IMG/VR virus record: IMGVR_UViG_3300020477_000990 | Location: 124,001 to 188,000 of that record | Length of the DNA: 64,000 nucleotides | Strand: one strand, 5' to 3' | Shown here: piece after piece, positions 1 to 64,000 of the stretch | Layout: every line of letters begins with the position of its first letter | Numbering within the stretch: the first letter of the stretch is position 1 | Program-made: the position numbers and the translations under genes | The notes under the pieces: model-generated | Told to the model about the DNA's origin: nothing | Seen by the model: only the letters and a program-made list of their open reading frames with translations | Database searches by the model: none

Positions 1-2
1 CA

Positions 3-431
3 TTAAAAGCAAAAGAACTATTAGGCGAAGTAACTAATCCACAAGTACTTGCTCCGTTAGTATTAGTATTTTGGTCATATAGATATGGTGAAGAAGATGG
101 TTATACAGGTTATGATATAGAGCAAAAAGAAATAATTGAAGGTCAACTAAACAGCAATTATGATGGACATAATACTGATCCAATTGCAATGGCGGCAATG
201 AATGCTATACTAACTGCTGAATCATTAGGGCTTAATACTGCTTATTGTAAATGCTTTAATGAGCATGGATCAAAAAAGTTATTAGCTGGTAATAAAGATA
301 AAAACTATAAACAATTAGAACTAATGGTAGGTATTGGTTACAACAGTATAGAAACTGCACAAAATAGAAAATGTTTTAATATTGGTAATGCTAATGCAAA
401 AACAAGAACAGATTTATTTACTATAGTGTAA
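3..431 (+). CDS. Nitroreductase-family protein, 5'-truncated by window edge
   Basis: Frame is open from base 3; C-terminal AAMNAILTAESLGLNTAY...LMVGIGY resembles the nitroreductase fold. Confidence 0.6.
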   Translation, partial: LKAKELLGEVTNPQVLAPLVLVFWSYRYGEEDGYTGYDIEQKEIIEGQLNSNYDGHNTDPIAMAAMNAILTAESLGLNTAYCKCFNEHGSKKLLAGNKDKNYKQLELMVGIGYNSIETAQNRKCFNIGNANAKTRTDLFTIV

Positions 432-735
432 CGCCAGGCGCTTCAGCAATATTTTGATAATCAACTAAATCATAAAACTCATCTTTAGTTAATAAAACAC
501 CCATTTCTTTTAATTCTTCCCAATTGTCATTTAAATGACTTAATAAATGATCACGTTGTTCATGAACACCTTGCTCTACATCTTGATCCCATTCATTTAT
601 TTCATAGATAGAATCTAGTCGCTCATCTATTTCAAGTATTTTTGCTACAATCAAATGACTTTGGTTAATTAATTCCCGGTATTTTTTATGATCCAGTTTT
701 AGTTTTATTATTAATTCATCATATTTTCTTTTCAT
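421..735 (-). CDS. Hypothetical acidic helical protein
   Basis: ORF 421..750; second ATG (735) lies 5 nt after TAAATA at 741-746. Confidence 0.6.
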   Translation of the reverse strand: MKRKYDELIIKLKLDHKKYRELINQSHLIVAKILEIDERLDSIYEINEWDQDVEQGVHEQRDHLLSHLNDNWEELKEMGVLLTKDEFYDLVDYQNIAEAPGVTL

Positions 736-771
736 AAAAGTATTTAGCATAGAAAATGACGTATTTTCTCA

Positions 772-800
772 TTGACATCGTCCAATAATTCAGCTATTAT
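772..800 (+). promoter_or_regulatory. sigma70-type promoter, probably leaderless
   Basis: TTGACA 772-777, 17-nt spacer, TATTAT 795-800, ATG at 807 with no SD. Confidence 0.65.
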
Positions 801-806
801 TTTATT

Positions 807-1043
807 ATGTTTATAGATAATGAAAAAGAAAATACTGAATTAATTTATGATGAATACATGACCTTCACATTTAATTTAATTAAAGAAGGAACTGATCCTC
901 TACAATGTGCTGGAGTAATGATGGCTCAAGCATTAATGCATTATAAATCAGCATTAAGCCATGATGAGTATAATAAAATGGTTGAATTAATGTATGACTC
1001 TAAAGATTCTGTAAAGCAATTTCCAAAGCCAAAGTTGAATTAA
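807..1043 (+). CDS. Hypothetical phage protein
   Basis: 78-aa ORF directly behind a consensus promoter. Confidence 0.7.
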   Translation: MFIDNEKENTELIYDEYMTFTFNLIKEGTDPLQCAGVMMAQALMHYKSALSHDEYNKMVELMYDSKDSVKQFPKPKLN

Positions 1044-1900
1044 AAGTTAAATAATTTACGATTAACTGAATTATTGTTAATAATTAAATTATTTTTATTA
1101 TATTTTAGTTCATTATTTTTATCTAAGTTAAATGTTTTAGATATAAGATCCCAATCTTCCCAAAATAATTTTTTATTTTTAATTAATTTTATCTTTTCGT
1201 CAGTTGAATTAAACATTTTTCTTGCAGTACCTTTACCAGGAACAATAGGGTTGTCTCCACCTCCTTGATAATATTGATCCCCTAGTAATATTTTTGCATC
1301 AGATTGACTATAATCTCCTTTTAAATCTTCATAAAATGCAATATGATTTATTGTTAAAGGATAAAAATGTAATAATGAATAATCAATTGTTAATTCTTTA
1401 ATAAAATCAATAGCCATTTTGTGATTATAATCTATTTCACCTGTTTTTAATAAGTCTTTTATTATTTCTTTATTCAAATCACACAAAATACCTCTACTAA
1501 TACTTTTCTTATCTTTTCCTTTTCCTAGTATATCCCAATGCTTTCCACCTTCTGGTAGCAATATTTGAGTATGCACTAAAAAGGATAAAAATACTTCAAA
1601 TATATTCTTTCTAATTAATAATATAGTATGATAATACTCTTTTTTTAATTTTCTATCTAGATATGGTAATGCTTTGTAAAAATCAACAGCCATTTGCGGA
1701 CTACTTATAATAACATTATGCTCATCTTTTATTTTAGCTTTTTCATATAGGTTATAATTCGTCAATTTTGATCTATAATAATTTCTCATATTAATAGGCT
1801 TATATCCTCGCGGTGCTTTATATTCAGCTATTAAATCACTACCGTAGGTACTCCCATTGTGACTTAACCCTATAAAAATGATATCTTTATCTTTGCTCAT
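1040..1900 (-). CDS. Putative sulfotransferase-like (Stf0-type) protein
   Basis: N-terminal FIGLSHNGSTY (5'-PSB-like loop) and LIRKNIFEVFLS (3'-PB-like R...S). Confidence 0.45.
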   Translation of the reverse strand: MSKDKDIIFIGLSHNGSTYGSDLIAEYKAPRGYKPINMRNYYRSKLTNYNLYEKAKIKDEHNVIISSPQMAVDFYKALPYLDRKLKKEYYHTILLIRKNIFEVFLSFLVHTQILLPEGGKHWDILGKGKDKKSISRGILCDLNKEIIKDLLKTGEIDYNHKMAIDFIKELTIDYSLLHFYPLTINHIAFYEDLKGDYSQSDAKILLGDQYYQGGGDNPIVPGKGTARKMFNSTDEKIKLIKNKKLFWEDWDLISKTFNLDKNNELKYNKNNLIINNNSVNRKLFNF

Positions 1901-1931
1901 TGTATATGTATTTAACTACCATTGAATTAAC

Positions 1932-1962
1932 TTGACTTTTCCGCAGAAAACTGCTATAAATA
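1932..1962 (+). promoter_or_regulatory. Overlapping sigma70 and TATAAATA late-type promoter
   Basis: TTGACT 1932-1937, 17 nt, TATAAA 1955-1960; TATAAATA 1955-1962; ATG 1969. Confidence 0.65.
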
Positions 1963-1968
1963 TAGAGT

Positions 1969-2352
1969 ATGGAAAAGAAAATAAAGAAATTATTATCAAA
2001 CAGCATGGCTACAGGAATAGCTATTGTAGTATTAATTGTGTGCTTATGTATTATAATTAGCAATAATTCTCTCGAGAAAAGATCATTATTAGCTAATATA
2101 GAAGTATTACAACTAGAAGTCGTATCCTTAGAAAAAGATCGTAAAACTCTAGTAGATCATATAACTGAGATGGAAGATGAGCGTCAAATATACCTTGCAA
2201 CACTACAAGATATGAAGGCTTACAATGCTAAACTAGAAGCAAAAATTAAGAATTTAGAAACTGATATTACTACTGCTGAGTTTATGATTAATGATTTAGA
2301 ACAGAGTCTAGCTGACTTAAACAGCAAAATAGAAGCCCAACCTTTAGATTAA
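1969..2352 (+). CDS. Membrane-anchored coiled-coil protein (possibly i-spanin-like)
   Basis: N-terminal hydrophobic helix GIAIVVLIVCLCIII followed by heptad-rich region. Confidence 0.6.
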   Translation: MEKKIKKLLSNSMATGIAIVVLIVCLCIIISNNSLEKRSLLANIEVLQLEVVSLEKDRKTLVDHITEMEDERQIYLATLQDMKAYNAKLEAKIKNLETDITTAEFMINDLEQSLADLNSKIEAQPLD

Positions 2353-2414
2353 TTAACATTAATTTTAACCCATACCCAAGGTCTCTTTAAATAGTGTATA
2401 GCAGGGAGGGAGCT

Positions 2415-2732
2415 ATGGCACGTAAGAAGAACCGTTGGAATCAATGGCGTAAAAAAGCCCCCAAAGTACCTGATAATACCTGTCCTTTGATAGATGATAT
2501 ACTCACAGATCTCGAGAAGATCATGGAAGCAAACCCTATATTTGATGAGAAGAAATTCAAGCGAGTTGAGAAGAAATTAGAGCGTCTAAGAAGTCAAAAT
2601 GAAGCCCTAAGAAACAGCGGAATTTACTGGTATGAAAAGTGTAAAGATCACTTAAAAGAGATAAAACCAGATAATTTCGAAGATATTAAGAAGATATACA
2701 AAAAAATAAAACCATTTTTTATGGCGTCATAA
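2415..2732 (+). CDS. Hypothetical phage protein (KAPKVPDxTCP...SGIYWY type)
   Basis: SD GGGAGG before ATG 2415; clean ORF. Confidence 0.75.
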   Translation: MARKKNRWNQWRKKAPKVPDNTCPLIDDILTDLEKIMEANPIFDEKKFKRVEKKLERLRSQNEALRNSGIYWYEKCKDHLKEIKPDNFEDIKKIYKKIKPFFMAS

Positions 2733-2787
2733 AGCACGATTACACTACATGATACACTATACGACATACTAGTGAATAGTAAAAGAA

Positions 2788-3185
2788 TTGTACTATCTGT
2801 GCGTATGAGCACACCCTTGAAAGAAGGGTACCCAAAAAGAGAAACCGCGTCTCGGATCACCGGGGAATCACCACCGAAAAAGTAATTAGTATATGTATAT
2901 CCACGGTCCTCTTAACCGTTAAAAACAGGGTAACCACCATTGATCTATGCTTCCCCATCATGGCCTATATTGTCGCAATTGCGGAGCGGTCTGTCTTTGA
3001 ACAATGACCTTCGGTCATTATCTCCGATCACCCGAAGCACTTATGCTAACGGCTAGTCGCACGTTAGCATGGCGTAGCTTTGGCTGGGTCGTCTTTGATC
3101 AATTGCTCCCTGAATATGTGATCACCATGCTGTATATCGGAGCGACAGCTTCGCGACCTGTTAGCTCTAGGGTGTCGCTAACAGT
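2788..3185 (+). ncRNA. Candidate structured RNA
   Basis: Stems TGTGC/GCACA, ACCCTT/AAGGGT, AATGAC-cUUCGg-TCATT, ATGCTAAC/GTTAGCAT, GGAGC(2983)/GCTCC(3105), TGTTAGC/GCTAACA; the cUUCGg loop favours the + strand. Confidence 0.4.
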
Positions 3186-3218
3186 CAGTCTTAGATAGAT
3201 ATACAGCTATATGGTAGA

Positions 3219-3271
3219 GACCCCGCTGTAAACCATAGGGACCCCGCTGTAACATATACAGACCCCGCTGT
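3219..3271 (+). repeat. Three GACCCCGCTGT direct repeats, exact 21-bp period
   Basis: Copies at 3219, 3240, 3261. Confidence 0.95.
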
Positions 3272-3305
3272 GCGGTCTGATGGATTAGTCAGGAATGTAG
3301 CTGTG

Positions 3306-3414
3306 CCGGGACTAGATCTAGTCATTAGCTCCTGATCTCCAGCTTTAGCTCCGGGACTATATGTTGTGGTGGCCTCGATCTATGCCTCTCATGCGTAGAT
3401 TTATTCCGGGACTA
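3306..3414 (+). repeat. Three CCGGGACTA direct repeats
   Basis: Copies at 3306, 3351, 3406; partial CCGGGAC at 3495. Confidence 0.9.
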
Positions 3415-3445
3415 TATATAGTGGTTTTAATTAGACTAATTTTTA

Positions 3446-3474
3446 TTGACTCATTATCGATAATATGCTATATT
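3446..3474 (+). promoter_or_regulatory. sigma70 promoter with extended -10 inside the non-coding element
   Basis: TTGACT 3446-3451, 17-nt spacer containing palindrome ATTATCGATAAT, TGcTATATT ending 3474. Confidence 0.7.
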
Positions 3475-3645
3475 AAATATACAACATGGGTCGCCCGGGA
3501 CACGTATTCCTTACCGTATGGGGTCGGGCGGTCAAGTCGATCAAGCGTACGATCCGGCGATCAGCGTATGACGAGAAACAATGATGGAGCCCAGAGATAA
3601 TAGTAGCTGTATGACGGGGGACGGTAGGGTGATACAGCTACACCT

Positions 3646-3747
3646 TCAAAGAGGCTCAAAGCACTCAAAGAGCTTCAAAGACACTCAAAGGACTCAAAGG
3701 CGCTCAAAGGGGCTCAAAGGGCCTCAAAGGCGGGGCGAGGTTCAAAG
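3646..3747 (+). repeat. Ten TCAAAG repeats phased at about 10 bp
   Basis: Copies at 3646, 3656, 3665, 3675, 3685, 3694, 3704, 3714, 3724, 3742. Confidence 0.95.
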
Positions 3748-3788
3748 AGGCCAGATGGCCCCTCCGGGGCCTATATTGAGATTTAGTC

Positions 3789-3840
3789 TTGAGATGTTGC
3801 AAAAATACAACACATTTTGAGATGTTGTAGAAATACAACA
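3789..3840 (+). repeat. Two 24-bp direct repeats TTGAGATGTTGyArAAATACAACA, each an internal inverted repeat
   Basis: Copies 3789-3812 and 3817-3840 differ at 2 positions. Confidence 0.9.
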
Positions 3841-4169
3841 GGTGTTGTATAAAAGCCACAAGTTACCGTAACTGCTGTAAACACATTTGGAACACAATTG
3901 GAACAAGATTTCAACACAATTGTTAATAGCTTATTGGCCACAATATGTTGTAGGGTGTGTGATAAACGCGACACAACATCTTGTATGAAAAAAGACTAAT
4001 AATATCAATGGTTTAGCACGGTGAAGCTGTAGCTGTGCTATATGTAGTCAGGACCTGACTAGATATTGTGCCATGGTAAAATGGTCAGAGTTCGGCCCAA
4101 CCTTTGAGTAACAGTCTATTTCTTTCTAAATTTTCTCTGCTCTAGTTAATTTTCGACTGGAGTTAATAT

Positions 4170-4198
4170 TATAATAGCATAGGTTTCTATATTGTCAA
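4170..4198 (-). promoter_or_regulatory. Leftward sigma70 promoter with 12-bp operator, no downstream ORF
   Basis: Minus strand TTGACA-atATAGAAACCTATgc-TATTAT. Confidence 0.7.
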
Positions 4199-4221
4199 GA
4201 GGTTAATTTAAATATTTTTGG

Positions 4222-4249
4222 TTGACACATTGCGTAACCGTGCTACAAT
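4222..4249 (+). promoter_or_regulatory. Early sigma70 promoter
   Basis: TTGACA 4222-4227, 16 nt, TGcTACAAT ending 4249. Confidence 0.75.
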
Positions 4250-4322
4250 AAAGAATGAGCCTGTTGTAATGAATCGATAGGTATACTTAGATGAAGCAGG
4301 CTCATTTAAATAGAAAGGAAAT

Positions 4323-4700
4323 ATGTCAAATATAAGAATAGCTTACTACAGTCACAGCGAAACACCTATATCAACACTTACTAATTGTCCAGGAGATGAT
4401 TTAGTTAAGGTAGCTAGAATGTTAGAAACAACTGCGCCAACGTGGGAAGATGCTAAGAAGTATGTACACTTAACGCAACACACGTTGCAAGAACACTATG
4501 GTGTAGATGGTTATGGTGATCCTTTATGTACTAGAATAAGTGGTGTAAAGAATAAAGAAAACTTAATTGGTTTGTTTATTCATATGAGATCTAAATGGCA
4601 CTTTAGTGATAATGGTATTGATTGGATCCCAACTGAAGAAGAATTTCCAGTCGATTCTACCGAGCCTTATAAAGTTGTTAACGGATTTGTTAACGTTTAA
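4323..4700 (+). CDS. Hypothetical early protein
   Basis: SD AGAAAGGA, promoter upstream, terminator downstream. Confidence 0.8.
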   Translation: MSNIRIAYYSHSETPISTLTNCPGDDLVKVARMLETTAPTWEDAKKYVHLTQHTLQEHYGVDGYGDPLCTRISGVKNKENLIGLFIHMRSKWHFSDNGIDWIPTEEEFPVDSTEPYKVVNGFVNV

Positions 4701-4715
4701 TTTAAATTAAAGAAA

Positions 4716-4752
4716 TAAAAAAGCCCCAATACTTTTAGTAAAGGGGCTTTCT
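4716..4752. terminator. Bidirectional intrinsic terminator
   Basis: A-tract, AAGCCCC/GGGGCTT stem, T-tract, between convergent genes. Confidence 0.8.
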
Positions 4753-4790
4753 CTTGTTTAACACAACGTTACAATTGTACGTAACGTGCT

Positions 4791-5399
4791 CTACGCAACT
4801 TTAGTTGCTGTAAACTTTACTAGTTCCGAGGCACAATGTTGCCAAAAGTCTCCATCCAAGTTAACATCATAATTTACTGTTTCCTCAGCCTGCATTCCCT
4901 GTTCGCTATATTCGAAGTCTAAATACTTCTCTAATAGCTTTCTATTAAAGTTACATTCTTCTTCCATGTACTTTAATAAATTTTCTGTAAACCCATCGTC
5001 CGTATAAATTAAGCCATCGCTTTCTTTACTCGGGTTCCTATTAATTAATGCAGAGGGATCGTCAACTCCATCATACCATGTGCCGTCTTTTCCGCTTCCG
5101 TCATAGTATGCATTACCCGTAAGTCCGCCACTCCAATATATGTCATCAGCATTCATTGTACTCCAATCTTTTTTGTCGTACATTTGTCTGCTGTGTTGCG
5201 CCATTAAAACGAGATTGCTAACTTTTACTCCTTTAACTACTCCCTTACTCCATATACTATCTCCGCTAGTCCAAATACGTTTGTTAACGTTTACATCAAA
5301 TCGTAACGTTTCATCGTCTTTATCGTATTCGTAATTAACGTTAGCATTCTGCAAAAATTTAATGCCTGCTTGTACTTCTGCTAATGTATACTTTGCCAT
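4791..5399 (-). CDS. Hypothetical acidic early protein
   Basis: SD AGAAAGGA; own promoter (TTGACA at 5451-5446). Confidence 0.8.
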   Translation of the reverse strand: MAKYTLAEVQAGIKFLQNANVNYEYDKDDETLRFDVNVNKRIWTSGDSIWSKGVVKGVKVSNLVLMAQHSRQMYDKKDWSTMNADDIYWSGGLTGNAYYDGSGKDGTWYDGVDDPSALINRNPSKESDGLIYTDDGFTENLLKYMEEECNFNRKLLEKYLDFEYSEQGMQAEETVNYDVNLDGDFWQHCASELVKFTATKVA

Positions 5400-5422
5400 T
5401 TGTTTCCTTTCTGTTATTGTTT

Positions 5423-5451
5423 AACTATAGCATATTTTCCTGTTTTGTCAA
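5423..5451 (-). promoter_or_regulatory. Early sigma70 promoter
   Basis: Minus strand TTGACAaaacaggaaaatatgcTATAGT. Confidence 0.7.
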
Positions 5452-5535
5452 GTCTTTATGCTATTAATTTAATGTTAGTAACAAACCTAAAACTATTACT
5501 AATATTATAAATGTTTTTTTATAGTACATAATTTA

Positions 5536-5712
5536 CTATAACATACGTATTGTAACTGTATAGTGTAATGTTGACTGCTTAATTACACTTATATTTTTAC
5601 TAGCTTTTACTATGTCCAATAGCTTTAGCCTTTTAACTTCCTCTTCGTCGTTGTCGTAAATTTTTACTGTAGGTTCGAATAGCTTATCCAAACTTTCTTT
5701 AACTTTTTTCAT
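5536..5712 (-). CDS. Small hypothetical protein (start MKKVKE)
   Basis: SD AAGGAG before ATG at 5712; promoter TTGACA at 5765-5760. Confidence 0.6.
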   Translation of the reverse strand: MKKVKESLDKLFEPTVKIYDNDEEEVKRLKLLDIVKASKNISVIKQSTLHYTVTIRML

Positions 5713-5833
5713 TACTGCTCCTTTTATTACTGTAACTACTGTAACATACATTGCTTGTTTGTCAAGTACTAAGGGGCCGCGTAAGTCATTGAAATCATTA
5801 CATTTTTTTGGCGTGTTTAGACTAAAATAATGG

Positions 5834-5863
5834 TTGACATTATAGGTTTCTATGCTAATATAA
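5834..5863 (+). promoter_or_regulatory. Early sigma70 promoter with 12-bp operator
   Basis: TTGACA 5834-5839; ATAGGTTTCTAT 5842-5853; TGcTAATAT. Confidence 0.75.
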
Positions 5864-5896
5864 TATTAATGTTTAACACTAAACGAAAGGACAAAT

Positions 5897-6508
5897 ATGC
5901 CAAATTGGTGTAATAATAATATAATAATAAAAGGCCCAAAGAAAAAGATAAAGGATCTAGAAGCGGCGGCTAAAGAAGGACAATTTTGTAATTGGTTAGT
6001 TGCTATGCCGAAGGTTTTAGAAGATACAACTGCTGACGGGACTGAAAAACCTAAACTTAAAAAAGCAACAGGTTTTAGTGATTGGTACGATTGGCGAGTT
6101 GCCAATTGGGGAACCAAATGGGATGTAGATGCTTACGAAGGTTCAATAAAAATCAAAGAAGAACTATTAGGCAAAGACAATGGTAAAGCAGAGTTATCAT
6201 TTGGCTTTGATAGTGCTTGGGCACCTCCATTAGAAGCAATAGCAACTTACCTAGAGAAGAACGATGATGTTTCTATGAAACTATGGTATTATGAACCAGG
6301 TTGCGACTTTGGTGGAGTTTGGGAAGACTTTAACGATGATTGTTGGCAAATATCAGAAGTTCAAGATAGTTTTTTAATTAACGATCCTGTAGGTAGAGAG
6401 TTTAACGATTACTTTGGACTATTAGAATCTAGGGAAGAGTGGAGAGCTGATGAGGAAAATGATCCTAAGTCAGTTGCTAAATGGAAGGCAGTTCAAGGTG
6501 CAGAATAA
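5897..6508 (+). CDS. DUF1281/YubB ferredoxin-like domain protein
   Basis: MPNWCNN start, WYDWRVANWGTKWD and FDSAWAPP motifs. Confidence 0.75.
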   Translation: MPNWCNNNIIIKGPKKKIKDLEAAAKEGQFCNWLVAMPKVLEDTTADGTEKPKLKKATGFSDWYDWRVANWGTKWDVDAYEGSIKIKEELLGKDNGKAELSFGFDSAWAPPLEAIATYLEKNDDVSMKLWYYEPGCDFGGVWEDFNDDCWQISEVQDSFLINDPVGREFNDYFGLLESREEWRADEENDPKSVAKWKAVQGAE

Positions 6509-6848
6509 GGTCGCAAACGATAATTTACCTATTGACTATAAAGACTGCGATAGTAATACGGAAGTGATTGTTGATAAGAACGGTCACTTCCTAACGCATT
6601 ATGTATTAGCCGAAAGATTACTGCAAGTTGAGTATGCATCTATAAGAGATCAATTACGCAACGAACCATCAAGCGATACTTTAACATATATTCTTGAAGG
6701 TGGCTTTAGAGGCTTTCACAAATACACAATGGAACAGCAACGAGATGAATGGTTAGATGGTGCAGAAGATAGATGGTATCAGCTGTACGCAGATAAAGAA
6801 CTGCCATGGGAACCATATGAGGAGGATCCGATATGCAAAGTAAAATAA
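6450..6848 (+). CDS. Hypothetical acidic protein (true start possibly a GTG near 6498)
   Basis: ORF in a tightly packed operon; start uncertain. Confidence 0.65.
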   Translation: MRKMILSQLLNGRQFKVQNKVANDNLPIDYKDCDSNTEVIVDKNGHFLTHYVLAERLLQVEYASIRDQLRNEPSSDTLTYILEGGFRGFHKYTMEQQRDEWLDGAEDRWYQLYADKELPWEPYEEDPICKVK

Positions 6849-7015
6849 CAAAAGCACCTTTGATGTTAAAAGGAATAAATGAATCTTTTAATAAAAAAGA
6901 TAAAGAACTTATATCAGAAATGATTTGGGATAAGGTTAGAGAATTGCTTCCTGACTCTCCAGGTATTACTGGTATTAGTTATGAAATCAATGTACAAGTA
7001 CAGGAGGAAGAATAA
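6833..7015 (+). CDS. Small hypothetical protein
   Basis: SD GAGGA; coupled to neighbours. Confidence 0.65.
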   Translation: MQSKITKAPLMLKGINESFNKKDKELISEMIWDKVRELLPDSPGITGISYEINVQVQEEE

Positions 7016-7185
7016 TGGCTAAATGGAAAATCCATGTAGACCTAGATGCCGCTAGGGAAGAAGCAGAATATTTAGAGTCTTTAACAATTGAAGCCGATAA
7101 TGAAGATGAAGCCTTAACAAAAGCAGATCAGATAGTTAAGTCAAATATGTATGGTGGACCTTATTATAATGTGGAGGAGGAGTAA
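7015..7185 (+). CDS. Small acidic protein, DpnD/PcfM-like motif (not in ORF track)
   Basis: MAKWKIHVDLDAAREEAEYLESLTIEADNEDEALTKA..., SD AGGAGG, TAATG coupling both sides. Confidence 0.75.
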   Translation: MAKWKIHVDLDAAREEAEYLESLTIEADNEDEALTKADQIVKSNMYGGPYYNVEEE

Positions 7186-7448
7186 TGGCTAATAAAGATA
7201 AATTTTTGCTGAAGCCCAAAAATTTACTAGATAAATTTTTGCTGGATGATGACTCCGGGGTTAATTTAATGGATTTGTCAGTAGAAGAATTAAAGGATTA
7301 CAAAGAAACAATTATTGAAAAGATTGAAAAATATCTTCCAGAACTTTGTGATGATATAGATGAAGTAATAGCAATAAAGAAAGAAGCCGAAGATAATTGG
7401 GATGGATCAAATTATCCAGCAATCAATCCATTAGGAGAAGATGTATAA
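7185..7448 (+). CDS. Acidic hypothetical protein
   Basis: SD GGAGGAG, TAATG coupling. Confidence 0.75.
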   Translation: MANKDKFLLKPKNLLDKFLLDDDSGVNLMDLSVEELKDYKETIIEKIEKYLPELCDDIDEVIAIKKEAEDNWDGSNYPAINPLGEDV

Positions 7449-7717
7449 TGGCTTGGACTCAAGAAGAAGAAGAGAAGTATTTAAAGTCACCTTATAAGAA
7501 ATACAGTATAGGTATACCTTATACAGTATGGGTCGATGTAGATGCAAAGGATCAAGACGAAGCGGTTGACTTGGCTTGTAATGCTGAATTTAGTGTGAAC
7601 TTATATATTGGACAAAAGCAACATAGAAGAGTTCATGTAATTCCGGACGCAGAATTGCAAGAATATGTTGATCCTATGGTATGGTGTGAGGACGATGGGA
7701 CTTATAAACCTACATAA
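7448..7717 (+). CDS. Acidic protein, DpnD/PcfM-like motif
   Basis: VWVDVDAKDQDEAVDLA; start at TAATG junction 7448. Confidence 0.7.
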   Translation: MAWTQEEEEKYLKSPYKKYSIGIPYTVWVDVDAKDQDEAVDLACNAEFSVNLYIGQKQHRRVHVIPDAELQEYVDPMVWCEDDGTYKPT

Positions 7718-7736
7718 ACATTGGGAAAATTAATGG

Positions 7737-7765
7737 TTGACAACATAGAAATCTATGCTATTGTT
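7737..7765 (+). promoter_or_regulatory. Early sigma70 promoter with 12-bp operator
   Basis: TTGACA 7737-7742; ATAGAAATCTAT 7745-7756; TGcTATTGT. Confidence 0.75.
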
Positions 7766-7787
7766 AATAATAACAAGAAAGGAAAAT

Positions 7788-7991
7788 ATGTTTAAAACAT
7801 TTTTTAATATATTAGCAACACTTTTAATTGCCGTTGGTTTAATTATGATGGCGGGTAGTGCTAACGATTGTGATGGCAAGTGTATGGAAACTGCTAATAC
7901 AATTACAGAGATGCTTATGTATGCAGGCATTGGCTTAACTTTTATGATATGCGGAAGTGCAATTTTAATTTCAAATAAGAGGGAGGCGTAA
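7788..7991 (+). CDS. Two-TM membrane protein with a Cys-pair loop
   Basis: SD GAAAGGA; two hydrophobic helices flanking NDCDGKC. Confidence 0.75.
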   Translation: MFKTFFNILATLLIAVGLIMMAGSANDCDGKCMETANTITEMLMYAGIGLTFMICGSAILISNKREA

Positions 7992-8503
7992 TGTCAACAA
8001 GAAGTTGGGTAGCGGTGCAAAGTGCAAGTCACGATAAAGAAGGCGGCGTATGTCAATTTGTTTATTCGCATTATGACGGATATCCAAGTGGGGTAGGTTT
8101 AACTTTATTACAACACTATAACGCAAAATCAAAAGCAAAACAATTAATAAGCGGCGGAGACATTTCAATTATTGATTGGCATGGGCAAGACATTTTATAT
8201 TATGCAAAGCGAGGCAGTTGGAAAGATCCTAGAGGCGGAGACGATGAGCCGTGGGATCAAGTAAAACCTCGTTGGAAAAACAATAAGCAAAATTTGTTTA
8301 ATGCTTTTAGAAGCGACGAAGGAATGATGATTGCTTATCTTTACATTTATGAAACAGACTTAAAATGGCATTGCTACAAGGTTGATTATGATACAAAAGA
8401 TATTATAGAACTTGAGTTAGACAAAACACATTTATTAAAGTCTAGAAATAGTAATTACGACAACTACATTGAAGACAATGTAGAGATAGGTAAGGTAGCT
8501 TAA
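7991..8503 (+). CDS. Conserved-type phage hypothetical protein (STRS...HYDGYP)
   Basis: MSTRS and YSHYDGYPSGVG motifs typical of phage early proteins. Confidence 0.75.
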   Translation: MSTRSWVAVQSASHDKEGGVCQFVYSHYDGYPSGVGLTLLQHYNAKSKAKQLISGGDISIIDWHGQDILYYAKRGSWKDPRGGDDEPWDQVKPRWKNNKQNLFNAFRSDEGMMIAYLYIYETDLKWHCYKVDYDTKDIIELELDKTHLLKSRNSNYDNYIEDNVEIGKVA

Positions 8504-8685
8504 TGAAAACTTTTAAATGTTTAGATTGCGGAATAGATATTCCTGCGTCAACAGATCATTCTACAGACGAACCTTATATGTTTGTTTGTAATGATTGTAG
8601 AGATGAAATAGGAAATGGTAAGCAATGGGATGCTAATGGCTTACCATATAACTTTACAGACAAATATCATGATGAGGTTGCATAA
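8503..8685 (+). CDS. Zinc-ribbon protein
   Basis: CLDC...CNDC. Confidence 0.7.
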   Translation: MKTFKCLDCGIDIPASTDHSTDEPYMFVCNDCRDEIGNGKQWDANGLPYNFTDKYHDEVA

Positions 8686-8885
8686 TGGAACCGTATAAAA
8701 TTAAATGGTGCGAATCTTGTCAGGAGTCAACAGAACATTTTGACGATAGGCAATATAATACAGAACCTGAGAAATGGAATTGTATGCAATGTATTGATAG
8801 ACACGGTTCTAGCGATGCATTAGATAATGCTGAATATTTAGACGATTTAGATGAGGGCGAAGGTATATTGTACGACGAATATTAA
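8685..8885 (+). CDS. Acidic zinc-ribbon protein
   Basis: CESC...CMQC; 19 of 66 residues D/E. Confidence 0.7.
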   Translation: MEPYKIKWCESCQESTEHFDDRQYNTEPEKWNCMQCIDRHGSSDALDNAEYLDDLDEGEGILYDEY

Positions 8886-8910
8886 GCAAAACTGCGGTTC
8901 ATTTAGGGTC

Positions 8911-8940
8911 TTGACAGAATCCTATATTGTGCTATTATAA
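8911..8940 (+). promoter_or_regulatory. Early sigma70 promoter with operator overlapping -35
   Basis: TTGACA 8911-8916; ACAGAATCCTAT 8914-8925; TGcTATTAT. Confidence 0.75.
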
Positions 8941-8961
8941 TACTATAAAGGAAGGAACATT

Positions 8962-9396
8962 ATGTCAAAAAAAGAATATAGCAAAGATAAGCCACACGCA
9001 GATATCGGCAAATCAAAATATAGAGTTAGACAACATTACAACGCATGGGTTGAATATGATGTTGTAGCGGATTCAAAAGAAGAAGCGGAAAGTGCCGTTT
9101 TAGAACACGGTGGTATTGAAAAAATAGAATGGCAAGAAGGTTATTACAAAGATGAACCTGTTGAAGTTTATTGCAACGATTATAATTGGGATAGCGATGC
9201 AGATAGAGAATATGAAAAGCATCCGTTCGTTAGAGAACAAAGAATAAAAAAGGTTGCAGAATGTATTCCATACGAAGATAGCGATAGTATAGATTATTCA
9301 GATCCAGATTGGTCTACAGATGAATATGAATGGAAAAAAGAAGAGATGGATACAGAAGCTGGTTATAACATTATAAAAGATAAGGCGGCGTTTTAA
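8962..9396 (+). CDS. Acidic protein, DpnD/PcfM-like motif
   Basis: YDVVADSKEEAESAV; SD GGAAGGA. Confidence 0.75.
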   Translation: MSKKEYSKDKPHADIGKSKYRVRQHYNAWVEYDVVADSKEEAESAVLEHGGIEKIEWQEGYYKDEPVEVYCNDYNWDSDADREYEKHPFVREQRIKKVAECIPYEDSDSIDYSDPDWSTDEYEWKKEEMDTEAGYNIIKDKAAF

Positions 9397-10046
9397 TGGA
9401 TAGAATGATTAGAAATATTGCAATAGCATTAATGGCTTTAATAATCGTTCTGTTCATTTTCGATCAGAAGGCTCATGCGGTAACATTAACTACACAAGCA
9501 AAACATATTTTAAAAAGTGAGTTAGCTAATCATGAAATTAATAATCCAGAACATATAAAGCAGGTAAAGTGTTTAGCAGAAAACATTTACTTTGAAGCAA
9601 GAGCTGAAAGTGATGTAGGTAAAGCGGCTGTTGGTAATGTAACCAAGAACAGAGTATTAGATAGTAGATGGCCATCAACTTATTGTGAAGTAGTGCATGA
9701 AGGACCTGTTAGAGAGTCTTGGAAGACTAGAGGTAAAGATGTTGCTCAAGAAGATAGAGTATTTTGGCCCATCAAACATAGATGTCAATTTAGTTGGTAT
9801 TGCGATGGTAAGAAAGATGTTATATGGGCTAACTATGAAAAGACAGGACAAACAATTGAAGGCAATGCAAGAGCTTGGAGAGATTCAATCGAACTTGCAA
9901 TTTATATTACTGGATATGGTAAAATGATTATAGACGATAATACACACGGAGCCGTGTTTTATTATAATCATAATTTAGTATATCCTAACTGGGCACCAAC
10001 AAAAGAATATATTGGGGTAACAGGTAACCATACATTTATGAAATAA
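9396..10046 (+). CDS. Cell wall hydrolase, SleB/Hydrolase_2 family, with N-terminal signal anchor
   Basis: CLAENIYFEARAE...AVGNVTKNRV...CQFSWYCDG...GNHTF. Confidence 0.9.
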   Translation: MDRMIRNIAIALMALIIVLFIFDQKAHAVTLTTQAKHILKSELANHEINNPEHIKQVKCLAENIYFEARAESDVGKAAVGNVTKNRVLDSRWPSTYCEVVHEGPVRESWKTRGKDVAQEDRVFWPIKHRCQFSWYCDGKKDVIWANYEKTGQTIEGNARAWRDSIELAIYITGYGKMIIDDNTHGAVFYYNHNLVYPNWAPTKEYIGVTGNHTFMK

Positions 10047-10128
10047 TGGACGCGATAATATTATTTGTTATACCACCACTGTTAGGTTGGATAGTTTATT
10101 TGATAATAGAATTAAGGAGGAACGAAAA

Positions 10129-10206
10129 ATGGAAACATACGAAAATATTCCACATGATGTTGATATTATATTACAACTTCAAATGGAACAAGAATGGGGA
10201 AAATGA
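10129..10206 (+). CDS. 25-aa peptide METYENIPHDVDIILQLQMEQEWGK
   Basis: Strong SD AAGGAGG; ATGA coupling to next ORF. Confidence 0.5.
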   Translation: METYENIPHDVDIILQLQMEQEWGK

Positions 10207-10319
10207 AAAAAGAAAATAAAGAACTGCTAAAAGAGTTTTTACATTTCTGGCCACTTTCAATAGTAGTACCAGGAATGCTAATACTAATTCTGTTAGCTAA
10301 TGTCTTTAATTGGGCATAA
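10203..10319 (+). CDS. 38-aa single-TM peptide
   Basis: MKKENKELLKEFLHFWPLSIVVPGMLILILLANVFNWA. Confidence 0.55.
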   Translation: MKKENKELLKEFLHFWPLSIVVPGMLILILLANVFNWA

Positions 10320-10339
10320 GCTGGCCAGAAACTTTTCGG

Positions 10340-10367
10340 TTGACAAATGGCCGATCTGTGTTACAAT
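10340..10367 (+). promoter_or_regulatory. Early sigma70 promoter
   Basis: TTGACA 10340-10345; TACAAT 10362-10367. Confidence 0.7.
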
Positions 10368-10403
10368 AAGGAAATAGTCAATTCGAATATCAGGAGGTAT
10401 TAA

Positions 10404-10643
10404 ATGGCTGATTCAAATACGAAGTACACTTTTGTACTAGAAGCAATAAGAGCCGATGGGAAGAAAGTAATGAGATTTACTAACAAACCAGATAACAGAG
10501 CTCAGGTTTTAATCAACAATGGTTATAAACCAAAAGATGAACACTCTAAAGTAGAGTTCATTAAAATGGATGCACCAATGACGAAGCATGAATACGCGGA
10601 ATCATTAAAAAGTGCTCCGGCTGTAGCTGAAGCAACAGCATAA
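10404..10643 (+). CDS. Small hypothetical protein, monocistronic
   Basis: SD AGGAGG; own promoter and terminator. Confidence 0.8.
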   Translation: MADSNTKYTFVLEAIRADGKKVMRFTNKPDNRAQVLINNGYKPKDEHSKVEFIKMDAPMTKHEYAESLKSAPAVAEATA

Positions 10644-10655
10644 ATTTAATTTAAG

Positions 10656-10684
10656 AAGCCCCTGAAATATGGGGCTTTTTTTAT
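10656..10684 (+). terminator. Intrinsic terminator
   Basis: AAGCCCC-tgaaatat-GGGGCTT then T-tract. Confidence 0.85.
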
Positions 10685-10686
10685 GG

Positions 10687-10715
10687 TTGACAATATAGAA
10701 ATCTATGCTACTATA
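10687..10715 (+). promoter_or_regulatory. Early sigma70 promoter with 12-bp operator
   Basis: TTGACA 10687-10692; ATAGAAATCTAT 10695-10706; TGcTACTAT. Confidence 0.75.
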
Positions 10716-10735
10716 TATTAATGAAAGGGAACAAT

Positions 10736-11014
10736 ATGTCAAAAGAAATGAAGAAGGGCGATAAGCCATACGGACATCCATTACCATTCGATTGTGTAGT
10801 GTTAGAAGATCCTGAAGTAATAGCGAATCCATATAGTGGTGAGAAGATAAAACTTCAACCAGATGCGGTTGCCGTTTATGATTCAATTAAAGGTGCTGAA
10901 TTAATGGCACAAGGAATTGATGATGGAGGCCATCCTTTATGGAGACAAGTTAGAGCTGGATTGGATTGGTTTAGAAAACATTATGCAAAAGAATATATGG
11001 TGTTATTAGACTAA
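10736..11014 (+). CDS. Hypothetical phage protein (NPYSGE...AVYDSIKG...YMVLLD type)
   Basis: SD AAAGGGA before ATG 10736. Confidence 0.75.
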   Translation: MSKEMKKGDKPYGHPLPFDCVVLEDPEVIANPYSGEKIKLQPDAVAVYDSIKGAELMAQGIDDGGHPLWRQVRAGLDWFRKHYAKEYMVLLD

Positions 11015-11015
11015 T

Positions 11016-11255
11016 ATGAGATACAACGATTATTCAGATATCAGAAAAGGGGACCGAGTTTATTATCACAATAGACAAGGTCAACTACACTATGGCAAGG
11101 CCGTTTTATACGGCCCTGCAGGGTGGGTATTAGATTGTGCTCATGGATCACAGGTTGTAGGACATAATAAAAACTATGCAGGTCATAAGCATAGCAAAGG
11201 TAGACGAGAAGACGATCATTTTGGGAAGTGGCTTAATAGCCCATCAAGTATATGA
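11016..11255 (+). CDS. Small SH3-like beta protein
   Basis: IRKGDRVYY...GKAVL pattern. Confidence 0.6.
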   Translation: MRYNDYSDIRKGDRVYYHNRQGQLHYGKAVLYGPAGWVLDCAHGSQVVGHNKNYAGHKHSKGRREDDHFGKWLNSPSSI

Positions 11256-11359
11256 AAGAAACAATAATTTGGACAATTCTAGGTATAGTATCTGTAGTCT
11301 ATATATTATGGACAACAGAAACCCTATGTATTATGGGTTTAACTTGCTGGGGATTTTAG
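11252..11359 (+). CDS. 35-aa single-TM peptide
   Basis: MKETIIWTILGIVSVVYILWTTETLCIMGLTCWGF; ATGA overlap with previous stop. Confidence 0.55.
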   Translation: MKETIIWTILGIVSVVYILWTTETLCIMGLTCWGF

Positions 11360-11362
11360 GGG

Positions 11363-11393
11363 TTGACAGAATCCTATAATATGCTATTATAAT
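11363..11393 (+). promoter_or_regulatory. Early sigma70 promoter with operator overlapping -35
   Basis: TTGACA 11363-11368; ACAGAATCCTAT 11366-11377; TGcTATTATAAT. Confidence 0.75.
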
Positions 11394-11414
11394 AGTATGG
11401 AAGGAACAAAAACA

Positions 11415-12497
11415 ATGATGCAAAAAATTAAACCCCTATTATGGATATTCTTTGGAGTATATTTCTTTGTATGGGGACTAGCAGGATGTAATAATGATGC
11501 TCGTGCAAATGAGAAGCATGACTTATTAAAAACGAATAACGGAATTAGTAGTAAAGATACTACAATTAAAGGTTGGAAGTTTAGAGCAAATAAACATTTA
11601 AAGAAACATATTAAAAAGGGAGACCTTTTATATACATATGATGTAGTTTATGCTAAAGATGGATTTCCAGTTAGATGGGGAGACACATCACAAAAATTTG
11701 AATTAAGAGGTTTACAATGTACATCAGGAGGTTCTGGGGATTGTAAAAGAGAGAATGGTGATTCAAGTTCTAGAATAGAAACTCCAGTTAAAGATTCTTA
11801 CCATATGGGAAACAATTCCGAGTATTGGATTACTTGGTCTATATATGTTCCTGAAGATTATGTATTAATTCATAAAAAGTCTGGGTTAGGTCAATTCCAC
11901 TCTAACCAAGGACCTATGCCATCACAATGGGAATTTAAATTATATAATGATTATAAGCAAAGTGGTTTCCAATTATGGAATTCTGTATCAGGGGATATAG
12001 AAAAAAGATATGATGCTTGTTTTGGTTCAAGCAATTCTTTATCTAAGATGTCTGACAAGAGTGCTAAATTTCATTGGTGTGAAAAACAATATTGGAAATA
12101 TAATTTAATGTCTCTAGAAGAATTTTATTCACATAGAGGTAAATGGATTGACTTTATTGTAAATGTTAAATGGAGTAATAAAGATAAAGGACACTTTAAA
12201 CTTTGGATTAATGGTAAACAAGTAGTTAACCATCAAGGTAAAACAATGCACGATTCAAAACAATATGGATCAAAGTTTAAAGCAACATTCACTTATGGTA
12301 TGTACAACGATAATAAAAAAGGTATATGGGATGTCACAAAAGAAAGATTTGAACAGCCACTAACAATATATTGGGATGAAGTTTGGAGAATGAAGTCTTG
12401 TAAGAAACTAGACCTTGAAAGACTTGGATACTCATGTGATGCTTTAGACAATGGTGGTAAAGAACATCCAGACCTAATCCATGATAAGAGAAGTTAA
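11415..12497 (+). CDS. Polysaccharide lyase-like (heparin lyase I / beta-jelly-roll) lipoprotein
   Basis: Lipobox LAGC; SRIE, EYWITWSIYVP, GQFH, KWIDFIVNVKWS...GHFKLWING, YGMY, IYWDEV motifs. Confidence 0.75.
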   Translation: MMQKIKPLLWIFFGVYFFVWGLAGCNNDARANEKHDLLKTNNGISSKDTTIKGWKFRANKHLKKHIKKGDLLYTYDVVYAKDGFPVRWGDTSQKFELRGLQCTSGGSGDCKRENGDSSSRIETPVKDSYHMGNNSEYWITWSIYVPEDYVLIHKKSGLGQFHSNQGPMPSQWEFKLYNDYKQSGFQLWNSVSGDIEKRYDACFGSSNSLSKMSDKSAKFHWCEKQYWKYNLMSLEEFYSHRGKWIDFIVNVKWSNKDKGHFKLWINGKQVVNHQGKTMHDSKQYGSKFKATFTYGMYNDNKKGIWDVTKERFEQPLTIYWDEVWRMKSCKKLDLERLGYSCDALDNGGKEHPDLIHDKRS

Positions 12498-12520
12498 TTA
12501 GTATGTGTATTAAAATAAGA

Positions 12521-12750
12521 ATTGGGTGCAAGAAGCCAATAGTCGACAGACTTAAAATGTATCAGAGAGGTTTAGCCGATGCGGTGAGTTTACTCTTTAA
12601 ACAAACTCCATTGCGAAGTAGCAACGACCATGAACCACCGACTGTCTTGCTTGGGTGTATAAGAGCTGGGAAGCCAGGACACTTCGCAAACTTAGGTCGT
12701 TCACTAACTAGTCTTAGGAGCCGGGACTTCTTAAACAAAACAGGCTCCAT
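12521..12750 (+). ncRNA. Candidate structured ncRNA or leader with pseudoknot
   Basis: GC-rich intergenic island; TTGCGAAGT/ACTTCGCAA (9 bp) crossed by AACGACC/GGTCGTT (7 bp); hairpins GAGTTT/AAACTC and GGAGCC/GGCTCC both with TTAAAC in the loop. Confidence 0.55.
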
Positions 12751-12768
12751 ATTACAAGGAGAGGCAAT

Positions 12769-13002
12769 ATGAAAAAAATATTACCAATAATTGCAATAGG
12801 CTTTTTATTAAGTGCCTGTAGTGCAACAACTGGTGCTATTACTAAAAAGGATGTCACGACGCTAGGCGGATGTGTTGCTGGTGGTGTTGCTGGATCTCAA
12901 GTAGGTAGTGGTAGTGGTAAGAAATGGGCGATCATCACAGGGACGGTTCTGGGATGTCACGGTGGCTCAATTCTAGGTAAGAAAATCGATCCTGACAACT
13001 AA
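12769..13002 (+). CDS. Glycine-zipper 2TM lipoprotein
   Basis: Lipobox LSAC; GGCVAGGVAGSQVGSGSG glycine zipper; SD AGGAGAGG. Confidence 0.8.
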   Translation: MKKILPIIAIGFLLSACSATTGAITKKDVTTLGGCVAGGVAGSQVGSGSGKKWAIITGTVLGCHGGSILGKKIDPDN

Positions 13003-13006
13003 AAGG

Positions 13007-13035
13007 TTGACAGATCACAGAAGTATGTTATATTA
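13007..13035 (+). promoter_or_regulatory. Early sigma70 promoter
   Basis: TTGACA 13007-13012; TGtTATATT. Confidence 0.7.
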
Positions 13036-13067
13036 AAATATAAACAAAATAAACAAGAAGGGAACAA

Positions 13068-14126
13068 ATGTCAACATACATTAAAATCGTAGACGGAACA
13101 TACGGAAAGAAGGCCGGGAAACCTTTAAGTGTCAAGGGCACAATCTTTCCTATGCTAAAAGCATTTCAAACAGATAAACAGGGTGGCTTTGTCACAGTCG
13201 ATGCAATGAAGGTTCCAAACTTTCCTGCAAGGACTATTAAAGTAAGATGTGAATCACCTAAGTCATATGAGTTTGTTAATGAATCAGATTTCGATAAAAG
13301 TATTAGACACATTGATGCTAATGTGCCAGGCGAAACTGAATCAGAAGCAATTGATAGAATAAGAGAAAGATTCGATATTCTAGATACTATGACGGAAGCA
13401 ACTATGGAAGGAACGGTAAGAGCACTTATTGTTAGTGGCCCTCCAGGAGTTGGTAAATCATACGGTGTTGAAGAGAAGTTAAATGAAGCAAACATCTTCG
13501 ATAAAATATCTGAAAGCAAACCTAAATGGGAAGTTGTCCGTGGGGCAATGAGTGCTATTGGTTTGTATCAAAAGTTGTTTAAGTTTAGTAATAGAGGGCA
13601 CATATTAGTTTTAGATGATTGTGACTCTATCCTATTCGATGACGTTGCACTTAACATACTTAAGGCGGCGTTAGATAGTAGTAAGAAAAGATACATATCA
13701 TGGAATACAGAATCAAGAGTATTGGCCAACGAAGGTGTGCCAGATAGGTTTGAATTCCAAGGTAGTGTTATCCTAATTACAAACATTAAGTTCAACTATG
13801 TTAAGTCCAAGAAGTTGCAAGATCACTTACAAGCGGTAATGTCAAGATGCCATTACTTAGACTTAACAATGGATAGTGTGCGTGATAGGATGTTGCGTTG
13901 CAAACAGATAATAGCAGATGGTGAAATGTTATCCCCATATAAATTTAGTGCTGAACAAGAGCAAAAACTAATAGACTTTATATGGGAGCATAGAGATTCA
14001 CTAAATGAGATTAGTTTAAGAATGGTGACTAAGATTGCTGACTTAATGAAGATGAGTAATGATTGGGAGAAATTAGCCAGAGCAACTTGTATGAAGCGAG
14101 CAATGGCTCAGAATAGAGTTGCTTAA
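13068..14126 (+). CDS. P-loop AAA-type ATPase
   Basis: Walker A GPPGVGKS, Walker B LVLDDCD, sensor ILITN, AVMSRC. Confidence 0.85.
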   Translation: MSTYIKIVDGTYGKKAGKPLSVKGTIFPMLKAFQTDKQGGFVTVDAMKVPNFPARTIKVRCESPKSYEFVNESDFDKSIRHIDANVPGETESEAIDRIRERFDILDTMTEATMEGTVRALIVSGPPGVGKSYGVEEKLNEANIFDKISESKPKWEVVRGAMSAIGLYQKLFKFSNRGHILVLDDCDSILFDDVALNILKAALDSSKKRYISWNTESRVLANEGVPDRFEFQGSVILITNIKFNYVKSKKLQDHLQAVMSRCHYLDLTMDSVRDRMLRCKQIIADGEMLSPYKFSAEQEQKLIDFIWEHRDSLNEISLRMVTKIADLMKMSNDWEKLARATCMKRAMAQNRVA

Positions 14127-14138
14127 ACTACACAGAAT

Positions 14139-14200
14139 TGGTGCTTGTTCTGTTCCTTTCTAAAGCACCATGGGGGTAATTACTTAGGTTTTTGCCCCCA
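14139..14200 (+). other. Twin hairpin; first loop is complementary to the phage early RBS
   Basis: TGGTGCTT/AAGCACCA with loop GTTCTGTTCCTTTCTA; TGGGGGTAA/TTGCCCCCA. Confidence 0.55.
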
Positions 14201-14232
14201 AAACTTTCCATAAAATAAGAGAAAATAAGGGG

Positions 14233-14261
14233 TTGACATAATAGAATCCTATGTTATATTA
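14233..14261 (+). promoter_or_regulatory. Early sigma70 promoter with 12-bp operator
   Basis: TTGACA 14233-14238; ATAGAATCCTAT 14241-14252; TGtTATATT. Confidence 0.75.
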
Positions 14262-14291
14262 ATACTATAAACACTTAACAAAAGGAACAAA

Positions 14292-14642
14292 ATGAATAAA
14301 GTTCGTGGAATAGTCAACTCAGAAGATCCTAATATTCGTATACACAATGAAGGTATATCAGCGGCCAAGAAAGCGGCTAAAGAATATATGGATAAACACG
14401 GTGAGCCAATGTACTGTGGCTTTGCTTGGGTTAATATTAAACCTGGTACTAGCCAATTTGCTAGATCATTAAAGAAGCATAACCTTGTAGATACTACAAG
14501 TTACTATGGTGGTTATGATATATGGGATCCAGCAGGGTTCAATACACAATCAATGGATATAAAAGAAGTAGGTGCAGAGGCTTATGCTAATGTACTTGAG
14601 TCTTATGGTATTAATGCATCAATGATGTCAAGAGCTGATTAA
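14292..14642 (+). CDS. Conserved-type phage hypothetical protein (CGFAWV motif)
   Basis: CGFAWVNIKP...QSMDIKE motif; SD AAAGGA. Confidence 0.75.
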   Translation: MNKVRGIVNSEDPNIRIHNEGISAAKKAAKEYMDKHGEPMYCGFAWVNIKPGTSQFARSLKKHNLVDTTSYYGGYDIWDPAGFNTQSMDIKEVGAEAYANVLESYGINASMMSRAD

Positions 14643-14652
14643 GGAGGGCTAT

Positions 14653-14940
14653 ATGAGTAAACATAAGGTAATAGATCTAATTAAGCAAGTTAAGTCACTA
14701 ACTACTAGAGATGACTTAATTGCTATATCTAATGCGGCACACACTAGATTAGATTGGGTTAATAGATGTAAGGCACAGGACTTTACTAGAGGTGATAGAG
14801 TATCATTTACATCTAGTAGATCAGGCCGTACAATGAAGGGTACTGTAAGGAAGGTTAATATCAAGTATGTTATAGTAGACATAGATGGTACTAGCATGAG
14901 CTACAGAGTACCTGGTTCATATTTGAAATTAGTAGCATAA
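14653..14940 (+). CDS. SH3/KOW-like small protein
   Basis: FTRGDRVSF...GTVRKVNIKYVIV; SD AAGGAGG. Confidence 0.7.
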   Translation: MSKHKVIDLIKQVKSLTTRDDLIAISNAAHTRLDWVNRCKAQDFTRGDRVSFTSSRSGRTMKGTVRKVNIKYVIVDIDGTSMSYRVPGSYLKLVA

Positions 14941-14980
14941 GAGCTATACAGTAGTACTGTTGTATAGAGCTACAATACTA

Positions 14981-15004
14981 AAGGCCCTACGGGGCCTTTT
15001 TTTA
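14981..15004 (+). terminator. Intrinsic terminator closing the early module
   Basis: AGGCCC-tacg-GGGCCT then long T-tract. Confidence 0.85.
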
Positions 15005-16165
15005 TGAAATTTATTTCGTAAAAGAAAAATAAAAAAATAAAATAATTTTCCCCTGGCCGACCATGTAAATATTCGCACCCTAAAATCGAGGAGACCTAGG
15101 CTATGACGGACGTTATATTTTTTGGGTAAAAAAGGAGAGGTGTAATATAAAGGGCGGTGCTAAAAAAATTGCAGTAAAAAATTTTTAGTTAAACATATAG
15201 AAATCTGTAATGTAGTATTTTTAATAGAAAACAACCCATATATCCAATATACCCCGCGGCAAGAACAATGATGAACTCAACAGAAACGACAGTAGATCAA
15301 CTGTTATAAAGATTGTTGTCCCCCATTCTTATGAAGCAGTAAAGAACTGTGAACTCACAATGAGCTACACAATGAATCCACGATGAAGCATTGTGATGAT
15401 GCTTAAAAATTAAAATGCTATAAAAAATAGCATTTATAACAATACCTCGCGGGAGAGGTATAACTTAATGGATCACTATGACGCTAAAATGGAAAACTGT
15501 GGTAACTGTTAAGGGCTCAACAATTATAGGTTTCTAACCTACAAATATCATGTAGCCAAATATAAACCACCATACAAGTGCTATTAAAATCAACACTATT
15601 GTTGCTATGTCATCACGCATAACACTATTTAAGCAGAGGCATTAACAAACAGGACACACGGGCTTTAAAATAGGATTAAAGGCTCTTATATACGTAGTAC
15701 TAGCTATGCTTATGAACTGTACGCAAATATGCGTTAGGCCTGTTTGTAGCATACTGCTACGGTGAAGTGATTAGTCTACGGAGTGTAATAAACTGTAACA
15801 ATCTTAATAGCTATTAGGCATGGTGGGGCATGGTGGTTGCTGTAGTTAAGAGTCTTCTGCGAGAGCTGGAAAAGGAACGTAAGTTCCGTTCCACTAGCGA
15901 GCAGATATATCCGTATGAACGAGCTATATTATATCCTTTTAATAAAGTTTATTAGATTTTGTAATTTTGGTCGCAAATACAAGCAAATACAATTATAACC
16001 GCCGCACATACAAACTATACAATATAAACCCCACATACACCGCAAATACAATATAATACTATATACCCCGCACATACAAAAAATCGCAAATACAAACTAT
16101 GCAATATAAACACCCCTACAAAAAAATTTTCGCATACACATAAAATACAATATACGCCCCTTGCG
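15005..16165. other. Second large non-coding element (candidate terminus / pac / origin)
   Basis: No ORF of 60 aa or more in about 1.2 kb; many short inverted repeats; repeat array at right end. Confidence 0.7.
15973..16150 (+). repeat. GCA(A/C)ATACAA repeat array, strongly A/C-skewed
   Basis: Exact copies at 15973, 15983, 16004, 16042, 16070, 16086 plus degenerate copies. Confidence 0.9.
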
Positions 16166-16176
16166 TAAATACTATT

Positions 16177-16503
16177 ATGGAACTGTTGATTAAAGCAATT
16201 ATAGGTGGTATCATTATAGCTACAGTTAGTACTATCGGAGGACGTTATCCTACTGTAGGAGCATTTGTATTAGGTATACCATTAGCAACATTTGTTTCAT
16301 TTATCTTTATGCACTATGCAGGTGTTGACATACAAACATTTAAACTCATTAGTATACAGACTGTATACTTTGTTCTAGTCAGCTTATTGTTCTTTCCGGT
16401 GTTCATATATATGATATCCACTCATGGCTTTTGGATATCAATGCTAGTTTCAGTACTAATTACAGGTACCTTAATGATGTGTTTATTCAAGTATATACAA
16501 TAA
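16177..16503 (+). CDS. DUF3147/GlpM-like 4-TM membrane protein
   Basis: LLIKAIIGGIIIATVSTIGGRYPTVGAFVLGIPL pattern. Confidence 0.7.
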   Translation: MELLIKAIIGGIIIATVSTIGGRYPTVGAFVLGIPLATFVSFIFMHYAGVDIQTFKLISIQTVYFVLVSLLFFPVFIYMISTHGFWISMLVSVLITGTLMMCLFKYIQ

Positions 16504-16511
16504 ATATTTGT

Positions 16512-16592
16512 ATGGAATCGTATGTAATACAAGGTATATTAATTATAGTTGTAGTAGTTTTTGCTATGTACATGGGAATATACGTGTGGTAA
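16512..16592 (+). CDS. 26-aa TM peptide
   Basis: MESYVIQGILIIVVVVFAMYMGIYVW; ATG 5 nt after TAAATA. Confidence 0.5.
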   Translation: MESYVIQGILIIVVVVFAMYMGIYVW

Positions 16593-16596
16593 TGTT

Positions 16597-16692
16597 ATGG
16601 AACTGTTTAAAATAGTCTTAGGACTGTTTGCACTTTTTATAATAATAGCATTTGCACTAGGTTACATTCATGGAACATTGATTTGGTTATAA
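16597..16692 (+). CDS. 31-aa TM peptide
   Basis: MELFKIVLGLFALFIIIAFALGYIHGTLIWL. Confidence 0.5.
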   Translation: MELFKIVLGLFALFIIIAFALGYIHGTLIWL

Positions 16693-16693
16693 T

Positions 16694-16909
16694 ATGAGTT
16701 TTGAAAAAACACATAATCAATTCCATAAAGTTTATATGCACAATGTTGATAATGGAAAGACTGATACGATTTATTTAGGTTACTATACTAAACGTCTAGC
16801 TTGGCAAGAATTTAAAGAATTAAGAGATTCAAACAAATGGACTTGTATAGTATTTGATGATATAACTAAAGAAGAATTTGATAAAAGAATAAAAAGGTAT
16901 ACACCATAA
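16694..16909 (+). CDS. Hypothetical protein
   Basis: Packed ORF. Confidence 0.65.
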   Translation: MSFEKTHNQFHKVYMHNVDNGKTDTIYLGYYTKRLAWQEFKELRDSNKWTCIVFDDITKEEFDKRIKRYTP

Positions 16910-17133
16910 TGTGGGAACTAATAGCAATACTATGTACGATTGAAGGTTGTCAAGTATTTCCTGATGACGAAGGACGTGTATTTGAAGATATGCGTAAATG
17001 TGAAGAGTATGCTGAATATAGATTTTATGATACTATGGAAGAAATAAAGTTACGTGAAGCAGAAGGTCGTATGCACAAACAGTACTATTTTGAAGTAGGC
17101 TGTGAAAAGTATGATATAAACATAGACTCATGA
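16909..17133 (+). CDS. Small secreted-type Cys protein
   Basis: Hydrophobic N-terminus, FEDMRKCEEYA motif; resembles 17827..18138. Confidence 0.65.
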   Translation: MWELIAILCTIEGCQVFPDDEGRVFEDMRKCEEYAEYRFYDTMEEIKLREAEGRMHKQYYFEVGCEKYDINIDS

Positions 17134-17366
17134 AATGGTCATTAAACAAACGTAGGATGTGGTATAAACTAACAGGCATACCTATTTGGCTACATACTCA
17201 TTGCGTTAATAAAGAAACTGAACTACCATTGTTTAAAGATAAGTTTTGGGTAGAAGGTTGGAAATGCCAAGATTGTAATATGACTATTACAGAGCAAGAT
17301 GAATTTAATAGAAAAGTACTTGGTGAATATACAATTAATACGTTAGATCCTAAAGCATTTATGTAG
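17130..17366 (+). CDS. Possible zinc-binding small protein
   Basis: HTHC...WKCQDC. Confidence 0.6.
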   Translation: MKWSLNKRRMWYKLTGIPIWLHTHCVNKETELPLFKDKFWVEGWKCQDCNMTITEQDEFNRKVLGEYTINTLDPKAFM

Positions 17367-17367
17367 G

Positions 17368-17409
17368 TTGACAACATATTACAACTATAATACAATAATA
17401 TGATAAGTA
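17368..17409 (+). promoter_or_regulatory. Dual promoter for rplL: sigma70 plus TAAGTA late-type box
   Basis: TTGACA 17368-17373, 17 nt, TACAAT 17391-17396; TAAGTA 17404-17409. Confidence 0.6.
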
Positions 17410-17440
17410 TGTATTAACCAAGTATATAATGAAAGGCTTT

Positions 17441-17827
17441 ATGACAGAAGAAGCAAATAAAATAGAAGTATTAGTAAAACAGTTAGGGCAACTAACAGTA
17501 GTAGAAGCAGGTCAACTTGCAAAACAATTAGAAAAAGAATGGGACCTAGATTTAGATTCATTAACAGCAGGTGCTGGTGCTCAAGCGGCGGCTCCAGTAG
17601 ATGAAGGCAAAACAGAATTTGATGTATTACTTACAGGCTTTGACGATAGTAAAAAAATTGCAGTACTTAAAGCAATTAAAACAATTAAAGATATAGGCTT
17701 AATGGACGCAAAAAAATTTGTGGAAGGAGATTTACCGGCAACAGTAGCAGACGAAGTTTCAAAAGAACAAGCTGAAAAATTTAAAAAAGAAATTGAAGAT
17801 GCTGGTGGACAGGTACAATTAAAATAA
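17441..17827 (+). CDS. rplL: 50S ribosomal protein bL12 (L7/L12), full length
   Basis: NTD LGQLTVVEAGQLAKQLEKEW, Ala-rich hinge, CTD KTEFDVLL...KKIAVLKAI...GLMDAKKFVE...AEKFKKEIEDAGGQVQLK; SD AAAGG before ATG 17441. Confidence 0.95.
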   Translation: MTEEANKIEVLVKQLGQLTVVEAGQLAKQLEKEWDLDLDSLTAGAGAQAAAPVDEGKTEFDVLLTGFDDSKKIAVLKAIKTIKDIGLMDAKKFVEGDLPATVADEVSKEQAEKFKKEIEDAGGQVQLK

Positions 17828-18138
17828 TGTTTAAAATTTTAGTATTAGCATATCTCATTGGACAAGACCCTATAGCAACGCAACAAACATTTGCTATGGA
17901 AAAAACATTTAGTACAATGGAAGAATGTAAAATAGAATTAATGATGCAAACTCGTGATAACGGAACTTATGATGTGTTATGGGAATTTGTAGAAGACATG
18001 GATTTCAAATATGATTGGTTAGTAGCTGGTTGTAAGAATGAAGAAACCGGAGAGGAGTTTCAAATTAGTCCAGAATATCCGTTAGGTAAACCTGACGAAT
18101 TACAAGATGTGGCAGTTGATAAACAGTTAGAAGTATGA
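17827..18138 (+). CDS. Small secreted-type protein
   Basis: MFKILVLAYLIG signal-like start; FSTMEECKIEL. Confidence 0.7.
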   Translation: MFKILVLAYLIGQDPIATQQTFAMEKTFSTMEECKIELMMQTRDNGTYDVLWEFVEDMDFKYDWLVAGCKNEETGEEFQISPEYPLGKPDELQDVAVDKQLEV

Positions 18139-18260
18139 CGTGGTTGTTAATAGGAATAGTATTAGGTTTTACAATTAGAGTTTATATGTCGCCACCACAT
18201 AAATCAGAAAAAGAAAAGTTTGAAGATAAATGGAATTGGACTGGATTTGGAGGAGGTTAA
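18135..18260 (+). CDS. 41-aa TM peptide
   Basis: MTWLLIGIVLGFTIRVYMSPPHKSEKEKFEDKWNWTGFGGG; ATGA overlap. Confidence 0.55.
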   Translation: MTWLLIGIVLGFTIRVYMSPPHKSEKEKFEDKWNWTGFGGG

Positions 18261-18276
18261 TTTATAGGTAAACACA

Positions 18277-18639
18277 ATGAACCAGAAGTTGTTTAAAATT
18301 TTATTATATACATTTATGTTTTCCGGAATAGCCAATGCAAATGAAAACGAGCAAAATATAGAACTGGTTACAAAGAAGTTTGCAAACCATTTACTCCATG
18401 AAGTTGTCCCAGAAATAACAATACCAGAATATCTAAAAAATAAATTACCAGACAGTATTAGTTTTAGTGGCTTTGATGAAATGCATTATGATCGTAATGG
18501 TAACACTTACACCATAGATCCATTTAATCCAATTGATAAAATAGAATATAATTTTGGAGAAGATAAAAATAAATCAATAACTTATGACAGTAATGGTCAA
18601 GTGTACTTTCAATTTAAAAAATCATTTAACTGGAAATAA
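18277..18639 (+). CDS. Secreted/outer-membrane hypothetical protein
   Basis: Signal peptide ending GIANA; C-terminal YFQFKKSFNWK. Confidence 0.65.
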   Translation: MNQKLFKILLYTFMFSGIANANENEQNIELVTKKFANHLLHEVVPEITIPEYLKNKLPDSISFSGFDEMHYDRNGNTYTIDPFNPIDKIEYNFGEDKNKSITYDSNGQVYFQFKKSFNWK

Positions 18640-19467
18640 TAAATTATTAGCTTCTGTATAAAGTTGATTACCAAATTCTTTATGCACACTAGGACCCAAA
18701 TGCCAACCATCTCTAGCATTATCATCACGACCTAATTTTTCTTTAACGGCAGAGTGTACAGTTTTTAAATCACGGACTTTTAAACTTATTAGCCTTGTGT
18801 TCTTACAAATAAGATTTACCATATTAAAGTTTTTTATAAAATTTTCTCTAACAGTAATGTTATCAAATCCTGCAGATCGATCTGGTACAATTTTTTTATG
18901 TATAACAGTTCCATCTTCTTGAATAAACTCTCCCCAGTTTAACCAAGCATATAATACGACAACAAGATCAGGTTTAATAGTGTCAATTGATCTATAAAGT
19001 AATCTTGTAATGTAATCATTAGGAACACCAGCTACACCTAAATTAATAAGTTTAGTATTGTTTATTTTTTCTTTATTAAATCTTTGTTTTAAATGATACG
19101 GCCATATTTGTTTGTCATCTAAACCAGTACCAAACGTACTACTTGAACCACAAACTAATATTGTAAAATTTGAAGGAGAATCTATTTCATCTCCTCTATA
19201 ACCTAAACTGTTAAAAGTATAGTTAACATTATCCGATGTATAGTTCCAATCTTTATGAGGTGGGTTTAATTTTAAATTGTTAAAGTTTTTTTCATTGTCT
19301 ATTGAAAACCATTTAGCAGTTGAGTTTCGTTTAACACCTTTAACCCAATCACATTGTAACCCATTAGTTTCATCTATCCATTTAAATGATTTTGCTTCGT
19401 TGATAATATCAGGTACACCTAATGTCCAATATTGATCATTAATATCCGTTGTCGTTAAAGTCGTCAT
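18622..19467 (-). CDS. SGNH/GDSL-like protein
   Basis: VCGSSSTFG, NLGVAGVPND, DGWH. Confidence 0.7.
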   Translation of the reverse strand: MTTLTTTDINDQYWTLGVPDIINEAKSFKWIDETNGLQCDWVKGVKRNSTAKWFSIDNEKNFNNLKLNPPHKDWNYTSDNVNYTFNSLGYRGDEIDSPSNFTILVCGSSSTFGTGLDDKQIWPYHLKQRFNKEKINNTKLINLGVAGVPNDYITRLLYRSIDTIKPDLVVVLYAWLNWGEFIQEDGTVIHKKIVPDRSAGFDNITVRENFIKNFNMVNLICKNTRLISLKVRDLKTVHSAVKEKLGRDDNARDGWHLGPSVHKEFGNQLYTEANNLLFPVK

Positions 19468-19759
19468 ATAGTGTGTACGTGGCAGTTAATTCATCACCTG
19501 CTTTAATTGGTCTAATAGTCATTAAATAACACACAGGTTTTTGATGCCAATATCCTTTTATATTTCTGCAATTTGGATTATCTGAATGATTATAAAATGC
19601 ACCTAAGGCAGTTCTAATCGCACCATGTGGAAAGTTTTTATCTAATATATGAACAATACCTAATACAATATCTTCTTTAAAATCTTTAGTAGCAAATAAT
19701 CCTAATCCTTGCACATTAGATTCTTTGATAGTAATTCCGTCTGGTAGTGGCTTGTACAT
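19439..19759 (-). CDS. SET-domain protein (lysine methyltransferase fold)
   Basis: GLGLFAT...NHSDNPN...IKAGDELTATY. Confidence 0.85.
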   Translation of the reverse strand: MYKPLPDGITIKESNVQGLGLFATKDFKEDIVLGIVHILDKNFPHGAIRTALGAFYNHSDNPNCRNIKGYWHQKPVCYLMTIRPIKAGDELTATYTLYDDFNDNGY

Positions 19760-19763
19760 AATA

Positions 19764-20045
19764 TTAATCTAAGTCTAAGTGGTCGTCAGTTTCAACTAAT
19801 GGTAAAATAGTTCCATCATACATTGGTTCGCTGTGGTCACCCCAACCTAGAAGATCATACTCTTCTCTAGTAATACTCCATTCAGAAGTAAGAACTAGAT
19901 CATTGCCAACCATTGCTTTTTTAAATTTAATTCTTCCATTAGCATTAGCCTGTGTACCCATGTTTGTACTTGATGTTCCTTCTAACCATGCATTTACTAT
20001 ATCAACTGCGTTATCAGTACCGTCTGTTTTAAAAGATATAATCAT
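19764..20045 (-). CDS. Hypothetical protein
   Basis: SD AGGA; TAAATA upstream at 20077-20072. Confidence 0.7.
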   Translation of the reverse strand: MIISFKTDGTDNAVDIVNAWLEGTSSTNMGTQANANGRIKFKKAMVGNDLVLTSEWSITREEYDLLGWGDHSEPMYDGTILPLVETDDHLDLD

Positions 20046-20074
20046 AATAATCCTTGTTTCCTGTAAATATATAT

Positions 20075-20239
20075 TTATTGTTTATTCTTTTTTAATTTAG
20101 CAATACGTTCTTTTTTAGCTTTAATGCTTTGATCATAGCTCATACGTAATTCTTTTATTTCTTCAATAACACGATCGGCAAAGTCTTTTCTAGCTTTTCT
20201 TATATTTTTTTCTGTACCCACCCAAATAACTTTGATCAT
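20075..20239 (-). CDS. 54-aa basic protein (not in ORF track)
   Basis: MIKVIWVGTEKNIRKARKDFADRVIEEIKELRMSYDQ...; ATGA overlap. Confidence 0.55.
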   Translation of the reverse strand: MIKVIWVGTEKNIRKARKDFADRVIEEIKELRMSYDQSIKAKKERIAKLKKNKQ

Positions 20240-20448
20240 TTAACCCGGCTATCGTAGACATATTCACGTCCACGCATTTCACAAATCCAAACACTTCCAC
20301 GATACTGTTTAAATACCATTTTAATAGATTTTTCTAGGATTATTGTTTTATCACCATTTGGATGATTTTTAATTACTACTCCATTAGCAGTAACGCCATT
20401 ATCTGTACAGGTAATTTTTACTATTTCTTCTTCTTGTTCTCTATACAT
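20236..20448 (-). CDS. Hypothetical protein
   Basis: Promoter TTGACA upstream near 20485-20480. Confidence 0.7.
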   Translation of the reverse strand: MYREQEEEIVKITCTDNGVTANGVVIKNHPNGDKTIILEKSIKMVFKQYRGSVWICEMRGREYVYDSRVK

Positions 20449-20485
20449 ATAATTTATAATATACTACAATATTAAAATTTGTCAA

Positions 20486-20821
20486 CTATAATATTTTTAA
20501 TTTAAAGTTAAAGCAATCTGTTTTCTTTTGAAAAGTCATAACAGCCCGTTGTCTAGCTGGCCAAGAACGTGATGGTTGACAATCTTCAAAGAACCACCCA
20601 AACTTACCATCACAATATTTGTCACACCAATTAATAATTTTCATATTAATATCTAACTTAACTAATGGAACATTATATTTAAAAGATTGATTAAATCCAC
20701 AACCTTTTCTTATAAGGCCGTTATTTTCTAAACGACAATCATCATATAACCAATCACTATCCATAATACCACTTTTAACGGCTTCTCTTATATTTCTTTT
20801 AATTACAGCACGATTAATCAT
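20486..20821 (-). CDS. Hypothetical protein
   Basis: WCDKYCDGKFGW...F...DCFNFKL pattern. Confidence 0.65.
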   Translation of the reverse strand: MINRAVIKRNIREAVKSGIMDSDWLYDDCRLENNGLIRKGCGFNQSFKYNVPLVKLDINMKIINWCDKYCDGKFGWFFEDCQPSRSWPARQRAVMTFQKKTDCFNFKLKIL

Positions 20822-20898
20822 TTTTTGTAATAGTGTATGACTAATAATACTCCTACAACAATAATAGTTGCGTATGTAAAAGCAGTATAACTATCCAT
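20818..20898 (-). CDS. 26-aa TM peptide
   Basis: MDSYTAFTYATIIVVGVLLVIHYYKK. Confidence 0.45.
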   Translation of the reverse strand: MDSYTAFTYATIIVVGVLLVIHYYKK

Positions 20899-20900
20899 GT

Positions 20901-21011
20901 TTATCTGTAAATAAAAGGATCTTGTTTCTTTAGTTTTTTAATTTTTTTACGGTATGCTCGCCAGATTTTAAAGTCAACCCATTTGTCTTTTAACCATCTA
21001 ATAATAAACAT
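20901..21011 (-). CDS. 36-aa basic peptide
   Basis: MFIIRWLKDKWVDFKIWRAYRKKIKKLKKQDPFIYR. Confidence 0.5.
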   Translation of the reverse strand: MFIIRWLKDKWVDFKIWRAYRKKIKKLKKQDPFIYR

Positions 21012-21013
21012 AC

Positions 21014-22195
21014 TTAATCCCTTTTGTAATATTTATATTCAGTAATGTCAGCTAGTTCTGGAAACACGTCTTCAAAGTGTTCATTTCGAAATTTATCTAC
21101 ACGTAGCGTCCAGTCAATAAATTTCATCCAATCATGATATCCATAATCATCTTGATTCATATAATCAATAAATGTTTGTATATCTTTATTTTTATGTTCT
21201 AGTAATTTATTAGAAATAGATCTTTTAGCATCGTTAGGTAAACATTTAATATTATAATGCATTGGATAGTGCAAACTATTTAGATATACACTTATACCAA
21301 ATTCTTTAGCCCATGCTAAAAATTCGGGTATGTATAGCACGTTAAAGACGTTGATTGTATGACATATACCAACAGTAAATTTTTTACTTTGTTTATTTTT
21401 AAATTCATTAATAACGTGTAATGCATTTTTCCATTTAGCAGGATGCCTTTGGTATTCAAATTGCTTACCAATACCATCTATAGAAAATTGAATGTCAACA
21501 GACTTAAAGTGGGGCCATATACTTTGCAATGCTTCATTAGGTAATTGTGTTCCATTTGTATTATAATGAATTCCTATGTTTTTAGCATAACCTTGTTCAA
21601 CGCAAAATTGTAATAACTCAAATTGTTCTTTAATTAAAAAAGGTTCTCCTCCAGTAAAGTCGATATATTCTAATGTTGGTAATAATTCTTTAAGCTCACG
21701 CCAAAACTTTTTGTTAGTTTCTGGCCATCCATGCCTAGTGTGTTTTTCTATAGTGTTATCTTCTTTATCATAATGTTGTTGTTCAGCTATCCATTTACTA
21801 GAAGAATGTGTTCCACATATACGACATTTTAAATTACAAATGTTTCCTAGTTTTAAATCAAGATATTTTAACTTAGGTTCCTGTATTATTTCCTTTGTAA
21901 AATGATGTTGATATTTTTTATTATCTCTAATTCTTTTTGAAACTTTACCACTTGCTTCTTCACTCCAGCATTTAGCACACCCACTAGGTTTTTTACCATT
22001 TAGGAATTCTTTTCTTAGGTTTCTATAATAATCACTATTCCAAGCGTCATCAAATGTGTTATTAGATAAATTGAATGGTTGCTTGTTTTTATCAGTCATG
22101 TTATTATTATACATACAGCAAGGTTTAATCCACCCTGCGGCTGTGGACTCTAATGAGATCCATGGTAATATACAAAATGATTTAGGTACGTGCAT
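21014..22195 (-). CDS. Radical SAM protein with N-terminal twitch/SPASM-like Cys cluster
   Basis: CNLKCRIC; FCILPW...PCC...CAKCW; FTGGEP; YNTNG; start 22195 is 5 nt after TAAATA. Confidence 0.9.
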   Translation of the reverse strand: MHVPKSFCILPWISLESTAAGWIKPCCMYNNNMTDKNKQPFNLSNNTFDDAWNSDYYRNLRKEFLNGKKPSGCAKCWSEEASGKVSKRIRDNKKYQHHFTKEIIQEPKLKYLDLKLGNICNLKCRICGTHSSSKWIAEQQHYDKEDNTIEKHTRHGWPETNKKFWRELKELLPTLEYIDFTGGEPFLIKEQFELLQFCVEQGYAKNIGIHYNTNGTQLPNEALQSIWPHFKSVDIQFSIDGIGKQFEYQRHPAKWKNALHVINEFKNKQSKKFTVGICHTINVFNVLYIPEFLAWAKEFGISVYLNSLHYPMHYNIKCLPNDAKRSISNKLLEHKNKDIQTFIDYMNQDDYGYHDWMKFIDWTLRVDKFRNEHFEDVFPELADITEYKYYKRD

Positions 22196-22227
22196 AACTA
22201 TATTTAACATAGCACAAAAAGGATAAA

Positions 22228-22629
22228 ATGTCTATAGAAGAAAAATATAAGAGCTATCAAGAACAATTAGAAGTACTTACTGAAAATATGGACAAATATC
22301 AGTACCTAATTAACATTGGGTCAAAAAATTCGATGCCAGAAGAATATAAATTAGACTCATTTAAAGTACATGGCTGTATGAGTCAAGTATGGCTAGTACC
22401 AAAATATAATGAAGGTAAAATAACTTTTATGGCTGACTCTGATGCACATATTACTAGAGGAGTAGTTACTATGGTAGCAGATATTTTTAGTGGGTCAACA
22501 GCAAAACAAATACAAGAAACAAATATTGATACTATAATTAATGGACTAGGTTTATTAAGTATTTTATCGCCCAATCGACGTAATGGTGCTTATAATATGT
22601 TTCATAAGGTAAAAGATTATGCCAACTAA
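22228..22629 (+). CDS. sufE: SufE family Fe-S sulfur-transfer protein
   Basis: KVHGCMSQVWL, ADSDAHITRG, LSPNRRNG. Confidence 0.9.
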   Translation: MSIEEKYKSYQEQLEVLTENMDKYQYLINIGSKNSMPEEYKLDSFKVHGCMSQVWLVPKYNEGKITFMADSDAHITRGVVTMVADIFSGSTAKQIQETNIDTIINGLGLLSILSPNRRNGAYNMFHKVKDYAN

Positions 22630-23434
22630 AATAGCTTGTATTGGTTGCAGTTGGACTGAAGGTATTGCAGTAGATGGTCAACTTATGGACCACCAAGATA
22701 CATATCCATATCTATTATCTAAATACTTAAGAGAAAATGCAAAAAATAATGTTATGTATAATGCTGGAAGGTCGGCGGCAGGAACAGAGTATTATCATTT
22801 AGTTACTGATTATCTAATTAAAAAATTTAATCCAGATATCTTTGTTATACAATTTACAACACATGATCGTGGAATATTACCGTTAGATCCAATTGATGAA
22901 AACGAGAAAAGATTAAATTTTGGTTATGATACTATTGATAACACTTATTGTAAAATTTGGGATAACAATAAAAGTATAATGCATTTAAGTCCTGGAATGG
23001 GTGCAAGTGCCAGTAAGCATAGTTCAGAAACACAATGGGATGGTTTAATAGATAAAATTTATAACGAACGAATAAAAGGAAAAATGGCTCCAGAAGTTGA
23101 ATTAGATACATTAAAAAAATATATTGCGTTGTGGTGGGAGCAATCAAAAAATTCAGATATACAAAAATATTTTTATTATTCTCATATGTATAGTTTGCTT
23201 GATTATTTAGAAGAATTAGGAAAGCAAGTAATTCCTTTTCATTGGATGAGATATAAACCAGAATTTAGAACTAAACTTTTTGAATTGAGACCATATCCAT
23301 CTATAGAAGGATTTTTAGGTAATAAACGTTTTAAAGATTTAACTCACGATAACGGATTTCATTTTGGTGTAGAAGGACACACTACGATAGTTCAGGAACT
23401 TTTAGGTCCTGCAATTCAGGAAATAATTCAATAG
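22619..23434 (+). CDS. SGNH/GDSL-like protein
   Basis: CIGCSWTEG, NAGRSAAG, DNGFH. Confidence 0.7.
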   Translation: MPTKIACIGCSWTEGIAVDGQLMDHQDTYPYLLSKYLRENAKNNVMYNAGRSAAGTEYYHLVTDYLIKKFNPDIFVIQFTTHDRGILPLDPIDENEKRLNFGYDTIDNTYCKIWDNNKSIMHLSPGMGASASKHSSETQWDGLIDKIYNERIKGKMAPEVELDTLKKYIALWWEQSKNSDIQKYFYYSHMYSLLDYLEELGKQVIPFHWMRYKPEFRTKLFELRPYPSIEGFLGNKRFKDLTHDNGFHFGVEGHTTIVQELLGPAIQEIIQ

Positions 23435-24611
23435 CATTTTCATTACGTAATTTATCAACCATATTAGTTCTTTCCCAAAACTTTGGAATAAGATGTGATG
23501 AATCTTTTTCATACATAAAGTGAATTAATTTATCATAACGTTTTTCTTTATTGTGTGTATACTTGTCAAACCATTCTTGTTCTTGAACGTATCTTTCTTC
23601 TAAACGTTTTTTCATTTCCATTGGAAGTATTTGTATAGAAAGTTCTTCTGGTACAAACAACGGATTAATCAAACTGCCACCAACAGCGTCAACCCAACCT
23701 TTTTGTATCCATTCATGATGAAAGTCTGGTACATGGAAACTATTATATACATTTAAACAAGTTGCAAGGAACACATATACATCTGGACAAATATCAAACA
23801 TACGTTTTCTATTTTCTTCAACTTGTTCCCATGATTGTCCTTTACGTAAGTATTCTCCACGTTTACCCATGCCATCTAACGAAGCACCTATTTTAACAGA
23901 TTCAAAACGATTCCATATTTCCATAACGTCTAATTTTTTAAATACCATTTGTGAAAAGTTTGTGTTGTACTTTAATCTTACGTGATACATTTTACGTTCA
24001 TCAAGTTTTTTTAGAATTCTATAATGCTCTTCCATAATTAATGGTTCACCACCTGCAAAGTATATTTCTTCTAAGCCGTCCATATATGGTTCAACTTTTT
24101 TCCAAAATGTTTCTTCGTCTTTATAAGGTCTTATAATTTTAGGCTGATCCAATGGGCCATATAATTTTACATTATCTTCATACCAACTTGATGATAAGTC
24201 TGGTCCACAAGTTCTACATTTAAAATTACACAAATTTGAAAATCTAAAATCAATATAAGGTAAGTTAATTTTATCAACTGTACCATCTTCTTTAGTGGTA
24301 CCAATCTTATCAAAATGATTTTCAAATGCTTCGTTGGCCCAAGTTCTTGTTGTATTCAATCCACTTGACTCCATGGAATAACAACGAGTACATTCTTTTG
24401 TTGGTTTATCTTTTAACATTGCTACACGCATTTTCTTTAACTTATCTGAATTCCAAATTTCTTCAAATGATTGATCTTTTAAGTTACCAAGTATCTCATT
24501 CATAGGAGCCATACAACAAGGTAACACTCTACCATCTGGCCATGAGTGTAAATGTGTCCAAGGTAACATACAAAATCGTTTTGATTTTTTTAATGCGTAA
24601 TCTTTATCCAT
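23382..24611 (-). CDS. Radical SAM protein with N-terminal twitch/SPASM-like Cys cluster
   Basis: CNFKCRTC; FCMLPW...PCC...CTRC; FAGGEP. Confidence 0.9.
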   Translation of the reverse strand: MDKDYALKKSKRFCMLPWTHLHSWPDGRVLPCCMAPMNEILGNLKDQSFEEIWNSDKLKKMRVAMLKDKPTKECTRCYSMESSGLNTTRTWANEAFENHFDKIGTTKEDGTVDKINLPYIDFRFSNLCNFKCRTCGPDLSSSWYEDNVKLYGPLDQPKIIRPYKDEETFWKKVEPYMDGLEEIYFAGGEPLIMEEHYRILKKLDERKMYHVRLKYNTNFSQMVFKKLDVMEIWNRFESVKIGASLDGMGKRGEYLRKGQSWEQVEENRKRMFDICPDVYVFLATCLNVYNSFHVPDFHHEWIQKGWVDAVGGSLINPLFVPEELSIQILPMEMKKRLEERYVQEQEWFDKYTHNKEKRYDKLIHFMYEKDSSHLIPKFWERTNMVDKLRNENAIELFPELQDLKVPELS

Positions 24612-25632
24612 TTACTTTTTCCTCAATGACGTTAATTAATAAAGGTATTGGTAGTTCAGATAATTTAATATGGTTTCGTGATATTAAACTTTGTGTTGCA
24701 TTTGAATTTACCATTTCATTCATTTTGTTAATGTCAATATTGATTAACCTTCTTAAGTTATCCTCTTTGATTCTATGCAATCTATCTGGATAGTTTACAT
24801 AATCAAAACTATAGTTAAACATATTATGATATGGTTTAATACCAAAAAATTCTTCTAAATGCTTACACATCTTTTTTGAACCCAATGGTATAAACGGTGT
24901 TTTATATAATATTGGCTTCCACGTCTTTTCAGTAATAAAAATACTAGTATCACTAACAATACTTTCTGTTACTATATCAAAACAAGATTCTCTATATTGT
25001 GGTGGAAGTATTTCCTGATTACTTTGTTCGTCAATTGTTTTTGCATCAAAATCTAAAGTTATTGTTTGGCCTTGAAAGTTTTCATTTGCTAAATGCTTTG
25101 TGTTAGGACCGTATCTATTTAGATATGTTATATAACCACGATGGTACCAATCGTTTGAAAAAATTGATTCTACTAAATGAAATCTATGTGGTTTCGCCGC
25201 GGCGTTCATGCAAATAAAATGCTTTGGCTTTTTATCCATATACTTCTTTTTGATTTTATGTTTGTAATAATGATCTATAGTTCTTTTTAATAATGTGTAT
25301 GGATAATAAACACAATGCCCAATAACCTTTGGCTCTTTATGATTCGTTTGCCAATGCGTATAGTTTTTTTCTAAATTAGCATCGCACATTACTAATACGA
25401 TTTTGTTATGATCGTATTCACGTAATATAGTATGCAGTCGTTGTAAAAATTCATCAGGACGTTTTAAATGAATTTCACCTTCATATGAATTTGATATAAC
25501 AATATATGGTTTTTCTTTTGCGTTTAACCATAAGTCGCGAGTATTTAATAAGTCTCTAAATCCTCGATCACGACCACAATCAAAATCGTATATAAGATAT
25601 GTTTTATTATTTTGAACTATAGTATTTGGCAT
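24604..25632 (-). CDS. GT10 (fucosyltransferase)-like glycosyltransferase, TEKT family
   Basis: FICMN...KPHR; FDIVTES...FITEKTWKP. Confidence 0.55.
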   Translation of the reverse strand: MPNTIVQNNKTYLIYDFDCGRDRGFRDLLNTRDLWLNAKEKPYIVISNSYEGEIHLKRPDEFLQRLHTILREYDHNKIVLVMCDANLEKNYTHWQTNHKEPKVIGHCVYYPYTLLKRTIDHYYKHKIKKKYMDKKPKHFICMNAAAKPHRFHLVESIFSNDWYHRGYITYLNRYGPNTKHLANENFQGQTITLDFDAKTIDEQSNQEILPPQYRESCFDIVTESIVSDTSIFITEKTWKPILYKTPFIPLGSKKMCKHLEEFFGIKPYHNMFNYSFDYVNYPDRLHRIKEDNLRRLINIDINKMNEMVNSNATQSLISRNHIKLSELPIPLLINVIEEKVNG

Positions 25633-26227
25633 GGTTTGTATCTAACCTCTTTAATATACTTTTTGCCATTGAGGTACTGTAACTATCAATAGCATTATCC
25701 CAATTGTCTTTAGTTGTAAAAACATCTTGAGGAGTTAAATCTGAATGAAGCCAACTTATGACTCCGCCCCTAGGCCAAGCACCTTCTAATTCGTCATCTA
25801 GTTGCTCAGGACTCCATAAAGCACAACCTACTGCAACTTTAAATAATTTTGGTCCATTGTCTTCTGATATTAGTTGTAATAAATGTTTGCTTGATGTAAC
25901 TGAAATTCCAGATGAAATATTAACGGTATCTTTATCATGATAGTCATGGCTATGTATTATAAAAACTTGTGATGTGTTTACAGGTCCACCATAATAGATT
26001 GGTTGGTTTTTCCATTTGTCAATACATTTTAAACCCATATCTAAACATATTTCTTCTAGGTTTAAACTTCTAGATGGCTTATTAAAAATAACAGCACTTG
26101 CTCCACTGGCGTCATGCCTTATTACTGCTGAAGTAGTTTTATAAAATCTAGGATCAGCCATATGTGGCATAGCAATTAGCATACGCCCTCTAATTCTTTT
26201 TAAGCCTTTATGTGTTTCATTACTCAT
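25607..26227 (-). CDS. YqgE/AlgH family protein
   Basis: LIAMPHMADPRF...IFNKP...YGGPV...GCALWSPEQLDDEL. Confidence 0.9.
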   Translation of the reverse strand: MSNETHKGLKRIRGRMLIAMPHMADPRFYKTTSAVIRHDASGASAVIFNKPSRSLNLEEICLDMGLKCIDKWKNQPIYYGGPVNTSQVFIIHSHDYHDKDTVNISSGISVTSSKHLLQLISEDNGPKLFKVAVGCALWSPEQLDDELEGAWPRGGVISWLHSDLTPQDVFTTKDNWDNAIDSYSTSMAKSILKRLDTNHAKYYSSK

Positions 26228-26237
26228 ATACTATTAC

Positions 26238-27557
26238 TTATCTTGCTAAAAATTCTAGCAATTTGTTCCACCTTTTGTTATGATTTCTGTTAAAAAAATG
26301 ATTCCTGTTATGTTCTAGTTTTTTCCAAACACTCCAGTAAATATTATGTAATTCTTTGATATCCATTTTGCATATACGTTCAATATTGTTCATAATAATT
26401 TTTAATCTTTTAGCTCGATCTAAAATATAATCATATGACTCATCAAACATTTCAGGAAATGTTTCATATCCTTCTGAACGCAAATACTCTAGGCAACCAG
26501 GGCCACTAGTAATAATAAATGGATGGTAGTTTACAAATGGCATATAAGTTTTTTCAGTAACAAACAAAGGAGCACCTGGCTGTGATTCAAATACAGTTTC
26601 AGTTACAAAACTAAAATATGTTTCTTTAAAATGATCTTTAATTAGTACACGTTGATTCATTCCATCGCCTATAGAATTAGAATCATGATCAAGTATTATT
26701 GGTGTTTTTTCTTTAAGCCACAATTTACTATATTCGTCTATTGTATTTGCTAATTGTAAATCTTCTTGTGTTAAATAACTTCTTAAATTGCCAATGCTAT
26801 CAGGAGTAAAGTATCGATTTAAAAAACTATGTATAGTTTGATCTTGCCAACCTTTTCTATATATTTCACTCATTATATAAATTCTATGTTCTCTTGGATT
26901 TGCATTTTTACATAAGAATTTGTGTGAACGTATATGTCCATTTGTTAATTCGTCTGGTTGTATTAATTCATTTGCTACACCTTTTGTTTTGTGATTTTTA
27001 AAGTATCTTACATCACACTCATGACGATAGTTTGTTTCAAATATATTAAATGGATAAACATTTATTTTTTGATCATCACCAATTCTTTTTGCTCTTTGGT
27101 ATGCTTTATAACTTCCTACTATGTTTAAGTCTCCATAAACCATATACACTTTTTCAAAAGGAATTCCTTTATCATTAATACTCCAGATTATATCATCTAA
27201 AAATCGTGGCATAGATAAATGAAAACCTTCTGATGGGAACCATATTAATACTCTTATATTATTATTTGGATTACGTAATAATTCTAATATAGGTTCGTCA
27301 ATATAATGGAAAACGTTTTCATAAAAGAAAGCTAAATCAATCCATTCTGGCTGTATATGATAATACGTTATTTCATTTGTATGTGTGTCATTTATACTTT
27401 TAGAATTCCATTGTATATTTTGTACTTCTAGCATTTTTTCTAAATAGTTTGCTTTTACATTTCCATACCCATTTGAATTTATTTTTCTTTTGTGTGGAGG
27501 TATAGAGTTTGGTATAGGCACACCGTTAATCCAATTTTGATATAATAAATTAAGCAT
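26238..27557 (-). CDS. GT10-like glycosyltransferase, TEKT family
   Basis: FLCKN...REHR; FSFVTET...FVTEKTYMP; start MLNLLY. Confidence 0.55.
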   Translation of the reverse strand: MLNLLYQNWINGVPIPNSIPPHKRKINSNGYGNVKANYLEKMLEVQNIQWNSKSINDTHTNEITYYHIQPEWIDLAFFYENVFHYIDEPILELLRNPNNNIRVLIWFPSEGFHLSMPRFLDDIIWSINDKGIPFEKVYMVYGDLNIVGSYKAYQRAKRIGDDQKINVYPFNIFETNYRHECDVRYFKNHKTKGVANELIQPDELTNGHIRSHKFLCKNANPREHRIYIMSEIYRKGWQDQTIHSFLNRYFTPDSIGNLRSYLTQEDLQLANTIDEYSKLWLKEKTPIILDHDSNSIGDGMNQRVLIKDHFKETYFSFVTETVFESQPGAPLFVTEKTYMPFVNYHPFIITSGPGCLEYLRSEGYETFPEMFDESYDYILDRAKRLKIIMNNIERICKMDIKELHNIYWSVWKKLEHNRNHFFNRNHNKRWNKLLEFLAR

Positions 27558-28323
27558 TTTCAATCCAAGGTTTAATAACTTGTTTAGCAAAGTTCCAGTG
27601 GCAATCTGTTGACGGATGACCAATCATAATTTTTTGACCGTCAACATCATGCCACCCTTTTGCCGGAACATTAACTTTGTCTTCGTGTAATGCTCCAGTA
27701 AAACCGTTTGCAATCCCCCATTCAGCTATTCCACCATACTTTCCATGAAACCAAAATTGATTCCAATCAATTTGATCCCACCAATTGGTTAATTCAGCTG
27801 AACTTTGTATTTGTTTTTCGTATTGTTCAAATTCGTTTTTCCAACATATGAATAAAGTTTTTACGTCATTTATTTTACATAGTTTTTGTAAATGTACAAT
27901 TCCTATTAAAGTTCTTAATATTTGCTGTACATCTGAATGAGTATATTTTATATAAGCATCTAACCGATCGCTAATATGTTTACTTGTTCGAAATAAGTCA
28001 AAGTTATTTTGTTGAATGCCTCTCCACCAACGTTGGTCTCCTGTACTTTTAATCCAAGTATAATTTTCTTTTGGTACAATGTAATTGTTTGATGATTCTA
28101 TTTTTTCATCTATTACTATTTCGAATCTGTTAATTCCACTTATTTGTGATATAATGTGAGTATAAGGATAAGTTAATAATTCTAAACTAGCATTTCGCAA
28201 ACTCATTTCATTACCACTTCCACCTTCAGCAATATTAGTTAAATCAAATTGTTCTTTTAAATAATTTGCCCAAGAGTTAGGTGCATGAGTAAATGAACAG
28301 CCAGTAGTTAGAATTTTATACAT
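27550..28323 (-). CDS. SGNH/GDSL-like protein
   Basis: TTGCSFT, NIAEGGSGN, GHP. Confidence 0.7.
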   Translation of the reverse strand: MYKILTTGCSFTHAPNSWANYLKEQFDLTNIAEGGSGNEMSLRNASLELLTYPYTHIISQISGINRFEIVIDEKIESSNNYIVPKENYTWIKSTGDQRWWRGIQQNNFDLFRTSKHISDRLDAYIKYTHSDVQQILRTLIGIVHLQKLCKINDVKTLFICWKNEFEQYEKQIQSSAELTNWWDQIDWNQFWFHGKYGGIAEWGIANGFTGALHEDKVNVPAKGWHDVDGQKIMIGHPSTDCHWNFAKQVIKPWIENA

Positions 28324-28762
28324 TTACATTTCCTAGTGTTGCTAATATACTATAAATTATATTTGCCCACTTGTCAGCATCTTTTTCTGTAATAACAATG
28401 TCAGCGTCATCACCATTTGCTATAATAGGTTTTACAAACATTTCATTTGTATCGTTAAAATCTGATTTTTCTATAGTATTCATCCAAATAGTATAATCGG
28501 CTTTAAATATTTTTCTTGTTTCTAAAGTAGGGCAAATGAAATCAGCTATTACATGATGTCCTTCTTCGATCCATGCATCTGCAATATCACTCATACGTTT
28601 GGCTTGTCTTATTCTACCCATTTCACTATAGTCAAAATTTTGATCTGACTTTCTAATAGCATCAGCATTTAACCATTTTGCATTTAATAATGGATATAAC
28701 TTTGATGCCAAAGTTGTTTTACCTGATCCTGGTAATCCCATTATTAGTATTTTACTCTTCAT
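28316..28762 (-). CDS. cysC: Adenylyl-sulfate (APS) kinase-like P-loop kinase
   Basis: GLPGSGKTT, LNADAIR, GRIRQA, IADFICP. Confidence 0.75.
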   Translation of the reverse strand: MKSKILIMGLPGSGKTTLASKLYPLLNAKWLNADAIRKSDQNFDYSEMGRIRQAKRMSDIADAWIEEGHHVIADFICPTLETRKIFKADYTIWMNTIEKSDFNDTNEMFVKPIIANGDDADIVITEKDADKWANIIYSILATLGNVNV

Positions 28763-29573
28763 TTATTAACCTTTCTACGATATCATTTGCAAAACTTTTT
28801 TGTGCATCTGTTGTAGGATGACTTCCTGGAAATTGTTCGTATCCATTATCAATGCACCATTCTTTAAGACCACCATATTGGTTAGTCCATTCTTTTGTAT
28901 GACTATGATGAAACCACCAAGAGTTCCAGTCTATTAATTCCCATAAGTGAATTGCATTATCGTATTTGTTTACAATTAACTCACCACGTTCATTTGAGTT
29001 GTTTCCGTCTTGATTGTTTTGCCCTGTAAATATATCTTGCCAACACATATTAATTAATCTTAAATTGTTTGATTTACAATACCATTGTATTCTTAATATA
29101 TGTTCTAATGTTTGAACAAATTGTAATTCTTCGTTATGGAAATTTGCAAGATACATTTTCATATGTTGATTAACATCTGCATTGTCAAATTGCCAATGCC
29201 CAAAGCCTCCACCACTCTTTAACCAGTTAGAGTCTTTATGTGATTTCCATTTTCCAGTTAATGGTTGATTTTGGAACCCACCATTACCTTTCATGTCATT
29301 GTAAATTTTATTATAATTGTTACTTTCATGGTTATAAAATAATTCAAATCTATTTGGATTTGACCACATAACAATTACAGTTGGATCTTTATCTAAATAA
29401 TGTGGAATGTTAGCAAGTAAGTTTCTGCTAATTAAAGCATTACCGCTAGCCATTTCTGAACAATCAATTATTTCATAACTGTTTCCTAAATGATTAGGCC
29501 ATGCAATGTTAGGTTCTACTTTATGTCCAGTAAAACTACACCCAGATATTATTAAGTACTTTTTGTTTTCCAT
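28752..29573 (-). CDS. SGNH/GDSL-like protein
   Basis: ISGCSFT, ASGN, SHP. Confidence 0.7.
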   Translation of the reverse strand: MENKKYLIISGCSFTGHKVEPNIAWPNHLGNSYEIIDCSEMASGNALISRNLLANIPHYLDKDPTVIVMWSNPNRFELFYNHESNNYNKIYNDMKGNGGFQNQPLTGKWKSHKDSNWLKSGGGFGHWQFDNADVNQHMKMYLANFHNEELQFVQTLEHILRIQWYCKSNNLRLINMCWQDIFTGQNNQDGNNSNERGELIVNKYDNAIHLWELIDWNSWWFHHSHTKEWTNQYGGLKEWCIDNGYEQFPGSHPTTDAQKSFANDIVERLINEE

Positions 29574-30564
29574 AAATTTTTTTATATATTGTTTTTAAAT
29601 ATTTTTCACGCCAATCAGTATTAAGTGCTAATTGCTGATTGTATAGCATTTTTTCCTTTACTTGCTCAACTATTTCTGATTGTATAAATGGTAATGGTGT
29701 TGAACAAAATTTTAATATTTCTTTTTCAGGGTTATTGTTGTAATCAAATATTTCATCATACAGTTTAAATCCAAATGATTCTAAAGCGTCATAATAATCA
29801 ACAGGTTGGCCTACGCCATAAAATAAAAATAGTTGCAAGTTTAATATTGGTTTCCATGTTTTCTCAGTAAAAAATACTGTGTTGTCTTCGTGAGTTTCAT
29901 TTATAACATTTAGCCAAGATTGATACATCATATCTATTGGAACTATTTTGTCGTCTGTGTTTAATCTATCAGTTCCAGCATCTAATATAATTGGTTCAAC
30001 TTTTTCTCCAGTAGTATTATAATTACCAACTAAACTTATGTAATTGTCCATTAGTCTGTTTTCTTTACAAAAATTTACAAATTGTAAACGTTTTGGTTTA
30101 ACGGCACCGTTAAGGCTCATCATATGGCAAGTTCTATTTTCATTAAAATTATTAACATACTCATATTTCTTTTGTACGTCTAAGAAGTAAAAAGGATATG
30201 TATGCCTATGCTTAATAATTTCTTTTTGGTTACTTTCTCTGCACCAAGAAAGATATTGCTGATCAAAATTAATACTAGGCATAATCATATGAATATCATT
30301 TGGATCTATTTTACTTTCTTCTAATATTGTATGTAACTTTTCAAATACTGGTAATCCATCATCTAACGATGGACCTGGAATGTCAGCTTCAGTTAATTCT
30401 TCAATAATAAATTTGCATTCTTCATTTTGTTTTTTAGCTTTGTTATAAATTTTGTTATGTGTTATCATTAATGGCAAAGGATGTCCACTAAACAATCCTT
30501 CACGTTCTCCATTTTTACTTGGAGTATAACGCCAATATGGATAACTGTTATACAATACTCTCAT
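29536..30564 (-). CDS. GT10-like glycosyltransferase, TEKT family
   Basis: MMSLNG..KPKR; LNVINET...FFTEKTWKP. Confidence 0.55.
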   Translation of the reverse strand: MRVLYNSYPYWRYTPSKNGEREGLFSGHPLPLMITHNKIYNKAKKQNEECKFIIEELTEADIPGPSLDDGLPVFEKLHTILEESKIDPNDIHMIMPSINFDQQYLSWCRESNQKEIIKHRHTYPFYFLDVQKKYEYVNNFNENRTCHMMSLNGAVKPKRLQFVNFCKENRLMDNYISLVGNYNTTGEKVEPIILDAGTDRLNTDDKIVPIDMMYQSWLNVINETHEDNTVFFTEKTWKPILNLQLFLFYGVGQPVDYYDALESFGFKLYDEIFDYNNNPEKEILKFCSTPLPFIQSEIVEQVKEKMLYNQQLALNTDWREKYLKTIYKKIYGKQKVLNNIWV

Positions 30565-31696
30565 TAAATATTCCTTCAACTAATTTTATATGTGTCTCAG
30601 CTCTGCTTATTAAGTTAGCATAATTATAAACAGCATTTGAAAACATATCAACTGGTACACCATCTTTACATAATTTTTCAACTTGATCAATTGCTAAATT
30701 CATTCTTTTATATGCATCCGGTTCTTTATCATACTCTTCATTTATATATGGATCAAATGTTTTATAACCTTGTTCTTTTAAATTATGTAAAAAGTTTTGT
30801 GTTGATAAAGCAATAAATGGATGACAGTTTATAATTGCTTTGTATATTTTTTCTGTTGGAAAAAATTGTGGATTACAATTATGAGCACCACTATGTGTTT
30901 CTGATACTACACTAAAGTAAGTATCTAAATATAATTTTTTATCAAAAGGATAACCACTAAAGTGCTTTCCATATAATCCTTGTTTAACATTATGTTCATC
31001 TAATGAGTGAGGCCAATGCTTACATAATTTATCGTAGTCTGTTTTACTAATTAAGTCTTTGACTTCATTATAATAATCTTCTAGGCTAGGGTATTTTTCA
31101 ATATCTTCTTCTGTTCTTGTTAAAGTAATTAACCCATTATTCATTAATCTACGTTGCCAATATAAAACAATTTGTCTTAATCTCATAAACTTATCAGGCT
31201 TACCATTTAATGATAAGAATGATCTTACTGCAACTTTACGTTTTGCTTCAAATGGAGATACGTGTTCACAAATCTTTTGATCTAATATTTTTTTATAAGC
31301 ATCAACTTCATAATATGGAAATGTAATAATGTTAAATGCTTTTGGCTTTAAGTTATGTTTTTTTGCTATAATCTCATGTGTTTCTTTACCTAAATCTGTT
31401 GAGTAAAAATAATAAATTTTATGTGCTGGCACACCTTCTTTAACTAAATCGTGTCCTAATAGTATTTGTTTCTCAACGTGTTTGTCATGAGCGAACGCAG
31501 GTTCACGCATATAACATATAGCTAGTTTTTTACTAAACTTAATGGCATTCATTGGTCCGTGATACCAAACATCATGATGTATAAAAGGATAATCAACGTC
31601 ACTTCCGTAAAATGCTAGTTCATAATGATCTTTACTATTAATAAATTGACTTATTGACTCTTCTTTAATATATTGTCCAATAGTTAATGGAATCAT
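30548..31696 (-). CDS. GT10-like glycosyltransferase, TEK family
   Basis: FLSLNGK...MR; FSVVSET...FPTEKIYKA. Confidence 0.55.
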   Translation of the reverse strand: MIPLTIGQYIKEESISQFINSKDHYELAFYGSDVDYPFIHHDVWYHGPMNAIKFSKKLAICYMREPAFAHDKHVEKQILLGHDLVKEGVPAHKIYYFYSTDLGKETHEIIAKKHNLKPKAFNIITFPYYEVDAYKKILDQKICEHVSPFEAKRKVAVRSFLSLNGKPDKFMRLRQIVLYWQRRLMNNGLITLTRTEEDIEKYPSLEDYYNEVKDLISKTDYDKLCKHWPHSLDEHNVKQGLYGKHFSGYPFDKKLYLDTYFSVVSETHSGAHNCNPQFFPTEKIYKAIINCHPFIALSTQNFLHNLKEQGYKTFDPYINEEYDKEPDAYKRMNLAIDQVEKLCKDGVPVDMFSNAVYNYANLISRAETHIKLVEGIFNESIV

Positions 31697-32205
31697 TTTG
31701 TTACCTTACTGTATAATGCAAAGTCACCTGAATACAAGCGACTTAAATCATTTGAATATTTTTTAATTACGATATCGTGTATTTTTTGAATATTTAAATC
31801 GTCTTCTCTTCTTGATTCTTTTTTAATTTTAATATCTGATATTGTAGTAAAGTCATCATCAAAATTTTCTAATGTTCCAATAAAATTAAAATCATTTTTT
31901 TTAATATAAAGACTATAAGGAACACAATGCTCGTTGAAGTTGTCAAAATTACTTATAATGCTTTTAATTTTTTCTTCTGCTTCTTGTTCTGTATAACAGT
32001 TTTCTTGAAACAAATAACTTCTAAGTCGCATCATAGGTAATCTAATAAATGTAAAAGTTGGTTTAGCCTTTTTCTTTTTTGTTTCTTTCATAGATAAAGT
32101 ATTAATTATAATTGACGATGCACATTTAGGAACTACAATATAGTTCCATGTTTTATTAGAAAATATTCTTCCTGCATATCCAAATGAATTTATTATAGCA
32201 TTCAT
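31693..32205 (-). CDS. Sulfotransferase family 2-like protein
   Basis: VVPKCASS (5'-PSB) and FTFIRLPMMRLRSY (3'-PB). Confidence 0.7.
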   Translation of the reverse strand: MNAIINSFGYAGRIFSNKTWNYIVVPKCASSIIINTLSMKETKKKKAKPTFTFIRLPMMRLRSYLFQENCYTEQEAEEKIKSIISNFDNFNEHCVPYSLYIKKNDFNFIGTLENFDDDFTTISDIKIKKESRREDDLNIQKIHDIVIKKYSNDLSRLYSGDFALYSKVTK

Positions 32206-32879
32206 ACGTTTTCCTCTACCCATGGAAGTATAATTTCTTCTGCAAATTTATCATGCTGTTCTTTAGTAGGATGATTACCTTCTGCAAATCCTGGATCCCA
32301 CATTTCATCTACGCACCATTCTGCCATGCCTCCTGTTTTCTTATGAAACCAAAATTGATTCCAATCAACCAATGATACATCTATATCTATTTTTGATAAT
32401 TCATCTTTCCACCAAAAGTTTAACATTGGTATTCTATTAAGTTTGCAATACCATTGTGTTCTTGCTATGTGTTCTAAACTTTCGATAGCACCTTGTTGTT
32501 CGTTATAAATTTTTCTATATGGCTCAAACAAATGTTTTTCAGCTGAATCATTTTCTGATACTTTGTTGTCTACACCATTGCCACCATTTTTAATCCAATA
32601 GCCATTTCGTGTTTTATCTATATATGGTGAACCTTGTTCAAAGCCAAAATCGTGTTCGGTTAAAAATGCACGTCTATGAATTCCACTCCATTGGCATATT
32701 AAGACTCTAGGAAAGTCTTTTAATGTTTCACACATCTTTATTGCTTGTCTGGAAATATAGTCATTACCTGCGGCACAAGAGGCCACATTTCTTACGATAT
32801 ATTTTTCATCGAGTTTACCTGCCCAGGTCATTTCACTATTATATGTGAAGCTACACCCAGCCACTATCACATTGGTCAT
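32202..32879 (-). CDS. SGNH/GDSL-like protein
   Basis: VAGCSFT, NVASCAAGND, NHP; TTGCAT-17-TATAAT just upstream of ATG 32879. Confidence 0.7.
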   Translation of the reverse strand: MTNVIVAGCSFTYNSEMTWAGKLDEKYIVRNVASCAAGNDYISRQAIKMCETLKDFPRVLICQWSGIHRRAFLTEHDFGFEQGSPYIDKTRNGYWIKNGGNGVDNKVSENDSAEKHLFEPYRKIYNEQQGAIESLEHIARTQWYCKLNRIPMLNFWWKDELSKIDIDVSLVDWNQFWFHKKTGGMAEWCVDEMWDPGFAEGNHPTKEQHDKFAEEIILPWVEENV

Positions 32880-32922
32880 ACTAATATTATACACAAATAA
32901 TAAGATAAATGCAAATAGAAAA

Positions 32923-33486
32923 TTATAATATGTGGTCAGCTAATTTTAAATCAACTAGCTGTCTGGCCGTAAAATATTGATCACTTGGTGTGTTTAGTTT
33001 TCTTCGTACTTCTGAAAGAGTCATTCCAGTTGCTTCACGTAATATGTTCAAACATCTTAATTCACAGTTGGCATTTTCTTTCATTTGTGACCTCATATCG
33101 TGCATTTTAGATTCCATAACATCAGAATGTTGATGGTTCATTATTCCAGTATTTTTTCCAATGTATCTTTCACCCTGTTTACCCATAGCAAATATTAAAA
33201 ATCCAGCACTCATAATAGCACCAATTCCTATTGTAGAAATTGGATGGTAGCTATTTCGCATAGCGTCAATAAGTGCAAAAGCTTCATATAAATCACCACC
33301 AGTTGTATTAATGTATAGTTTTAATGTTCTTTTTGGTTTCTTAGATAAGTTAGATGATAGTATCCATTTAACAGTTGCAGACACATTATCGTTGTCAATT
33401 TCACCAGTTAGATAGTGAATATCATTGTCATGTAAGTGACTGTCTATTTTATCTGCCGCTGTGTATTGATCGTATTTTTTACTCAT
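32923..33486 (-). CDS. clpP: ClpP-like serine protease subunit
   Basis: LYINTTGG, catalytic MSAG, MNHQ, YFTA...LKLADHIL. Confidence 0.85.
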   Translation of the reverse strand: MSKKYDQYTAADKIDSHLHDNDIHYLTGEIDNDNVSATVKWILSSNLSKKPKRTLKLYINTTGGDLYEAFALIDAMRNSYHPISTIGIGAIMSAGFLIFAMGKQGERYIGKNTGIMNHQHSDVMESKMHDMRSQMKENANCELRCLNILREATGMTLSEVRRKLNTPSDQYFTARQLVDLKLADHIL

Positions 33487-33549
33487 TTAATGCACCTATA
33501 TGCACTATTTAGTGCATTTGAAATTATTATAGTATATTATAAAAAGATG

Positions 33550-33783
33550 TTATTTTTTTGACTTTTTTGGAGGGTAAGTAGCATTTTTCATACCAGCGCC
33601 AGCTGTAAAACTAGGGCCTACTTTAGGGCCATATCTTTTATTAGTATTGCTAATTTTTCCACCAATTTGTGCATCTTCTCTTTTAACTACTTTTTTTGCA
33701 CGTTTCTTACTTCCAACGCCTACAGGAGCTATTGCTCCAGCAAATCCACCAGCTACTGTTTCTGTGATATCTTTAATTCTCAT
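33550..33783 (-). CDS. Small basic virion-associated-type protein
   Basis: MRIKDITETVAGGFAGAIAP; ATG 8 nt after TAAATA. Confidence 0.6.
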   Translation of the reverse strand: MRIKDITETVAGGFAGAIAPVGVGSKKRAKKVVKREDAQIGGKISNTNKRYGPKVGPSFTAGAGMKNATYPPKKSKK

Positions 33784-33869
33784 AACAAAATTATTTATCA
33801 AAAATTATTATATACGTACATTACTTTGTATATAAATATTTAATAACATAGCAGTTAAAATGAGGTAAA

Positions 33870-34343
33870 ATGGCTTATAATACACCAGTTAATTACAGAA
33901 CTAATGACGTAACGGCATCCGGAACGATCTCTCCTTCTAGTAGTGGAGCCGAGTCAAGTAGCAACTATGTTACTGAAAGAATTTATAAAGGCTTTAGTTC
34001 TAATAATCCAAATGCTGTAAACAATATGCTTTATGATGCAGATTTAATTAAACAAGATATATATAACCATTTTATGACAGCTAAAGGTGAAAGAGTGATG
34101 CTACCTAACTTTGGTAGCATTATTTGGGATTACTTGTATGACCCACTTGACAGCCAAACAAAAAGTATAGTTGAAGAAGATGCTAGAAGTATTGTTGCCG
34201 CTGACCCTAGAGTAGAATTATTAAATATAGAGGTTGTTGGTTTTGAACAAGGAATAGTAGTTAATATTAGATTAAACATTTTACCTCAAAACATGGTTGA
34301 AGATATGGCCATTACATTTAACAACAATGGGAGTGCAATATAA
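33870..34343 (+). CDS. Baseplate wedge subunit, T4 gp25/GPW-like
   Basis: YKGFSS...DLIKQDIYNHFMTAKGERVMLPNFGSIIWDYLYDP...DPRV. Confidence 0.9.
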   Translation: MAYNTPVNYRTNDVTASGTISPSSSGAESSSNYVTERIYKGFSSNNPNAVNNMLYDADLIKQDIYNHFMTAKGERVMLPNFGSIIWDYLYDPLDSQTKSIVEEDARSIVAADPRVELLNIEVVGFEQGIVVNIRLNILPQNMVEDMAITFNNNGSAI

Positions 34344-37300
34344 TGGGACAACTAGTTAGACAAAGTAATTTATTTTCCGCAGAAGATTGGAAAGTAGTTT
34401 ATCGTAGTTTTAAAGATGCTGATTTTAAATCATATGACTTTGATACTATTCGAGCATCAATGTTAAATTATATTAGTAGAAACTATCCAGAGAATTTTAA
34501 TGACTATATTAATTCATCTGAATTTATAGCTATACTTGATTTGTTAGCTTTCTTAGGTCAAAGTTTATCATTTAGAATTGATATTAATGCTAGAGAGAAT
34601 TTTATTGATACAGCAACAAGAAGAGATTCAATTTTAAAACTAGCAAATATGTTAAGCTACAAACCAAAAAGAAATGTTCCGGCACGTGGCTTATTAAAAT
34701 TATCAGTAATTAAAACAAGTGAACCAATTACTGATTCATTAGGAAATAATTTAAGTAATACTGAAATTAAATGGAATGATCCAAACAATGCTAATTGGTA
34801 TGAACAATTTATTGCTGTATTAAATTCTTCGTTTATTACAACAAATAAATTTGGAAAACCAACACAGTCAGCAAAGATTAGTTCTATAACAAATGACTTA
34901 TATACTTTTAATAATACTAAAGCAATTTCAGTAACACAACCATTTAATAGTAAAGTAAACAATAAATCATATTCATTTGATGTTGTACCAGCAACATTTA
35001 ATACAGCAGGTTATATCGAAGAACAAACACCTGATCCATTAAATGCTTATAATTTAATTTATAAAAATGATGGAAAAGGATTTGATAGTGCCAATACTGG
35101 ATTTTTTGTTTATTTTAAAGAAGGTTCGCTATCATATAAAGATTTTAATTTTGATTCTCCGGTTGAAGATAGAGTGCAATCAATTGAAGTTAATGACATT
35201 AATAATTTAGATGTTTGGGTACAAGAAATTAACTCATCTGGGTTAACAGAAAAAACATGGTCAAAAGTTCCAACGTTATCAGGACAAAATATAATTTATA
35301 ATAGTTTAGCATTAGGAACTAGAACAATATACGAAGTACAATCAAAAGTTAATGATCAAGTTGATATTAAATTTTCAGATGGACAATTTGGTAATATTCC
35401 AGTTGGCTTATATAGAATTTGGTATAGAACTAGTGCAACCAAAGGAGAAGAAATTTCTCCATCAGATATTAAAGGAAAAGGTGTTTCGTTTAGTTATGTA
35501 AACCAAGAAGGCCAAACTTATGATTTAACAGTTCAATTTAATCTTGAATATAATGTTTCGAATTCATTTTCAAGAGAAACAATTGATGAAGTTAAAATAA
35601 ATGCAGGATCAAGTTACTATACACAAGATAGAATGATTAATGCAGAAGACTATAATGTATTTCCAATTACAAAAGTTTCTGGAATACAAAAGTTAAAAGC
35701 ATTAAACAAAACACACGCAGGGCATTCAAGATTTATTGACATTCAAGATCCGACAGGTACAGTTGCAAATGTTAATTGCGTTGGTGAAGATGGAATTTTA
35801 TATAAAGAACCAAATAATACTGAAAAGGTTTTATCAGTAATTGATACAAGTTCATATGATAGTATGGTATTAGAAGTTGAAAAATTAATTCAATCTATTC
35901 AAACACAAAACTTTTATTTTGATCCATATAAAAAAGCAATCGAGGCAATACCTATTAGTGGATATCCTTCTAAATTTGTTTTCTTATCAGCAGGTGATGA
36001 CATTGTATATTGGAGACCAATGCCAGTTGCAACATCAGGATATTATGGATATATTACACAATCGGCTCCAGCTGAAAGCGAATCTACTGCAAAAAATAAT
36101 ACAAACTTAAAGAAAGTTTGGAAAGCACCAACAACAGATAAGCATGGACTAATACGTCCAGGTTCAAGAATTGAATTTATTGATGACTATAATAATCCAA
36201 CAAAAACAATTTGGGCAACAGTTAAAGGTGTTACAGCAAATGGTGATCCTGCTAATTTAACAAATGGACCAATTCAATTAAGTGAATCAATCCCAGCTGG
36301 TTATAGAGCTAGAGCTATTATTCCAAATATAAGAACAACATTTACAACTACTGAAAGAACAGCAATTAGATCTAAATTAAGTGAGTCAACTGCAATTTTA
36401 AGCAAATTTGGTCTTGGGTATAGTTATTATAATTCTGCAACAAAAGAAGAGAGTTGGTATATTATTGATGCAAATAAAGTTGATGTATCAAGTGAGTTTA
36501 ATGTAGTTAACAATACAATTGGTGGCGGATCACAAGGAACAAATAACGATTCAAGTTGGTTAGTAAAAGCAGAGTTTACAGAAAAAGGTGCAAACACAAA
36601 TGCTAAATTTACATTTACATCAAGAGGATTAGATTATATATTTCAATCAACCAATGATGTTAGATTCTTTTATGTTAAAGATTATAAAACATTAGATAGT
36701 GCAACAGGTTTAACTATTCAAGATAAAATCGATATTTTAGCTGATGTAAACAGTAAAATTGAAGAAGGTACTGGAGCATCTGTTTTAGCAACAATTGATG
36801 TATCATTAACAGCACATCAGGCAACTACAGTTGGCAAAGATGAAATTGTAACTCAAGCTAATTCAGGAGCAAAAGGAAAAGTTAAAACGGCAGTAGCAGG
36901 TGGACAAACAATTGAGTTAACAGGAGTTTCCGGAACGTTTACAACTAACGTAGCTGATACATTAACAGGATCAGCAACAGGGGCGTTAAGTGCCTATGTA
37001 ACAAACGTAACAGGAGGTGCAGTTACAGGATTTACTAATACATCAGGAGATACATTATCGTATACTACTCCAGTTGGATTAAATTATACTACAGCACCTA
37101 AAATTTCAATGTCAGGAGGACTTGGTAGCGGAGCATCTGCAATTGCAACAGTTCATAAAGGTTTAGTAATAGCAATGCCTATTATTGATGGTGGATCAGC
37201 ATACAAGTTTCCACCAACGGTTACAATAACACCAGAGTCAATTGGTGCTAAATTAGATGAAACTATTTCTTTATCAGTAGTTGAGAATGCTTCAGAACAA

Positions 37301-38293
37301 GATGGTTATGTCGACGATAGAAAAGTAAAAGTTTCAACTTATGATTCAGATGAAGATGGTATGCCAGATCTTCCTTTAGCTATTGACAAGTTAGTTCAAG
37401 ACACATCTAATTCTAAAAATTTTATATTCTTTGAAAACTATACTGACTTTGATAACTATGTTTATTATAAATTAACAACATCAGTAACTCAACGTTCAGC
37501 ATTAACTAATAGTGGTATTGAATTTTTAACAACTACTAATAAATTTTATAGCGGTGGTGTATTACAAACAACAACAGGCTCTGAAGGAGCATACCAGGCA
37601 ACAATAGGAACTACAACTTATAAAGCATTTATTGGTAGATCATATTATACACCAGCAGGAATAAGTGATCCAATGTTTTTCCATTGGAAACATACTGCAC
37701 CTAGAGACCAAAGAATTGATCCAAGTATTAGCAATATTATCGAATTGATAGTATTAACTTCAACGTATTACGATAATGTTTTAAGTTGGACAGCTAATGA
37801 AAAATCAGTTAGTGAGTTTCCAGAAGAACCAACAGTAGAAGAATTGAATGAAATGTTTTCTTCTAATTTAAATTCATATAAAGCAATTGGAGATCAAATA
37901 ATTTATACTCCTGCGAAATTTAAATTATTGTTTGGTTCAACAGCGTCAGCAAATTTACAAGGTACATTTAAAATTGTAAAATCAGTAGGATCTACAATGA
38001 CAGATAATGAAATTAAATCAAGAACAATAACTGCCATTGATACATTTTTTGATATTACAAATTGGAATTATGGTGAAAGTTTTTATTATACAGAATTATG
38101 TGCATATATCCACAGCCAACTAGCTACACAAATAAGTTCAGTTGTTATTGTTGGTTCTGATGCAGAATCCAAGTTTGGAGATTTATTTGAGATTGTTTCT
38201 GATTCAAACGAGTTATTTTATTCAACAGCAACAGTTGACAATGTTGAAATCGTAAATGCATATACAGATCAAAATTTAAAAAAGGGGTCGTAG
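34343..38293 (+). CDS. Baseplate wedge protein, T4 gp6-like, with inserted repeats
   Basis: DFKSYDFDTIRASM...SSEFIAILDLLAF...ENFIDTATRRDSILKLA; QDRMINAEDY. Confidence 0.85.
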   Translation: MGQLVRQSNLFSAEDWKVVYRSFKDADFKSYDFDTIRASMLNYISRNYPENFNDYINSSEFIAILDLLAFLGQSLSFRIDINARENFIDTATRRDSILKLANMLSYKPKRNVPARGLLKLSVIKTSEPITDSLGNNLSNTEIKWNDPNNANWYEQFIAVLNSSFITTNKFGKPTQSAKISSITNDLYTFNNTKAISVTQPFNSKVNNKSYSFDVVPATFNTAGYIEEQTPDPLNAYNLIYKNDGKGFDSANTGFFVYFKEGSLSYKDFNFDSPVEDRVQSIEVNDINNLDVWVQEINSSGLTEKTWSKVPTLSGQNIIYNSLALGTRTIYEVQSKVNDQVDIKFSDGQFGNIPVGLYRIWYRTSATKGEEISPSDIKGKGVSFSYVNQEGQTYDLTVQFNLEYNVSNSFSRETIDEVKINAGSSYYTQDRMINAEDYNVFPITKVSGIQKLKALNKTHAGHSRFIDIQDPTGTVANVNCVGEDGILYKEPNNTEKVLSVIDTSSYDSMVLEVEKLIQSIQTQNFYFDPYKKAIEAIPISGYPSKFVFLSAGDDIVYWRPMPVATSGYYGYITQSAPAESESTAKNNTNLKKVWKAPTTDKHGLIRPGSRIEFIDDYNNPTKTIWATVKGVTANGDPANLTNGPIQLSESIPAGYRARAIIPNIRTTFTTTERTAIRSKLSESTAILSKFGLGYSYYNSATKEESWYIIDANKVDVSSEFNVVNNTIGGGSQGTNNDSSWLVKAEFTEKGANTNAKFTFTSRGLDYIFQSTNDVRFFYVKDYKTLDSATGLTIQDKIDILADVNSKIEEGTGASVLATIDVSLTAHQATTVGKDEIVTQANSGAKGKVKTAVAGGQTIELTGVSGTFTTNVADTLTGSATGALSAYVTNVTGGAVTGFTNTSGDTLSYTTPVGLNYTTAPKISMSGGLGSGASAIATVHKGLVIAMPIIDGGSAYKFPPTVTITPESIGAKLDETISLSVVENASEQDGYVDDRKVKVSTYDSDEDGMPDLPLAIDKLVQDTSNSKNFIFFENYTDFDNYVYYKLTTSVTQRSALTNSGIEFLTTTNKFYSGGVLQTTTGSEGAYQATIGTTTYKAFIGRSYYTPAGISDPMFFHWKHTAPRDQRIDPSISNIIELIVLTSTYYDNVLSWTANEKSVSEFPEEPTVEELNEMFSSNLNSYKAIGDQIIYTPAKFKLLFGSTASANLQGTFKIVKSVGSTMTDNEIKSRTITAIDTFFDITNWNYGESFYYTELCAYIHSQLATQISSVVIVGSDAESKFGDLFEIVSDSNELFYSTATVDNVEIVNAYTDQNLKKGS

Positions 38294-38296
38294 GCA

Positions 38297-41200
38297 ATGG
38301 CTGAGCAATTTGTTGCATCAAAACAATTACCAGTAGTTTTACAATCAACAAAGTTAAAAAACTTTTTTGATTCTACAGTTGACCAATGGTTTAAAAATGA
38401 AGACAATGAATTCACTCATGGATTTGTTGGAAGACGTGAAGGTAGAATTTTTGAACCAAAAAAAGATGCCTACTTAGGTGAACCGTCAGTTGATAGATTT
38501 AATTATCAACTTGAACCTTCGGTTGTAGTTAGAGATAATACTACACAAGGAATTTCATATCAAACTACATACGATGACTTTGTTAATAAATTAAGATTTG
38601 ATGGCGGCCAAATTCTAAATCATAAAAAATTATTTGAAGAAGATTATTATTCTTTTGCTCCACCTATTGACATTGATAAATTTTTAAACTATGCTAATTA
38701 TTATTGGTATCCAACTAAAGATGATTTGTCAACAGAAACAAGTGGAGTATTTCCAAGTTTACCAGCAATTGTAGTTGACGGGTCTGGTGCTACACCTATT
38801 GATCCAGCAACAGATATTATTGGAAAGCAAACATATACAGCACCAGATGCCACGGTGTTTACAAATGGTTTACAAATAAAATTTGGTCAATCAGTTACTA
38901 ATGATGCATATAAATTTAGACATACAATTACTGCAATAAATTTAAATGGCGGTGGATCTCAGTATGCAGTAAATGATAAAATTATAGTTTCAACTGTTAC
39001 TATTGGACACGTTACAAGTATTAATGCAGGGGGAACAATCACAGGAGTAGAATTAACAAATCCAGTTCTTGGTGATGGTGTTACTCCAACAGCGGTAACA
39101 ATCACAACTGCAAGTGGTAATGGTGCATTATTAACTGTTACTACATCACAAACTGATATTACTTACATAATTGAAGGTGTAGGAACAGAAATTAAATTAA
39201 TTGATATAAAAGATTTAAGGAACTTAAATGGACTAACAACTTCGTCAAAAGATTATCTAACAATGCAACGAGGTTGTAAAGATGGTAACATTTGGTCAAA
39301 AACAAACGGATGGGTACATAAAAATACATTAGACAACTATCCTAGTGTAACAACTACAACAGAAGAACAACACCTATGGGATACAGAAGGATGGGCAGGT
39401 CTTCAAACTTGGGATAGTATAACAGTATCGTCTACAACTGCATTTACAAAAACAACCGGTAGAAGAGCTACAAGACCAATTATTGAATTTAATAGTAATA
39501 TGGAATTATACGATTATGGAAAAAATCATATACTTGATGTTACAGTTATTGAAGATACATTAACAAAAACACAAATAGAATCTTATGCTAATATAACTAT
39601 TGATGGTAGGCAAATTCAAAATAGAGATACTATATTATTTCCAAGTGCGGCCAGCCAAGATGATTATGTAGCTTGGGATGGAAACTTGTGGGATCATGAT
39701 ACTGACTCAGATATATCAACAGGTGGCGGTGGACAAACTGGTGGTGATTTAGGTTGGGACGTATCTAGTTCAGCTTTTACAATTGAAGGATCTATTTGGC
39801 AAGTATCTGGTGTAGGAACAGCTCTAACACTTACACAGGTTATTACTAGTGTAAATGAAAATGATAAAGTTTATATTGATAAAGGTACAAAATATGGTAG
39901 TACTGAATGGTACTATGATGGATACAATTGGAATCAAGCACAATTAAAATCTAAAGTAAATATTGCACCATTGTTTAATTTATTTGATAATAATAAAGTT
40001 ATATTAAATGATACAGGAATATATCCATCGTCAACGTTTACAGGTTCAAAAGTATTTGGCTATAAAGTTGGTTCAGGAACCAACGATGCTGAATTAGGAT
40101 TTCCACTATCATATGTGTCTGGTAGTGGTCAAAGTGATATTGAGTTTTGTAACTATCTTAATGTCGATTCATACACATATAATACCTCAACTGCGATATC
40201 AGGATACAAGTTTTATAAGCAATTCTTGTATCCTGAAACTATTGCTAAAACTACAAACTATGAAGTAAATATAAATCCTAGTCAAAGAAATACAGCAAAC
40301 AATGTATTTTATATAAATGGTGAAGAAAGCCCAATATTGATTTTACAAAGAGGAGACACATATAATTTTAAATTTAGTTCTCCAGAAAGTGGAAGTACAG
40401 GTTACACAGGAGTAAATCATCCATTTTATATTTCAACAGGAACTCCTTGGTCATCGGGAACATATACTGGTGAATATACAACTGGTGTAACAGGATCTAG
40501 AGCATACTATGGTGGTGCTTATAGTACATTAGAATTTATAGTTCCGTCAAATGCTCCAGATACATTGTACTATCATTCTGCTACAAGTAATAATCCTGTT
40601 AAATTAGTTATAGTTGATAATCCTATTACTAAAATTAATGAAGCTACAGAAACATTTTATAGAAATGAATGGAACAAAAATTTAGGAAGTAAAAAATTAA
40701 AACAACGTTTAGTTCAAGAACATACAGTTTCAAATACAAATTTAACTACTAAACCAACACTAGAAGTTATACCAACATCTATTATAGATATGGAAGTATA
40801 TAAAAATGGAATTAGACAAAAGTTTGGTACAGATTATACTACAACTGCAAGTGTTATAATTAACTTTACAACTGCATTAGTTGAAAATGATTTTATTAAA
40901 ATTTATTACGAGACAAATGATAATACTCCAATTCGTCAAGTAAACTATTTTGAAATACCAAAGAACCTTGAATCAAATGCTTCAAATGAAGAAGTTGTTT
41001 CAGGAACATATTCAGAATTTTTCCAACACTTTGAATCTATAGTTCAAAACCAAATTGGGTTTACTGGTGATGTAAGTGGAGCAAATAATTATCGCGATAC
41101 TGAAAAAGATTTAGGAAAAGGTAAAGTTATTTTACAACATGATGGTTCACTAATGAAAGTAATGGCATTTGCTAATAATGATGACCTGGATATTATATCA

Positions 41201-44200
41201 TCAATAAGATATGTAAAAAATAGATATCAAGAGTTTCAATTAAAATTTTTAAATGCTGTAAATAAAATTCAAGTATCACAAGATGCTTCTTTGTTAACAA
41301 CTTCACAAATTGTTGATAAAGCAATTAAAAATATTACTATAGATAAAATTGCAACTGATCCATTTACATATTCATTTATGATGGCTAGTGGTGATAGATA
41401 TACTTCAGAATCTCATACTATTACAACAACTAATTATACTTGGGGAAATACAAACACATTCTTACAAAGTAGTGATACACAAGAAGTATTTAATCAAGAG
41501 CCTGGCTTAACAATTGCATCAGCATATGATCCAAAAAATGATTATGATAGTAAAGCATTATACGTTTATAAAAATAATGTATTAATGACATATAATCATG
41601 ATTATATTGTAAGTTATTCTTCATCTGGAACAAAAATTATCTTTATAGGATATGCGGCAAATAAACCAAAAGTTAATGATGTAATTTCAATTAGATATTA
41701 TACAACAATTCAACCAACTTGGATACCACCTACTCCAGCAAAACTAGGAGCGGCAAAAGTTTACCAACCGGTTGAAATATCTGATACTATAACATATTCA
41801 AGTGGAACTAGAAACTTTATACAATGTCATGATGGGTCATTTGTTTTAAAATATAATGATTTAAGAGATACTGCATTATTAGAATTAGAAAAAAGAATTT
41901 ATAACACAATCAATAGAAGATTTACTTCTAGGGATTATGTTCCATTATTAGAAATTAATCAAAAACAACCAAACTATTTTAATTCAACTAGTTGGTCTAG
42001 AAATGATATTATTAATTTAATGCGTCCAATATTTACAAGATGGGCATCAGAAAATGCATTAAACTATCATGAGAATACTGGTTATAATAATGTTCTAACA
42101 TTAACAGGAGTTTCTGGTACATTTAAAGTTGGAGAATCTGTTTCTGGTGCAAGTTCTAAAGCAAAAGGTGTAATTACAAAAATTGCAAGTAATGTAATAA
42201 CTATAAACCAAGTTATTGATAGTTTCCAACTTAATGAAAAAATAACTGGTGCAACAAGTGGTGCAGAAGGTACAACAGATCCAAATGGTGGTATTACTAT
42301 TGATTGGAAAGTAATGAATTACTCTTCATTAAAAGATCCAAATGGAAATAGTTTACCAGGACACTGGCGTGGTATGTATCGTTGGTTCTATGGAACAGAT
42401 AGACCACATACTCATCCATGGGAAATGTTAGGCTTTGCACAAAAACCAATTTGGTGGGATAATTATTATTCTTGGACGGCATCGTCGACAAGAGCAAAAT
42501 TAATAAGTGATGTTGAACAAGGTATTATTAGATCAGGCTTACGTGAAAACTATACTGATAAATCATATCTTAACGCAAATAATGTTTATAAAAAACCAAA
42601 CTTTGCGTCATATGTTCCGGTTGATAATACTGGAAAACTATTAAGTCCAAAAGAAATAGGAATTATTTCAGATAATCCTACAGAATATAATTCACAACTT
42701 GATTGGAAATTTGGAGATGGTGCTCCAGTTGAAAATGCATTTGTTGTTTCTCCGGTATATCAATATGCAATACAAAAAATATTATATTTGACAGCACCAG
42801 GTTTATATGTTGACTTGCTTTGGAATTCAAATGATATATTAAAATCATCAGCTGATGCAACTCAAATTATTGACTCTGTAAGTGGTAAAAGACCTAACAA
42901 TAAAAACTATTATGTCCATAGAGAAGTAGATGCTAATAGTATAACATATAACAGAGCTGGAGTACAAAACTTTTTAGTTGAGTATTTAAATTATGTAGGT
43001 AAGTCAGTTACAGATTCATTTGGTAATGTAATTAGAAACCTACAAACAAATTTATCATATCGTTGTGCAGGGTTTATAGACTCATCAACACTTAAAATTG
43101 AATCACAAGCATATGACTCAGTAAGTAATTCAACTAGCATTGTAATTCCAACAGAAGATATTAATATATCATTACATACAGGTGGAAGCATTGATGAAGT
43201 ATCATATAGTGGTTTTATTGTTCAGGTAGTTGAGCAAGGATATAAGATTTTTGGATACGATATAGTACATCCATACTTTAATGTACTTAGACCAATGATT
43301 TCAGGTAGATCAAAAAAACTTAGAATTGGTGGAAAAGAAGTTTCTCCAGTTTCTTATAAACCTGGAACAACGTATCATACAGATGAAATTGTTAAACATG
43401 AAGACAAATATTATCAAAGCATCACTACTCAAGTAACATTAACAACTGATACTAATCCAGATTTACAAAAATGGAAAGTGCTTAAAGTTTTACCAACAGT
43501 AGGTGGAACAGAAGTAGACCACTATTATGATTTTGATGAATCTAATGTATATCAAATTGATTATGGAACTGTATATAAAACTAGACAACAAGTTTATGAT
43601 GCAATAGTAGGATATGGAAAATATTTAGAATTAGTTGGATGGGACTTTAGTGAGTTTAATGTTGATATTGGAGAAAATAAAAATTGGGATTATAGTGCCA
43701 AAGAATTTTTATTTTGGAGTTTAGGAAAATGGGAAAAAGGAAATTATGTTACATTAAGTCCTAGTGCTGATAAATTAAAATTTATACCAGCTTCAGGTGT
43801 TGTCCAAAGTATTAAAGATATTAATAATGGTGTATATAGTGCATTAAACAAAGAAGGTTTTGGACTAGATTCAAAACAACTAGATGTTATACGTGATGAT
43901 GACATGGTAACAATATCACAAAAAGATGGAATTGGAATTTATGGATTAAGATTATCAGTTAAAGAAACTGAGCATATGATTACATTAGAAAACAAAACTA
44001 TCTTTAATGATACAATTTATAATACAATATTAGCACAAAGACAGCCACGTGTAAAAATTAATACAACTAGAACATTAGGATGGCATGGTAAACTTGAAGC
44101 AGATGGTTATATTATAAGTGGAACGTCATTGCTTAATAACTTTGAAAAATCAGTAACTGATTCTGGAAAATATTATGATATAGAATCTTCTCTTGTAGCT

Positions 44201-47200
44201 ACTAATTTTAGAGATTCAGCTATGCACTTAATTGGATACCAAGAAAGAAATTATTTAACTAATTTACAAATTAGTAAAACAAATCAAGTTAAGTTTTATC
44301 AAGGAATGATAAAACAAAAAGGTACACAAAATAGTATTGATAGATTATTAAGATCAACAACTGTAAGTACTGATCAAACATTTGATACATATGAAGAATG
44401 GGCATTTAAAGTTGGTGAATTTGGCTCAACAGCTTTTGATCAAAAAATTGAATTAAGATTAAGAGCAAACGAAGTTGTTAGTGATCCACAAACATTTGAG
44501 TTTTTATTACCATCAGATGCATCAACAACTTCAGGCTATGATAGTCCAACTGATGATGTAATTACAATTGATATTGATGATACAGTACGTTGGTTGAAAA
44601 AACCTAAAGGTGAAAAAACGTTAGCTAATTTATGGCCAGTAGTGTCTACAGTTAATACAGTAGTTCCTACATCAGGTTATGTACATTATGATGATCCAAC
44701 TTATAGAGCATTGAATTCAAATGCACTTGCTAACGTTTATTCATCAGAAACTTCAAATATAGCAATTGGGTCAACAACTTGGGTAGCAAAAGATGATGTA
44801 GCTGGAAGAGATTGGAATGCATATAAATTATATGATACCGGAGATACTATTGATAACGTAGTATCAAATGGTGATGCCAATACTGCAATGAAAGTTACAG
44901 TATCTGGTACAGGCTCAAGTATTGGAGTAGCAAAAGATTTAATTATACATAAAACATATGACGGTGATGGAACACTTGTTATGGATCCTACTAGTTGGGG
45001 CACACACAAAATAACATTATCAACTGCAACGCCAACGGCACCTACAATTACAATTCCATTTTCTGATGTAGCAGGTAGTGGTGCAGAAATGGCAGTAGGG
45101 AATATTAATGGAACGGTATCAACAGTAACAGTTACAGCAGGTGGTGATGGCTTTGCTGTAGGAGATGTAATTTCATTCTCAGGCAGTAATGGAGCAGGTG
45201 GACAAATGACTGTTAATAAAGTTGCCGGCGGAGCAGGTGCTACAGCATCGGCAGTTATAGCAGATACTTTCCCAATTACTTCAATACAAGTTTTAGAACA
45301 AGGTACAGGTTACAGTTCTGCAACTGTTAATATTTCAGGTGGTGGGGGTTCTGGTGCTACTGCAACAGCAACTATTGCCGGCGGTAAAATTACTGCTATT
45401 ACATTAACTGGTGCAGGTTCAGGATATACATATCAGCCTACGATTACAATTACAGGTGATGGAGATGACGCAACTGCTTTTGCTACACTTGGATCAAAAG
45501 CAGATGGACAAATTACATCAATTACTGTTAGCGGAGGCGGAACTGGTTATACAGCAACACCAACAGTTAAAATTACAGACGCTTCTGGTACAGGTGCAAC
45601 TGCAACGGCAGTTATGTCAGCTGGAGCGGTTGCAAGTGTTACAATAACTAATTCAGGTTCAGGATATACAGCACCAACAATTTCATTTACTGGCCCATTA
45701 AGTGGTGCAACTACAGGATCAGAACTAACACTTAATAATGGTGGAGATAATTATGCAGAAGCACCAACGGCATATTCAGTAGTTGATTCTTCAGGCACAA
45801 CAAAAACATCCGGAGTACATTATACACCAGCAACATTTACATATACAGGTGATGGTGCTAGTGGAGTATTTGGTGAAATAAAAGATATTACAATTACAGC
45901 AGGTGGTTCAAATTACCAATCACCAAGTATTAAAATTATTAATGCATCAGGAACAACAGTACATACATTAACAACACCAACTAACATTACACTTACATCA
46001 GGATCTATTACTGCGGTAACAGTTCCAACTGGAGCATGGAATAAAGGATTTAGTGCAGGAGTAATAAGTACTGCAACTGGAAAAATAACAGTTACAGATA
46101 CTAAAGCAAATCATACAGTTAACTTGTCTCCGTCATTAGCTAAAGTACACGCATTAACATCATTAACAGCAAACGTAACTACAGCATTTGATGGGACACC
46201 ATCTGTAACATTAGAAAAATCAGAAGACAATGGAGCATCATGGAGTGCATTATCTACTGCCGCTGTTGATTTAACTACCGTTGCTTCAGCAAACGTTAAT
46301 GTTACAGGAACAATAACTGACAATGCAAACGCAATTGTTAGAGCAAGTATTTCAGTTTCAACAGGAACAACTGGAAATGTTTCTTTATCATTAAATTATA
46401 CTAAAAAAGAATACGCAATAACTAAAAATGGTAATGCTGAATATATTTCAACTGCTGATAATACAACAATTAATTCATCTGGTATTAAATTATTAGATTG
46501 GAAAGATGTTAGATTAAACAATGCGTTAGCAACTGATAAAGCACACGTTGTAACTAGTACAGCAACAACACTTACAAATTTCTTAACAGGAACAGGTTTA
46601 AGCAATAGTGTTTGGACAGAAGGTGCTCTTGTTTGGTTAGATGATGACTTTACTGGTAAGTGGGGAGTATATAGATATACTGCCAATGCAACAATAGTTT
46701 CAAGTTATAATAATATACGTGGAAGTGAACCTGCAAGTTTTTCAGCGGCAGGTGGTACATGGATTTTACATAGTGGAGTAGATTACAGTAACACTTCACA
46801 AACTACTACATCATATTTTGCAAAAACAAAACGTAGACAAAAAGATAGAATAGATACAAAACAATTTAATAAAACGGTTATGTATGATGATAGAAGTCAT
46901 CAAGTTGATTTAAGTATGAATATATTTGATCCATTAAAAGGAATTTTACCTGCATCTGCAGATAGAGAAATCTCATACAAGTCAGAGTTAGATCCTGCAA
47001 TATATAATAATCATAGTGATACTACTTTAATTAGTACAAGTAATCCATGGAAGGATGACTATGTTGGAAAAGTTTGGTGGGATCAATCAACGGCAAGATT
47101 TATTGAATATGAAAGTCATGATAATGATTATAGAAGAACACATTGGGGTCGTTTGTTTGATGGAGCGTCAATTGACGTTTATGAGTGGGTTAAATCAACT

Positions 47201-50200
47201 AAAACACCAAGCACTTATTCAGGAACAGGAACAGTTAAGACAACAACAAATTATGTAAGTGAAACTGTTATTGATGCTTATACTAAAACAAATTTAACTT
47301 ATTACTATTATTGGGTTAAAGATAAAACTACAGTACCAAAATTAGATTCAAGAATAAATGATGTTGCTACGGTATCAAATACAATTCAATCTCCATTAAC
47401 ACAAGGGTTAAGTTATTTTGCACCAGTATCACCGAATTCATTTATGATATCAAATGTAGTTCATAATTTAACTAAAGACAATACTGTATTACAAATTAAT
47501 TATAGAGATCGTGCTGTAAAAGATAAAACAGATGGAGTACACGCACAATGGTTATTAATTAAAGAAAATTACAATGATGCACAAATTCCAAATCAAATTT
47601 GGAATAAAATGGTAGATAGTATTTGTGGTTATGATGCTACAGAAAAAACTGTACCAGATACAACATTGTCAATAAATGATCAATATGGAAATAAAGTTAG
47701 ACCAAGACAAACTTGGTTTAAAGATATTAAAAAAGCAAGAAAGGTATTATTCCAATCATTGAATAATATTACAACTAATATTAGTTTAGATGTTGAAAAT
47801 TCTAATTGGGATAGTACAGTTACAACATCAGTATATAATGAAAAAACAAATTGGTATTACAATACTACATTTAATGATGATACGATTATAGATGAAATTG
47901 TTGATTATAAAGCTGATATAGTTATTGCAAATTTAAATGAAGGTGATGTAGTTAAAGTAAATTATGATTATGCATCTAAATGGGCATTATACAAATATAC
48001 TGATGCAGATTATTTGGCTGGTACAACAACATCAATTGATACAGGTAATTTATCTTTAGTAAGAATTGGTTTACAAACAGCAACCACTAAACTTAAAACG
48101 ACAGTATATACTGAAGATAATTCTATAGCATTGGCTACAGAGTTAAGACAATATTTAACAGCATTAAGAAACAATGTGTTTATTAGTGATAAACTAGGAA
48201 AACAAAATGAAGTACTGTATTCATTAATAAGATATGTATCTAGTGAACAAAGTCATGTAGATTGGTTATTTAAAACAACATACATGAATGTAATTCAACA
48301 AGATACTACATTAACACAAAAAGCATCTTATGAAAAAGATCCGTTTAATGATATTAAATCATACGTTGAAGAAGTTAAACCATACAAAGCTAAAATTAGA
48401 GATTTCTTAAGTAAAAAATCTCCAGCAAGAGAAAATGCAAATATGGCAATGAGTGACTTTACATCTACGTCAGATTATGCAATTAATTCTAGTGGTAGTG
48501 GAACAACAAATCCTACTCCAAAATTTACAACTAAATTAGCATTTGATAGAATTAGTAAAAAAATAACAATACTATCTCCAACAACTAATAATATTGATGC
48601 ATGGATGGGAGTAACAGTTGCTACAATATCTGGAGCAACAAAATCAAACCCAGTTAGCATAACAGCTACCGGACATGGCTTTACAAGTGGAAGACAAGTA
48701 ACAATTGATGGTGTAAATGGAATGACTAACCTTAATACTAATACATATACTATTACAAGAGTTGATGATAATACATTTACTTTAAACTCTACTGATGGTA
48801 CAACCTATGGAGCATATACATCTGGTGGTACAGCAACGGCAGTTGGAGTATCATATACAGCAGGTAAAGAACTTAAACACAATGGTGGCTACTGGCAAGT
48901 TACAACAAATCATACTTCAGGAACATTTATATCTGATGTACAAACAGGTAAATTACAACATTATAATTTTAGTCCTGTAACTGCTCCAACAGATGTTGCA
49001 AGTATTAATCAAATTAAACAAGCAACACCAGAATCATCACACGTTGATAGATTAGCAAAATATCATTTTGCAAGTGAGTTAGCAAACGTTGATACTGCAA
49101 ATACATCTTCAGTAAGTTCGTTTGTAACGTCATTAGAAAATGCTATATCATCTTATACAGATTTAGATATACAACCAATTGGATTTGTTGTTAATAGAGA
49201 TAGAATAGGTCAAGAGTTAACTTCTTTTGCATGGGATAGTTTAAAATGGGATGCCACAGCATTAACTACAAATCCAACAATTGGATTTGCTGATGAGTCA
49301 ACTCAAAATTGGTATGATTCAAAATTTGTAAATGAAAACTTACAATGGAAAACAGGAACAGTATTTGCTAAAGATTCATTTGTAAAATATTCTGACTTAA
49401 CACACTTTACAGCTTGGACGGCATCAACAAGTTATACTGTTGGTGATATTGTTAAACATGAAAACAAAGTTTATGTTGCAAACGTAACACATAAAAATTT
49501 AACAGCAGAAACAACTATGCAAACATCACGTTGGGATGAAGTTGTAGATTTAATTTATTATACAAACGCAGAACATACTGCCGCGGCAACATTTAAAACA
49601 GATTATGATGCAGGCAAGTGGGTATTGGTACAAAAAGTTTTAGACTCTTCAGGATTTGCAAGACCAAACAACGATCCATATCCAGAAGAAGTATTACCAA
49701 TTACTCCTAGAGAAAGTTTATTCATAACTGTTAAAACTTATACAAATGTAACTGGTAGTGGTACTAATGCAGATCCATATGTTGGAGATGGAGACTTATC
49801 ACAATTCCAAATGCATTATAGACCATATGGAACAGTTACATATTTGAGACAAAAATTTGTTGACGATAGCGGAGGAAATTCAACTACAGATCATACAACA
49901 TTAAGTGACGCTTGTAGTGAATATTCAAATATCATTGTAGTATCTGATGCAAGTAAATTACCTACTCCTAAACAATCACAATTAAGTGCTGATGGAGTAT
50001 ATACTGCACAGCCAGGAATAATTTATATTGGTACTGAAAGAATAGAATATAATAAAATTAGCGGAAATAAACTTTTAGATGTAGTTCGTGGTACTAGAGG
50101 AACTACTATTGGAAGTTATAGTCCAGGAGCGGAAGTATATAGTGGAAATACACATATTCCAAGTGCAACTAGTGGATATTATAATGATACCGGTTATAGT

Positions 50201-50257
50201 GTACTTGATAGTGCAAATTCAAATAAATCTTCAGCAAAATACTTGCGAAATGAATAA
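38297..50257 (+). CDS. Giant 3986-aa baseplate/tail structural protein with modular inserts
   Basis: Follows gp25/gp6-like genes; N-terminal LPVVLQS...FNYQLEP; cupredoxin-like, Gly/Thr-rich ~40-aa repeats, FCCH-like and CBM5/12-like segments. Confidence 0.8.
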   Translation: MAEQFVASKQLPVVLQSTKLKNFFDSTVDQWFKNEDNEFTHGFVGRREGRIFEPKKDAYLGEPSVDRFNYQLEPSVVVRDNTTQGISYQTTYDDFVNKLRFDGGQILNHKKLFEEDYYSFAPPIDIDKFLNYANYYWYPTKDDLSTETSGVFPSLPAIVVDGSGATPIDPATDIIGKQTYTAPDATVFTNGLQIKFGQSVTNDAYKFRHTITAINLNGGGSQYAVNDKIIVSTVTIGHVTSINAGGTITGVELTNPVLGDGVTPTAVTITTASGNGALLTVTTSQTDITYIIEGVGTEIKLIDIKDLRNLNGLTTSSKDYLTMQRGCKDGNIWSKTNGWVHKNTLDNYPSVTTTTEEQHLWDTEGWAGLQTWDSITVSSTTAFTKTTGRRATRPIIEFNSNMELYDYGKNHILDVTVIEDTLTKTQIESYANITIDGRQIQNRDTILFPSAASQDDYVAWDGNLWDHDTDSDISTGGGGQTGGDLGWDVSSSAFTIEGSIWQVSGVGTALTLTQVITSVNENDKVYIDKGTKYGSTEWYYDGYNWNQAQLKSKVNIAPLFNLFDNNKVILNDTGIYPSSTFTGSKVFGYKVGSGTNDAELGFPLSYVSGSGQSDIEFCNYLNVDSYTYNTSTAISGYKFYKQFLYPETIAKTTNYEVNINPSQRNTANNVFYINGEESPILILQRGDTYNFKFSSPESGSTGYTGVNHPFYISTGTPWSSGTYTGEYTTGVTGSRAYYGGAYSTLEFIVPSNAPDTLYYHSATSNNPVKLVIVDNPITKINEATETFYRNEWNKNLGSKKLKQRLVQEHTVSNTNLTTKPTLEVIPTSIIDMEVYKNGIRQKFGTDYTTTASVIINFTTALVENDFIKIYYETNDNTPIRQVNYFEIPKNLESNASNEEVVSGTYSEFFQHFESIVQNQIGFTGDVSGANNYRDTEKDLGKGKVILQHDGSLMKVMAFANNDDLDIISSIRYVKNRYQEFQLKFLNAVNKIQVSQDASLLTTSQIVDKAIKNITIDKIATDPFTYSFMMASGDRYTSESHTITTTNYTWGNTNTFLQSSDTQEVFNQEPGLTIASAYDPKNDYDSKALYVYKNNVLMTYNHDYIVSYSSSGTKIIFIGYAANKPKVNDVISIRYYTTIQPTWIPPTPAKLGAAKVYQPVEISDTITYSSGTRNFIQCHDGSFVLKYNDLRDTALLELEKRIYNTINRRFTSRDYVPLLEINQKQPNYFNSTSWSRNDIINLMRPIFTRWASENALNYHENTGYNNVLTLTGVSGTFKVGESVSGASSKAKGVITKIASNVITINQVIDSFQLNEKITGATSGAEGTTDPNGGITIDWKVMNYSSLKDPNGNSLPGHWRGMYRWFYGTDRPHTHPWEMLGFAQKPIWWDNYYSWTASSTRAKLISDVEQGIIRSGLRENYTDKSYLNANNVYKKPNFASYVPVDNTGKLLSPKEIGIISDNPTEYNSQLDWKFGDGAPVENAFVVSPVYQYAIQKILYLTAPGLYVDLLWNSNDILKSSADATQIIDSVSGKRPNNKNYYVHREVDANSITYNRAGVQNFLVEYLNYVGKSVTDSFGNVIRNLQTNLSYRCAGFIDSSTLKIESQAYDSVSNSTSIVIPTEDINISLHTGGSIDEVSYSGFIVQVVEQGYKIFGYDIVHPYFNVLRPMISGRSKKLRIGGKEVSPVSYKPGTTYHTDEIVKHEDKYYQSITTQVTLTTDTNPDLQKWKVLKVLPTVGGTEVDHYYDFDESNVYQIDYGTVYKTRQQVYDAIVGYGKYLELVGWDFSEFNVDIGENKNWDYSAKEFLFWSLGKWEKGNYVTLSPSADKLKFIPASGVVQSIKDINNGVYSALNKEGFGLDSKQLDVIRDDDMVTISQKDGIGIYGLRLSVKETEHMITLENKTIFNDTIYNTILAQRQPRVKINTTRTLGWHGKLEADGYIISGTSLLNNFEKSVTDSGKYYDIESSLVATNFRDSAMHLIGYQERNYLTNLQISKTNQVKFYQGMIKQKGTQNSIDRLLRSTTVSTDQTFDTYEEWAFKVGEFGSTAFDQKIELRLRANEVVSDPQTFEFLLPSDASTTSGYDSPTDDVITIDIDDTVRWLKKPKGEKTLANLWPVVSTVNTVVPTSGYVHYDDPTYRALNSNALANVYSSETSNIAIGSTTWVAKDDVAGRDWNAYKLYDTGDTIDNVVSNGDANTAMKVTVSGTGSSIGVAKDLIIHKTYDGDGTLVMDPTSWGTHKITLSTATPTAPTITIPFSDVAGSGAEMAVGNINGTVSTVTVTAGGDGFAVGDVISFSGSNGAGGQMTVNKVAGGAGATASAVIADTFPITSIQVLEQGTGYSSATVNISGGGGSGATATATIAGGKITAITLTGAGSGYTYQPTITITGDGDDATAFATLGSKADGQITSITVSGGGTGYTATPTVKITDASGTGATATAVMSAGAVASVTITNSGSGYTAPTISFTGPLSGATTGSELTLNNGGDNYAEAPTAYSVVDSSGTTKTSGVHYTPATFTYTGDGASGVFGEIKDITITAGGSNYQSPSIKIINASGTTVHTLTTPTNITLTSGSITAVTVPTGAWNKGFSAGVISTATGKITVTDTKANHTVNLSPSLAKVHALTSLTANVTTAFDGTPSVTLEKSEDNGASWSALSTAAVDLTTVASANVNVTGTITDNANAIVRASISVSTGTTGNVSLSLNYTKKEYAITKNGNAEYISTADNTTINSSGIKLLDWKDVRLNNALATDKAHVVTSTATTLTNFLTGTGLSNSVWTEGALVWLDDDFTGKWGVYRYTANATIVSSYNNIRGSEPASFSAAGGTWILHSGVDYSNTSQTTTSYFAKTKRRQKDRIDTKQFNKTVMYDDRSHQVDLSMNIFDPLKGILPASADREISYKSELDPAIYNNHSDTTLISTSNPWKDDYVGKVWWDQSTARFIEYESHDNDYRRTHWGRLFDGASIDVYEWVKSTKTPSTYSGTGTVKTTTNYVSETVIDAYTKTNLTYYYYWVKDKTTVPKLDSRINDVATVSNTIQSPLTQGLSYFAPVSPNSFMISNVVHNLTKDNTVLQINYRDRAVKDKTDGVHAQWLLIKENYNDAQIPNQIWNKMVDSICGYDATEKTVPDTTLSINDQYGNKVRPRQTWFKDIKKARKVLFQSLNNITTNISLDVENSNWDSTVTTSVYNEKTNWYYNTTFNDDTIIDEIVDYKADIVIANLNEGDVVKVNYDYASKWALYKYTDADYLAGTTTSIDTGNLSLVRIGLQTATTKLKTTVYTEDNSIALATELRQYLTALRNNVFISDKLGKQNEVLYSLIRYVSSEQSHVDWLFKTTYMNVIQQDTTLTQKASYEKDPFNDIKSYVEEVKPYKAKIRDFLSKKSPARENANMAMSDFTSTSDYAINSSGSGTTNPTPKFTTKLAFDRISKKITILSPTTNNIDAWMGVTVATISGATKSNPVSITATGHGFTSGRQVTIDGVNGMTNLNTNTYTITRVDDNTFTLNSTDGTTYGAYTSGGTATAVGVSYTAGKELKHNGGYWQVTTNHTSGTFISDVQTGKLQHYNFSPVTAPTDVASINQIKQATPESSHVDRLAKYHFASELANVDTANTSSVSSFVTSLENAISSYTDLDIQPIGFVVNRDRIGQELTSFAWDSLKWDATALTTNPTIGFADESTQNWYDSKFVNENLQWKTGTVFAKDSFVKYSDLTHFTAWTASTSYTVGDIVKHENKVYVANVTHKNLTAETTMQTSRWDEVVDLIYYTNAEHTAAATFKTDYDAGKWVLVQKVLDSSGFARPNNDPYPEEVLPITPRESLFITVKTYTNVTGSGTNADPYVGDGDLSQFQMHYRPYGTVTYLRQKFVDDSGGNSTTDHTTLSDACSEYSNIIVVSDASKLPTPKQSQLSADGVYTAQPGIIYIGTERIEYNKISGNKLLDVVRGTRGTTIGSYSPGAEVYSGNTHIPSATSGYYNDTGYSVLDSANSNKSSAKYLRNE

Positions 50258-50297
50258 ACAGAGTATATTATAATAAGTATAAATATATACAGTTAAT

Positions 50298-50945
50298 ATG
50301 GAAAAGAATATGGAAAACGATACAAACAAAGAACAGCAAGAAACTATGCCAAATGAAGGTGCAAAAGTTAAAATGCAAGGTCATTTGCTTATTCGTGATG
50401 CTGAAACAGGTGAAGAGCTAGTTAATAAAAGAAATGCTATTCACTTTGGTAATATGGCGTTTGTAATTGCAAACGCAATGTCGTATTGGAAAACAGCTGA
50501 TAACGGCATATATCATATGGCATTTGGTAATGGTGGGTCAGACGTACTTAATACTGGTGAAATAAAATATAAAGCTACAAATACAGCTAATATTAAAGAT
50601 GATTCAGCGGCATTATACAATAGAACATATTATAAAATTATTGGTAAAGATCCAAATACAGATACTAAAAATAATGTAAGTATTGTAACTAGTTCTAGTT
50701 CATATACAGATTTAAAAATTACTTGTACATTAGATTTTGGAGAACCAGCAAGTCAAACAACTTCAGATACTGCTACTTCTGATTCAGCAACAGATTATAT
50801 ATTTGATGAATTAGGGTTATATGCTTATAATGTTAGTGGTATTGGTAGTGAATATTTGTTAACTCATGTTATATTCCATCCAGTACAAAAAAGTTTAAAT
50901 AGAGTAATTGAGATAGTATATACTATCAGGGTACAGCTACAATAA
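50298..50945 (+). CDS. Baseplate/tail-associated structural protein
   Basis: GHLLIRDAETGEELVNKRNAIH...FDELGL...THVIFHPVQKSLNR; position in tail module. Confidence 0.65.
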   Translation: MEKNMENDTNKEQQETMPNEGAKVKMQGHLLIRDAETGEELVNKRNAIHFGNMAFVIANAMSYWKTADNGIYHMAFGNGGSDVLNTGEIKYKATNTANIKDDSAALYNRTYYKIIGKDPNTDTKNNVSIVTSSSSYTDLKITCTLDFGEPASQTTSDTATSDSATDYIFDELGLYAYNVSGIGSEYLLTHVIFHPVQKSLNRVIEIVYTIRVQLQ

Positions 50946-51053
50946 TCTAAGTATATAGTTATATTATTGTGGTGTTTAATATAAATAACTTATATAAAGT
51001 TGGTATTTTATATACTACTTTAATAAAGATTGAAACGCAGGAGAAATTAAATT

Positions 51054-52391
51054 ATGCCATATACAGTAAGCAACACTAGAGGAAGTACAGTTGCAACAGT
51101 ACAAGACGGTACTACCGTAGCAGTAGGTGGTGTTACACTAATTGGTAAAAACTTCACAGGATATGGTGATATTATTGCCGAGGATTTTGTAAAATTATTA
51201 GAAAATAATGCAAACACAACTGCACCAGCAGATCCACAAGAAGGACAACTTTGGTGGGATACAACTAATCAATCTTTAAAAACAAGACTTTCAGGAACCA
51301 ACGGCTGGCTTCCATTAACAGTACACGTAGGAGCAACATATCCACACGCGGCAACAAAAGGCTCTTTATGGTACAATACAGATACAAAACAACTTAATGT
51401 TAATACAGATGGTTCAGCAACAGGTTACAAACAATTTTCAACAGCATCTGATAAATCATTTTCACAAGTTTTAACACTAGCGGCAACACACGTAGATGAT
51501 GCCGCGGCAAATAATAACGGTTATGTTGTATCAGATAATATTGAAGTAATAGCAGAAGTTGTTCAAGCTAAAAACGGTGACATTGAAGTAACAAGAGTTG
51601 TTTCTCCTTGTCATTTTAGATTTGCAGATCCAGGAAGTGGTGCAAACGTAAAAATAGAAAAAGCAATTTTTGATGGATACACAGCGGCTATTACAGTAAG
51701 TTCATCAACATCAACGCAAACAGGTACATTAATTCACGGAGTTAATACTTGGGACAGTTTACAATCAGAAGGTGTGTCAGCAGACGGACTTGTAATTGGT
51801 GGTACAACTTATGCGGCAACAGATTTTTTAAGATTATCAAAAAACACAGGACAACACGAAATTAATACTAAAATAGTTCCACCTTCACATGGTACACCAG
51901 GTCAAGCGGCAACAACACAACAAGGTACAGCTACTATTGATTTAGGTGGCGATGGAAGATTTTTTAGAAACGTTTATGCAATGTCAATGATTGCACAATA
52001 CGGTGATATAGCGGAACGTTATGAAGCTGACGATGAATATGATTTCGGAACAGTTGTTTCACTAGCAGGTGAAAAAGAAGTTACACAAACAACAGAATTT
52101 AAAGATACAAAAGTATTTGGTGTTGTATCACAAAAACCAGGTCTAAAGTTAAATGCTTTAGCTGGAGATGATGCAACCCATCCATATATTGCTTACCAAG
52201 GTCGAGTGCTAACGAAAGTTATTGGCCCAGTAAGTAAAGGTGATCGTATTGTTTCTAGTTCGACGCCAGGCGTAGCACAACTAGTAGAAGACGAGAACAA
52301 TGTTGATTACCGTGCGGTTATTGGCCGCAGTCTTGTCGACAAGACTTCGGAAGAAGTCGAAATAATTCCAATTGCAATAGGAGTAAAATAA
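51054..52391 (+). CDS. Tail fibre-like protein with C-terminal peptidase_G2/chaperone-like domain
   Basis: N-terminal LIGKNFTGYG...EGQLWWD; C-terminal YGDIAERY...GTVV...FGVVS..PG...QGRV..KV.GPV.KGD. Confidence 0.75.
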   Translation: MPYTVSNTRGSTVATVQDGTTVAVGGVTLIGKNFTGYGDIIAEDFVKLLENNANTTAPADPQEGQLWWDTTNQSLKTRLSGTNGWLPLTVHVGATYPHAATKGSLWYNTDTKQLNVNTDGSATGYKQFSTASDKSFSQVLTLAATHVDDAAANNNGYVVSDNIEVIAEVVQAKNGDIEVTRVVSPCHFRFADPGSGANVKIEKAIFDGYTAAITVSSSTSTQTGTLIHGVNTWDSLQSEGVSADGLVIGGTTYAATDFLRLSKNTGQHEINTKIVPPSHGTPGQAATTQQGTATIDLGGDGRFFRNVYAMSMIAQYGDIAERYEADDEYDFGTVVSLAGEKEVTQTTEFKDTKVFGVVSQKPGLKLNALAGDDATHPYIAYQGRVLTKVIGPVSKGDRIVSSSTPGVAQLVEDENNVDYRAVIGRSLVDKTSEEVEIIPIAIGVK

Positions 52392-52392
52392 G

Positions 52393-53325
52393 ATGGCTTA
52401 CCAACAAGGTGATACAATTACAGCGGCAGATTATAATACATTTGCCACTAATATTAACACGATTATTGGTACTGGCTCAACAGATAGTGGTTATGGACTT
52501 TCAGAGATCGCGGCGGTTTCTGCAGGTAACACAATAACAGCGGCTCAATGGAACAGCTTGTTATCAGGCTTACAAAAAGGCGCAAACCACCAAGGTACTA
52601 CATTGACGAATGCGTCAAATACTGTAGCACAGGGAGGTAACATCTTGCCATTATCTAACCTAGAGGCAGATATCACATTAATTACAACTAATAAATTAAC
52701 AGCGGCAGGTGCCAATATGGCGGCTGACACAGGTATTACAAGCACAAAAACAGCGGCTTGGACAGGAACAGAAAATCACATTTTCACAGTTACGTTTGCA
52801 TCAGCAAACGCGGCTAGACACTTTTTTAATTCAGGTGGTGAAATTAGATTAGCTGGTTCACGTGCAGGTGGTTCTTCAACTGATCAAAATACTGATTGGA
52901 CAAACTTATTATCTAATATGGGTACAGTTAAGTTTGCCGAAGGTGCAACAACATATACTGGTTCAGGCGGAACAGCGGCATCAGTTGGTTTTGACGATTT
53001 AACAACTTCAAATCAACAAATCTTTACGGCAACAGGTGCAGGTAACTATTCAAGCAACGATTATACAGCATACGCAAAAGCAGATGCGGCATATGGTTCA
53101 GCAACAGTAATTACTTTTACACTTGACTTTAAAGATGATCACGCGGCACAAACAGGAACTTACACAGGTGGCGGTTTAGGTACTGCTCCAAATGAAGGAA
53201 ATGCTTGGTCTGGCGCTGATGAAGTTGACGGAACGTTAACTAGCACAATTACTACATTTAGAGCGGATAACGCCTCTTATGTACAAGTTGCTAACCCAAC
53301 TTTCGCTACTACTGACGCACTATAA
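52393..53325 (+). CDS. Tail structural protein
   Basis: MAYQQGDTITAADYN...ITAAQWN...RHFFNSGGEIR; T/S/G/A-rich. Confidence 0.65.
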   Translation: MAYQQGDTITAADYNTFATNINTIIGTGSTDSGYGLSEIAAVSAGNTITAAQWNSLLSGLQKGANHQGTTLTNASNTVAQGGNILPLSNLEADITLITTNKLTAAGANMAADTGITSTKTAAWTGTENHIFTVTFASANAARHFFNSGGEIRLAGSRAGGSSTDQNTDWTNLLSNMGTVKFAEGATTYTGSGGTAASVGFDDLTTSNQQIFTATGAGNYSSNDYTAYAKADAAYGSATVITFTLDFKDDHAAQTGTYTGGGLGTAPNEGNAWSGADEVDGTLTSTITTFRADNASYVQVANPTFATTDAL

Positions 53326-53344
53326 TATTATAGTTAAAAAGTAT

Positions 53345-53393
53345 TTGACTTTTAAGCCTCCGTTATGTATAATAATATATACATAAACGGAGG
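53345..53393 (+). promoter_or_regulatory. sigma70 promoter embedded in an RBS-sequestering inverted repeat
   Basis: TTGACT-17-TATAAT; arms CCTCCGTTATGTATA (53357-53371) and TATACATAAACGGAGG (53378-53393). Confidence 0.75.
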
Positions 53394-53399
53394 TTTTTT

Positions 53400-53750
53400 A
53401 TGAGTGATGATCGCTTACACAAAGCACTTGAATTTGCCAATTATAGGCAGACATTCTTTAATCAAAAGCAAATCCTGAAAAATAAAAGTCAGGCATTGTT
53501 ATCATATTCTATAGAAGGTGGAACTTTTAAAGTTACACAGGAACTAATAGCATTTGTTGGAACATTTGTTCAACAAGGATATGAGGAAATAGTATTGCTA
53601 GATGTTAATGAAAATCCTATTAAGATTAATGACTTAAAGTCTTTCTTAACAGAAATTACATCGCGTTATTTTGAGGTAACAAATGATTACCACAAACAAT
53701 ATAGCGAAATGCAAACTAAAAGAAGAACTGCAAAATTGGTAGAGGCATGA
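53400..53750 (+). CDS. Hypothetical protein (possible tail assembly chaperone)
   Basis: SD GGAGG; first gene of the GT operon. Confidence 0.7.
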   Translation: MSDDRLHKALEFANYRQTFFNQKQILKNKSQALLSYSIEGGTFKVTQELIAFVGTFVQQGYEEIVLLDVNENPIKINDLKSFLTEITSRYFEVTNDYHKQYSEMQTKRRTAKLVEA

Positions 53751-54628
53751 GTCAAGGAATAGTATTTTTCGCACATAACAATACAGAAATTGATTATGGT
53801 AGCATAGCATTAGCCAATGCTCTAATGATTAAACATCATATGGGCATTGATGCTATTACTATGGTTACTGACGAAGGAACTATGAGACATTTAAAAGAGC
53901 AATATGATCAAAAGTTAATTGATAATGCATTTGAAAATATTAAAATCCAACAAAGACGTAGAGTAGAAAATAATAAACGTTATAGAGATACAAGACATAC
54001 AGTTAACTTATTACAATTTTATAATATTAATAGGTCAACTGTTTTTACACAATCACCATATGATGAAACTTTAGTTATTGATGTTGATTATTTAATTTGT
54101 AATGATACATTAAATCAGGTTTGGAAACATAAAGAAGATTTAATGATTAATGCAAAAAGTTTTGATTTATTAACTGGAAGACATCTTAAAGAGTTTGATC
54201 GTGTAGATGATTTTGGAATTGATTTTTATTGGGCTACTGTATTTTTCTTTAGAAAAAATACTAAAACAGAATTGTTTTTTAATTTATTAGAATCTATAAA
54301 AGAAAACTATCCTTACTTTAAAACTTTATATGGTATTAATACATATAACTTTAGAAATGATCATGCGTTTAGTATTGCTGTTCATATGTTTAATGGTTTT
54401 GCAAAAAGTCGATTAGTGAAAAACCTCCCAGTCGACTTTTTACAACACACATTAGATTATGATGAATTATATAATGTTAATGATAAAGGATCATTGTCAT
54501 TTCTATTAGAGAAAACAAGTGAACCAGGAAAGTTTATTCCAGCACGTACTGATGGAGTCAATGTTCATGTTATGAACAAATATTCTTTAGTAAGACAAAG
54601 TAAAAAGATAGTGGAGATGTATAGATGA
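53747..54628 (+). CDS. GT-A fold nucleotide-diphospho-sugar transferase-like protein
   Basis: GIVFFAHN...DYGSIA; SPYDETLVIDVDY (DxD); FRND. Confidence 0.7.
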   Translation: MSQGIVFFAHNNTEIDYGSIALANALMIKHHMGIDAITMVTDEGTMRHLKEQYDQKLIDNAFENIKIQQRRRVENNKRYRDTRHTVNLLQFYNINRSTVFTQSPYDETLVIDVDYLICNDTLNQVWKHKEDLMINAKSFDLLTGRHLKEFDRVDDFGIDFYWATVFFFRKNTKTELFFNLLESIKENYPYFKTLYGINTYNFRNDHAFSIAVHMFNGFAKSRLVKNLPVDFLQHTLDYDELYNVNDKGSLSFLLEKTSEPGKFIPARTDGVNVHVMNKYSLVRQSKKIVEMYR

Positions 54629-55176
54629 AAATTTTATTAACTGATATTGATGGAGTAATATTAAATTGGTCTGATCATTTTCAAAAATATTTAAAACAAT
54701 ATTATCCAGATGTAGCTTTATGGGATCCAACAGTTTTTGCTCAATCAGATAAAACTGCTGATATTATTAAGCATTATAATTATACTGCTTGGATAGGTTA
54801 TTTGCCACCATTAAGAGATGCACAAGATATATTACCAAAGTTTAAACAAGATGGTTGGGAAATTATTGCTTGTACATCTATGGGATCTGATCAATATGCA
54901 AACGCATTACGTAAAATGAATATTGAAAGTTTATTTCCAAATGTTTTTTCTAGAATTGATATTATTCCTTTTATGGAACCAAAAAATAAATGGTTAACAC
55001 AATATAGAGATAGTGGTGCTATTTGGGTAGAAGATAAATGGACAAACGCAGTAGCAGGTGCTAATATTGGGCTTAAGACATACTTAATGAAGCATGAATA
55101 CAATGCACAATATAGTGCAAACAATATTGAAAAAGTTGATAATTGGATACAAATTTATAATAAGGTAAACAAATGA
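54625..55176 (+). CDS. HAD-superfamily phosphatase / 5'-nucleotidase-like
   Basis: LTDIDGV (motif I), ACTS, WVEDK..N. Confidence 0.8.
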   Translation: MKILLTDIDGVILNWSDHFQKYLKQYYPDVALWDPTVFAQSDKTADIIKHYNYTAWIGYLPPLRDAQDILPKFKQDGWEIIACTSMGSDQYANALRKMNIESLFPNVFSRIDIIPFMEPKNKWLTQYRDSGAIWVEDKWTNAVAGANIGLKTYLMKHEYNAQYSANNIEKVDNWIQIYNKVNK

Positions 55177-56048
55177 AACAAGGTTATTTGGTAATAGCAC
55201 AGAATTCAAAAGATGCAGAAGGTAAGCCTATTAATTATGTACGTATGGCTTATGCATTAGCATTAAGCATTAAACATACACAATCACAAATTAAAAATAT
55301 TTCTATTGCTGTTATTAACAAAAATGATGTACCTGAACATTATAGATATGTATTTGATGAAGTTATTGAATTACCTTTTCAAGATGATGCTGAAATGGTT
55401 GATTGGAAAATTAATAATAAATGGAAATATTTTCATTGTACACCATATGAGCAAACAGTAATATTAGATACTGATATGTTGTTTATGACTGATGTAAGCC
55501 ACTGGTGGGAATATTTTACACATTGGGATATGATGGCAACAACTAACGTTCAAACCTATCGTGGAGAAACAATAATTGATAATCAATATAGAAAAACTTT
55601 TGGACCTAATTTGTTACCAAATGTTTATACTGCATTTTTTTATTTTAATAAAAAATCTGATATGGTGAATGAATACTTTAGTGTAGTTGAAGATATATTT
55701 AGAAAATGGGAATACTATAGAGATACAGCACTTGTATTACCAAAACAAGAATTTTTAAGTGCAGATGTTGTATATGCAATGGCTATGAAAATGTTAGATA
55801 TAGTTGAGTTTGCAACCAATCCTGTTGTTACTTGTCCAACATTTGTGCATATGAAAGCAAGATTACAAAATTGGAAATCTGGATCAACAGAAGATTGGAC
55901 TAAACATATAGGAGCATATTTTACACCAGATTGCAGATTAAAGATTGGAAATTATCAACAAACATTACCGGTTCATTATGTTGCAAAAGATTTTCTTACA
56001 AATGAGATTATTAAAAATTATGAGGAGCAAGTAAATGTCAGAGTTTAG
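55173..56048 (+). CDS. GT-A fold glycosyltransferase-like protein, paralog of 53747
   Basis: GYLVIAQN...NYVRMA; TPYEQTVILDTDM (DxD). Confidence 0.7.
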   Translation: MKQGYLVIAQNSKDAEGKPINYVRMAYALALSIKHTQSQIKNISIAVINKNDVPEHYRYVFDEVIELPFQDDAEMVDWKINNKWKYFHCTPYEQTVILDTDMLFMTDVSHWWEYFTHWDMMATTNVQTYRGETIIDNQYRKTFGPNLLPNVYTAFFYFNKKSDMVNEYFSVVEDIFRKWEYYRDTALVLPKQEFLSADVVYAMAMKMLDIVEFATNPVVTCPTFVHMKARLQNWKSGSTEDWTKHIGAYFTPDCRLKIGNYQQTLPVHYVAKDFLTNEIIKNYEEQVNVRV

Positions 56049-56649
56049 AATTCTATATTATGATCTAGAAACAAAAGACATTATTAAAATTATTCGTGAA
56101 GTGGATAGTAAACTTAATGATCCGTATTTTGAAATAACTTATGATGAAATAAAAGATTTTATTGATGGAACAAAAGTACCATCACAATATTATATAGAAT
56201 TAAATCCAAAAGATCCAAATGATTTTACAATTAAGAAAAAAGAAATACATTTAAACATACGAGAAATTGATAAAACTTTGCATAAAATTAGAATTGGAAC
56301 TGATGATGATGTAAGTTATGATATTAGAGTTGTACATAACAAGAAAGATAAAACAATTAGTTTTGAATTTAATCCTACATTAAAATCTTATATGGCTAGT
56401 AAGTATCAACTTACTGGTAAAACACAAAAATTTACAAATCCAGAAATGTTAGTTATTAATGGAACAAGTATATTAAACTTTTTTATAACACAAACAGGTG
56501 ATCCACATGACTTATTTGCGTCTTATTATGTGCCAGTTGTACAATTGCTTACTGAAGATAAGCTAGTAGCAGGGTATAAAGGAGAGTTAAATACTTGTAA
56601 TGTATATACAAGAAGAATTTATGATGATTACTTAATGGTGGAAAAATAG
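56035..56649 (+). CDS. Hypothetical protein
   Basis: Packed ORF in operon. Confidence 0.7.
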   Translation: MSEFRILYYDLETKDIIKIIREVDSKLNDPYFEITYDEIKDFIDGTKVPSQYYIELNPKDPNDFTIKKKEIHLNIREIDKTLHKIRIGTDDDVSYDIRVVHNKKDKTISFEFNPTLKSYMASKYQLTGKTQKFTNPEMLVINGTSILNFFITQTGDPHDLFASYYVPVVQLLTEDKLVAGYKGELNTCNVYTRRIYDDYLMVEK

Positions 56650-56650
56650 T

Positions 56651-57685
56651 ATGGAAATAGATACAAGTACAAAAGTTGATGATAAATCTAAGATAAAAAT
56701 ATCTGATATTGATATATTTTACCTATCATATGATGAGCCTAATAAACAAGAGCATTGGGCAGATATCAAAAGTAAAGTTCCATGGGCTAAATGGGTAGAT
56801 GGCGTTGAAGGATCAGATGCGGCACACAAAGCCTGTGCTAATAGAAGTGATACTACTAGGTTTATTACTGTAGATGGCGATAATAAGTTAGTTAATTATG
56901 AAAAATTAATTGATTTAGAACTTGACTTTTCTGATTATGAAAATTTAAATTTAGAAGAGTCTGTAGTATCTTTTACAGGTTATAATAACATTAACGGATT
57001 AATGTATGGTAATGGTGGTATTAAGTGCTGGCCAAAACAAGCAGTTCTTGATATGAAAACACACGAAGCGGCTGAGTCAGAAGGATCAGCTGTAGACTTC
57101 TGTTGGGATATGAATTATATACAATTAAACGAATGCTTTTCGCACGTATATAATAACGCAACACCGCATCAAGCCTGGCGTGCCGGATTTAGAGAAGGTG
57201 TAAAAATGTCTTTAGACAGAGGATTTAAAGTTGATTCAGTTAACTTTGAAAAAAATATCCATGACAAAAATTATCATAGACTTTTAATTTGGGCGTCTGT
57301 AGGACGAAATGTTGATAATGGTTTATGGGCAATATACGGAACAAGACTTGGTTGCTATATGACAAATTGTACTGATTGGGATTTTGTTAATGTAAGAGAT
57401 TTTGAATGGCTTAATAAATTTTGGAAAGAAGAAGTTAAACCACAATTTACAGGTAATGACCAAATGTGTCATTACGAAAAGTATCAATGGGATAAAGAAA
57501 AACTTTTAAAAGAGTCTCTTAGACTTGGTAAAGAATTAAGAAGCAAACTTGGATTACAATTAGGTGATTTAGGACCAGATGATTCAGCATTCTTTAAAAA
57601 AGTATATTGGAATCCGCCTCGCTCTGGAGCATTTGTAACAGAAAAAGGACAAGACGGAATTACTCGTTATAAAGTATTGAAATGA
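56651..57685 (+). CDS. GT-A fold glycosyltransferase-like protein
   Basis: DIFYLSYDEP...AHKACA...FITVDGDN (DxD)...YGNGGIKCW...AWRAGFREG. Confidence 0.65.
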   Translation: MEIDTSTKVDDKSKIKISDIDIFYLSYDEPNKQEHWADIKSKVPWAKWVDGVEGSDAAHKACANRSDTTRFITVDGDNKLVNYEKLIDLELDFSDYENLNLEESVVSFTGYNNINGLMYGNGGIKCWPKQAVLDMKTHEAAESEGSAVDFCWDMNYIQLNECFSHVYNNATPHQAWRAGFREGVKMSLDRGFKVDSVNFEKNIHDKNYHRLLIWASVGRNVDNGLWAIYGTRLGCYMTNCTDWDFVNVRDFEWLNKFWKEEVKPQFTGNDQMCHYEKYQWDKEKLLKESLRLGKELRSKLGLQLGDLGPDDSAFFKKVYWNPPRSGAFVTEKGQDGITRYKVLK

Positions 57686-59088
57686 CCGATGAAGTACGCA
57701 AGATCAAACAAACTAGAGATAGATTAAATGCAGTATCGCCTAGCTTCTGTACAGCAAAATGGTTACAAGTTACCATGCACTTACAGAATGGCCATACGCA
57801 TTCTTGCCACCATCCACAAACACACAAAATACCGTTAGAAGAATTACGTACAAACCCAACAGCACTTCATAATACAGAGCTAAAGAAAAAGCAACGTAGA
57901 ATGATGTTAGATGGTACACGTCCAAAAGAGTGCCAGTATTGTTGGAACGTAGAAGATTTAGGTGAGGATAGAATTAGCGATCGATACCTCAAATCCCATG
58001 ACACTTGGGCTCTTCCTCACCTAGACACAATAGCAAAGTCTGATTGGAAAGCAAACGTTAATCCAAGATATGTTGAAGTATCTTTTTCAAATGTTTGTAA
58101 TTTAAAATGTTCTTATTGTTCTCCAGCATTTAGTTCTAAATGGGTTGAAGAAATTGTACAACATGGTCCTTATCCAACATCAGATAAATTTAATAACTTA
58201 GATTGGTTACAGCAACAAAACAAAATGCCAATACCACATAGAGAATCAAATCCTTATGTAGAAGCATTTTGGAAATGGTTTCCAGATTTATATAAAACGT
58301 TAGAAGTATTTAGAATAACAGGTGGAGAACCTTTAATGTCTAAAGATACTTTTAAAGTTTTTGATTATATAATTGACAACCCAAATCCTAATTTAGAATT
58401 AAGTATTAATTCTAATGCCTGTGTGCCAGATGTTTTATTTGACAAATATATTGAAAAAATGAAACGTATTACTGGAGAAAACAAAGTTGGTAGAACAAGA
58501 TTATATACGTCAGTTGACACTTGGGGTGTACAAGCAGAATATATTAGAGATGGATTTAATTATTACCAATGGCACGACAATATTGAAAAAGTATTAAAAG
58601 AATTACCTTTAACAAAAGTGACTGTTATGTGTACAACTAATTTATTAAGTATGCCAAACTTTCATCATTTAGTAGATGACATTTATCATTGGAAAAATGA
58701 TTTTTATTCAAATGAACGCAGGGTTCCTATTACATTAGATATGGCTATATTAAGGCATCCGGTACACCAAAGTGCTGTAATATTACCACCAGAATATGCT
58801 AGTATGATGAATCCAGCATTAGCTTATATGGAGAGTCATGCAGAAACGCATAGCAATCCATATAAAGGATTCTTTGATTTTGAAATTGAAAAAATGAAAA
58901 GGTTTATTGAATATGTTAAAGCAGGACCCAATGAAGCTGAACGTATTAATTTAGATGTGTCTAGAAAAGACTTTAAATACTTTATAGATGAACATGATAG
59001 AAGACGAGGTACAAATTTTAAAAAGACATTTCCTGAGTTAGTAGAATTTTATAACTTATGTGGACAAAGTATTAAAGAGTTAGCATGA
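57682..59088 (+). CDS. Radical SAM protein with N-terminal Cys cluster
   Basis: CNLKCSYC; FCTAKW...SCHHP...ECQYCW; ITGGEP. Confidence 0.9.
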   Translation: MTDEVRKIKQTRDRLNAVSPSFCTAKWLQVTMHLQNGHTHSCHHPQTHKIPLEELRTNPTALHNTELKKKQRRMMLDGTRPKECQYCWNVEDLGEDRISDRYLKSHDTWALPHLDTIAKSDWKANVNPRYVEVSFSNVCNLKCSYCSPAFSSKWVEEIVQHGPYPTSDKFNNLDWLQQQNKMPIPHRESNPYVEAFWKWFPDLYKTLEVFRITGGEPLMSKDTFKVFDYIIDNPNPNLELSINSNACVPDVLFDKYIEKMKRITGENKVGRTRLYTSVDTWGVQAEYIRDGFNYYQWHDNIEKVLKELPLTKVTVMCTTNLLSMPNFHHLVDDIYHWKNDFYSNERRVPITLDMAILRHPVHQSAVILPPEYASMMNPALAYMESHAETHSNPYKGFFDFEIEKMKRFIEYVKAGPNEAERINLDVSRKDFKYFIDEHDRRRGTNFKKTFPELVEFYNLCGQSIKELA

Positions 59089-60608
59089 CAAAGAAACGTA
59101 AAGACGAAACATATCAACAGTATAGGGATAGGGTAATTAACCCAATATCGTCATCATGGTGTGGCGCCAAATGGTATAATGCTACTATATGGTTGAATAG
59201 CGGTACTACTGCAAGTTGTCATCACCCTCCTGCACATAAAGTACCATTAGAAGAAGTATTAGCAAATCCAAAAGCAATACATAATACCAAATATAAAAAA
59301 ATGGTACGTAAACAAATGCAATGTGGTGAAAGACCTAAAGAGTGTGAGTATTGTTGGAAAGTTGAGGACTTAGGTCCTAATAACGTTTCTGATAGAGTTT
59401 ATAAAACAGTTATATATACAGAAGATCAAATAGCCAAAGCAAGTAAAATGGATTGGCAAGATGATGTTGATTTACATACATTAGAAATTGCTTTTGATGC
59501 CAATTGTAATTATGCTTGTTCTTATTGCAATGCTAGTTTCTCAACAACATGGCAAAATGATATTAAGAAAAATGGAGCATATCAAAATTTAGTTAGTGAT
59601 GGTGCAAGAGCATTTCAACAAGATGGTAAATGGGCAATGCCATATGGAAAGAAAAATATAGGTAATCCTTATGTAGATGCTTTCTTTAAATGGTGGAAGT
59701 CAGACTTACATAAAACTTTACAAGAGTTAAGAGTAACAGGTGGTGAAGCAACAATGTCACAGGACTTTTGGCGTTTACTAGAATGGTGGCAAACTAATAA
59801 AGATTGTGAAGTACGTTTAGCAGTTAATTCTAATTTAGGAACTAAACCAGAACTTATTGATAAGTTAGCACGAGAAAGTCATGCATTTAAAGAGTTTGAT
59901 TTATATACTTCTAATGAATCGTTTGGCGGCCATGCAGAATATATTAGAGATGGATTAATATGGAATACTTGGTTAGGTAATATTCACAAAATGATGGAAC
60001 AAGGTAATGTACGTGAATTACATATGATGATGACTATTAATGCATTGTGCTTGTTTAGTATTACAGAATTTATGGACGAAATGATTAAACTAAAAGAACG
60101 TTATGGACAATTTGCACCTGCAATGAGTTTTAATATATTACGTTTTCCTAGTTTTCAATCAGCAGTAACATTGCCACAAGATATTAAAAAACGTTTAGCT
60201 GACAATTTAGAAAATTGGTTAGAAAATGTTGGAAAGAAACACGAATTGTTTTTTGATATGGAACAAGATGGTGTAAGTAGATTAATAAATTATTTACGTG
60301 AAGTAGAAGTAGGTCACCAAGGTACTTCATCTATAGAAACACGTGAAAGAGATTTTAAATCATTTTATAGTCAATATGATATCAGAAGAAACAAATCATT
60401 TGAAAACACATTTCCTGAAGATGTTGTTAAATGGTATAAATCAATACCAGATACAAATTTACAAAAGTTACAAGGTATAGTTGATGGTGATTCAACTAAA
60501 GGTAATATGATGAAAAAAGAATTAGAGGAAAGAGCTAAAACAGAAGGCTGGGTTATGAATCCGCAAGGCCCTAACCCAGGATCACAAGAATATAAAGAAA
60601 AAGTATGA
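59085..60608 (+). CDS. Radical SAM protein, tandem paralog of 57682
   Basis: CNYACSYC; WCGAKW...SCHHP...ECEYCW; VTGGEA. Confidence 0.9.
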   Translation: MTKKRKDETYQQYRDRVINPISSSWCGAKWYNATIWLNSGTTASCHHPPAHKVPLEEVLANPKAIHNTKYKKMVRKQMQCGERPKECEYCWKVEDLGPNNVSDRVYKTVIYTEDQIAKASKMDWQDDVDLHTLEIAFDANCNYACSYCNASFSTTWQNDIKKNGAYQNLVSDGARAFQQDGKWAMPYGKKNIGNPYVDAFFKWWKSDLHKTLQELRVTGGEATMSQDFWRLLEWWQTNKDCEVRLAVNSNLGTKPELIDKLARESHAFKEFDLYTSNESFGGHAEYIRDGLIWNTWLGNIHKMMEQGNVRELHMMMTINALCLFSITEFMDEMIKLKERYGQFAPAMSFNILRFPSFQSAVTLPQDIKKRLADNLENWLENVGKKHELFFDMEQDGVSRLINYLREVEVGHQGTSSIETRERDFKSFYSQYDIRRNKSFENTFPEDVVKWYKSIPDTNLQKLQGIVDGDSTKGNMMKKELEERAKTEGWVMNPQGPNPGSQEYKEKV

Positions 60609-60952
60609 GTTACATGAAAAACAAACACCCCCCATATCCTGATCCAAAAAGATTAAGGGAGCTATCAAAATTAATTGACAGATATCGTGAAAATATATTT
60701 TTAGTTTGCTTAACTGAAGGCATAACAAAAAAAGATATAATATCATACTGCACAAGATTATGTGCAATAAGGCATCTAGACGAATTATTAAATAATCCTT
60801 GTCCAATGAGATTAATATCTGAAATAGAAGATTTAGCTGAATATAAAAGATTATGCCCACATCAACAAAAACGAGTTGATAAAATAAAATACGGGTCAAC
60901 TGATGCAGAATGGCCTAAGCATTGGGGTTATTGGTCATATGATGGAGCATAA
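60605..60952 (+). CDS. Hypothetical Cys-containing protein
   Basis: Packed ORF. Confidence 0.6.
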   Translation: MSYMKNKHPPYPDPKRLRELSKLIDRYRENIFLVCLTEGITKKDIISYCTRLCAIRHLDELLNNPCPMRLISEIEDLAEYKRLCPHQQKRVDKIKYGSTDAEWPKHWGYWSYDGA

Positions 60953-61577
60953 AAATTTAGCAATATGTGGCTGTAGTTGGGCTAGTGATTTTAATAGCTC
61001 AACGTATTCAAATGATGAAGTTACAAACAATTCTCAATTATGGCAATATAATTTAGGTTATAAGCCTACAATTTATGCAAGGCCAGGAGCAACTAATTTA
61101 AAAATATATACGCAAGTAGATGAAGCAATTGAAAATGGATTTGATAGTTGTTTAGTATTATTAACATCACCTACTAGAATTAATATTGCTTGGAAAGATA
61201 CAGATGGGTGGAAAGCTGACAGTAAGTTTAGATGGGGCCGAACTGATGTTGTAAACAAATATGCTACATCTGAAATTAAAGAATATATTGGAAAATACTT
61301 TAATGAAGAGATAGAAGTATTAAATTCATTCATTATTACTGAAGCAATTTATTATAAATTAAAAGAAACTGGAAAACCTTTTTATATTTTTACCAATGCA
61401 TTTACAGATTATATTCATAAAGACTGGAAAGTTTTTAATAAAAAAGAAATAATTCAAGATGGCCCGATTAATTTAATTAAAGATAATAATTATGTAGGAG
61501 ATAATGTTCCTAATCATTTATCCTTACTTGGACAAGATAAAGCAAAAAAACTTGTAATCGCAACAATTTACCCGTAA
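60942..61577 (+). CDS. SGNH/GDSL-like protein
   Basis: ICGCSWAS, ARPGATN, NH. Confidence 0.65.
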   Translation: MEHKNLAICGCSWASDFNSSTYSNDEVTNNSQLWQYNLGYKPTIYARPGATNLKIYTQVDEAIENGFDSCLVLLTSPTRINIAWKDTDGWKADSKFRWGRTDVVNKYATSEIKEYIGKYFNEEIEVLNSFIITEAIYYKLKETGKPFYIFTNAFTDYIHKDWKVFNKKEIIQDGPINLIKDNNYVGDNVPNHLSLLGQDKAKKLVIATIYP

Positions 61578-61598
61578 TCGGCCTAAAAAAATAAAAAG

Positions 61599-61629
61599 AC
61601 TTGACAAGATCAAGTTCTGAATATAATAT
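61599..61629 (+). promoter_or_regulatory. sigma70 promoter with inverted repeat over -35
   Basis: TTGACA 61601-61606; ACTTGA-caaga-TCAAGT 61599-61615. Confidence 0.65.
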
Positions 61630-61664
61630 AGTAATTATTAAACTTAACTACCTAGGAGATTAAA

Positions 61665-61928
61665 ATGGGATTAAGCAACATAAAAGTAAAAGGTTCTTCA
61701 CAGTATAAGTTAGGAACTCAAAAACAGAGAATCCTACAATACTATTGGGGTACTGGTACTACAGTAACTACAAAAAATTTGGTATCAAGATATAAAATCA
61801 TGAAACCAACTGCAAGAATTTGTGAGTTGAGACAAGATGGTTTTGATATTAGATCTTTACGATTTGTTACTAGAGATACGAAAAGAAGTGCGGTAAAATA
61901 CCGTATTATGCAACGTAAAGCCGCTTAA
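61665..61928 (+). CDS. Winged helix-turn-helix DNA-binding protein
   Basis: TQKQRIL...PTARICELRQDGFDI; basic; SD AGGAG. Confidence 0.75.
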   Translation: MGLSNIKVKGSSQYKLGTQKQRILQYYWGTGTTVTTKNLVSRYKIMKPTARICELRQDGFDIRSLRFVTRDTKRSAVKYRIMQRKAA

Positions 61929-61958
61929 TTATAGATAATTAGGCCTAATTACACATAT

Positions 61959-61995
61959 AAAAGCCTGTAAGTCATTGATTTTACAGGCTTTTTTT
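61959..61995 (+). terminator. Intrinsic terminator with GTCATTGATT loop
   Basis: AAGCCTGTAA/TTACAGGCTT stem then T-tract. Confidence 0.8.
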
Positions 61996-62009
61996 GTGGC
62001 TTTTTTTGG

Positions 62010-62038
62010 TTGACAGATTTCTATAGTATGCTATTATA
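62010..62038 (+). promoter_or_regulatory. sigma70 promoter with operator overlapping -35
   Basis: TTGACA 62010-62015; ACAGATTTCTAT 62013-62024; TGcTATTAT. Confidence 0.75.
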
Positions 62039-62063
62039 GTTGAATATGTGGAGGTTATTAATT

Positions 62064-62636
62064 ATGTATAAATTAAAAACAATAGTTGCAGGTTTGTTTG
62101 CTATATTATTATTAACAAATTGTACAGCAACAACTGGTCAAACTGTTTCTAAAACAGATACCTATACATTAGGTGGAGCAGTAGTTGGCGGAGTTATTGG
62201 TAATCAATTTGGTAGTGGAAGTGGTAAGACTGCGGCTACTATAGTTGGAATATTACTAGGTTCAAACATTGGTAATAATATTGGTCAACAATTAGATCAA
62301 TATGATGAACTAAAACATCAAAAAGCGGCCTATCAAGCATTAGAGTATACTAAAGACGGAGTTCCAGTTAGATGGTCAAATCCAAATGGTCATAAAGGTG
62401 GAATAATGATTACAGATACTTACTATATTGAAAACGGCCAGGTACCTTGTCGTAAGTTTTATCAAGAAGTACAAATTGGTGCTAGAATAGAAACAGGTGA
62501 AGGAATTGCTTGTAGAACAGCATCAGGTAAATGGGAACTTATGAAAGATCCTAAAGTAAAGATTGAAAATGGTATGCAAGTCACTAATGATAAAGGCCAA
62601 TATATGCTAACACCTGTTGGCGTTGGTTGGAATTAA
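62064..62636 (+). CDS. RT0821/17-kDa surface antigen-like glycine-zipper lipoprotein
   Basis: Lipobox LTNC; GGVIGNQFGSGSG; WSNP...CRKF...ACR...GKW; SD GGAGG before ATG 62064. Confidence 0.85.
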   Translation: MYKLKTIVAGLFAILLLTNCTATTGQTVSKTDTYTLGGAVVGGVIGNQFGSGSGKTAATIVGILLGSNIGNNIGQQLDQYDELKHQKAAYQALEYTKDGVPVRWSNPNGHKGGIMITDTYYIENGQVPCRKFYQEVQIGARIETGEGIACRTASGKWELMKDPKVKIENGMQVTNDKGQYMLTPVGVGWN

Positions 62637-64000
62637 CTTGTATATTCTTCCCTAGCATAAGGTTCTCTAGATGGGAACCTTGTTAGGATTGTTCCTACCC
62701 TCTCAGTATTTCTCGTATCAGTATCAGGACTTCTTGTATAAAGAGTATTTGTAAAATACAATTCACCTTTAGCATTTGCTTTAACAGTCAGCCCACCATA
62801 ATTACTTGCACCAGCGGCTTCTGGTCCATTCATATGAACATTTGTTGCAGTTTCTATATGATCACCGCCACTTTTAATATTAGTACTTGCAGAAGCAGTA
62901 AAATGATTTGCTCCTGTAGTTGATAAATGGAAATCACTTCCGGAAGTAATTTTTGTATTGTTACCTGTTTTAATGTTTACTGAACCTTCAACATCTAAAT
63001 TTAAATTACCTTCAACTGACGTTAATATGTTTGTTGTATCAGATGGTTGTCCACTATCACTAGTTTTATGAGCTTTAATATTAATATGTCTTCCTGACTC
63101 AATATTAAAATCTCTATCTGCTCTAAAATTAATATCTTTTTGTGAACGCACACTAATTGAATCATTTGCCCAAACATCTATTTTACCATCATTATCAATT
63201 TCAACATATCCAGATCCTTTTTTATTAATAATATAAACATTACCATTAGATTCATCTAATAATATTTGGGCTCCAGATTTAGTTCTTAATCTAATTAATT
63301 GTTGGTCACCATCATCCATTACAAATTGGTTTGCATCTGGTGTTAATATACCAAATACTTTTGAAGGTGTTTCACGTCTAGCTGATGACGATGTTAATCC
63401 TCTATTAGTATCAGATTCTAATCCTTGTTCTCTTAATCCTTCAAAGTGTGGAGTATGTGTAGGTCTTTTAATACCTGATTCTGGTTCACTAGTACTTTTT
63501 CGTTCTTTTGTCCAGTCAACGTCATCTGCTATTTCTGATAATTTATTGTATTCAGTTACTGGACAATCTTTTGATTCTTCATCATTAGATGTAAATGTTC
63601 CTGAACGAGCAATTCCTGGAACCATATGATTCATTAAATGTTGATATAAACAACCAACAACTACACCTCTAGAAATATCACCACCAACAAACATTACTAA
63701 AACTTTATTTCCAACATCAGGTGGAATCATCCACATACCATAACTTCTTTGTGAACCACTATATGTTTTAGATGGATCTGTATTTAAATGTGGAGTAACT
63801 ATTTCGCCTGGGGCAATATTATTATTAATATTTGTTGCTCCAGCAAATGGAGAAGACCAACGAACAGTTAAATTAAGATGTGTTTCATTAACATCAAATG
63901 AGTCTGGTAAAAAATCTACATTAACGTTTGCTCCAATTAAGCGAACAGTTAGCCTACCATTTTTTTGTATATCAGCGGCACTAATAACGATAGCTTCGTA
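62633..64000 (-). CDS. Baseplate hub / spike protein, T4 gp5/Vgr OB-fold-like, 5'-truncated
   Basis: Frame open to window end; GRLTV...SPF...SYGMWMIPPDVGNKVLVMF; RLRTKSGAQILL beta-helix region. Confidence 0.85.
   Translation of the reverse strand, partial: YEAIVISAADIQKNGRLTVRLIGANVNVDFLPDSFDVNETHLNLTVRWSSPFAGATNINNNIAPGEIVTPHLNTDPSKTYSGSQRSYGMWMIPPDVGNKVLVMFVGGDISRGVVVGCLYQHLMNHMVPGIARSGTFTSNDEESKDCPVTEYNKLSEIADDVDWTKERKSTSEPESGIKRPTHTPHFEGLREQGLESDTNRGLTSSSARRETPSKVFGILTPDANQFVMDDGDQQLIRLRTKSGAQILLDESNGNVYIINKKGSGYVEIDNDGKIDVWANDSISVRSQKDINFRADRDFNIESGRHINIKAHKTSDSGQPSDTTNILTSVEGNLNLDVEGSVNIKTGNNTKITSGSDFHLSTTGANHFTASASTNIKSGGDHIETATNVHMNGPEAAGASNYGGLTVKANAKGELYFTNTLYTRSPDTDTRNTERVGTILTRFPSREPYAREEYTS

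What the first reader, a model, noticed from the sequence alone, without database searches (positions are those of the whole stretch)
4170..14940. Promoter-dense early module bracketed by two non-coding elements: possible long terminal repeat / host-takeover region
Twelve TTGACA promoters in about 10 kb (4198r, 4222, 5451r, 5765r, 5834, 7737, 8911, 10340, 10687, 11363, 13007, 14233), strong AAGGA(A/G) RBSs and mostly tiny unknown genes. Known: SPO1 and T5 carry host-takeover genes under strong sigma70-type promoters in terminal repeats. Inference: a ~12 kb direct terminal repeat with ends in the two non-coding blocks, enriched for anti-defence and takeover proteins.
Basis: partly seen in the sequence, partly recalled or inferred. 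Interest (0 to 1): 0.7.

Follow-up and report, generated by a model that had tools for sequence, protein, structure and literature searches.

The report
Early-gene terminal repeat of a marine jumbo phage
A 12-13 kb stretch of an uncultivated 328 kb marine jumbo phage carries twelve near-perfect host-type promoters driving mostly tiny unknown genes, sits between two conserved repeat-rich non-coding blocks and is sequenced about twice as deeply as the rest of the genome, so it is most likely a long terminal repeat holding the phage's early genes, as in phages T5, SPO1 and PA5oct.

Summary
The composite motif TTGACA-N13-TG-N-TAnnnT occurs 13 times in the window (0.09 expected) and 25 times in the 328,149-bp genome, with 12 of them between 4171 and 14260 (P about 3e-12). 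Eleven are followed 21-73 nt later by an AAGGA-type RBS and a start codon. They drive 26 ORFs (16 are at most 100 aa; 17 of JGI's 25 called genes match no family).

The genome is a Tara Oceans contig circularised by a 75-bp overlap, so a long terminal repeat would be collapsed.
- Two SPAdes assemblies give module/baseline coverage of 2.05 and 2.04.
- Three Logan runs give 1.5-1.8.
- The left step lies at about 3.4-3.8 kb and the right edge at about 15.1-16.7 kb.

GC content, strain sharing and internal duplication do not explain the excess. Both edges fall in conserved non-coding blocks full of phased short repeats. The closest relative, PA5oct (terminase 56% identical), has a proven 39-kb early-gene terminal repeat.

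Not shown: physical ends, early timing, and any anti-defence function. The module also encodes envelope-directed proteins (secreted hydrolase, polysaccharide lyase, lipoprotein) and an AAA ATPase.

Verdict: a new member of a known kind.

The parts
2733..4170 (.). Left non-coding block (about 45% GC). It holds phased repeat arrays: 3 x 21 bp (GACCCCGCTGT core) at 3215-3271, 3 x CCGGGACTA units at 3305-3425, about 9 x 10-bp CTCAAAGG units at 3646-3740, 28-bp units each holding an inverted repeat at 3789-3859, and 3 x 11 bp at 3880-3922. The left depth step falls here (3.4-3.8 kb).
   Evidence: CTCAAAGG occurs 5 times here out of 7 in the genome; arrays conserved in a strain only 87% identical, with a copy-number change in the decamer array; depth 42.7 -> 55.6 -> 70.4 in X1; no Rfam family; no match in deposited phages.
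4060..4198 (-). Promoter P4198r (4171-4198) pointing outward into the left block, with no RBS or ORF downstream. Window 4083-4198, which takes in the promoter and the first ~80 nt of its transcript, is almost invariant between divergent strains: a probable small non-coding RNA or cis element.
   Evidence: no exceptional fold (z = -0.9).
4222..4700 (+). Promoter P4222 (4222-4249), a 73-nt leader with a hairpin (about 4253-4308, deleted in one natural variant), and an orphan gene of 125 aa (4323-4700).
   Evidence: (variant skipping 4256-4312).
4791..5765 (-). Two leftward single-gene units: P5451r with a 202-aa acidic orphan (4791-5399), and P5765r with a 58-aa protein (5536-5712).
5834..7717 (+). 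P5834 operon of six genes. The first (5897-6508, 203 aa) is a DUF1281_C / YubB-like ferredoxin-like-domain protein; the other five are small acidic orphans.
7737..8885 (+). P7737 operon: a 67-aa protein with two TM segments (7788-7991), a 170-aa conserved phage protein (phrog_1987, 'T4-like GC 66'), and two small acidic proteins.
8911..10319 (+). P8911 operon: a very acidic 144-aa protein, a 216-aa SleB-type cell-wall hydrolase with a signal peptide (9396-10046), then two tiny TM proteins (57 and 41 aa). The arrangement resembles a lysis cassette.
   Evidence: (27% identical to the PA5oct 'endolysin').
10340..10680 (+). P10340, a 79-aa orphan (10404-10643), and an intrinsic terminator (10653-10680).
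10687..11255 (+). P10687 operon of two small orphans (10736-11014 and 11016-11255).
11363..13002 (+). P11363 operon: a polysaccharide lyase (PF14099, 11415-12497, N-terminal TM or signal segment), an 89-aa basic protein, and a 77-aa lipobox lipoprotein with a glycine-zipper domain (12769-13002).
   Evidence: a divergent lyase allele in another strain.
13007..14126 (+). P13007 and a 352-aa AAA ATPase (phrog_1250), 47% identical to the protein encoded at PA5oct 248735-249889 (locus tag PQE65_gp126) and widespread in T4-like and jumbo phages.
14233..14999 (+). P14233 operon (116-aa phrog_22149 protein and a 95-aa protein) ending at a strong intrinsic terminator (14980-14999). It gave the deepest RNA contig among the stretches laid.
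   Evidence: (RNA contig 14296-14938, depth 36.9).
14941..16176 (.). Right non-coding block. It holds 6 of the genome's 11 GCAMATACAA sites, plus related units, at 15973-16160. The stretch 15395-16260 is 100% identical in a strain that diverges just to its left. The right edge of the raised depth lies in or just beyond this block.
   Evidence: no Rfam family; no match in deposited phages.
3600..16400 (.). Interval of about 1.5-2.05x sequencing depth: the proposed terminal repeat of roughly 11.8-13 kb, about 3.5-3.8% of the virion DNA.

Best explanation
The window lies in a 328-kb uncultivated marine jumbo myovirus related to Pseudomonas phage PA5oct (Arenbergviridae). Window ~3.6 to ~16 kb is most likely a long direct terminal repeat of about 12-13 kb, present at both ends of the packaged DNA and collapsed to one copy in the circularised assembly. 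It carries the phage's densest set of promoters read by the host sigma70-type RNA polymerase. Twelve near-consensus extended -10 promoter cassettes split the region into eleven short transcription units with strong ribosome-binding sites, plus one outward non-coding transcript. Whichever end enters the cell first, these genes would be expressed at once and strongly by the unmodified host polymerase. Their products are mostly small, often acidic orphan proteins, with a few envelope-directed proteins and an AAA ATPase. The two conserved repeat-rich non-coding blocks at the edges are inferred to be the cis-acting sites that define or use the repeat ends (terminase recognition and cutting, end duplication, or DNA-entry control). 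Shown here: the promoter cluster, the operon layout, the roughly doubled depth, the absence of alternative junctions, and the conservation of the blocks. Inferred: terminal position, early timing, and the role of the blocks.
For: Promoters: 13 composite sites in the window against 0.09 expected. Twelve of the 25 in the genome lie in 3% of its length. Eleven are followed 21-73 nt later by an RBS and a start codon. Depth, SPAdes assemblies: in ERZ6778701 the module-only contig has cov 42.18 against 20.57 at the terminase locus, a ratio of 2.05; in ERZ8580415 the values are 15.25 against 7.46, a ratio of 2.04; in ERZ841987 a contig that is 39% module has cov 37.9 against 28.6 for the flank. Depth, Logan runs: X1 gives about 70 against 42.7 and 46.9, and X2 and X3 give about 1.6-1.8x. 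Confounders: depth is uncorrelated with GC (r = 0.21, 0.01, -0.07) while the inside/outside factor is 1.46-1.80. Flanks are less divergent between samples than the module, and in X1 the summed depth of all contigs at least 95% alike stays at 43-48 in the flanks, so strain sharing does not explain the excess. Long contigs cross both edges without an alternative junction, which excludes an internal duplication. Clade: the assembly is circular through a 75-bp overlap. The nearest terminase is PA5oct's at 56% identity, and that phage has a 39,080-bp repeat found by double coverage, rich in early genes, and depends on host RNAP with TTGAC/TATAAT promoters. Blocks: both edge blocks are repeat-rich and conserved.
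Against: Depth comes from contig k-mer means, not reads. The three Logan runs give 1.5-1.8x rather than 2x. The right edge looks graded (15.1-16.7 kb), and one short contig inside the module has 2.9x the baseline. No read-start pile-ups or long reads were available, so no physical end has been seen. Expression timing is unknown; the same-sample metatranscriptome holds the module and a structural stretch about equally. A secreted hydrolase followed by small membrane proteins looks like a lysis cassette, which is normally late. The only two genes with PA5oct homologues lie outside PA5oct's repeat.
Confidence: 0.65

Rival explanations
1. Headful (pac-type) packaging with limited permutation. Packaging starts at a fixed site in the left block and runs rightward, and the terminal redundancy of the first headfuls covers the module. 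This would give a sharp left step, a plateau below 2x and a fuzzy right edge. The module is still an early or first-entering region, but the ends are not exact.
For: The left step is sharp (42.7 to 70 within about 400 bp), while depth declines gradually on the right in X2 and X3, and the ratios in the three Logan runs are 1.5-1.8.
Against: Two SPAdes assemblies give almost exactly 2.0. The nearest terminase belongs to a phage reported to have a long direct terminal repeat. A processive headful series should also raise depth beyond 16.7 kb, which is not evident: the X1 22-kb contig fits a baseline of about 43 once the module part is subtracted.
Confidence: 0.13
2. An internal early-gene module that is not a terminal repeat. 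The extra depth would come from the population, for example a co-occurring relative, satellite or defective genome that shares only this module.
For: These are metagenomes with visible strain variants, and depth inside the module is not perfectly uniform (60.3 against 42.2 in ERZ6778701).
Against: The ratio is similar in five samples or assemblies. Flanks are more conserved than the module. In X1 no extra contigs at least 95% alike make up the flank deficit, and the module is carried by single contigs without mismatches. No alternative junctions appear at either edge in long contigs.
Confidence: 0.12
3. Local over-replication: the repeat-rich blocks are replication origins, and the module is origin-proximal DNA over-represented in replicating intracellular genomes.
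For: Iteron-like phased repeats lie in both blocks. At least one sample (X1, paired with metatranscriptome X19) holds phage RNA, which suggests infected cells were captured.
Against: Origin-proximal excess gives a smooth gradient, not a flat 9.5-kb plateau with a step inside 400 bp. There are no DnaA boxes. A ratio of exactly 2.0 in two assemblies would be a coincidence.
Confidence: 0.05
4. The promoter cluster is a chance or compositional artefact in AT-rich DNA.
For: The bare hexamer TTGACA is not enriched in the window, and the generic sigma70 scan is barely above shuffles (66 against 59).
Against: The composite motif occurs 13 times against 0.09 expected. Its placement is fixed 21-73 nt before an RBS and start codon. 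The two promoters present in a strain only 87% identical are conserved.
Confidence: 0.01

Closest known systems
Pseudomonas phage PA5oct (Arenbergviridae, Wroclawvirus): 39,080-bp long terminal repeat with early genes (PMC7318152; record NC_071039)
   Same: It is the closest sequenced relative (terminase 56%, baseplate wedge about 43%, AAA ATPase 47% identical). It is a jumbo myovirus that depends on host RNA polymerase, with TTGAC / TATAAT(A) promoters. Its long repeat was detected by double coverage, is filled with tiny same-strand genes and ncRNAs, and is highly transcribed early.
   Different: The repeat here is about three times shorter (about 12-13 kb against 39 kb). No gene of this module has a homologue in PA5oct's repeat, and the two shared genes lie outside it in PA5oct. 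The genome comes from uncultivated marine samples with an unknown host. Termini and timing have not been measured.
Bacillus phage SPO1: host-takeover module in the 13.2-kb terminal redundancy (Stewart et al. 1998, cited in PMC6873191)
   Same: The architecture is almost the same: a 12-13 kb terminal region with about 26 mostly small genes in about a dozen short operons, each with a strong host-sigma early promoter and a strong RBS (gene layout).
   Different: There is no sequence homology (best tblastn E = 0.22 against the SPO1 repeat). The virus family and presumably the host phylum differ. SPO1's operons converge from both ends, whereas here nearly all run one way. The host-shutoff functions shown for SPO1 are untested here.
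Escherichia phage T5: 10.2-kb terminal repeat (first-step-transfer DNA) with pre-early genes and the untranslated 'injection stop signal' repeat region (bioRxiv 10.1101/866236; record NC_005859)
   Same: A terminal repeat enters first and carries sigma70-dependent pre-early genes. A non-coding block of 1.0-1.7 kb full of direct repeats (including nine tandem copies of one unit), inverted repeats and palindromes sits at the inner boundary of the repeat and is far better conserved than the neighbouring genes. The same pattern is seen here.
   Different: There is no homology to dmp, A1 or A2 (best tblastn E = 0.023) and there are no DnaA boxes in either block. Two-step DNA transfer is unknown for this clade. 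Here a second repeat-rich block also marks the outer (left) edge.
Phage T4 early promoters (own knowledge: sigma70-dependent early promoters conserved beyond the two hexamers)
   Same: Near-consensus -35, extended -10 and conserved flanking bases are reused as cassettes in front of many small early genes. The phage is distantly T4-related.
   Different: T4 is circularly permuted with no fixed repeat, and its early promoters are scattered rather than concentrated in one 10-kb block.

Membership tests
Long direct terminal repeat (T5 / SPO1 / PA5oct type) | The region is present twice per packaged genome, seen as about 2x read depth with sharp edges | tested here: met
   Ratios of 2.05 and 2.04 in two SPAdes assemblies and 1.5-1.8 in three Logan runs. 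The left step is at 3.4-3.8 kb and the right edge at 15.1-16.7 kb. GC bias and strain sharing are excluded as causes. Caveat: this is contig-level k-mer depth, and the right edge is not sharp.
Long direct terminal repeat (T5 / SPO1 / PA5oct type) | Fixed physical DNA ends at the repeat boundaries (read-start pile-ups, long-read ends or restriction mapping) | not testable with these tools
   The runs are held only as contigs, which carry no read starts.
Long direct terminal repeat (T5 / SPO1 / PA5oct type) | No novel junction: the repeat is contiguous with unique DNA on both sides in the circular map | tested here: met
   Contigs of 5-175 kb from several assemblies cross each edge colinearly with the reference.
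Long direct terminal repeat (T5 / SPO1 / PA5oct type) | Terminase lineage associated with long-repeat packaging | tested here: inconclusive
   The best hit is the PA5oct group at 56% identity, and PA5oct has a long repeat. No terminase phylogeny with typed packaging classes was built.
Early / host-takeover gene module | Strong promoters for the unmodified host RNA polymerase in front of short operons with strong RBSs | tested here: met
Early / host-takeover gene module | Transcription in the first minutes of infection, followed by shut-off | not testable with these tools
   Only bulk metatranscriptomes exist. They show that RNA from several units is present but give no timing.
Early / host-takeover gene module | Products that inhibit host functions or defences | not tested
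   There are only hints: many small acidic orphans and a DUF1281/YubB-like protein. No family in the libraries used is annotated as anti-defence or host shutoff.
SPO1 host-takeover module (homology) | Homologues of SPO1 gp37-gp60 | tested here: not met
   tblastn of all 26 module proteins against the SPO1 terminal region: best E = 0.22.
T5 first-step-transfer region (homology and iss) | Homologues of dmp, A1 and A2, and an iss region with ordered DnaA boxes | tested here: not met
   No protein hit better than E = 0.023. There are no DnaA boxes in either block. Only the general character matches: an untranslated, repeat-rich, conserved block at the repeat edge.
PA5oct long terminal repeat (homology) | Shared gene content with PA5oct positions 1-39,080 | tested here: not met
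   No ORF of this genome hits PA5oct 1-45,000 or 261,842-286,783 at E < 1e-3, apart from one 23-residue match over a tRNA gene. The hydrolase and the ATPase hit PA5oct at 249-255 kb, outside the repeat.

The most novel reading that the evidence does not exclude
The two conserved, repeat-rich untranslated blocks are not only packaging signals. They could act like T5's injection-stop region, so that this marine jumbo phage delivers its 340-kb DNA in two steps: the ~12-kb repeat enters first, its promoter cassettes fire, and entry of the rest depends on the products. The invariant outward transcript from P4198r could be a terminus-proximal regulatory RNA. Staged DNA entry has so far been established only for T5-like siphoviruses, so this would extend it to jumbo myoviruses.
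Probability: 0.1. Interest if true: 0.7.

Novelty: new member of a known kind. Interest (0 to 1): 0.42.

Why it matters
It shows that the genome ends and the probable early-gene set of an uncultivated 328-kb ocean phage can be inferred from public metagenome assemblies alone. The 'direct terminal repeat' label attached to such contigs (here a 75-bp assembly overlap) can hide a real repeat of 12-13 kb elsewhere in the contig. The true virion DNA would be about 340-341 kb with defined ends, which matters for completeness estimates, for packaging-type assignment and for any attempt to clone or reboot such genomes. The region also supplies a compact list of about 26 strongly expressed, mostly orphan genes and twelve portable strong promoter cassettes from a clade whose early biology is known only from PA5oct. 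It adds a third unrelated lineage, after T5 and SPO1, in which the layout 'terminal repeat with a dozen host-polymerase promoters and small genes' has arisen, with conserved repeat-rich untranslated blocks at the repeat edges.

Tried and rejected
- **Second copy in the contig:** none found. This is uninformative, because the contig is circularised by a 75-bp overlap.
- **GC bias as the cause of the depth step:** rejected. Depth does not correlate with GC.
- **Strain sharing as the cause:** rejected as the main cause. Flanks are more conserved than the module, and there are no compensating variant contigs in X1.
- **Internal or tandem duplication:** rejected. Long contigs cross both edges.
- **Known RNA families in 2.5-17.5 kb:** only one sub-threshold hit.
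- **Similarity of the two blocks to each other or to deposited phages:** none.
- **Close relatives in IMG/VR through the two boundary genes:** none for the 125-aa protein; only hits of 51% identity or less, scattered over diverse phages, for the 116-aa protein. Comparative mapping of ends was therefore impossible.
- **Synteny of the flanks with PA5oct's ends:** none.
- **T4-type late motif TATAAATA:** too rare to be informative (29 in the genome).
- **Fold of the P4198r transcript:** not more stable than shuffles.
- **DnaA boxes:** none in either block.
- **Protein-atlas look-ups of three larger unknowns:** one DUF1281/YubB-like protein, one conserved phage protein of unknown function, and one with no hit.
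- **Contig ends in other assemblies:** scattered (window about 2160, 2778, 5613, 6041, 7956, 9609, 10926, 11384, 12738, 13617), not at one site, so they do not mark termini.
- **Extra coverage look-ups:** two gave no SPAdes contig names.
- **Not used:** structure prediction and complex prediction, because no claim in this report depends on them.

Full report
**What the window is.** The window is bases 124,001-188,000 of a single 328,149-bp contig. The contig comes from a Tara Oceans marine metagenome, JGI 3300020477, contig Ga0211585_10000017. Its two ends share an exact 75-bp overlap and nothing more. That is the mark of a circularised assembly, and IMG/VR's label 'direct terminal repeats' rests on this overlap. 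The phage is a jumbo myovirus. Its baseplate wedge protein, AAA ATPase and large terminase find their best matches (43-56% identity) in Pseudomonas phage PA5oct and its kin (Arenbergviridae), followed by Atu_ph07, SCTP-2 and the Rak2/121Q group. There is no nucleotide-level match to any deposited phage. The same genome, at 99-100% identity, is present in at least 18 DNA runs of marine and seawater metagenomes and in metatranscriptomes.

**Checking the observation.** The bare hexamer TTGACA is not over-represented in the window (51 found, 56.6 expected), and a generic sigma70 scan is barely above shuffles.
- All twelve read TTGACA, a spacer of exactly 16 nt whose last three bases are TG-N, then TAnnnT. 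This is a consensus -35 with an extended -10.
- The composite motif occurs 13 times in the window against 0.09 expected.
- It occurs 25 times in the whole genome, and 12 of those lie between 4171 and 14260, which is 3% of the genome (P = 2.6e-12).
- A relaxed version gives 56 sites genome-wide (about 20 expected), with 15 in the module and none between 15 and 20 kb.
- The cassettes also share bases around the core: GG before the -35, and ATAG...CTAT or CTATA in the spacer. Several are recognisably duplicated, both within the module and elsewhere in the genome.

Eleven of the twelve are followed 21-73 nt after the -10 hexamer by a purine-rich RBS and a start codon. For three genes this corrects the longest-ORF start:
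- 5536-5712 rather than 5536-5751;
- 7788-7991 rather than 7755-7991;
- 11415-12497 rather than 11397-12497.

The twelfth promoter, P4198r, faces outward and has no ORF downstream. Two strong intrinsic terminators close units at 10653-10680 and 14980-14999.

**Gene content.** There are 26 ORFs, 24 of them on the + strand. The median length is 89 aa and 16 are at most 100 aa. Seventeen of JGI's 25 called genes match no Pfam or PHROG family. The exceptions are:
- a DUF1281_C / YubB-like protein (5897-6508);
- a conserved phage protein of unknown function (7991-8503; phrog_1987);
- a SleB-type cell-wall hydrolase with a signal peptide (9396-10046), followed by two tiny membrane proteins;
- a polysaccharide lyase with an N-terminal hydrophobic segment (11415-12497);
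- a lipobox lipoprotein with a glycine-zipper domain (12769-13002);
- an AAA ATPase of a family found in more than 1,300 phage records (13068-14126);
- a phrog_22149 protein (14292-14642).

Many of the small proteins are strongly acidic. Only the hydrolase and the ATPase have PA5oct homologues. So 'mostly tiny unknown genes' is right. 'Enriched for anti-defence and takeover proteins' is neither supported nor contradicted: the annotatable part points as much to the cell envelope as to host takeover.

**The two non-coding blocks.** The left block is really 2733-4322 (1.6 kb, about 45% GC in a 30% GC genome). The right block is 14941-16176. Neither matches an Rfam family or any deposited phage, and the two do not resemble each other. 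Both are packed with short phased repeats.
- Left block: three 21-bp units; three CCGGGACTA units; about nine 10-bp units ending in CTCAAAGG at 3646-3740 (5 of the genome's 7 copies of that 8-mer); 28-bp units that each contain an inverted repeat; and three 11-bp units.
- Right block: 6 of the genome's 11 GCAMATACAA sites within 190 bp (15973-16160).

In a strain only 87% identical over this region, all the left-block arrays survive (the decamer array with one unit fewer). Both divergent promoters survive too, and 4083-4198 is virtually invariant. In a strain that diverges by 3% around the right block, every difference lies left of about 15,395, and 15,395-16,260 is identical. These are constrained cis-acting or RNA-coding elements, while the coding module between them contains the local hot spots of variation.

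**Testing the terminal-repeat inference.** Because the assembly is circular, a long terminal repeat would be collapsed into one copy, so only depth can reveal it.

Logan contigs:

| Run | Left flank | Inside the module | Right side |
|---|---|---|---|
| X1 (probable source sample) | 42.7 (to 3425); 55.6 for the 411-nt contig 3396-3806 | 70.4, 69.9, 71.9, 67.4, 73.0 (3777-13283) | 46.9, the mean of a 22-kb contig starting at 13254 |
| X2 | 9-14 | 16-26 | 17.3 (14977-15294) and 16.4 (15688-16328), then 14.3 falling to 10.1 from 16.7 kb |
| X3 | 25-38 | 47-77 | 51 (16666-16937), then 28-38 |

The X1 right-side mean of 46.9 is what results if the first ~2.9 kb of that contig are at 70 and the rest at 43.

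SPAdes assemblies carry coverage in their contig names:

| Assembly | Module contig (window coordinates) | Comparison contig | Ratio |
|---|---|---|---|
| ERZ6778701 | 5613-13617, cov 42.18 | 15.6-kb contig at the terminase locus, 100 kb away, cov 20.57 | 2.05 |
| ERZ8580415 | 12612-16155, cov 15.25 | 17479-24272, cov 7.46 | 2.04 |
| ERZ841987 | 11384-21858 (39% module), cov 37.9 | left flank, cov 28.6 | about 1.8 implied |

**Confounders.**
- GC content. Depth does not correlate with GC across contig pieces (r = 0.21, 0.01, -0.07), while being inside the module multiplies depth 1.46-1.80-fold.
- A module shared by several strains. Between samples the flanks differ by 0-0.2% and the module has spots of 1-4%. 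In X1 the summed depth of all contigs at least 95% alike stays at 43-48 in the flanks. One caveat: the compared contigs were retrieved by exact identity of five proteins, three in the module and two in the flanks.
- An internal duplication. Contigs of 5-175 kb from several assemblies run colinearly through both edges, so there is no second junction.

What remains is a sequence present about twice per genome without any novel junction, which is what terminal redundancy gives. Interpolation puts the left edge at 3.4-3.8 kb, over the CTCAAAGG array. The right edge is at 15.1-16.7 kb, in or just past the right block. That makes a repeat of about 11.8-13 kb and virion DNA of about 340-341 kb.

The ratios below 2 in the Logan runs have two possible explanations. 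The samples may mix packaged DNA (two copies) with replicating DNA (one copy per unit); X1 has a paired metatranscriptome containing phage RNA. Alternatively, packaging may be headful with an imprecise right end, and I keep that as the main rival.

**Context from relatives and analogues.**
- PA5oct is the nearest characterised relative. Its 39,080-bp terminal repeat was identified by double coverage and holds 105 mostly tiny genes, many highly transcribed at 5 min. It depends on host RNA polymerase and has 32 TTGAC/TATAAT(A) promoters and four ncRNAs (PMC7318152; record annotation). No gene of our module has a homologue in that repeat, as expected for fast-evolving early genes.
- SPO1's terminal region carries a 26-gene host-takeover module of small early genes with strong promoters and RBSs (PMC6873191; layout).
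- T5's 10.2-kb repeat carries pre-early genes. [quoted passage not shown]

The resemblance to both classical systems is architectural only. No module protein hits the T5 or SPO1 repeats (best E = 0.023), and the blocks have no DnaA boxes.

**Mechanism proposed.**
- Shown: a block of twelve consensus extended -10 promoters with strong RBSs, organised as eleven short units plus one outward non-coding unit. The block coincides with an interval of roughly doubled depth, bounded by conserved repeat-rich non-coding DNA.
- Inferred: the interval is a direct terminal repeat, so one copy enters the cell first whichever end leads. The unmodified host polymerase transcribes it immediately. The products (small acidic orphans, a YubB-like protein, an ATPase and envelope-directed proteins) act on the host early. 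The repeat arrays are binding sites for the packaging or end-processing machinery, or possibly for control of DNA entry.
- Evidence on expression: RNA contigs from a matched metatranscriptome cover several units, with the deepest over 14296-14938. One metatranscriptome held 15% of the module's sampled words and is not listed for a structural stretch. Timing cannot be read from such data.
- The hydrolase followed by two small TM proteins looks like a lysis cassette and sits oddly in an early module. It may be transcribed early and used late, as is known (from my own knowledge) for T4 lysozyme, or the module may not be purely early.

**Verdict.** Its key prediction, about 2x depth between 3.6 and 16 kb, was met. 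The physical termini, the early timing and the anti-defence content remain untested. This is a new member of a known kind: a long terminal repeat carrying early genes, as in PA5oct, XacN1, T5 and SPO1. It is of moderate interest, mainly as a clean example recovered from metagenomes alone and for the conserved repeat-rich blocks at both repeat edges.

Noticed in passing
window 17429-17827 (+), and genome about 122.0-122.3 kb (about 1.7-2.0 kb left of the window start): The phage encodes ribosomal protein L7/L12 (PF16320 + PF00542) just right of the module, and ribosomal protein L31 (PF01197) just left of the window. Ribosomal proteins in marine phages are known, but two in one genome flanking the early module is notable.
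   Followed up: no
window 18622-24611 and 57682-59088; genome about 225 kb: There are several radical SAM/SPASM genes, a SufE-like gene, a SET-domain protein (19439-19759, minus strand), a nitroreductase (overlapping the window start, about window -260 to 431) and a Tn7 TnsA-like N-domain protein near the terminase. This is an unusual auxiliary gene set.
   Followed up: no
genome 3393, 40445, 275347, 278355 (window -120607, -83555, 151347, 154355): Four of the strict promoters outside the module have an ATG 6 nt after the -10 hexamer and no RBS (a fifth, at window 148433, has one 10 nt after). This suggests leaderless mRNAs, unlike the module's promoters, which have 21-73-nt leaders with strong RBSs.
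   Followed up: partly
window 4083-4198 (-): The outward promoter P4198r and the first ~80 nt it would transcribe are almost 100% identical in a strain that is only 87% identical over the region, and no ORF follows. This is a candidate small RNA or cis element at the inferred genome end.
   Followed up: partly
window 4256-4312: A natural variant in run X3 replaces 55 nt, the hairpin in the leader of the first gene, with 6 nt. The leader structure is therefore dispensable or variable.
   Followed up: no
window 10589-12503 (locus L119): One Tara scaffold carries a strongly divergent allele of this stretch (75% identity over 10589-11015, and a 337-aa lyase in place of the 360-aa one), while the rest is 99.8% identical. 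This suggests allele replacement inside the module.
   Followed up: no
contig ends (genome 1-75 and 328075-328149): The 'direct terminal repeats' class given to this record rests on a 75-bp assembly overlap. The real repeat suggested by depth lies 128 kb into the contig, so such labels do not locate the true ends.
   Followed up: yes
window 38297-50257 (+): A single ORF of 3,986 aa follows the 1,316-aa baseplate wedge protein.
   Followed up: no
locus L144 (GCA_002433125.1, contig DJHN01000074.1): A 12-kb piece of this phage sits in a metagenome-assembled genome deposited at NCBI. The bin's taxonomy might hint at the host, or it may simply be a binning error.
   Followed up: no

What the first reader, a model, noticed from the sequence alone, without database searches (positions are those of the whole stretch)
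12521..12750. Pseudoknotted GC-rich RNA candidate with two matching TTAAAC-loop hairpins
Helix A (12611-12619/12681-12689, 9 bp) and helix B (12623-12629/12695-12701, 7 bp) interleave A-B-A'-B', forming a pseudoknot that encloses CACC/GGTG and CTGG/CCAG stems. The flanking hairpins (12586-12608, 12717-12748) both display TTAAAC, and the last ends about 8 nt before the SD of the lipoprotein gene. It may be a riboswitch-like leader, ribozyme or standalone phage ncRNA; I cannot assign a family.
Basis: partly seen in the sequence, partly recalled or inferred. Interest (0 to 1): 0.7.

Follow-up and report, generated by a model that had tools for sequence, protein, structure and literature searches.

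The report
Conserved pseudoknotted RNA before phage lipoprotein gene
The spacer between a polysaccharide-lyase gene and a small lipoprotein gene of a 328-kb marine phage holds a real, transcribed RNA of about 185 bases with two pseudoknots that matches no known RNA family; oddly, it also keeps an open reading frame whose protein sequence is not conserved.

Summary
In one sequence this is only mildly unusual: 2.8% of shuffles give the same interleaved pair, and the folding z-scores are not significant. Comparison settles it. Twelve haplotypes from marine metagenomes, all lying between the same genes, keep 99.3% of cells paired in seven helices. Twelve of 37 pairs show compensatory changes, against 0-1 in slid controls. 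P5 and Pa also covary.

The first TTAAAC hairpin belongs to a second pseudoknot (P4/P5). Helix B covaries at three positions. Helix A never varies. The 3' hairpin is missing in three haplotypes.

RNA-library contigs from three studies begin at 12521-12540 and run into the lipoprotein gene.

No Rfam family matches, and no copy was found in IMG/VR, INPHARED or GTDB genomes.

ORF89 shows no amino-acid constraint and no confident predicted fold. Yet its frame has no stop in any haplotype, while the other two forward frames carry 13 and 11 polymorphic stop sites.

Best reading: a new structured 5' leader RNA. Its function is unknown and inferred.

The parts
12521..12701 (+). Conserved core of the structured RNA: a 5' domain (P1, P2, pseudoknot P4/P3/P5) and a 3' domain (helix A, helix B, hairpins Pa and Pb)
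   Evidence: Twelve haplotypes aligned (A3-A5). 99.3% of cells paired; 12 of 37 pairs compensatory against 0-1 in slid controls; 0 of 1000 permutations reach this. RNA-library contigs start at 12521-12540.
12521..12540 (+). P1 hairpin: ATTGG 12521-25 with CCAAT 12536-40, 10-nt loop
   Evidence: G-C changes to A-U at the fourth pair; U-A to U-G at two pairs; no unpaired cell.
12541..12552 (+). P2 hairpin: AGTC with GACT
   Evidence: The closing pair is C-G in 5 haplotypes and A-U in 7.
12566..12608 (+). Pseudoknot 1. P4: AGAG 12566-69 with CTCT 12593-96. P3 hairpin: 12575-78 with 12582-85. The 3' strand of P4 lies in the P5 loop, and TTAAAC 12597-12602 is loop 3.
   Evidence: P4 covaries at 3 of 4 pairs and P3 at 2 of 4, transversions included. 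P5 occurs as GAGUUU/AAACUC, GCGUUU/AAACGC and UGGUUU/AAACCA.
12611..12689 (+). Helix A, 9 bp: 12611-19 with 12681-89. It closes a three-way junction with Pa and Pb.
   Evidence: Perfect complementarity; both strands are identical in all 12 haplotypes, so covariation gives no test. RNAalifold places it in the consensus structure.
12623..12701 (+). Helix B, 7 bp: 12623-29 with 12695-701. It interleaves with helix A to give pseudoknot 2.
   Evidence: AACGACC/GGUCGUU in 5 haplotypes; GAUAACC or GAUAGCC with GGUUAUC in 5. That is three compensatory positions. Two mixed haplotypes (L075, L074) and the X17 RNA contig have 1-2 mismatches.
12636..12657 (+). Pa, a variable hairpin: CACC 12636-39 with GGTG 12654-57
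   Evidence: Five sequence types keep a 4-bp stem: CACC/GGUG, CAUC/GGUG, CAUC/GAUG, CGGU/ACCG. The alignment needs loop indels, so these pairs were counted by eye.
12666..12677 (+). Pb hairpin: CTGG with CCAG, 4-nt loop ending in AG
   Evidence: CUGG/CCAG, CCGG/CCGG and CCUG(A)/(U)CAGG; two compensatory pairs.
12717..12748 (+). Optional 3' hairpin: GGAGCC with GGCTCC, 20-nt loop holding TTAAAC
   Evidence: Identical in 9 haplotypes; absent in L061, L074 and L072. No covariation.
12503..12772 (+). ORF89, the open frame that overlies the RNA. Its stop overlaps the lipoprotein start (ATGA).
   Evidence: No stop in this frame in any of 12 haplotypes; 13 and 11 polymorphic stop sites in the other two forward frames. 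No amino-acid constraint. GC by codon position 0.45/0.45/0.39. pLDDT 50.8. No Pfam or PHROG family.
12511..12516 (+). TAAAAT, a possible -10 hexamer just upstream of the RNA 5' end
   Evidence: Read from the sequence only. There is no good -35 in the window, and relatives carry different AT-rich hexamers here. Unproven.
12769..13002 (+). Glycine-zipper lipoprotein gene that follows the RNA in every haplotype; SD at 12756-12764
   Evidence: Pfam PF05433; synteny.
11397..12497 (+). Polysaccharide lyase gene upstream
   Evidence: Pfam PF14099, E = 6e-21.

Best explanation
Window 12521-12701, + strand, encodes an RNA family not in Rfam 15. It has two domains, each holding a pseudoknot.

The 5' domain is P1, P2 and an H-type pseudoknot in which P4 pairs into the loop of P5, with the P3 hairpin inserted. 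The 3' domain is a three-way junction (helix A, Pa, Pb) whose junction strand pairs with the 3' tail (helix B). The unpaired junction nucleotides do not vary.

The RNA is transcribed with a 5' end at or near 12521, and its contigs continue into the glycine-zipper lipoprotein gene. It is therefore the 5' leader of that message.

Shown: the conserved structure, the + strand, the transcription and the 5' boundary.

Inferred: it acts in cis on the lipoprotein (and perhaps AAA ATPase) message as a folded sensor or binding domain, like a riboswitch or a protein operator, or as a stabiliser. The overlying frame ORF89 is not an ordinary protein gene.

The confidence given is for the whole statement. 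For the structured, transcribed RNA alone it is about 0.9; for the cis-acting role, about 0.4.
For: - Covariation: RNAalifold finds 15 pairs with changes on both sides. In seven helices 99.3% of cells pair and 12 of 37 pairs are compensatory, against 0-1 when the 3' partners are slid; 0 of 1000 permutations reach this. P5 and Pa also covary.
- Strand: 19 G-U cells against 3 A-C cells, which points to the + strand.
- Conservation: the core is better conserved than the flanking coding DNA.
- Position: the RNA lies between the lyase and lipoprotein genes in every locus.
- Transcription: contigs from RNA libraries of three studies start at 12521, 12535 and 12540 and run into the lipoprotein gene. 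In X15 the depth is 95 on the element, 22-31 downstream, and zero for about 400 nt upstream. DNA of the same sample (X4) crosses the boundary at about 5x.
- ORF89 is not protein-like: pN/pS 0.56-1.56; variable columns 25/30/28 by codon position, and 10/16/16 among unpaired columns; flat GC by codon position; pLDDT 50.8 and pTM 0.18; ATG 12503 lies upstream of the RNA 5' end; the start codon is not conserved.
Against: - No conserved expression platform. There is no terminator. The core sits at varying distance from the SD, and the sequence between them also varies. No conserved anti-SD exists, and the 3' hairpin is dispensable.
- Helix A has no covariation. Helix B is mismatched in two haplotypes and in one RNA contig.
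- Thermodynamic stability is not above that of shuffles.
- The ORF89 frame is open in all 12 haplotypes, although the other frames carry many polymorphic stops and column shuffles always create stops. A purely non-coding leader does not explain this. Most loci were found through that ORF, which biases the sample.
- The transcript evidence is assembled contigs without strand information, not reads. A primary 5' end cannot be told from a processed one.
Confidence: 0.55

Rival explanations
1. The same structured RNA, but acting on its own. It would be a stable non-coding RNA, transcribed separately or cut from the message, that binds a host or phage factor in trans. Its place before the lipoprotein gene would be incidental.
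For: Junction nucleotides are invariant and peripheral stems covary, yet there is no expression platform. Depth on the element in X15 is about 3-4 times that of the downstream genes. Relatives without the RNA express the lipoprotein from a plain promoter and SD.
Against: RNA contigs run on into the lipoprotein gene. No terminator or defined 3' end was seen. The RNA always has the same neighbour and the same strand.
Confidence: 0.22
2. A dual-use element. The frame is kept open because ribosomes must pass through it, coupling translation from the lyase stop to the lipoprotein start (ATGA overlap). Translation and RNA folding would then exclude each other. The peptide itself would have little or no function.
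For: There are no stops in frame 0 in 12 haplotypes, against 13 and 11 polymorphic stop sites in the other forward frames. 0 of 2000 column shuffles are stop-free. Indels sum to multiples of three (-2/+2, +1/+2, +3). Each lineage has an ATG or TTG between about 25 nt before and 6 nt after the lyase stop, and the frame ends at or just past the lipoprotein ATG, about 25 nt before it in L076. No truncated ORFs were found.
Against: Nearly all loci were found through the ORF's translation, so broken copies would be missed. RNA contigs start downstream of the upstream start codons. No SD precedes ATG 12503 or ATG 12557. The lipoprotein gene has its own strong SD. Gene callers skipped the intact ORF in 4 of 10 loci.
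Confidence: 0.2
3. A self-cleaving ribozyme that cuts the lyase-lipoprotein message at its own 5' edge. That cut would produce the RNA end at 12521.
For: The fold is pseudoknotted with invariant junctions. The RNA 5' end coincides with the first nucleotide of P1. Coverage falls to zero upstream.
Against: No hit to any ribozyme model in Rfam, even at E up to 10. The helix order does not fit the HDV-like or group I pattern. P1 is a simple hairpin. Contig ends are imprecise (12521, 12535, 12540).
Confidence: 0.06
4. ORF89 is an ordinary small protein gene and the RNA pairings are incidental.
For: The frame is open in all haplotypes and its stop overlaps the next start. Homologous ORFs are called in metagenomes.
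Against: pN/pS is about 1 and variation is even across codon positions. Invariant residues coincide with invariant RNA strands. There is no family and no confident fold. Compensatory changes in eight helices cannot come from protein constraint.
Confidence: 0.04

Closest known systems
Riboswitch aptamers built on a junction plus pseudoknot (for example SAM-II/SAM-V, preQ1-III, c-di-GMP-II, and the glutamine-II and manA/wcaG motifs of marine phages)
   Same: Lies in the 5' part of a message. Stems covary around invariant junction nucleotides. Pseudoknotted. Found in marine phage DNA.
   Different: No match to any Rfam model. No conserved terminator or SD-sequestering helix. Two domains of about 185 nt in all. 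Seen only in one narrow clade. Ligand unknown. An open frame overlies it.
Phage T4 gene 32 leader pseudoknot (translational operator)
   Same: An H-type pseudoknot in the 5' leader of a phage gene. This comparison rests on established knowledge; PMC10690425 notes that Rfam holds no model for it.
   Different: The T4 element is small and is bound by the product of the gene it precedes. Here the product is an exported lipoprotein, which is unlikely to bind its own message, and the RNA is far larger.
Dual-function RNAs with both a fold and a reading frame (tmRNA, SgrS/SgrT, RNAIII/hld)
   Same: A conserved fold and an open frame on the same molecule.
   Different: In those cases the frame is short, lies largely outside the structured core, and encodes a conserved peptide or tag. 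Here 60 or more codons run through both pseudoknots and the peptide sequence is not conserved.
HDV-like and other pseudoknotted self-cleaving ribozymes
   Same: Interleaved helices; the RNA 5' end lies at the first helix.
   Different: Here the order is A-B-(two hairpins)-A'-B'. The HDV-like order is P1-P2-P3-P1'-P4-P2'. No Rfam hit.
Large phage-associated RNAs of unknown function (GOLLD, ROOL, HEARO)
   Same: Structured RNAs carried by phages, known from covariation only.
   Different: Those are several times larger and widely distributed. None matches.

Membership tests
Any Rfam 15 family (manA, wcaG, riboswitches, ribozymes, group I introns included) | Score at or above the family's gathering threshold against its covariance model | tested here: not met
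   No hits in the whole window at gathering score. For 12400-12900 at E up to 10, the only match is a 13-bit one to ARRPOF on the opposite strand, whose threshold is 127 bits.
H-type RNA pseudoknot (structural class) | Two interleaved helices, each supported by compensatory changes | tested here: met
   Pseudoknot 1: P4 (3 covarying pairs) and P5 (2 covarying pairs) interleave, with no broken cell in P4. Pseudoknot 2: helix B covaries at 3 pairs, but helix A never varies, so that one is only half tested.
Riboswitch | Conserved aptamer with covarying stems in the 5' untranslated part of the regulated message | tested here: met
   Covariation. RNA contigs start at 12521 and enter the lipoprotein gene.
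Riboswitch | Conserved expression platform (a terminator, or a helix that hides the SD) overlapping the aptamer | tested here: not met
   No + strand terminator lies within the spacer. The stretch between helix B and the SD differs in length and sequence, the 3' hairpin is missing in 3 haplotypes, and no conserved anti-SD exists.
Riboswitch | Specific binding of a small ligand | not testable with these tools
   Needs in-line probing or ITC.
HDV-like ribozyme | Nested double pseudoknot in the order P1-P2-P3-P1'-P4-P2', with cleavage 5' of P1 | tested here: not met
   Here the order is A-B-Pa-Pb-A'-B', with nothing between A' and B' except 5 nt. No Rfam hit. Cleavage was not tested.
Group I intron | P3/P7 pseudoknot with P4-P6 between P3 and P7 and P8 between P3' and P7'; lies inside a gene | tested here: not met
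   The helix order differs. It lies between genes. No Rfam hit.
Protein-coding gene (ORF89) | Open frame kept across relatives | tested here: met
   No stop in 12 haplotypes. The sample is biased towards open copies.
Protein-coding gene (ORF89) | Purifying selection on amino acids, with an excess of third-position changes | tested here: not met
   pN/pS 0.56-1.56; variable columns 25/30/28; 10/16/16 among unpaired columns.
Protein-coding gene (ORF89) | Conserved start codon with a ribosome-binding site; composition like the genome's genes; a family or a confident fold | tested here: not met
   Starts differ between lineages and none has an SD. GC is flat across codon positions. No Pfam or PHROG hit. 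pLDDT 50.8.

The most novel reading that the evidence does not exclude
The element is a structured RNA through which ribosomes must be able to read. Selection keeps a frame of 60 or more codons open across two pseudoknots without constraining the peptide. Translation from the lyase stop through to the lipoprotein start, and folding of the RNA into its active shape, would then be alternative states of one sequence. That would make it a switch that senses translation, or a leader that is both translated and functional as RNA.
Probability: 0.2. Interest if true: 0.8.

Novelty: new variant of a known kind. Interest (0 to 1): 0.62.

Why it matters
This is an RNA family not in Rfam 15, with unusually clean comparative support for its size: eight covarying helices and two pseudoknots. 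It also has direct evidence of expression in the ocean, and it sits in an uncultured 328-kb marine phage.

Invariant junctions surrounded by covarying stems are what ligand-binding or catalytic RNAs look like, so it is a good candidate for biochemical study.

The open frame without amino-acid constraint is a second, separate puzzle. If it is not a sampling artefact, it would be a rare case of selection for ribosome passage through a functional RNA fold.

The case also shows that gene callers report such RNAs as small hypothetical proteins. That hides them from searches limited to intergenic DNA.

Tried and rejected
- Rfam, at gathering score and at E up to 10: nothing. ARAGORN: no tRNA or tmRNA in the window.
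- Thermodynamic z-scores on both strands and on the core: not significant.
- Nucleotide searches gave no match or no usable match: INPHARED by blastn; IMG/VR by three exact patterns; GTDB genomes by a 21-mer. The one metagenome pattern scan was too loose; it stopped at 120 rows and added only L168.
- The 58 IMG/VR loci that share the AAA ATPase carry no copy by blastn, nhmmer or the covariance model. Five related phage records carry none either. The window's own genome has one copy only.
- Eukaryotic 'protein' hits (E = 2e-47) are 38 weak repeats of a 249-nt satellite. Neither Rfam nor model R1 matches that DNA. Rejected as spurious.
- Programmed frameshift from the lyase gene: the ORF is in frame -1 in some lineages and +1 in others, and there is no slippery site. 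Rejected.
- A recurrent phage promoter motif at 12505-12522: no repeated occurrences in the genome. The sigma-70 scan finds promoters only at 11363 and 13007.
- SD sequestration by CUCC 12606-09 or by P4: the complementary bases are not conserved. Rejected.
- Tandem duplication of a unit of about 140 nt: collinear short repeats exist, but alignment z is only 2-2.7. Left open.
- Loci anchored on the lipoprotein protein, fetched to escape the ORF bias, were all near-identical to known haplotypes and were not informative.

Full report
CONTEXT. The window is bases 124001-188000 of a 328,149-bp IMG/VR phage record with direct terminal repeats. The genome is 31.8% G+C. The finding lies in the 271-nt spacer 12498-12768. 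Upstream is a polysaccharide lyase gene (11397-12497; PF14099, E = 6e-21). Downstream are a 77-aa glycine-zipper lipoprotein gene (12769-13002; PF05433) and then an AAA ATPase gene (13068-14126; phrog_1250). All are on the + strand. The spacer is 46% G+C, about the top 1% of 200-nt windows in this genome.

THE OBSERVATION.
- Helix A: 12611-19 with 12681-89, 9 bp.
- Helix B: 12623-29 with 12695-701, 7 bp, interleaved with A.
- CACC 12636-39 with GGTG 12654-57.
- CTGG 12666-69 with CCAG 12674-77.
- Two hairpins, 12586-12608 and 12717-12748, each showing TTAAAC. The second ends 7-9 nt before the SD.

On one sequence this is weak evidence. Of 1000 dinucleotide shuffles, 8.5% hold a perfect stem of 9 bp or more, and 2.8% hold one interleaved with a stem of 7 bp or more. 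MFE z-scores are +0.70 and +0.08 for the two strands and +0.22 for the core. Rfam gives nothing at gathering score. At E up to 10 it gives only a 13-bit chance match on the other strand.

RELATIVES. DNA searches of INPHARED, IMG/VR and GTDB genomes found no copy. Fifty-eight IMG/VR loci that share the ATPase at 48-66% identity also hold none. In the closest of them the gene order differs, and the lipoprotein gene is preceded by a plain promoter and SD (L003) or by a small two-helix membrane ORF (L005).

Homologues were found through the 89-codon frame that overlies the spacer (ORF89, 12503-12772). An exhaustive phmmer search gave two true clusters. The word-indexed search gave 13 clusters at 53-95% identity. 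Their contigs, one locus from a pattern scan (L168) and ten loci anchored on the lipoprotein protein gave 12 distinct haplotypes. All come from marine metagenomes, and all lie between a lyase and a glycine-zipper lipoprotein gene.

The phmmer hits to giant eukaryotic 'proteins' are 38 summed weak matches to a 249-nt satellite. Neither Rfam nor my covariance model matches that DNA. I treat them as spurious.

STRUCTURE. The spacer core is better conserved than the coding DNA on either side. RNAalifold on 12 sequences predicts 43 pairs, of which 15 have changes on both sides with the pair kept. My helix tables give the following.
- P1, 12521-25 with 12536-40: G-C to A-U, plus U-A to U-G.
- P2, 12541-44 with 12549-52: C-G in 5 haplotypes, A-U in 7.
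- P4, 12566-69 with 12593-96: AGAG/CUCU, AGUG/CACU, AGUC/GACU, GGUG/CACC.
- P3, 12575-78 with 12582-85: GCCG/CGGU, GGCG/CGCC, GGUG/UACC.
- P5, 12586-91 with 12603-08: GAGUUU/AAACUC, GCGUUU/AAACGC, UGGUUU/AAACCA.
- Pa: CACC/GGUG, CAUC/GGUG, CAUC/GAUG, CGGU/ACCG.
- Pb: CUGG/CCAG, CCGG/CCGG, CCUGA/UCAGG.
- Helix B: AACGACC/GGUCGUU against GAUAACC/GGUUAUC.

Over the seven helices whose columns align without shifts (37 pairs), 99.3% of cells are standard pairs and 12 pairs are compensatory. With the 3' partners slid by 1-3 columns the figures are 31-46% and 0-1. None of 1000 column permutations reaches either observed value. G-U cells outnumber A-C cells 19 to 3, so the folded strand is the + strand.

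1. P4 and P5 therefore form an H-type pseudoknot, with the P3 hairpin in loop 1, one nucleotide as loop 2, and UUAAAC as an A-rich loop 3.
2. Helix A never varies in any haplotype. It is plausible but untested by covariation. Its invariance suggests a constraint on sequence as well as on pairing.
3. Helix B covaries at three positions, but two mosaic haplotypes (L075, L074) and one RNA contig (X17) combine strands from the two types. In L075 and X17 the result is two G-U wobbles and one A-C, which could be a natural intermediate. L074 has two mismatches and comes from a 3x contig.
4. The 3' hairpin 12717-48 is identical where present and absent in three haplotypes, so it is not part of the core.
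5. The unpaired stretches ACUUAAAAUG, CAUGAA, UAAGAGC and GGAC...ACUUAGGU are invariant or nearly so.

A covariance model (R1) finds one copy in the whole phage genome. It finds none in five related phage records or in the 58 related loci.

TRANSCRIPTION. A k-mer index found the stretch in six RNA libraries. Contigs from three of them, from three studies, begin at 12521 (X15), 12535 (X17) and 12540 (X18). They run to 12773-12776 or on into the lipoprotein gene.

I then laid the runs on L168, which is the genotype of the X15 and X18 contigs. The X15 contig is 100% identical over 299 nt at depth 95. Downstream contigs (lipoprotein 3' end and ATPase) have depths of 22-31. The 400 nt upstream have none, and the 5' part of the lyase gene has 11.5. 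DNA contigs of the same sample (X4) cross the boundary at a flat 4.5-6.

So the RNA has a 5' end at or close to the first base of P1. It is more abundant than its neighbours and is contiguous with the lipoprotein message. The limits: these are assembled contigs, not reads. They carry no strand, their depth is a mean over the whole contig, and a primary end cannot be told from a processed one. A TAAAAT hexamer at 12511-16 could be a -10 box. There is no good -35, however, and relatives carry different AT-rich hexamers there.

THE OPEN FRAME.

Against a protein:
- pN/pS between the window and eight haplotypes is 0.56-1.56.
- Variable columns are 25/30/28 at codon positions 1/2/3, and 10/16/16 among unpaired columns.
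- Invariant residues (RSS, HE, GHFANLG) are simply the invariant RNA strands.
- G+C by codon position is flat, 0.45/0.45/0.39, against a third-position G+C of 0.20-0.32 in neighbouring genes.
- There is no Pfam or PHROG family. AlphaFold2 with the 14-sequence alignment gives pLDDT 50.8 and pTM 0.18.
- Start codons differ between lineages and lack an SD. ATG 12503 lies upstream of the RNA 5' end.
- Gene callers skipped the intact frame in 4 of 10 loci.
- The frame's phase relative to the lyase gene is not constant, so a programmed frameshift is excluded.

For translation of some kind:
- The frame has no stop in any of the 12 haplotypes. The other two forward frames have 2 fixed stops each, plus 13 and 11 polymorphic stop sites.
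- Shuffling columns among haplotypes puts stops in 5.5 of 12 sequences on average, and never gives a stop-free set in 2000 trials.
- Indels compensate to multiples of three.
- Each lineage has an ATG or TTG close to the lyase stop, and the frame ends at or just after the lipoprotein ATG, or about 25 nt before it in L076.
- A search for truncated ORFs found none.

The sample is biased, because nearly all loci were found through this ORF. The lipoprotein-anchored loci turned out to be near-identical to known haplotypes.

INTERPRETATION. I am about 90% sure that this is a conserved, transcribed, pseudoknotted RNA, and that it is a new family in the sense that Rfam 15 has nothing like it. What it does is inference.

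The most likely reading is a cis-acting 5' leader of the lipoprotein (and perhaps ATPase) message. The RNA always has the same downstream gene and strand, its transcript is contiguous with that gene, and it combines invariant junctions with covarying stems.

The lack of any conserved expression platform counts against a classical riboswitch. It keeps a trans-acting stable RNA as a serious rival. A ribozyme that creates its own 5' end is possible but unsupported. An ordinary protein gene is very unlikely. A dual-use element, in which ribosome passage through the fold is itself selected, is the most novel reading the data allow.

A 2023 survey reports over ten thousand candidate structured RNAs in viruses and phages (PMC10690425). 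I could not check whether this motif is among them. The text mentions no lipoprotein- or lyase-associated motif.

Noticed in passing
G000 94952-95270 and elsewhere in the genome (outside the window): ARAGORN reports a permuted tmRNA (tag ADENLALAA) and 16 tRNA genes in the 328-kb phage genome, but none in the window.
   Followed up: no
window 3199-3360: An ORF-free island of 50% G+C holds three direct copies of GACCCCGCTGT about 22 nt apart. There is no Rfam hit and the folding z-score is not significant. It could be a set of protein-binding repeats.
   Followed up: partly
window 2733-3003 and 14941-16176: Further stretches have no ORF of 60 aa or more. The first is 271 nt at 43% G+C. The second is 1.2 kb with a local G+C peak of 47%.
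   Followed up: no
window 12515-12611 against 12659-12750: Five short direct repeats lie in the same order, 134-144 nt apart. P1 resembles Pb, and P5 resembles the 3' hairpin. This hints at an old tandem duplication of a unit of about 140 nt, but alignment z is only 2-2.7.
   Followed up: partly
L060-L076, L168, L197-L206: The RNA haplotypes are mosaics. The 5' domain, the Pa hairpin, the two strands of helix B and the 3' tail occur in different combinations. The end of the lyase gene recombines independently of them.
   Followed up: partly
L005 5228-5436; L003 3190-3327: Related phages that lack the RNA differ here. One has a small two-helix membrane ORF whose stop overlaps the lipoprotein start (ATGA). 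The other has only a terminator, promoter and SD. The gene order there is ATPase, lipoprotein, lyase.
   Followed up: partly
L064 (eukaryotic chromosome, 249-nt satellite): phmmer gave E = 2e-47 for ORF89 against a 3353-aa predicted protein. The score comes only from 38 tandem repeats, each matching weakly. This is a trap for searches with short queries.
   Followed up: yes
window 38297-50257: A single ORF of 3986 aa follows one of 1316 aa. Neither was examined.
   Followed up: no

Follow-up and report, generated by a model that had tools for sequence, protein, structure and literature searches.

The 1236-nt gap at positions 14941-16176 is most likely the gene for a previously undescribed non-coding RNA of roughly 1.1 kb, carried by uncultured marine T4-like phages. 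The gap was analyzed within a window of 64,000 nucleotides (positions 124,001 to 188,000 of the IMG/VR record IMGVR_UViG_3300020477_000990, 328,149 bp in full). The predicted RNA consists of a folded core followed by a tail of short A/C-rich repeats that appears to be kept unfolded. Its function can only be inferred, and its transcription is supported only weakly. We put the probability of an RNA gene with a functional single-stranded tail at roughly 0.55.

Sequence features of the intergenic region

The region contains no ORF of 60 aa or more, and by a crude ORF map it is the largest ORF-free gap of the whole record. The first-pass annotation described it as a 1.2 kb non-coding element of serial short hairpins ending in an A/C-skewed array, and this observation was confirmed. 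GCAMATACAA starts at 15973, 15983, 16004, 16042, 16070 and 16086. There were 7 matches in the window against 0.63 expected, and 0 of 100 shuffles reached this number. Only 5 further copies occur in the rest of the 328 kb. All ten G in 15973-16150 sit in a GCA context, so the claim of almost no G outside the motif is right. The tandem GGCATGGTGG is present at 15818-15837. The inverted repeats AAATGCTAT/ATAGCATTT (15413-15436) and ATACCTC/GAGGTAT (15442-15461) are also present. ACGCA/TGCGT and GTAGCA/TGCTAC exist but are kept only in the nearest relative. GGAACG/CGTTCC is better read as GGAAC-GUAA-GUUCC (15874-15887), a GNRA hairpin whose stem covaries.

Two details of that annotation held only in part. 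It reported two operator copies. The palindrome which we assumed to be this operator, TGTTGTA-N-TACAAC, matches exactly only at 3823-3840, and the element carries only a degenerate copy at 14958-14976. It also placed the element exactly at the switch from sigma70-driven to TAAATA-driven genes. Seven consensus TTGACA promoters do lie upstream, and TAAATA sits 5 nt before the ATG at 16177, but a consensus sigma70 promoter recurs at 17368-17396.

The upstream sigma70-driven gene block is closed by an intrinsic terminator at 14980-15006 (+), with an 8 bp GC-rich stem, a 4 nt loop and U7. It was found by a terminator scan and is kept in all 9 relatives with 2 compensatory pairs. A small conserved hairpin (UAUGAAA/UUUCGUA) follows at 15003-15020 (+), with 7 pairs, 2 of them with compensatory changes (AA..UU to CU..AG). 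It could be read-through RNA, a transcript 5' end or a DNA feature. On the other side, the T4-type late-promoter core TAAATA lies at 16166-16171 (+) and belongs to the next gene, not to the RNA. In this genome, 65 of 102 ATAAATA lie within 60 nt upstream of ORF starts. The core is kept at this place in four close relatives and in the homologous locus L248, is degenerate in locus L185, and is replaced by TTGACA/TATATT-type promoters in other clades. The downstream gene (16177-16503, +) encodes a 108 aa hydrophobic protein with no family match and is not part of the element.

Conservation of the element

The element is one conserved unit, found at 26 loci in marine and aquatic metagenomes across at least four clades. 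The earlier annotation held that absence or lack of constraint in close relatives, with no terminus or origin signal, would refute it; homologues lie at the same place in relatives, and the element is constrained. An nhmmer search located the element at the syntenic place in relatives whose neighbouring AAA+ protein is 82-93% identical (E down to 1e-280). It was also found in clades at 61-67% protein identity, which are linked to each other and to the window's clade. The element has the same orientation as its neighbours. The flanking genes differ between clades. An exact 15-mer scan of viral contigs gave mostly chance hits, and filtering kept 4 further loci, 2 of them new records. A 17-mer scan gave 2 true and 3 chance hits.

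No match was found to any of the 4227 Rfam 15 families, including GOLLD, ROOL, OLE, HEARO, IMES, group I and II introns, RNase P, tmRNA and 6S. There was no hit at gathering scores in the whole window. With E up to 5 on the loci L001 and L003, only a chance 20.6-bit Atu_C8 hit was obtained (E 4.4, gathering score 50), at 14930-15013 across the upstream stop codon and terminator. Searches for tRNA and tmRNA found nothing. Blastn and megablast of three family members against 50,697 phage records returned no GenBank phage DNA match. The gapped anchor pattern was scanned in 596 Gb of prokaryote genomes and gave at least 120 hits. None of the first 120 was similar to the family by nhmmer, so no host or prophage copy was found among them. 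The gene psbA, used to test for a cyanophage, was absent. RegA gave no hit, but the control gave none either, so this is uninformative.

Predicted structure

The family signature is the 5' anchor CGACCRTGT, which is present exactly once in each of the 26 loci of all clades. In the window it is CGACCATGT at 15058-15066 (+), inside the block CCTGGCCGACCATGTA that is invariant in the window's clade. Only 1 + 1 copies occur in the whole 328 kb genome. In the window's clade the anchor can pair with the first CAUGGUGG copy, at a fixed distance from the 3' core. The target position was the same in all 8 sequences of the clade, but the energy beat shuffled anchors only in subclade A (z -1.5 to -2.9), and the pairing partner was not consistent in the distant clades.

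The folded core spans 15048-15925 (+), about 0.9 kb. Consensus folding gave 93 pairs, 18 of them with compensatory changes. The alignment-fold z was -4.4 and -4.9 in the central parts, and more negative on + than on - in five of the six core windows. The single-sequence MFE was -217.6 kcal/mol (z -2.25), and the consensus energy was -35.7 on the + strand against -27.0 on the - strand. The covariation rests on 8-11 related sequences per clade. A global 20-sequence alignment across clades was too noisy for consensus folding.

At 15160-15211 (+) lies an invariant A-rich island, CUAAAAAAAUUGCAGUAAAAAA, with an invariant 7 bp helix AUUGCAG/CUGUAAU (15168-15174 with 15205-15211). A related island, AAAAAUUACGCAGUAAAAA, occurs in the distant clades. 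This 5' domain showed no local-fold signal (z +0.7). The two adjacent hairpins at 15413-15461 (+) fold in all 9 sequences with different stem sequences and are kept in all nine close relatives, with 2 compensatory pairs in the second hairpin. "Serial short hairpins" understates the architecture, because consensus folding also predicts long-range helices. The arm ACCAC at 15566-15570 (+) is predicted to pair with GUGGU at 15833-15837, in the second GGCATGGTGG copy, with an AU to GC compensatory change, two C-G to U-G changes and no unpaired cell. A further predicted helix, 15255-15259 with 15857-15861, is invariant and so carries no covariation evidence. Each copy of the tandem GGCAUGGUGG x2 (15818-15837, +) is predicted to pair with a different distant segment, the 5' anchor and 15566-15570.

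The 3' core motif at 15857-15903 (+) is shared by all clades: a stem CUG/CAG enclosing GAGC...GCGA(A/G). Here it carries the inserted hairpin GGAAC-GUAA-GUUCC (15874-15887), with an invariant GNRA loop on the + strand. In this domain 99.6% of cells were paired, 0 of 500 shuffles reached that, and 2 pairs showed double changes. In clade C the stem is CCU/AGG, a compensatory change. A covariance model of the 3' domain found only the window's clade.

The tail at 15970-16150 (+) holds the six exact GCAMATACAA units plus degenerate ones (consensus CNMAUACAMA; tail sequences include CUAAUACACAUACAAA). Its MFE was -4.5 kcal/mol over 196 nt (z +2.0), and 198 of 200 shuffles folded at least as well. 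No consensus fold was found on the + strand, but -31.5 was obtained on the - strand. A tail with the same core motif was present in all 16 members that extend far enough, with 6-16 units over 180-480 nt, although the flanks share no DNA identity between clades. In the window's clade the tail is more conserved than the core. Over 14 members, (AN)x5 occurs 208 times against 53 expected and UACA 145 times against 29.5, while ACA is enriched about two-fold. The units are irregularly spaced, by 6, 9-11, 15-22, 25-30 and 44-45 nt, differently in every clade, and G depletion extends through the spacers.

Transcription and candidate partners

Two metatranscriptome runs of one sample hold a 152 nt contig on 15825-15974. 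This is contig-level evidence of undetermined strand and ends, and because neighbouring genes are covered alike, DNA carry-over cannot be excluded. No promoter was found, and in the window's clade a strong terminator lies 50 nt upstream. A late promoter at the anchor was considered, but TAAATA is not kept there in relatives. The RNA may be co-transcribed with the upstream sigma70 genes, or start at a weak TAWTTT element 7-17 nt before the anchor.

The most concrete candidate partner is an Hfq homologue encoded by the phage itself, at 7144-7350 of the genome record G000 (67.5 bits). It keeps the distal-face residues F25, G29, V30 and K31 (the A-rich RNA side), while two proximal-face residues (the U-binding side) are replaced: F42 is N and H57 is N. 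A second homologue lies in the clade D record that also carries the element. The link is circumstantial. The gene lies 131 kb away, and the classic Gram-negative distal-face motifs are depleted in the tails (AAnAAnAA 6 against 25.9 expected; (ARN)x4 2 against 8.7). The 55%-complete clade C record has the element but no Hfq hit. Three contigs with the Hfq lack the element, but they are only 11-23% complete, so this is uninformative. Protein X, which follows the element in three clades, has no Pfam or PHROG family, and its confident predicted model (pLDDT 85) had no significant PDB fold match.

Discussion

We believe that the gap holds a gene for a large non-coding RNA read from the + strand. 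The analysis itself establishes the conserved unit of about 1.1 kb beginning at the anchor CGACCRUGU, the core with covarying local hairpins, predicted long-range helices, one of them covarying, and an invariant GUAA tetraloop, and the nearly G-free tail that folds worse than its own shuffles. What these parts do is inference. The core would be a compact scaffold, and may itself bind a partner or self-assemble. The tail would be kept single-stranded so that several copies of an RNA-binding protein could load onto the repeated (A-pyrimidine)n motifs, and the RNA would then act as a multivalent platform or sponge during infection. A functional structured RNA is likely, the tail as a protein-loading platform is tentative, and Hfq as the partner is doubtful. 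The interpretation in the first-pass annotation was partly supported: the element is real and constrained, and non-coding transcription, which it had proposed to look for, is the best reading, but no signal of a terminus was found, and none of an origin in GC skew beyond what gene orientation explains.

The main rival, which we consider unlikely, is a replication origin of the T4 oriE or ColE1 kind. An untranslated transcript would prime or open DNA, the repeats would be iterons for an initiator, and the G-free strand would be a non-foldable displaced strand for helicase loading. T4 oriE combines an early-promoter dependence with a cluster of direct repeats, and active T4 origins lie near switches of the transcribed strand (PMC3016281). 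The present element likewise lies in a T4-like genome and has a cluster of short direct repeats beside an untranslated region, a putative dependence on a non-late promoter and a position near a strand switch, 2.5 kb before the one at about 18630. It is the largest intergenic gap of the genome, and its repeats are conserved across clades. However, the T4 repeats are evenly spaced 12-mers, whereas the spacing here is neither even nor helically phased. The strand-specific G depletion fits a single-strand function, and a 0.9 kb core with a GNRA loop and long-range helices is more than a primer needs. The cumulative GC skew follows gene orientation, with its local turn about 2.5 kb downstream at the strand switch. 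Neighbouring genes encode a lyase, a cell-wall hydrolase, a membrane protein and an AAA+ ATPase, not replication proteins. In favour of this rival, the jumbo T4-related Pseudomonas phage PA5oct has a putative lncRNA of 619 nt annotated from RNA-seq (ncRNA004, MK797984.1 246116-246734), followed by repeats, in a large intergenic region about 2 kb upstream of its homologue of the window's AAA+ gene (47% identity). Against it, no similarity to that region was detected (nhmmer, E up to 10). It has its own consensus promoter and terminator, and its repeats are AT-rich 23-mers, not CNMAUACAMA.

Less likely still, the tail of the same RNA could be a decoy substrate for an ACA/UACA-specific endoribonuclease toxin of the host, soaking up an abortive-infection nuclease. 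MazF-type toxins cut ACA or UACA in single-stranded RNA, UACA is enriched about five-fold in the tails, and the sites are predicted to be single-stranded. But the conserved unit is longer than UACA, no toxin or host was identified, and a cleavable decoy does not explain the large folded core. An ordinary regulatory spacer, made of the terminator, a Rho loading zone and the next gene's promoter, is improbable. The tail is G-poor, untranslated and unstructured like a rut site, but YC dinucleotides, which Rho prefers, are strongly depleted (126 against 262 expected, z -12.8), and about 900 nt with invariant islands and compensatory changes are conserved across clades whose flanking genes differ. 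A packaging site or genome terminus, implied by the checks proposed in the first-pass annotation and favoured only by the size and repeats of the region, is very unlikely, because the phage has a T4-type baseplate and late promoters and T4-like phages package by headful, the record's 75 bp end repeat lies about 139 kb away, and DNA contigs of two independent runs cross the tail and its junctions (15688-16328 in one; 15051-15574 and 15505-16274 in the other). Hidden or decayed coding sequence is equally unlikely: short ORFs of 32-48 aa exist on both strands and the anchor contains ATG-TAA or ATG-TGA, or a GTG-led ORF of 9-13 codons in some clades, but no ORF is conserved, substitutions are compensatory within stems, indels of 1-2 nt are common between close relatives, no Shine-Dalgarno sequence precedes the anchor, and the genome is 93% coding under table 11, which indicates no alternative code. 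A self-splicing intron is not supported, because the flanking ORFs are complete, unrelated and different between clades, nor is a CRISPR or ToxI-like array, because there is no fixed period and the neighbours are unrelated genes.

Among known systems, the GOLLD and ROOL RNAs (PMC12286853) are also non-coding, several hundred to about a thousand nucleotides long, rich in helices, carried partly by phages and prophages, found largely through metagenomes and of unknown function. The present element does not match their models and has no tRNA neighbours, and a long unstructured repeat tail is not known from those RNAs. Protein-sponge RNAs such as CrcZ/CrcY for Hfq and CsrB/RsmZ for CsrA keep many copies of a short motif accessible in one RNA. 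Many copies of one motif predicted to be single-stranded are also found here, with an Hfq homologue in the same genome. However, the motif is an (A-pyrimidine)n run, the CrcZ-type motif is depleted, GGA is absent, and the putative sponge part is fused to a 0.9 kb folded core. The T4 gene 32 mRNA operator follows the same logic, a pseudoknot followed by an unstructured A/U-rich stretch that gp32 coats cooperatively. It differs in scale (about 40 nt against 180-480 nt), and the present element is not a leader of a gene and has specific repeated motifs rather than mere lack of structure.

A more speculative and improbable possibility is a new kind of phage ribonucleoprotein. The ornate RNA would carry on its tail a row of rings of the phage's own Hfq, and the core would self-assemble or dock to a host machine. 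Abundant marine T4-like phages would use this particle to take over host RNA metabolism or to organise replication.

New large structured RNAs are rare finds, and the few known ones (GOLLD, ROOL and OLE) turned out to form unexpected RNA-only assemblies. The present element is carried by a widespread lineage of uncultured marine and aquatic T4-like phages, seen in runs of 11 studies, and is the largest non-coding feature of a 328 kb genome. In the reading preferred here, it joins two design principles in one molecule, a compact fold and a tail kept unfolded that carries a specific repeated motif. If the origin reading is right instead, it points to the first origin architecture for this group. 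Together with a phage-encoded Hfq, the predicted RNA gives a testable entry into RNA-based host takeover in ocean phages.

Genome context of the element

The window corresponds to bases 124001-188000 of the IMG/VR virus record, which is 328,149 bp long with a 75 bp end repeat and a G+C content of about 31%. The phage is T4-like. It has a T4-type baseplate wedge protein, and ATAAATA behaves as a T4-type late promoter: of 102 genomic copies, 65 lie within 60 nt upstream of ORF starts, where about 4% would be expected. The phage has no psbA. Its relatives come from marine and other aquatic metagenomes. At window 38297-50257 (+), a 3986 aa virion structural protein (phrog_10938) lies next to a 1316 aa baseplate wedge protein. 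At least 13 radical-SAM paralogues are scattered through the genome, counted as tblastn hits to one query (phrog_14086), for example at window 21014-22210 (-), 23382-24611 (-) and 57682-59088 (+).

Window 14941-16176 contains no ORF of 60 aa or more and is the largest ORF-free gap of the genome. The observation made in the first-pass annotation was confirmed. The six GCAMATACAA copies are real, as 0 of 100 shuffles reached the count and only five more copies occur in 328 kb. All G in the array sit in a GCA context. The inverted repeats and the tandem GGCATGGTGG that had been listed were present in their places. Two side claims held only in part. The annotation had reported two operator copies, but the palindrome that we took to be this operator matches exactly only in the other non-coding region, at 3823-3840. 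It had also placed the element exactly at the switch from sigma70-driven to TAAATA-driven genes. The upstream block does carry seven consensus TTGACA promoters, and the next gene has TAAATA 5 nt before its ATG, but a consensus sigma70 promoter returns at 17368-17396. The interpretation offered with the observation was partly supported.

The other non-coding region, window 2733-4322, is an ORF-free stretch of 1.6 kb with 45% G+C in a 31% genome. It holds three GACCCCGCTGTAA copies (3221-3270), about ten tandem YTCAAAGR units of period 10-11 (3636-3750), and the palindrome TGTTGTAGAAATACAACA (3823-3840). It has no Rfam match. It is probably the "first" element of the first-pass annotation.

Conservation of the element

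The neighbouring AAA+ gene (13068-14126) was used to retrieve relatives of the phage. The same kind of element lies at the corresponding place in each of them. In phages whose neighbour protein is 82-93% identical, nhmmer aligned nearly the whole 1.2 kb (E down to 1e-280). In clades at 61-67% identity, the elements were recognisable among themselves (E 1e-10 to 1e-156), and one link back to the window's clade was found (locus L003 to locus L195, E 8e-9). All 26 loci have the anchor CGACCRTGT exactly once. All share a 3' motif, in which a short stem encloses GAGC...GCGA(A/G) and is followed by CCGU. All 16 members whose sequence extends far enough end in a G-poor run of 6-16 units with the core [AC]AUACA and the consensus CNMAUACAMA.

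After the tail, each clade has a different gene with its own promoter. This promoter is of the TTGACA/TATATT type in most clades and of the TAAATA late type in the window's clade and in the member at locus L248. The tail is therefore not the promoter of the next gene, and the unit ends before it. In three clades, a small beta-rich protein (65-79 aa, invariant CTD...GxExVY) directly follows the element with its own sigma70 promoter (L229 5531-5743, L003 6254-6475, and L002 13820-14056). The copy in the window lies 4 kb away on the other strand, at 20254-20448 (-). This protein has no family, and its predicted model (pLDDT 85) has no fold match.

Evidence for a folded RNA on the + strand

Consensus folding of nine sequences gave 93 pairs, 18 of which showed compensatory double changes. 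Column-shuffle tests gave z values of -4.4 and -4.9 for the central parts and -2.8 for the 3' domain, and the values were more negative on the + strand than on the - strand in five of the six core windows. The two hairpins recorded in the first-pass annotation (15413-15436 and 15442-15461) fold in all nine sequences with different stem sequences. The whole core folds to -217.6 kcal/mol (z -2.25). However, each clade offers only 8-11 related sequences, and the 5' domain (15048-15270) shows invariant sequence islands but no local fold signal. The 3' domain was re-aligned by a covariance model. In that alignment, 99.6% of cells pair, 0 of 500 shuffles reached this value, and slid controls paired at 30-50%. 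The 3' domain holds an invariant GUAA tetraloop on a covarying stem (GGAAC/GUUCC against UGCAC/GUGUA).

Consensus folding also predicts long-range helices. ACCAC (15566-15570) pairs with GUGGU in the second GGCAUGGUGG copy, with an AU to GC change. CGCGG (15255-15259) pairs with CUGCG (15857-15861), but both sides are invariant, so this helix rests on prediction without covariation. In the window's clade, the 5' anchor can pair with the first GGCAUGGUGG copy, whereas its partner is not consistent in the distant clades.

The G-poor tail

The tail folds to only -4.5 kcal/mol over 196 nt, and 198 of 200 dinucleotide shuffles fold at least as well. Its complement would fold well. In the window's clade, the sequence of the tail is more conserved than that of the core. 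Motifs were counted over 14 members and compared with mononucleotide shuffles. The (A-N)x5 runs occurred 208 times against 53 expected, UACA 145 times against 29.5, AAnAAnAA 6 times against 25.9, and YC dinucleotides 126 times against 262. The spacing between units is irregular and differs between clades. These figures speak against evenly spaced double-strand iterons, a Rho loading zone, and a CrcZ-type Hfq sponge. They fit a strand selected to stay single and to display a specific short motif many times.

A candidate protein partner

The same genome (record G000) encodes an Hfq homologue of 68 aa (PF17209, 67.5 bits) at 7144-7350, outside the window (1483-1689 of locus L265). Its best solved relative is chain 6gwk_A, Caulobacter Hfq. 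The distal-face contact residues F25, G29, V30, and K31 are kept, while proximal F42 and H57 are replaced (N and N). A second copy lies in G003, the clade D record that also bears the element, and has S and D at those places. Relatives occur on four other viral contigs, and PHROGs holds no family for it. In both phages with the Hfq gene, the gene next to it encodes a histone H1-like Hc1-domain protein (PF07432, 64.9 bits; L265 1925-2158, that is, G000 about 7586-7819, and L266 1116-1304), and the pair appears to be conserved. Gram-positive Hfq proteins bind (purine-linker)n runs on the distal face, which is the pattern of the tail. We consider this a lead and not a result, as the gene is 131 kb from the element and one 55%-complete record has the element without an Hfq hit.

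Expression and promoters

Two metatranscriptome runs of one sample hold a 152 nt contig on 15825-15974, and they also hold contigs on neighbouring genes. This shows presence in an RNA library, but does not show strand, ends, or abundance. No promoter was found for the element. In the window's clade, a strong terminator lies just upstream. In the other clades examined (loci L003, L005, and L002), the upstream ORF ends only 24-45 nt before the anchor. By our reading, a TAWTTT element lies 7-17 nt before the anchor in the four sequences compared.

Alternative explanations

The main alternative is an origin similar to T4 oriE. T4 oriE has direct repeats and depends on an early promoter, and T4 origins tend to lie near strand switches (PMC3016281). 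PA5oct, a jumbo relative, has an RNA-seq-annotated lncRNA of 619 nt near its homologue of the window's AAA+ gene. This lncRNA has a consensus sigma70 promoter and an intrinsic terminator, and it is followed by an AT-rich kilobase with two copies of TCATTTTGTGATTTTAATTTAAA. The region (locus L264, MK797984.1 246116-247789) looks like a candidate origin or regulatory region and is analogous in position to the element studied here, but shows no sequence similarity to this family. The irregular spacing, the strand-specific composition, the elaborate RNA-type conservation, the lack of a skew signal, and the non-replicative neighbours stand against an origin. The two readings are not mutually exclusive.

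A packaging terminus has no support, and neither does hidden coding sequence. The invariant anchor does contain a start-stop pair at window 15063-15068 and homologous positions (ATG TAA, or ATG TGA in clade D), or a GTG-led ORF of 9-13 codons in other clades, but no Shine-Dalgarno sequence precedes it and it is probably incidental.

A proposed new family of large phage RNAs

No Rfam family, no GenBank phage, and no prokaryote genome contig tested holds the element, and literature searches found no description of such an RNA. The conserved unit, the compensatory changes in its core, and the G-poor, poorly folding tail are shown by the sequence comparison, while transcription from the + strand and selection of the tail to stay single are inferred, and binding by the phage Hfq homologue is only a lead. 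We do not place the element in any known family, and we regard it as a new family of large phage RNAs with an unusual two-part design.
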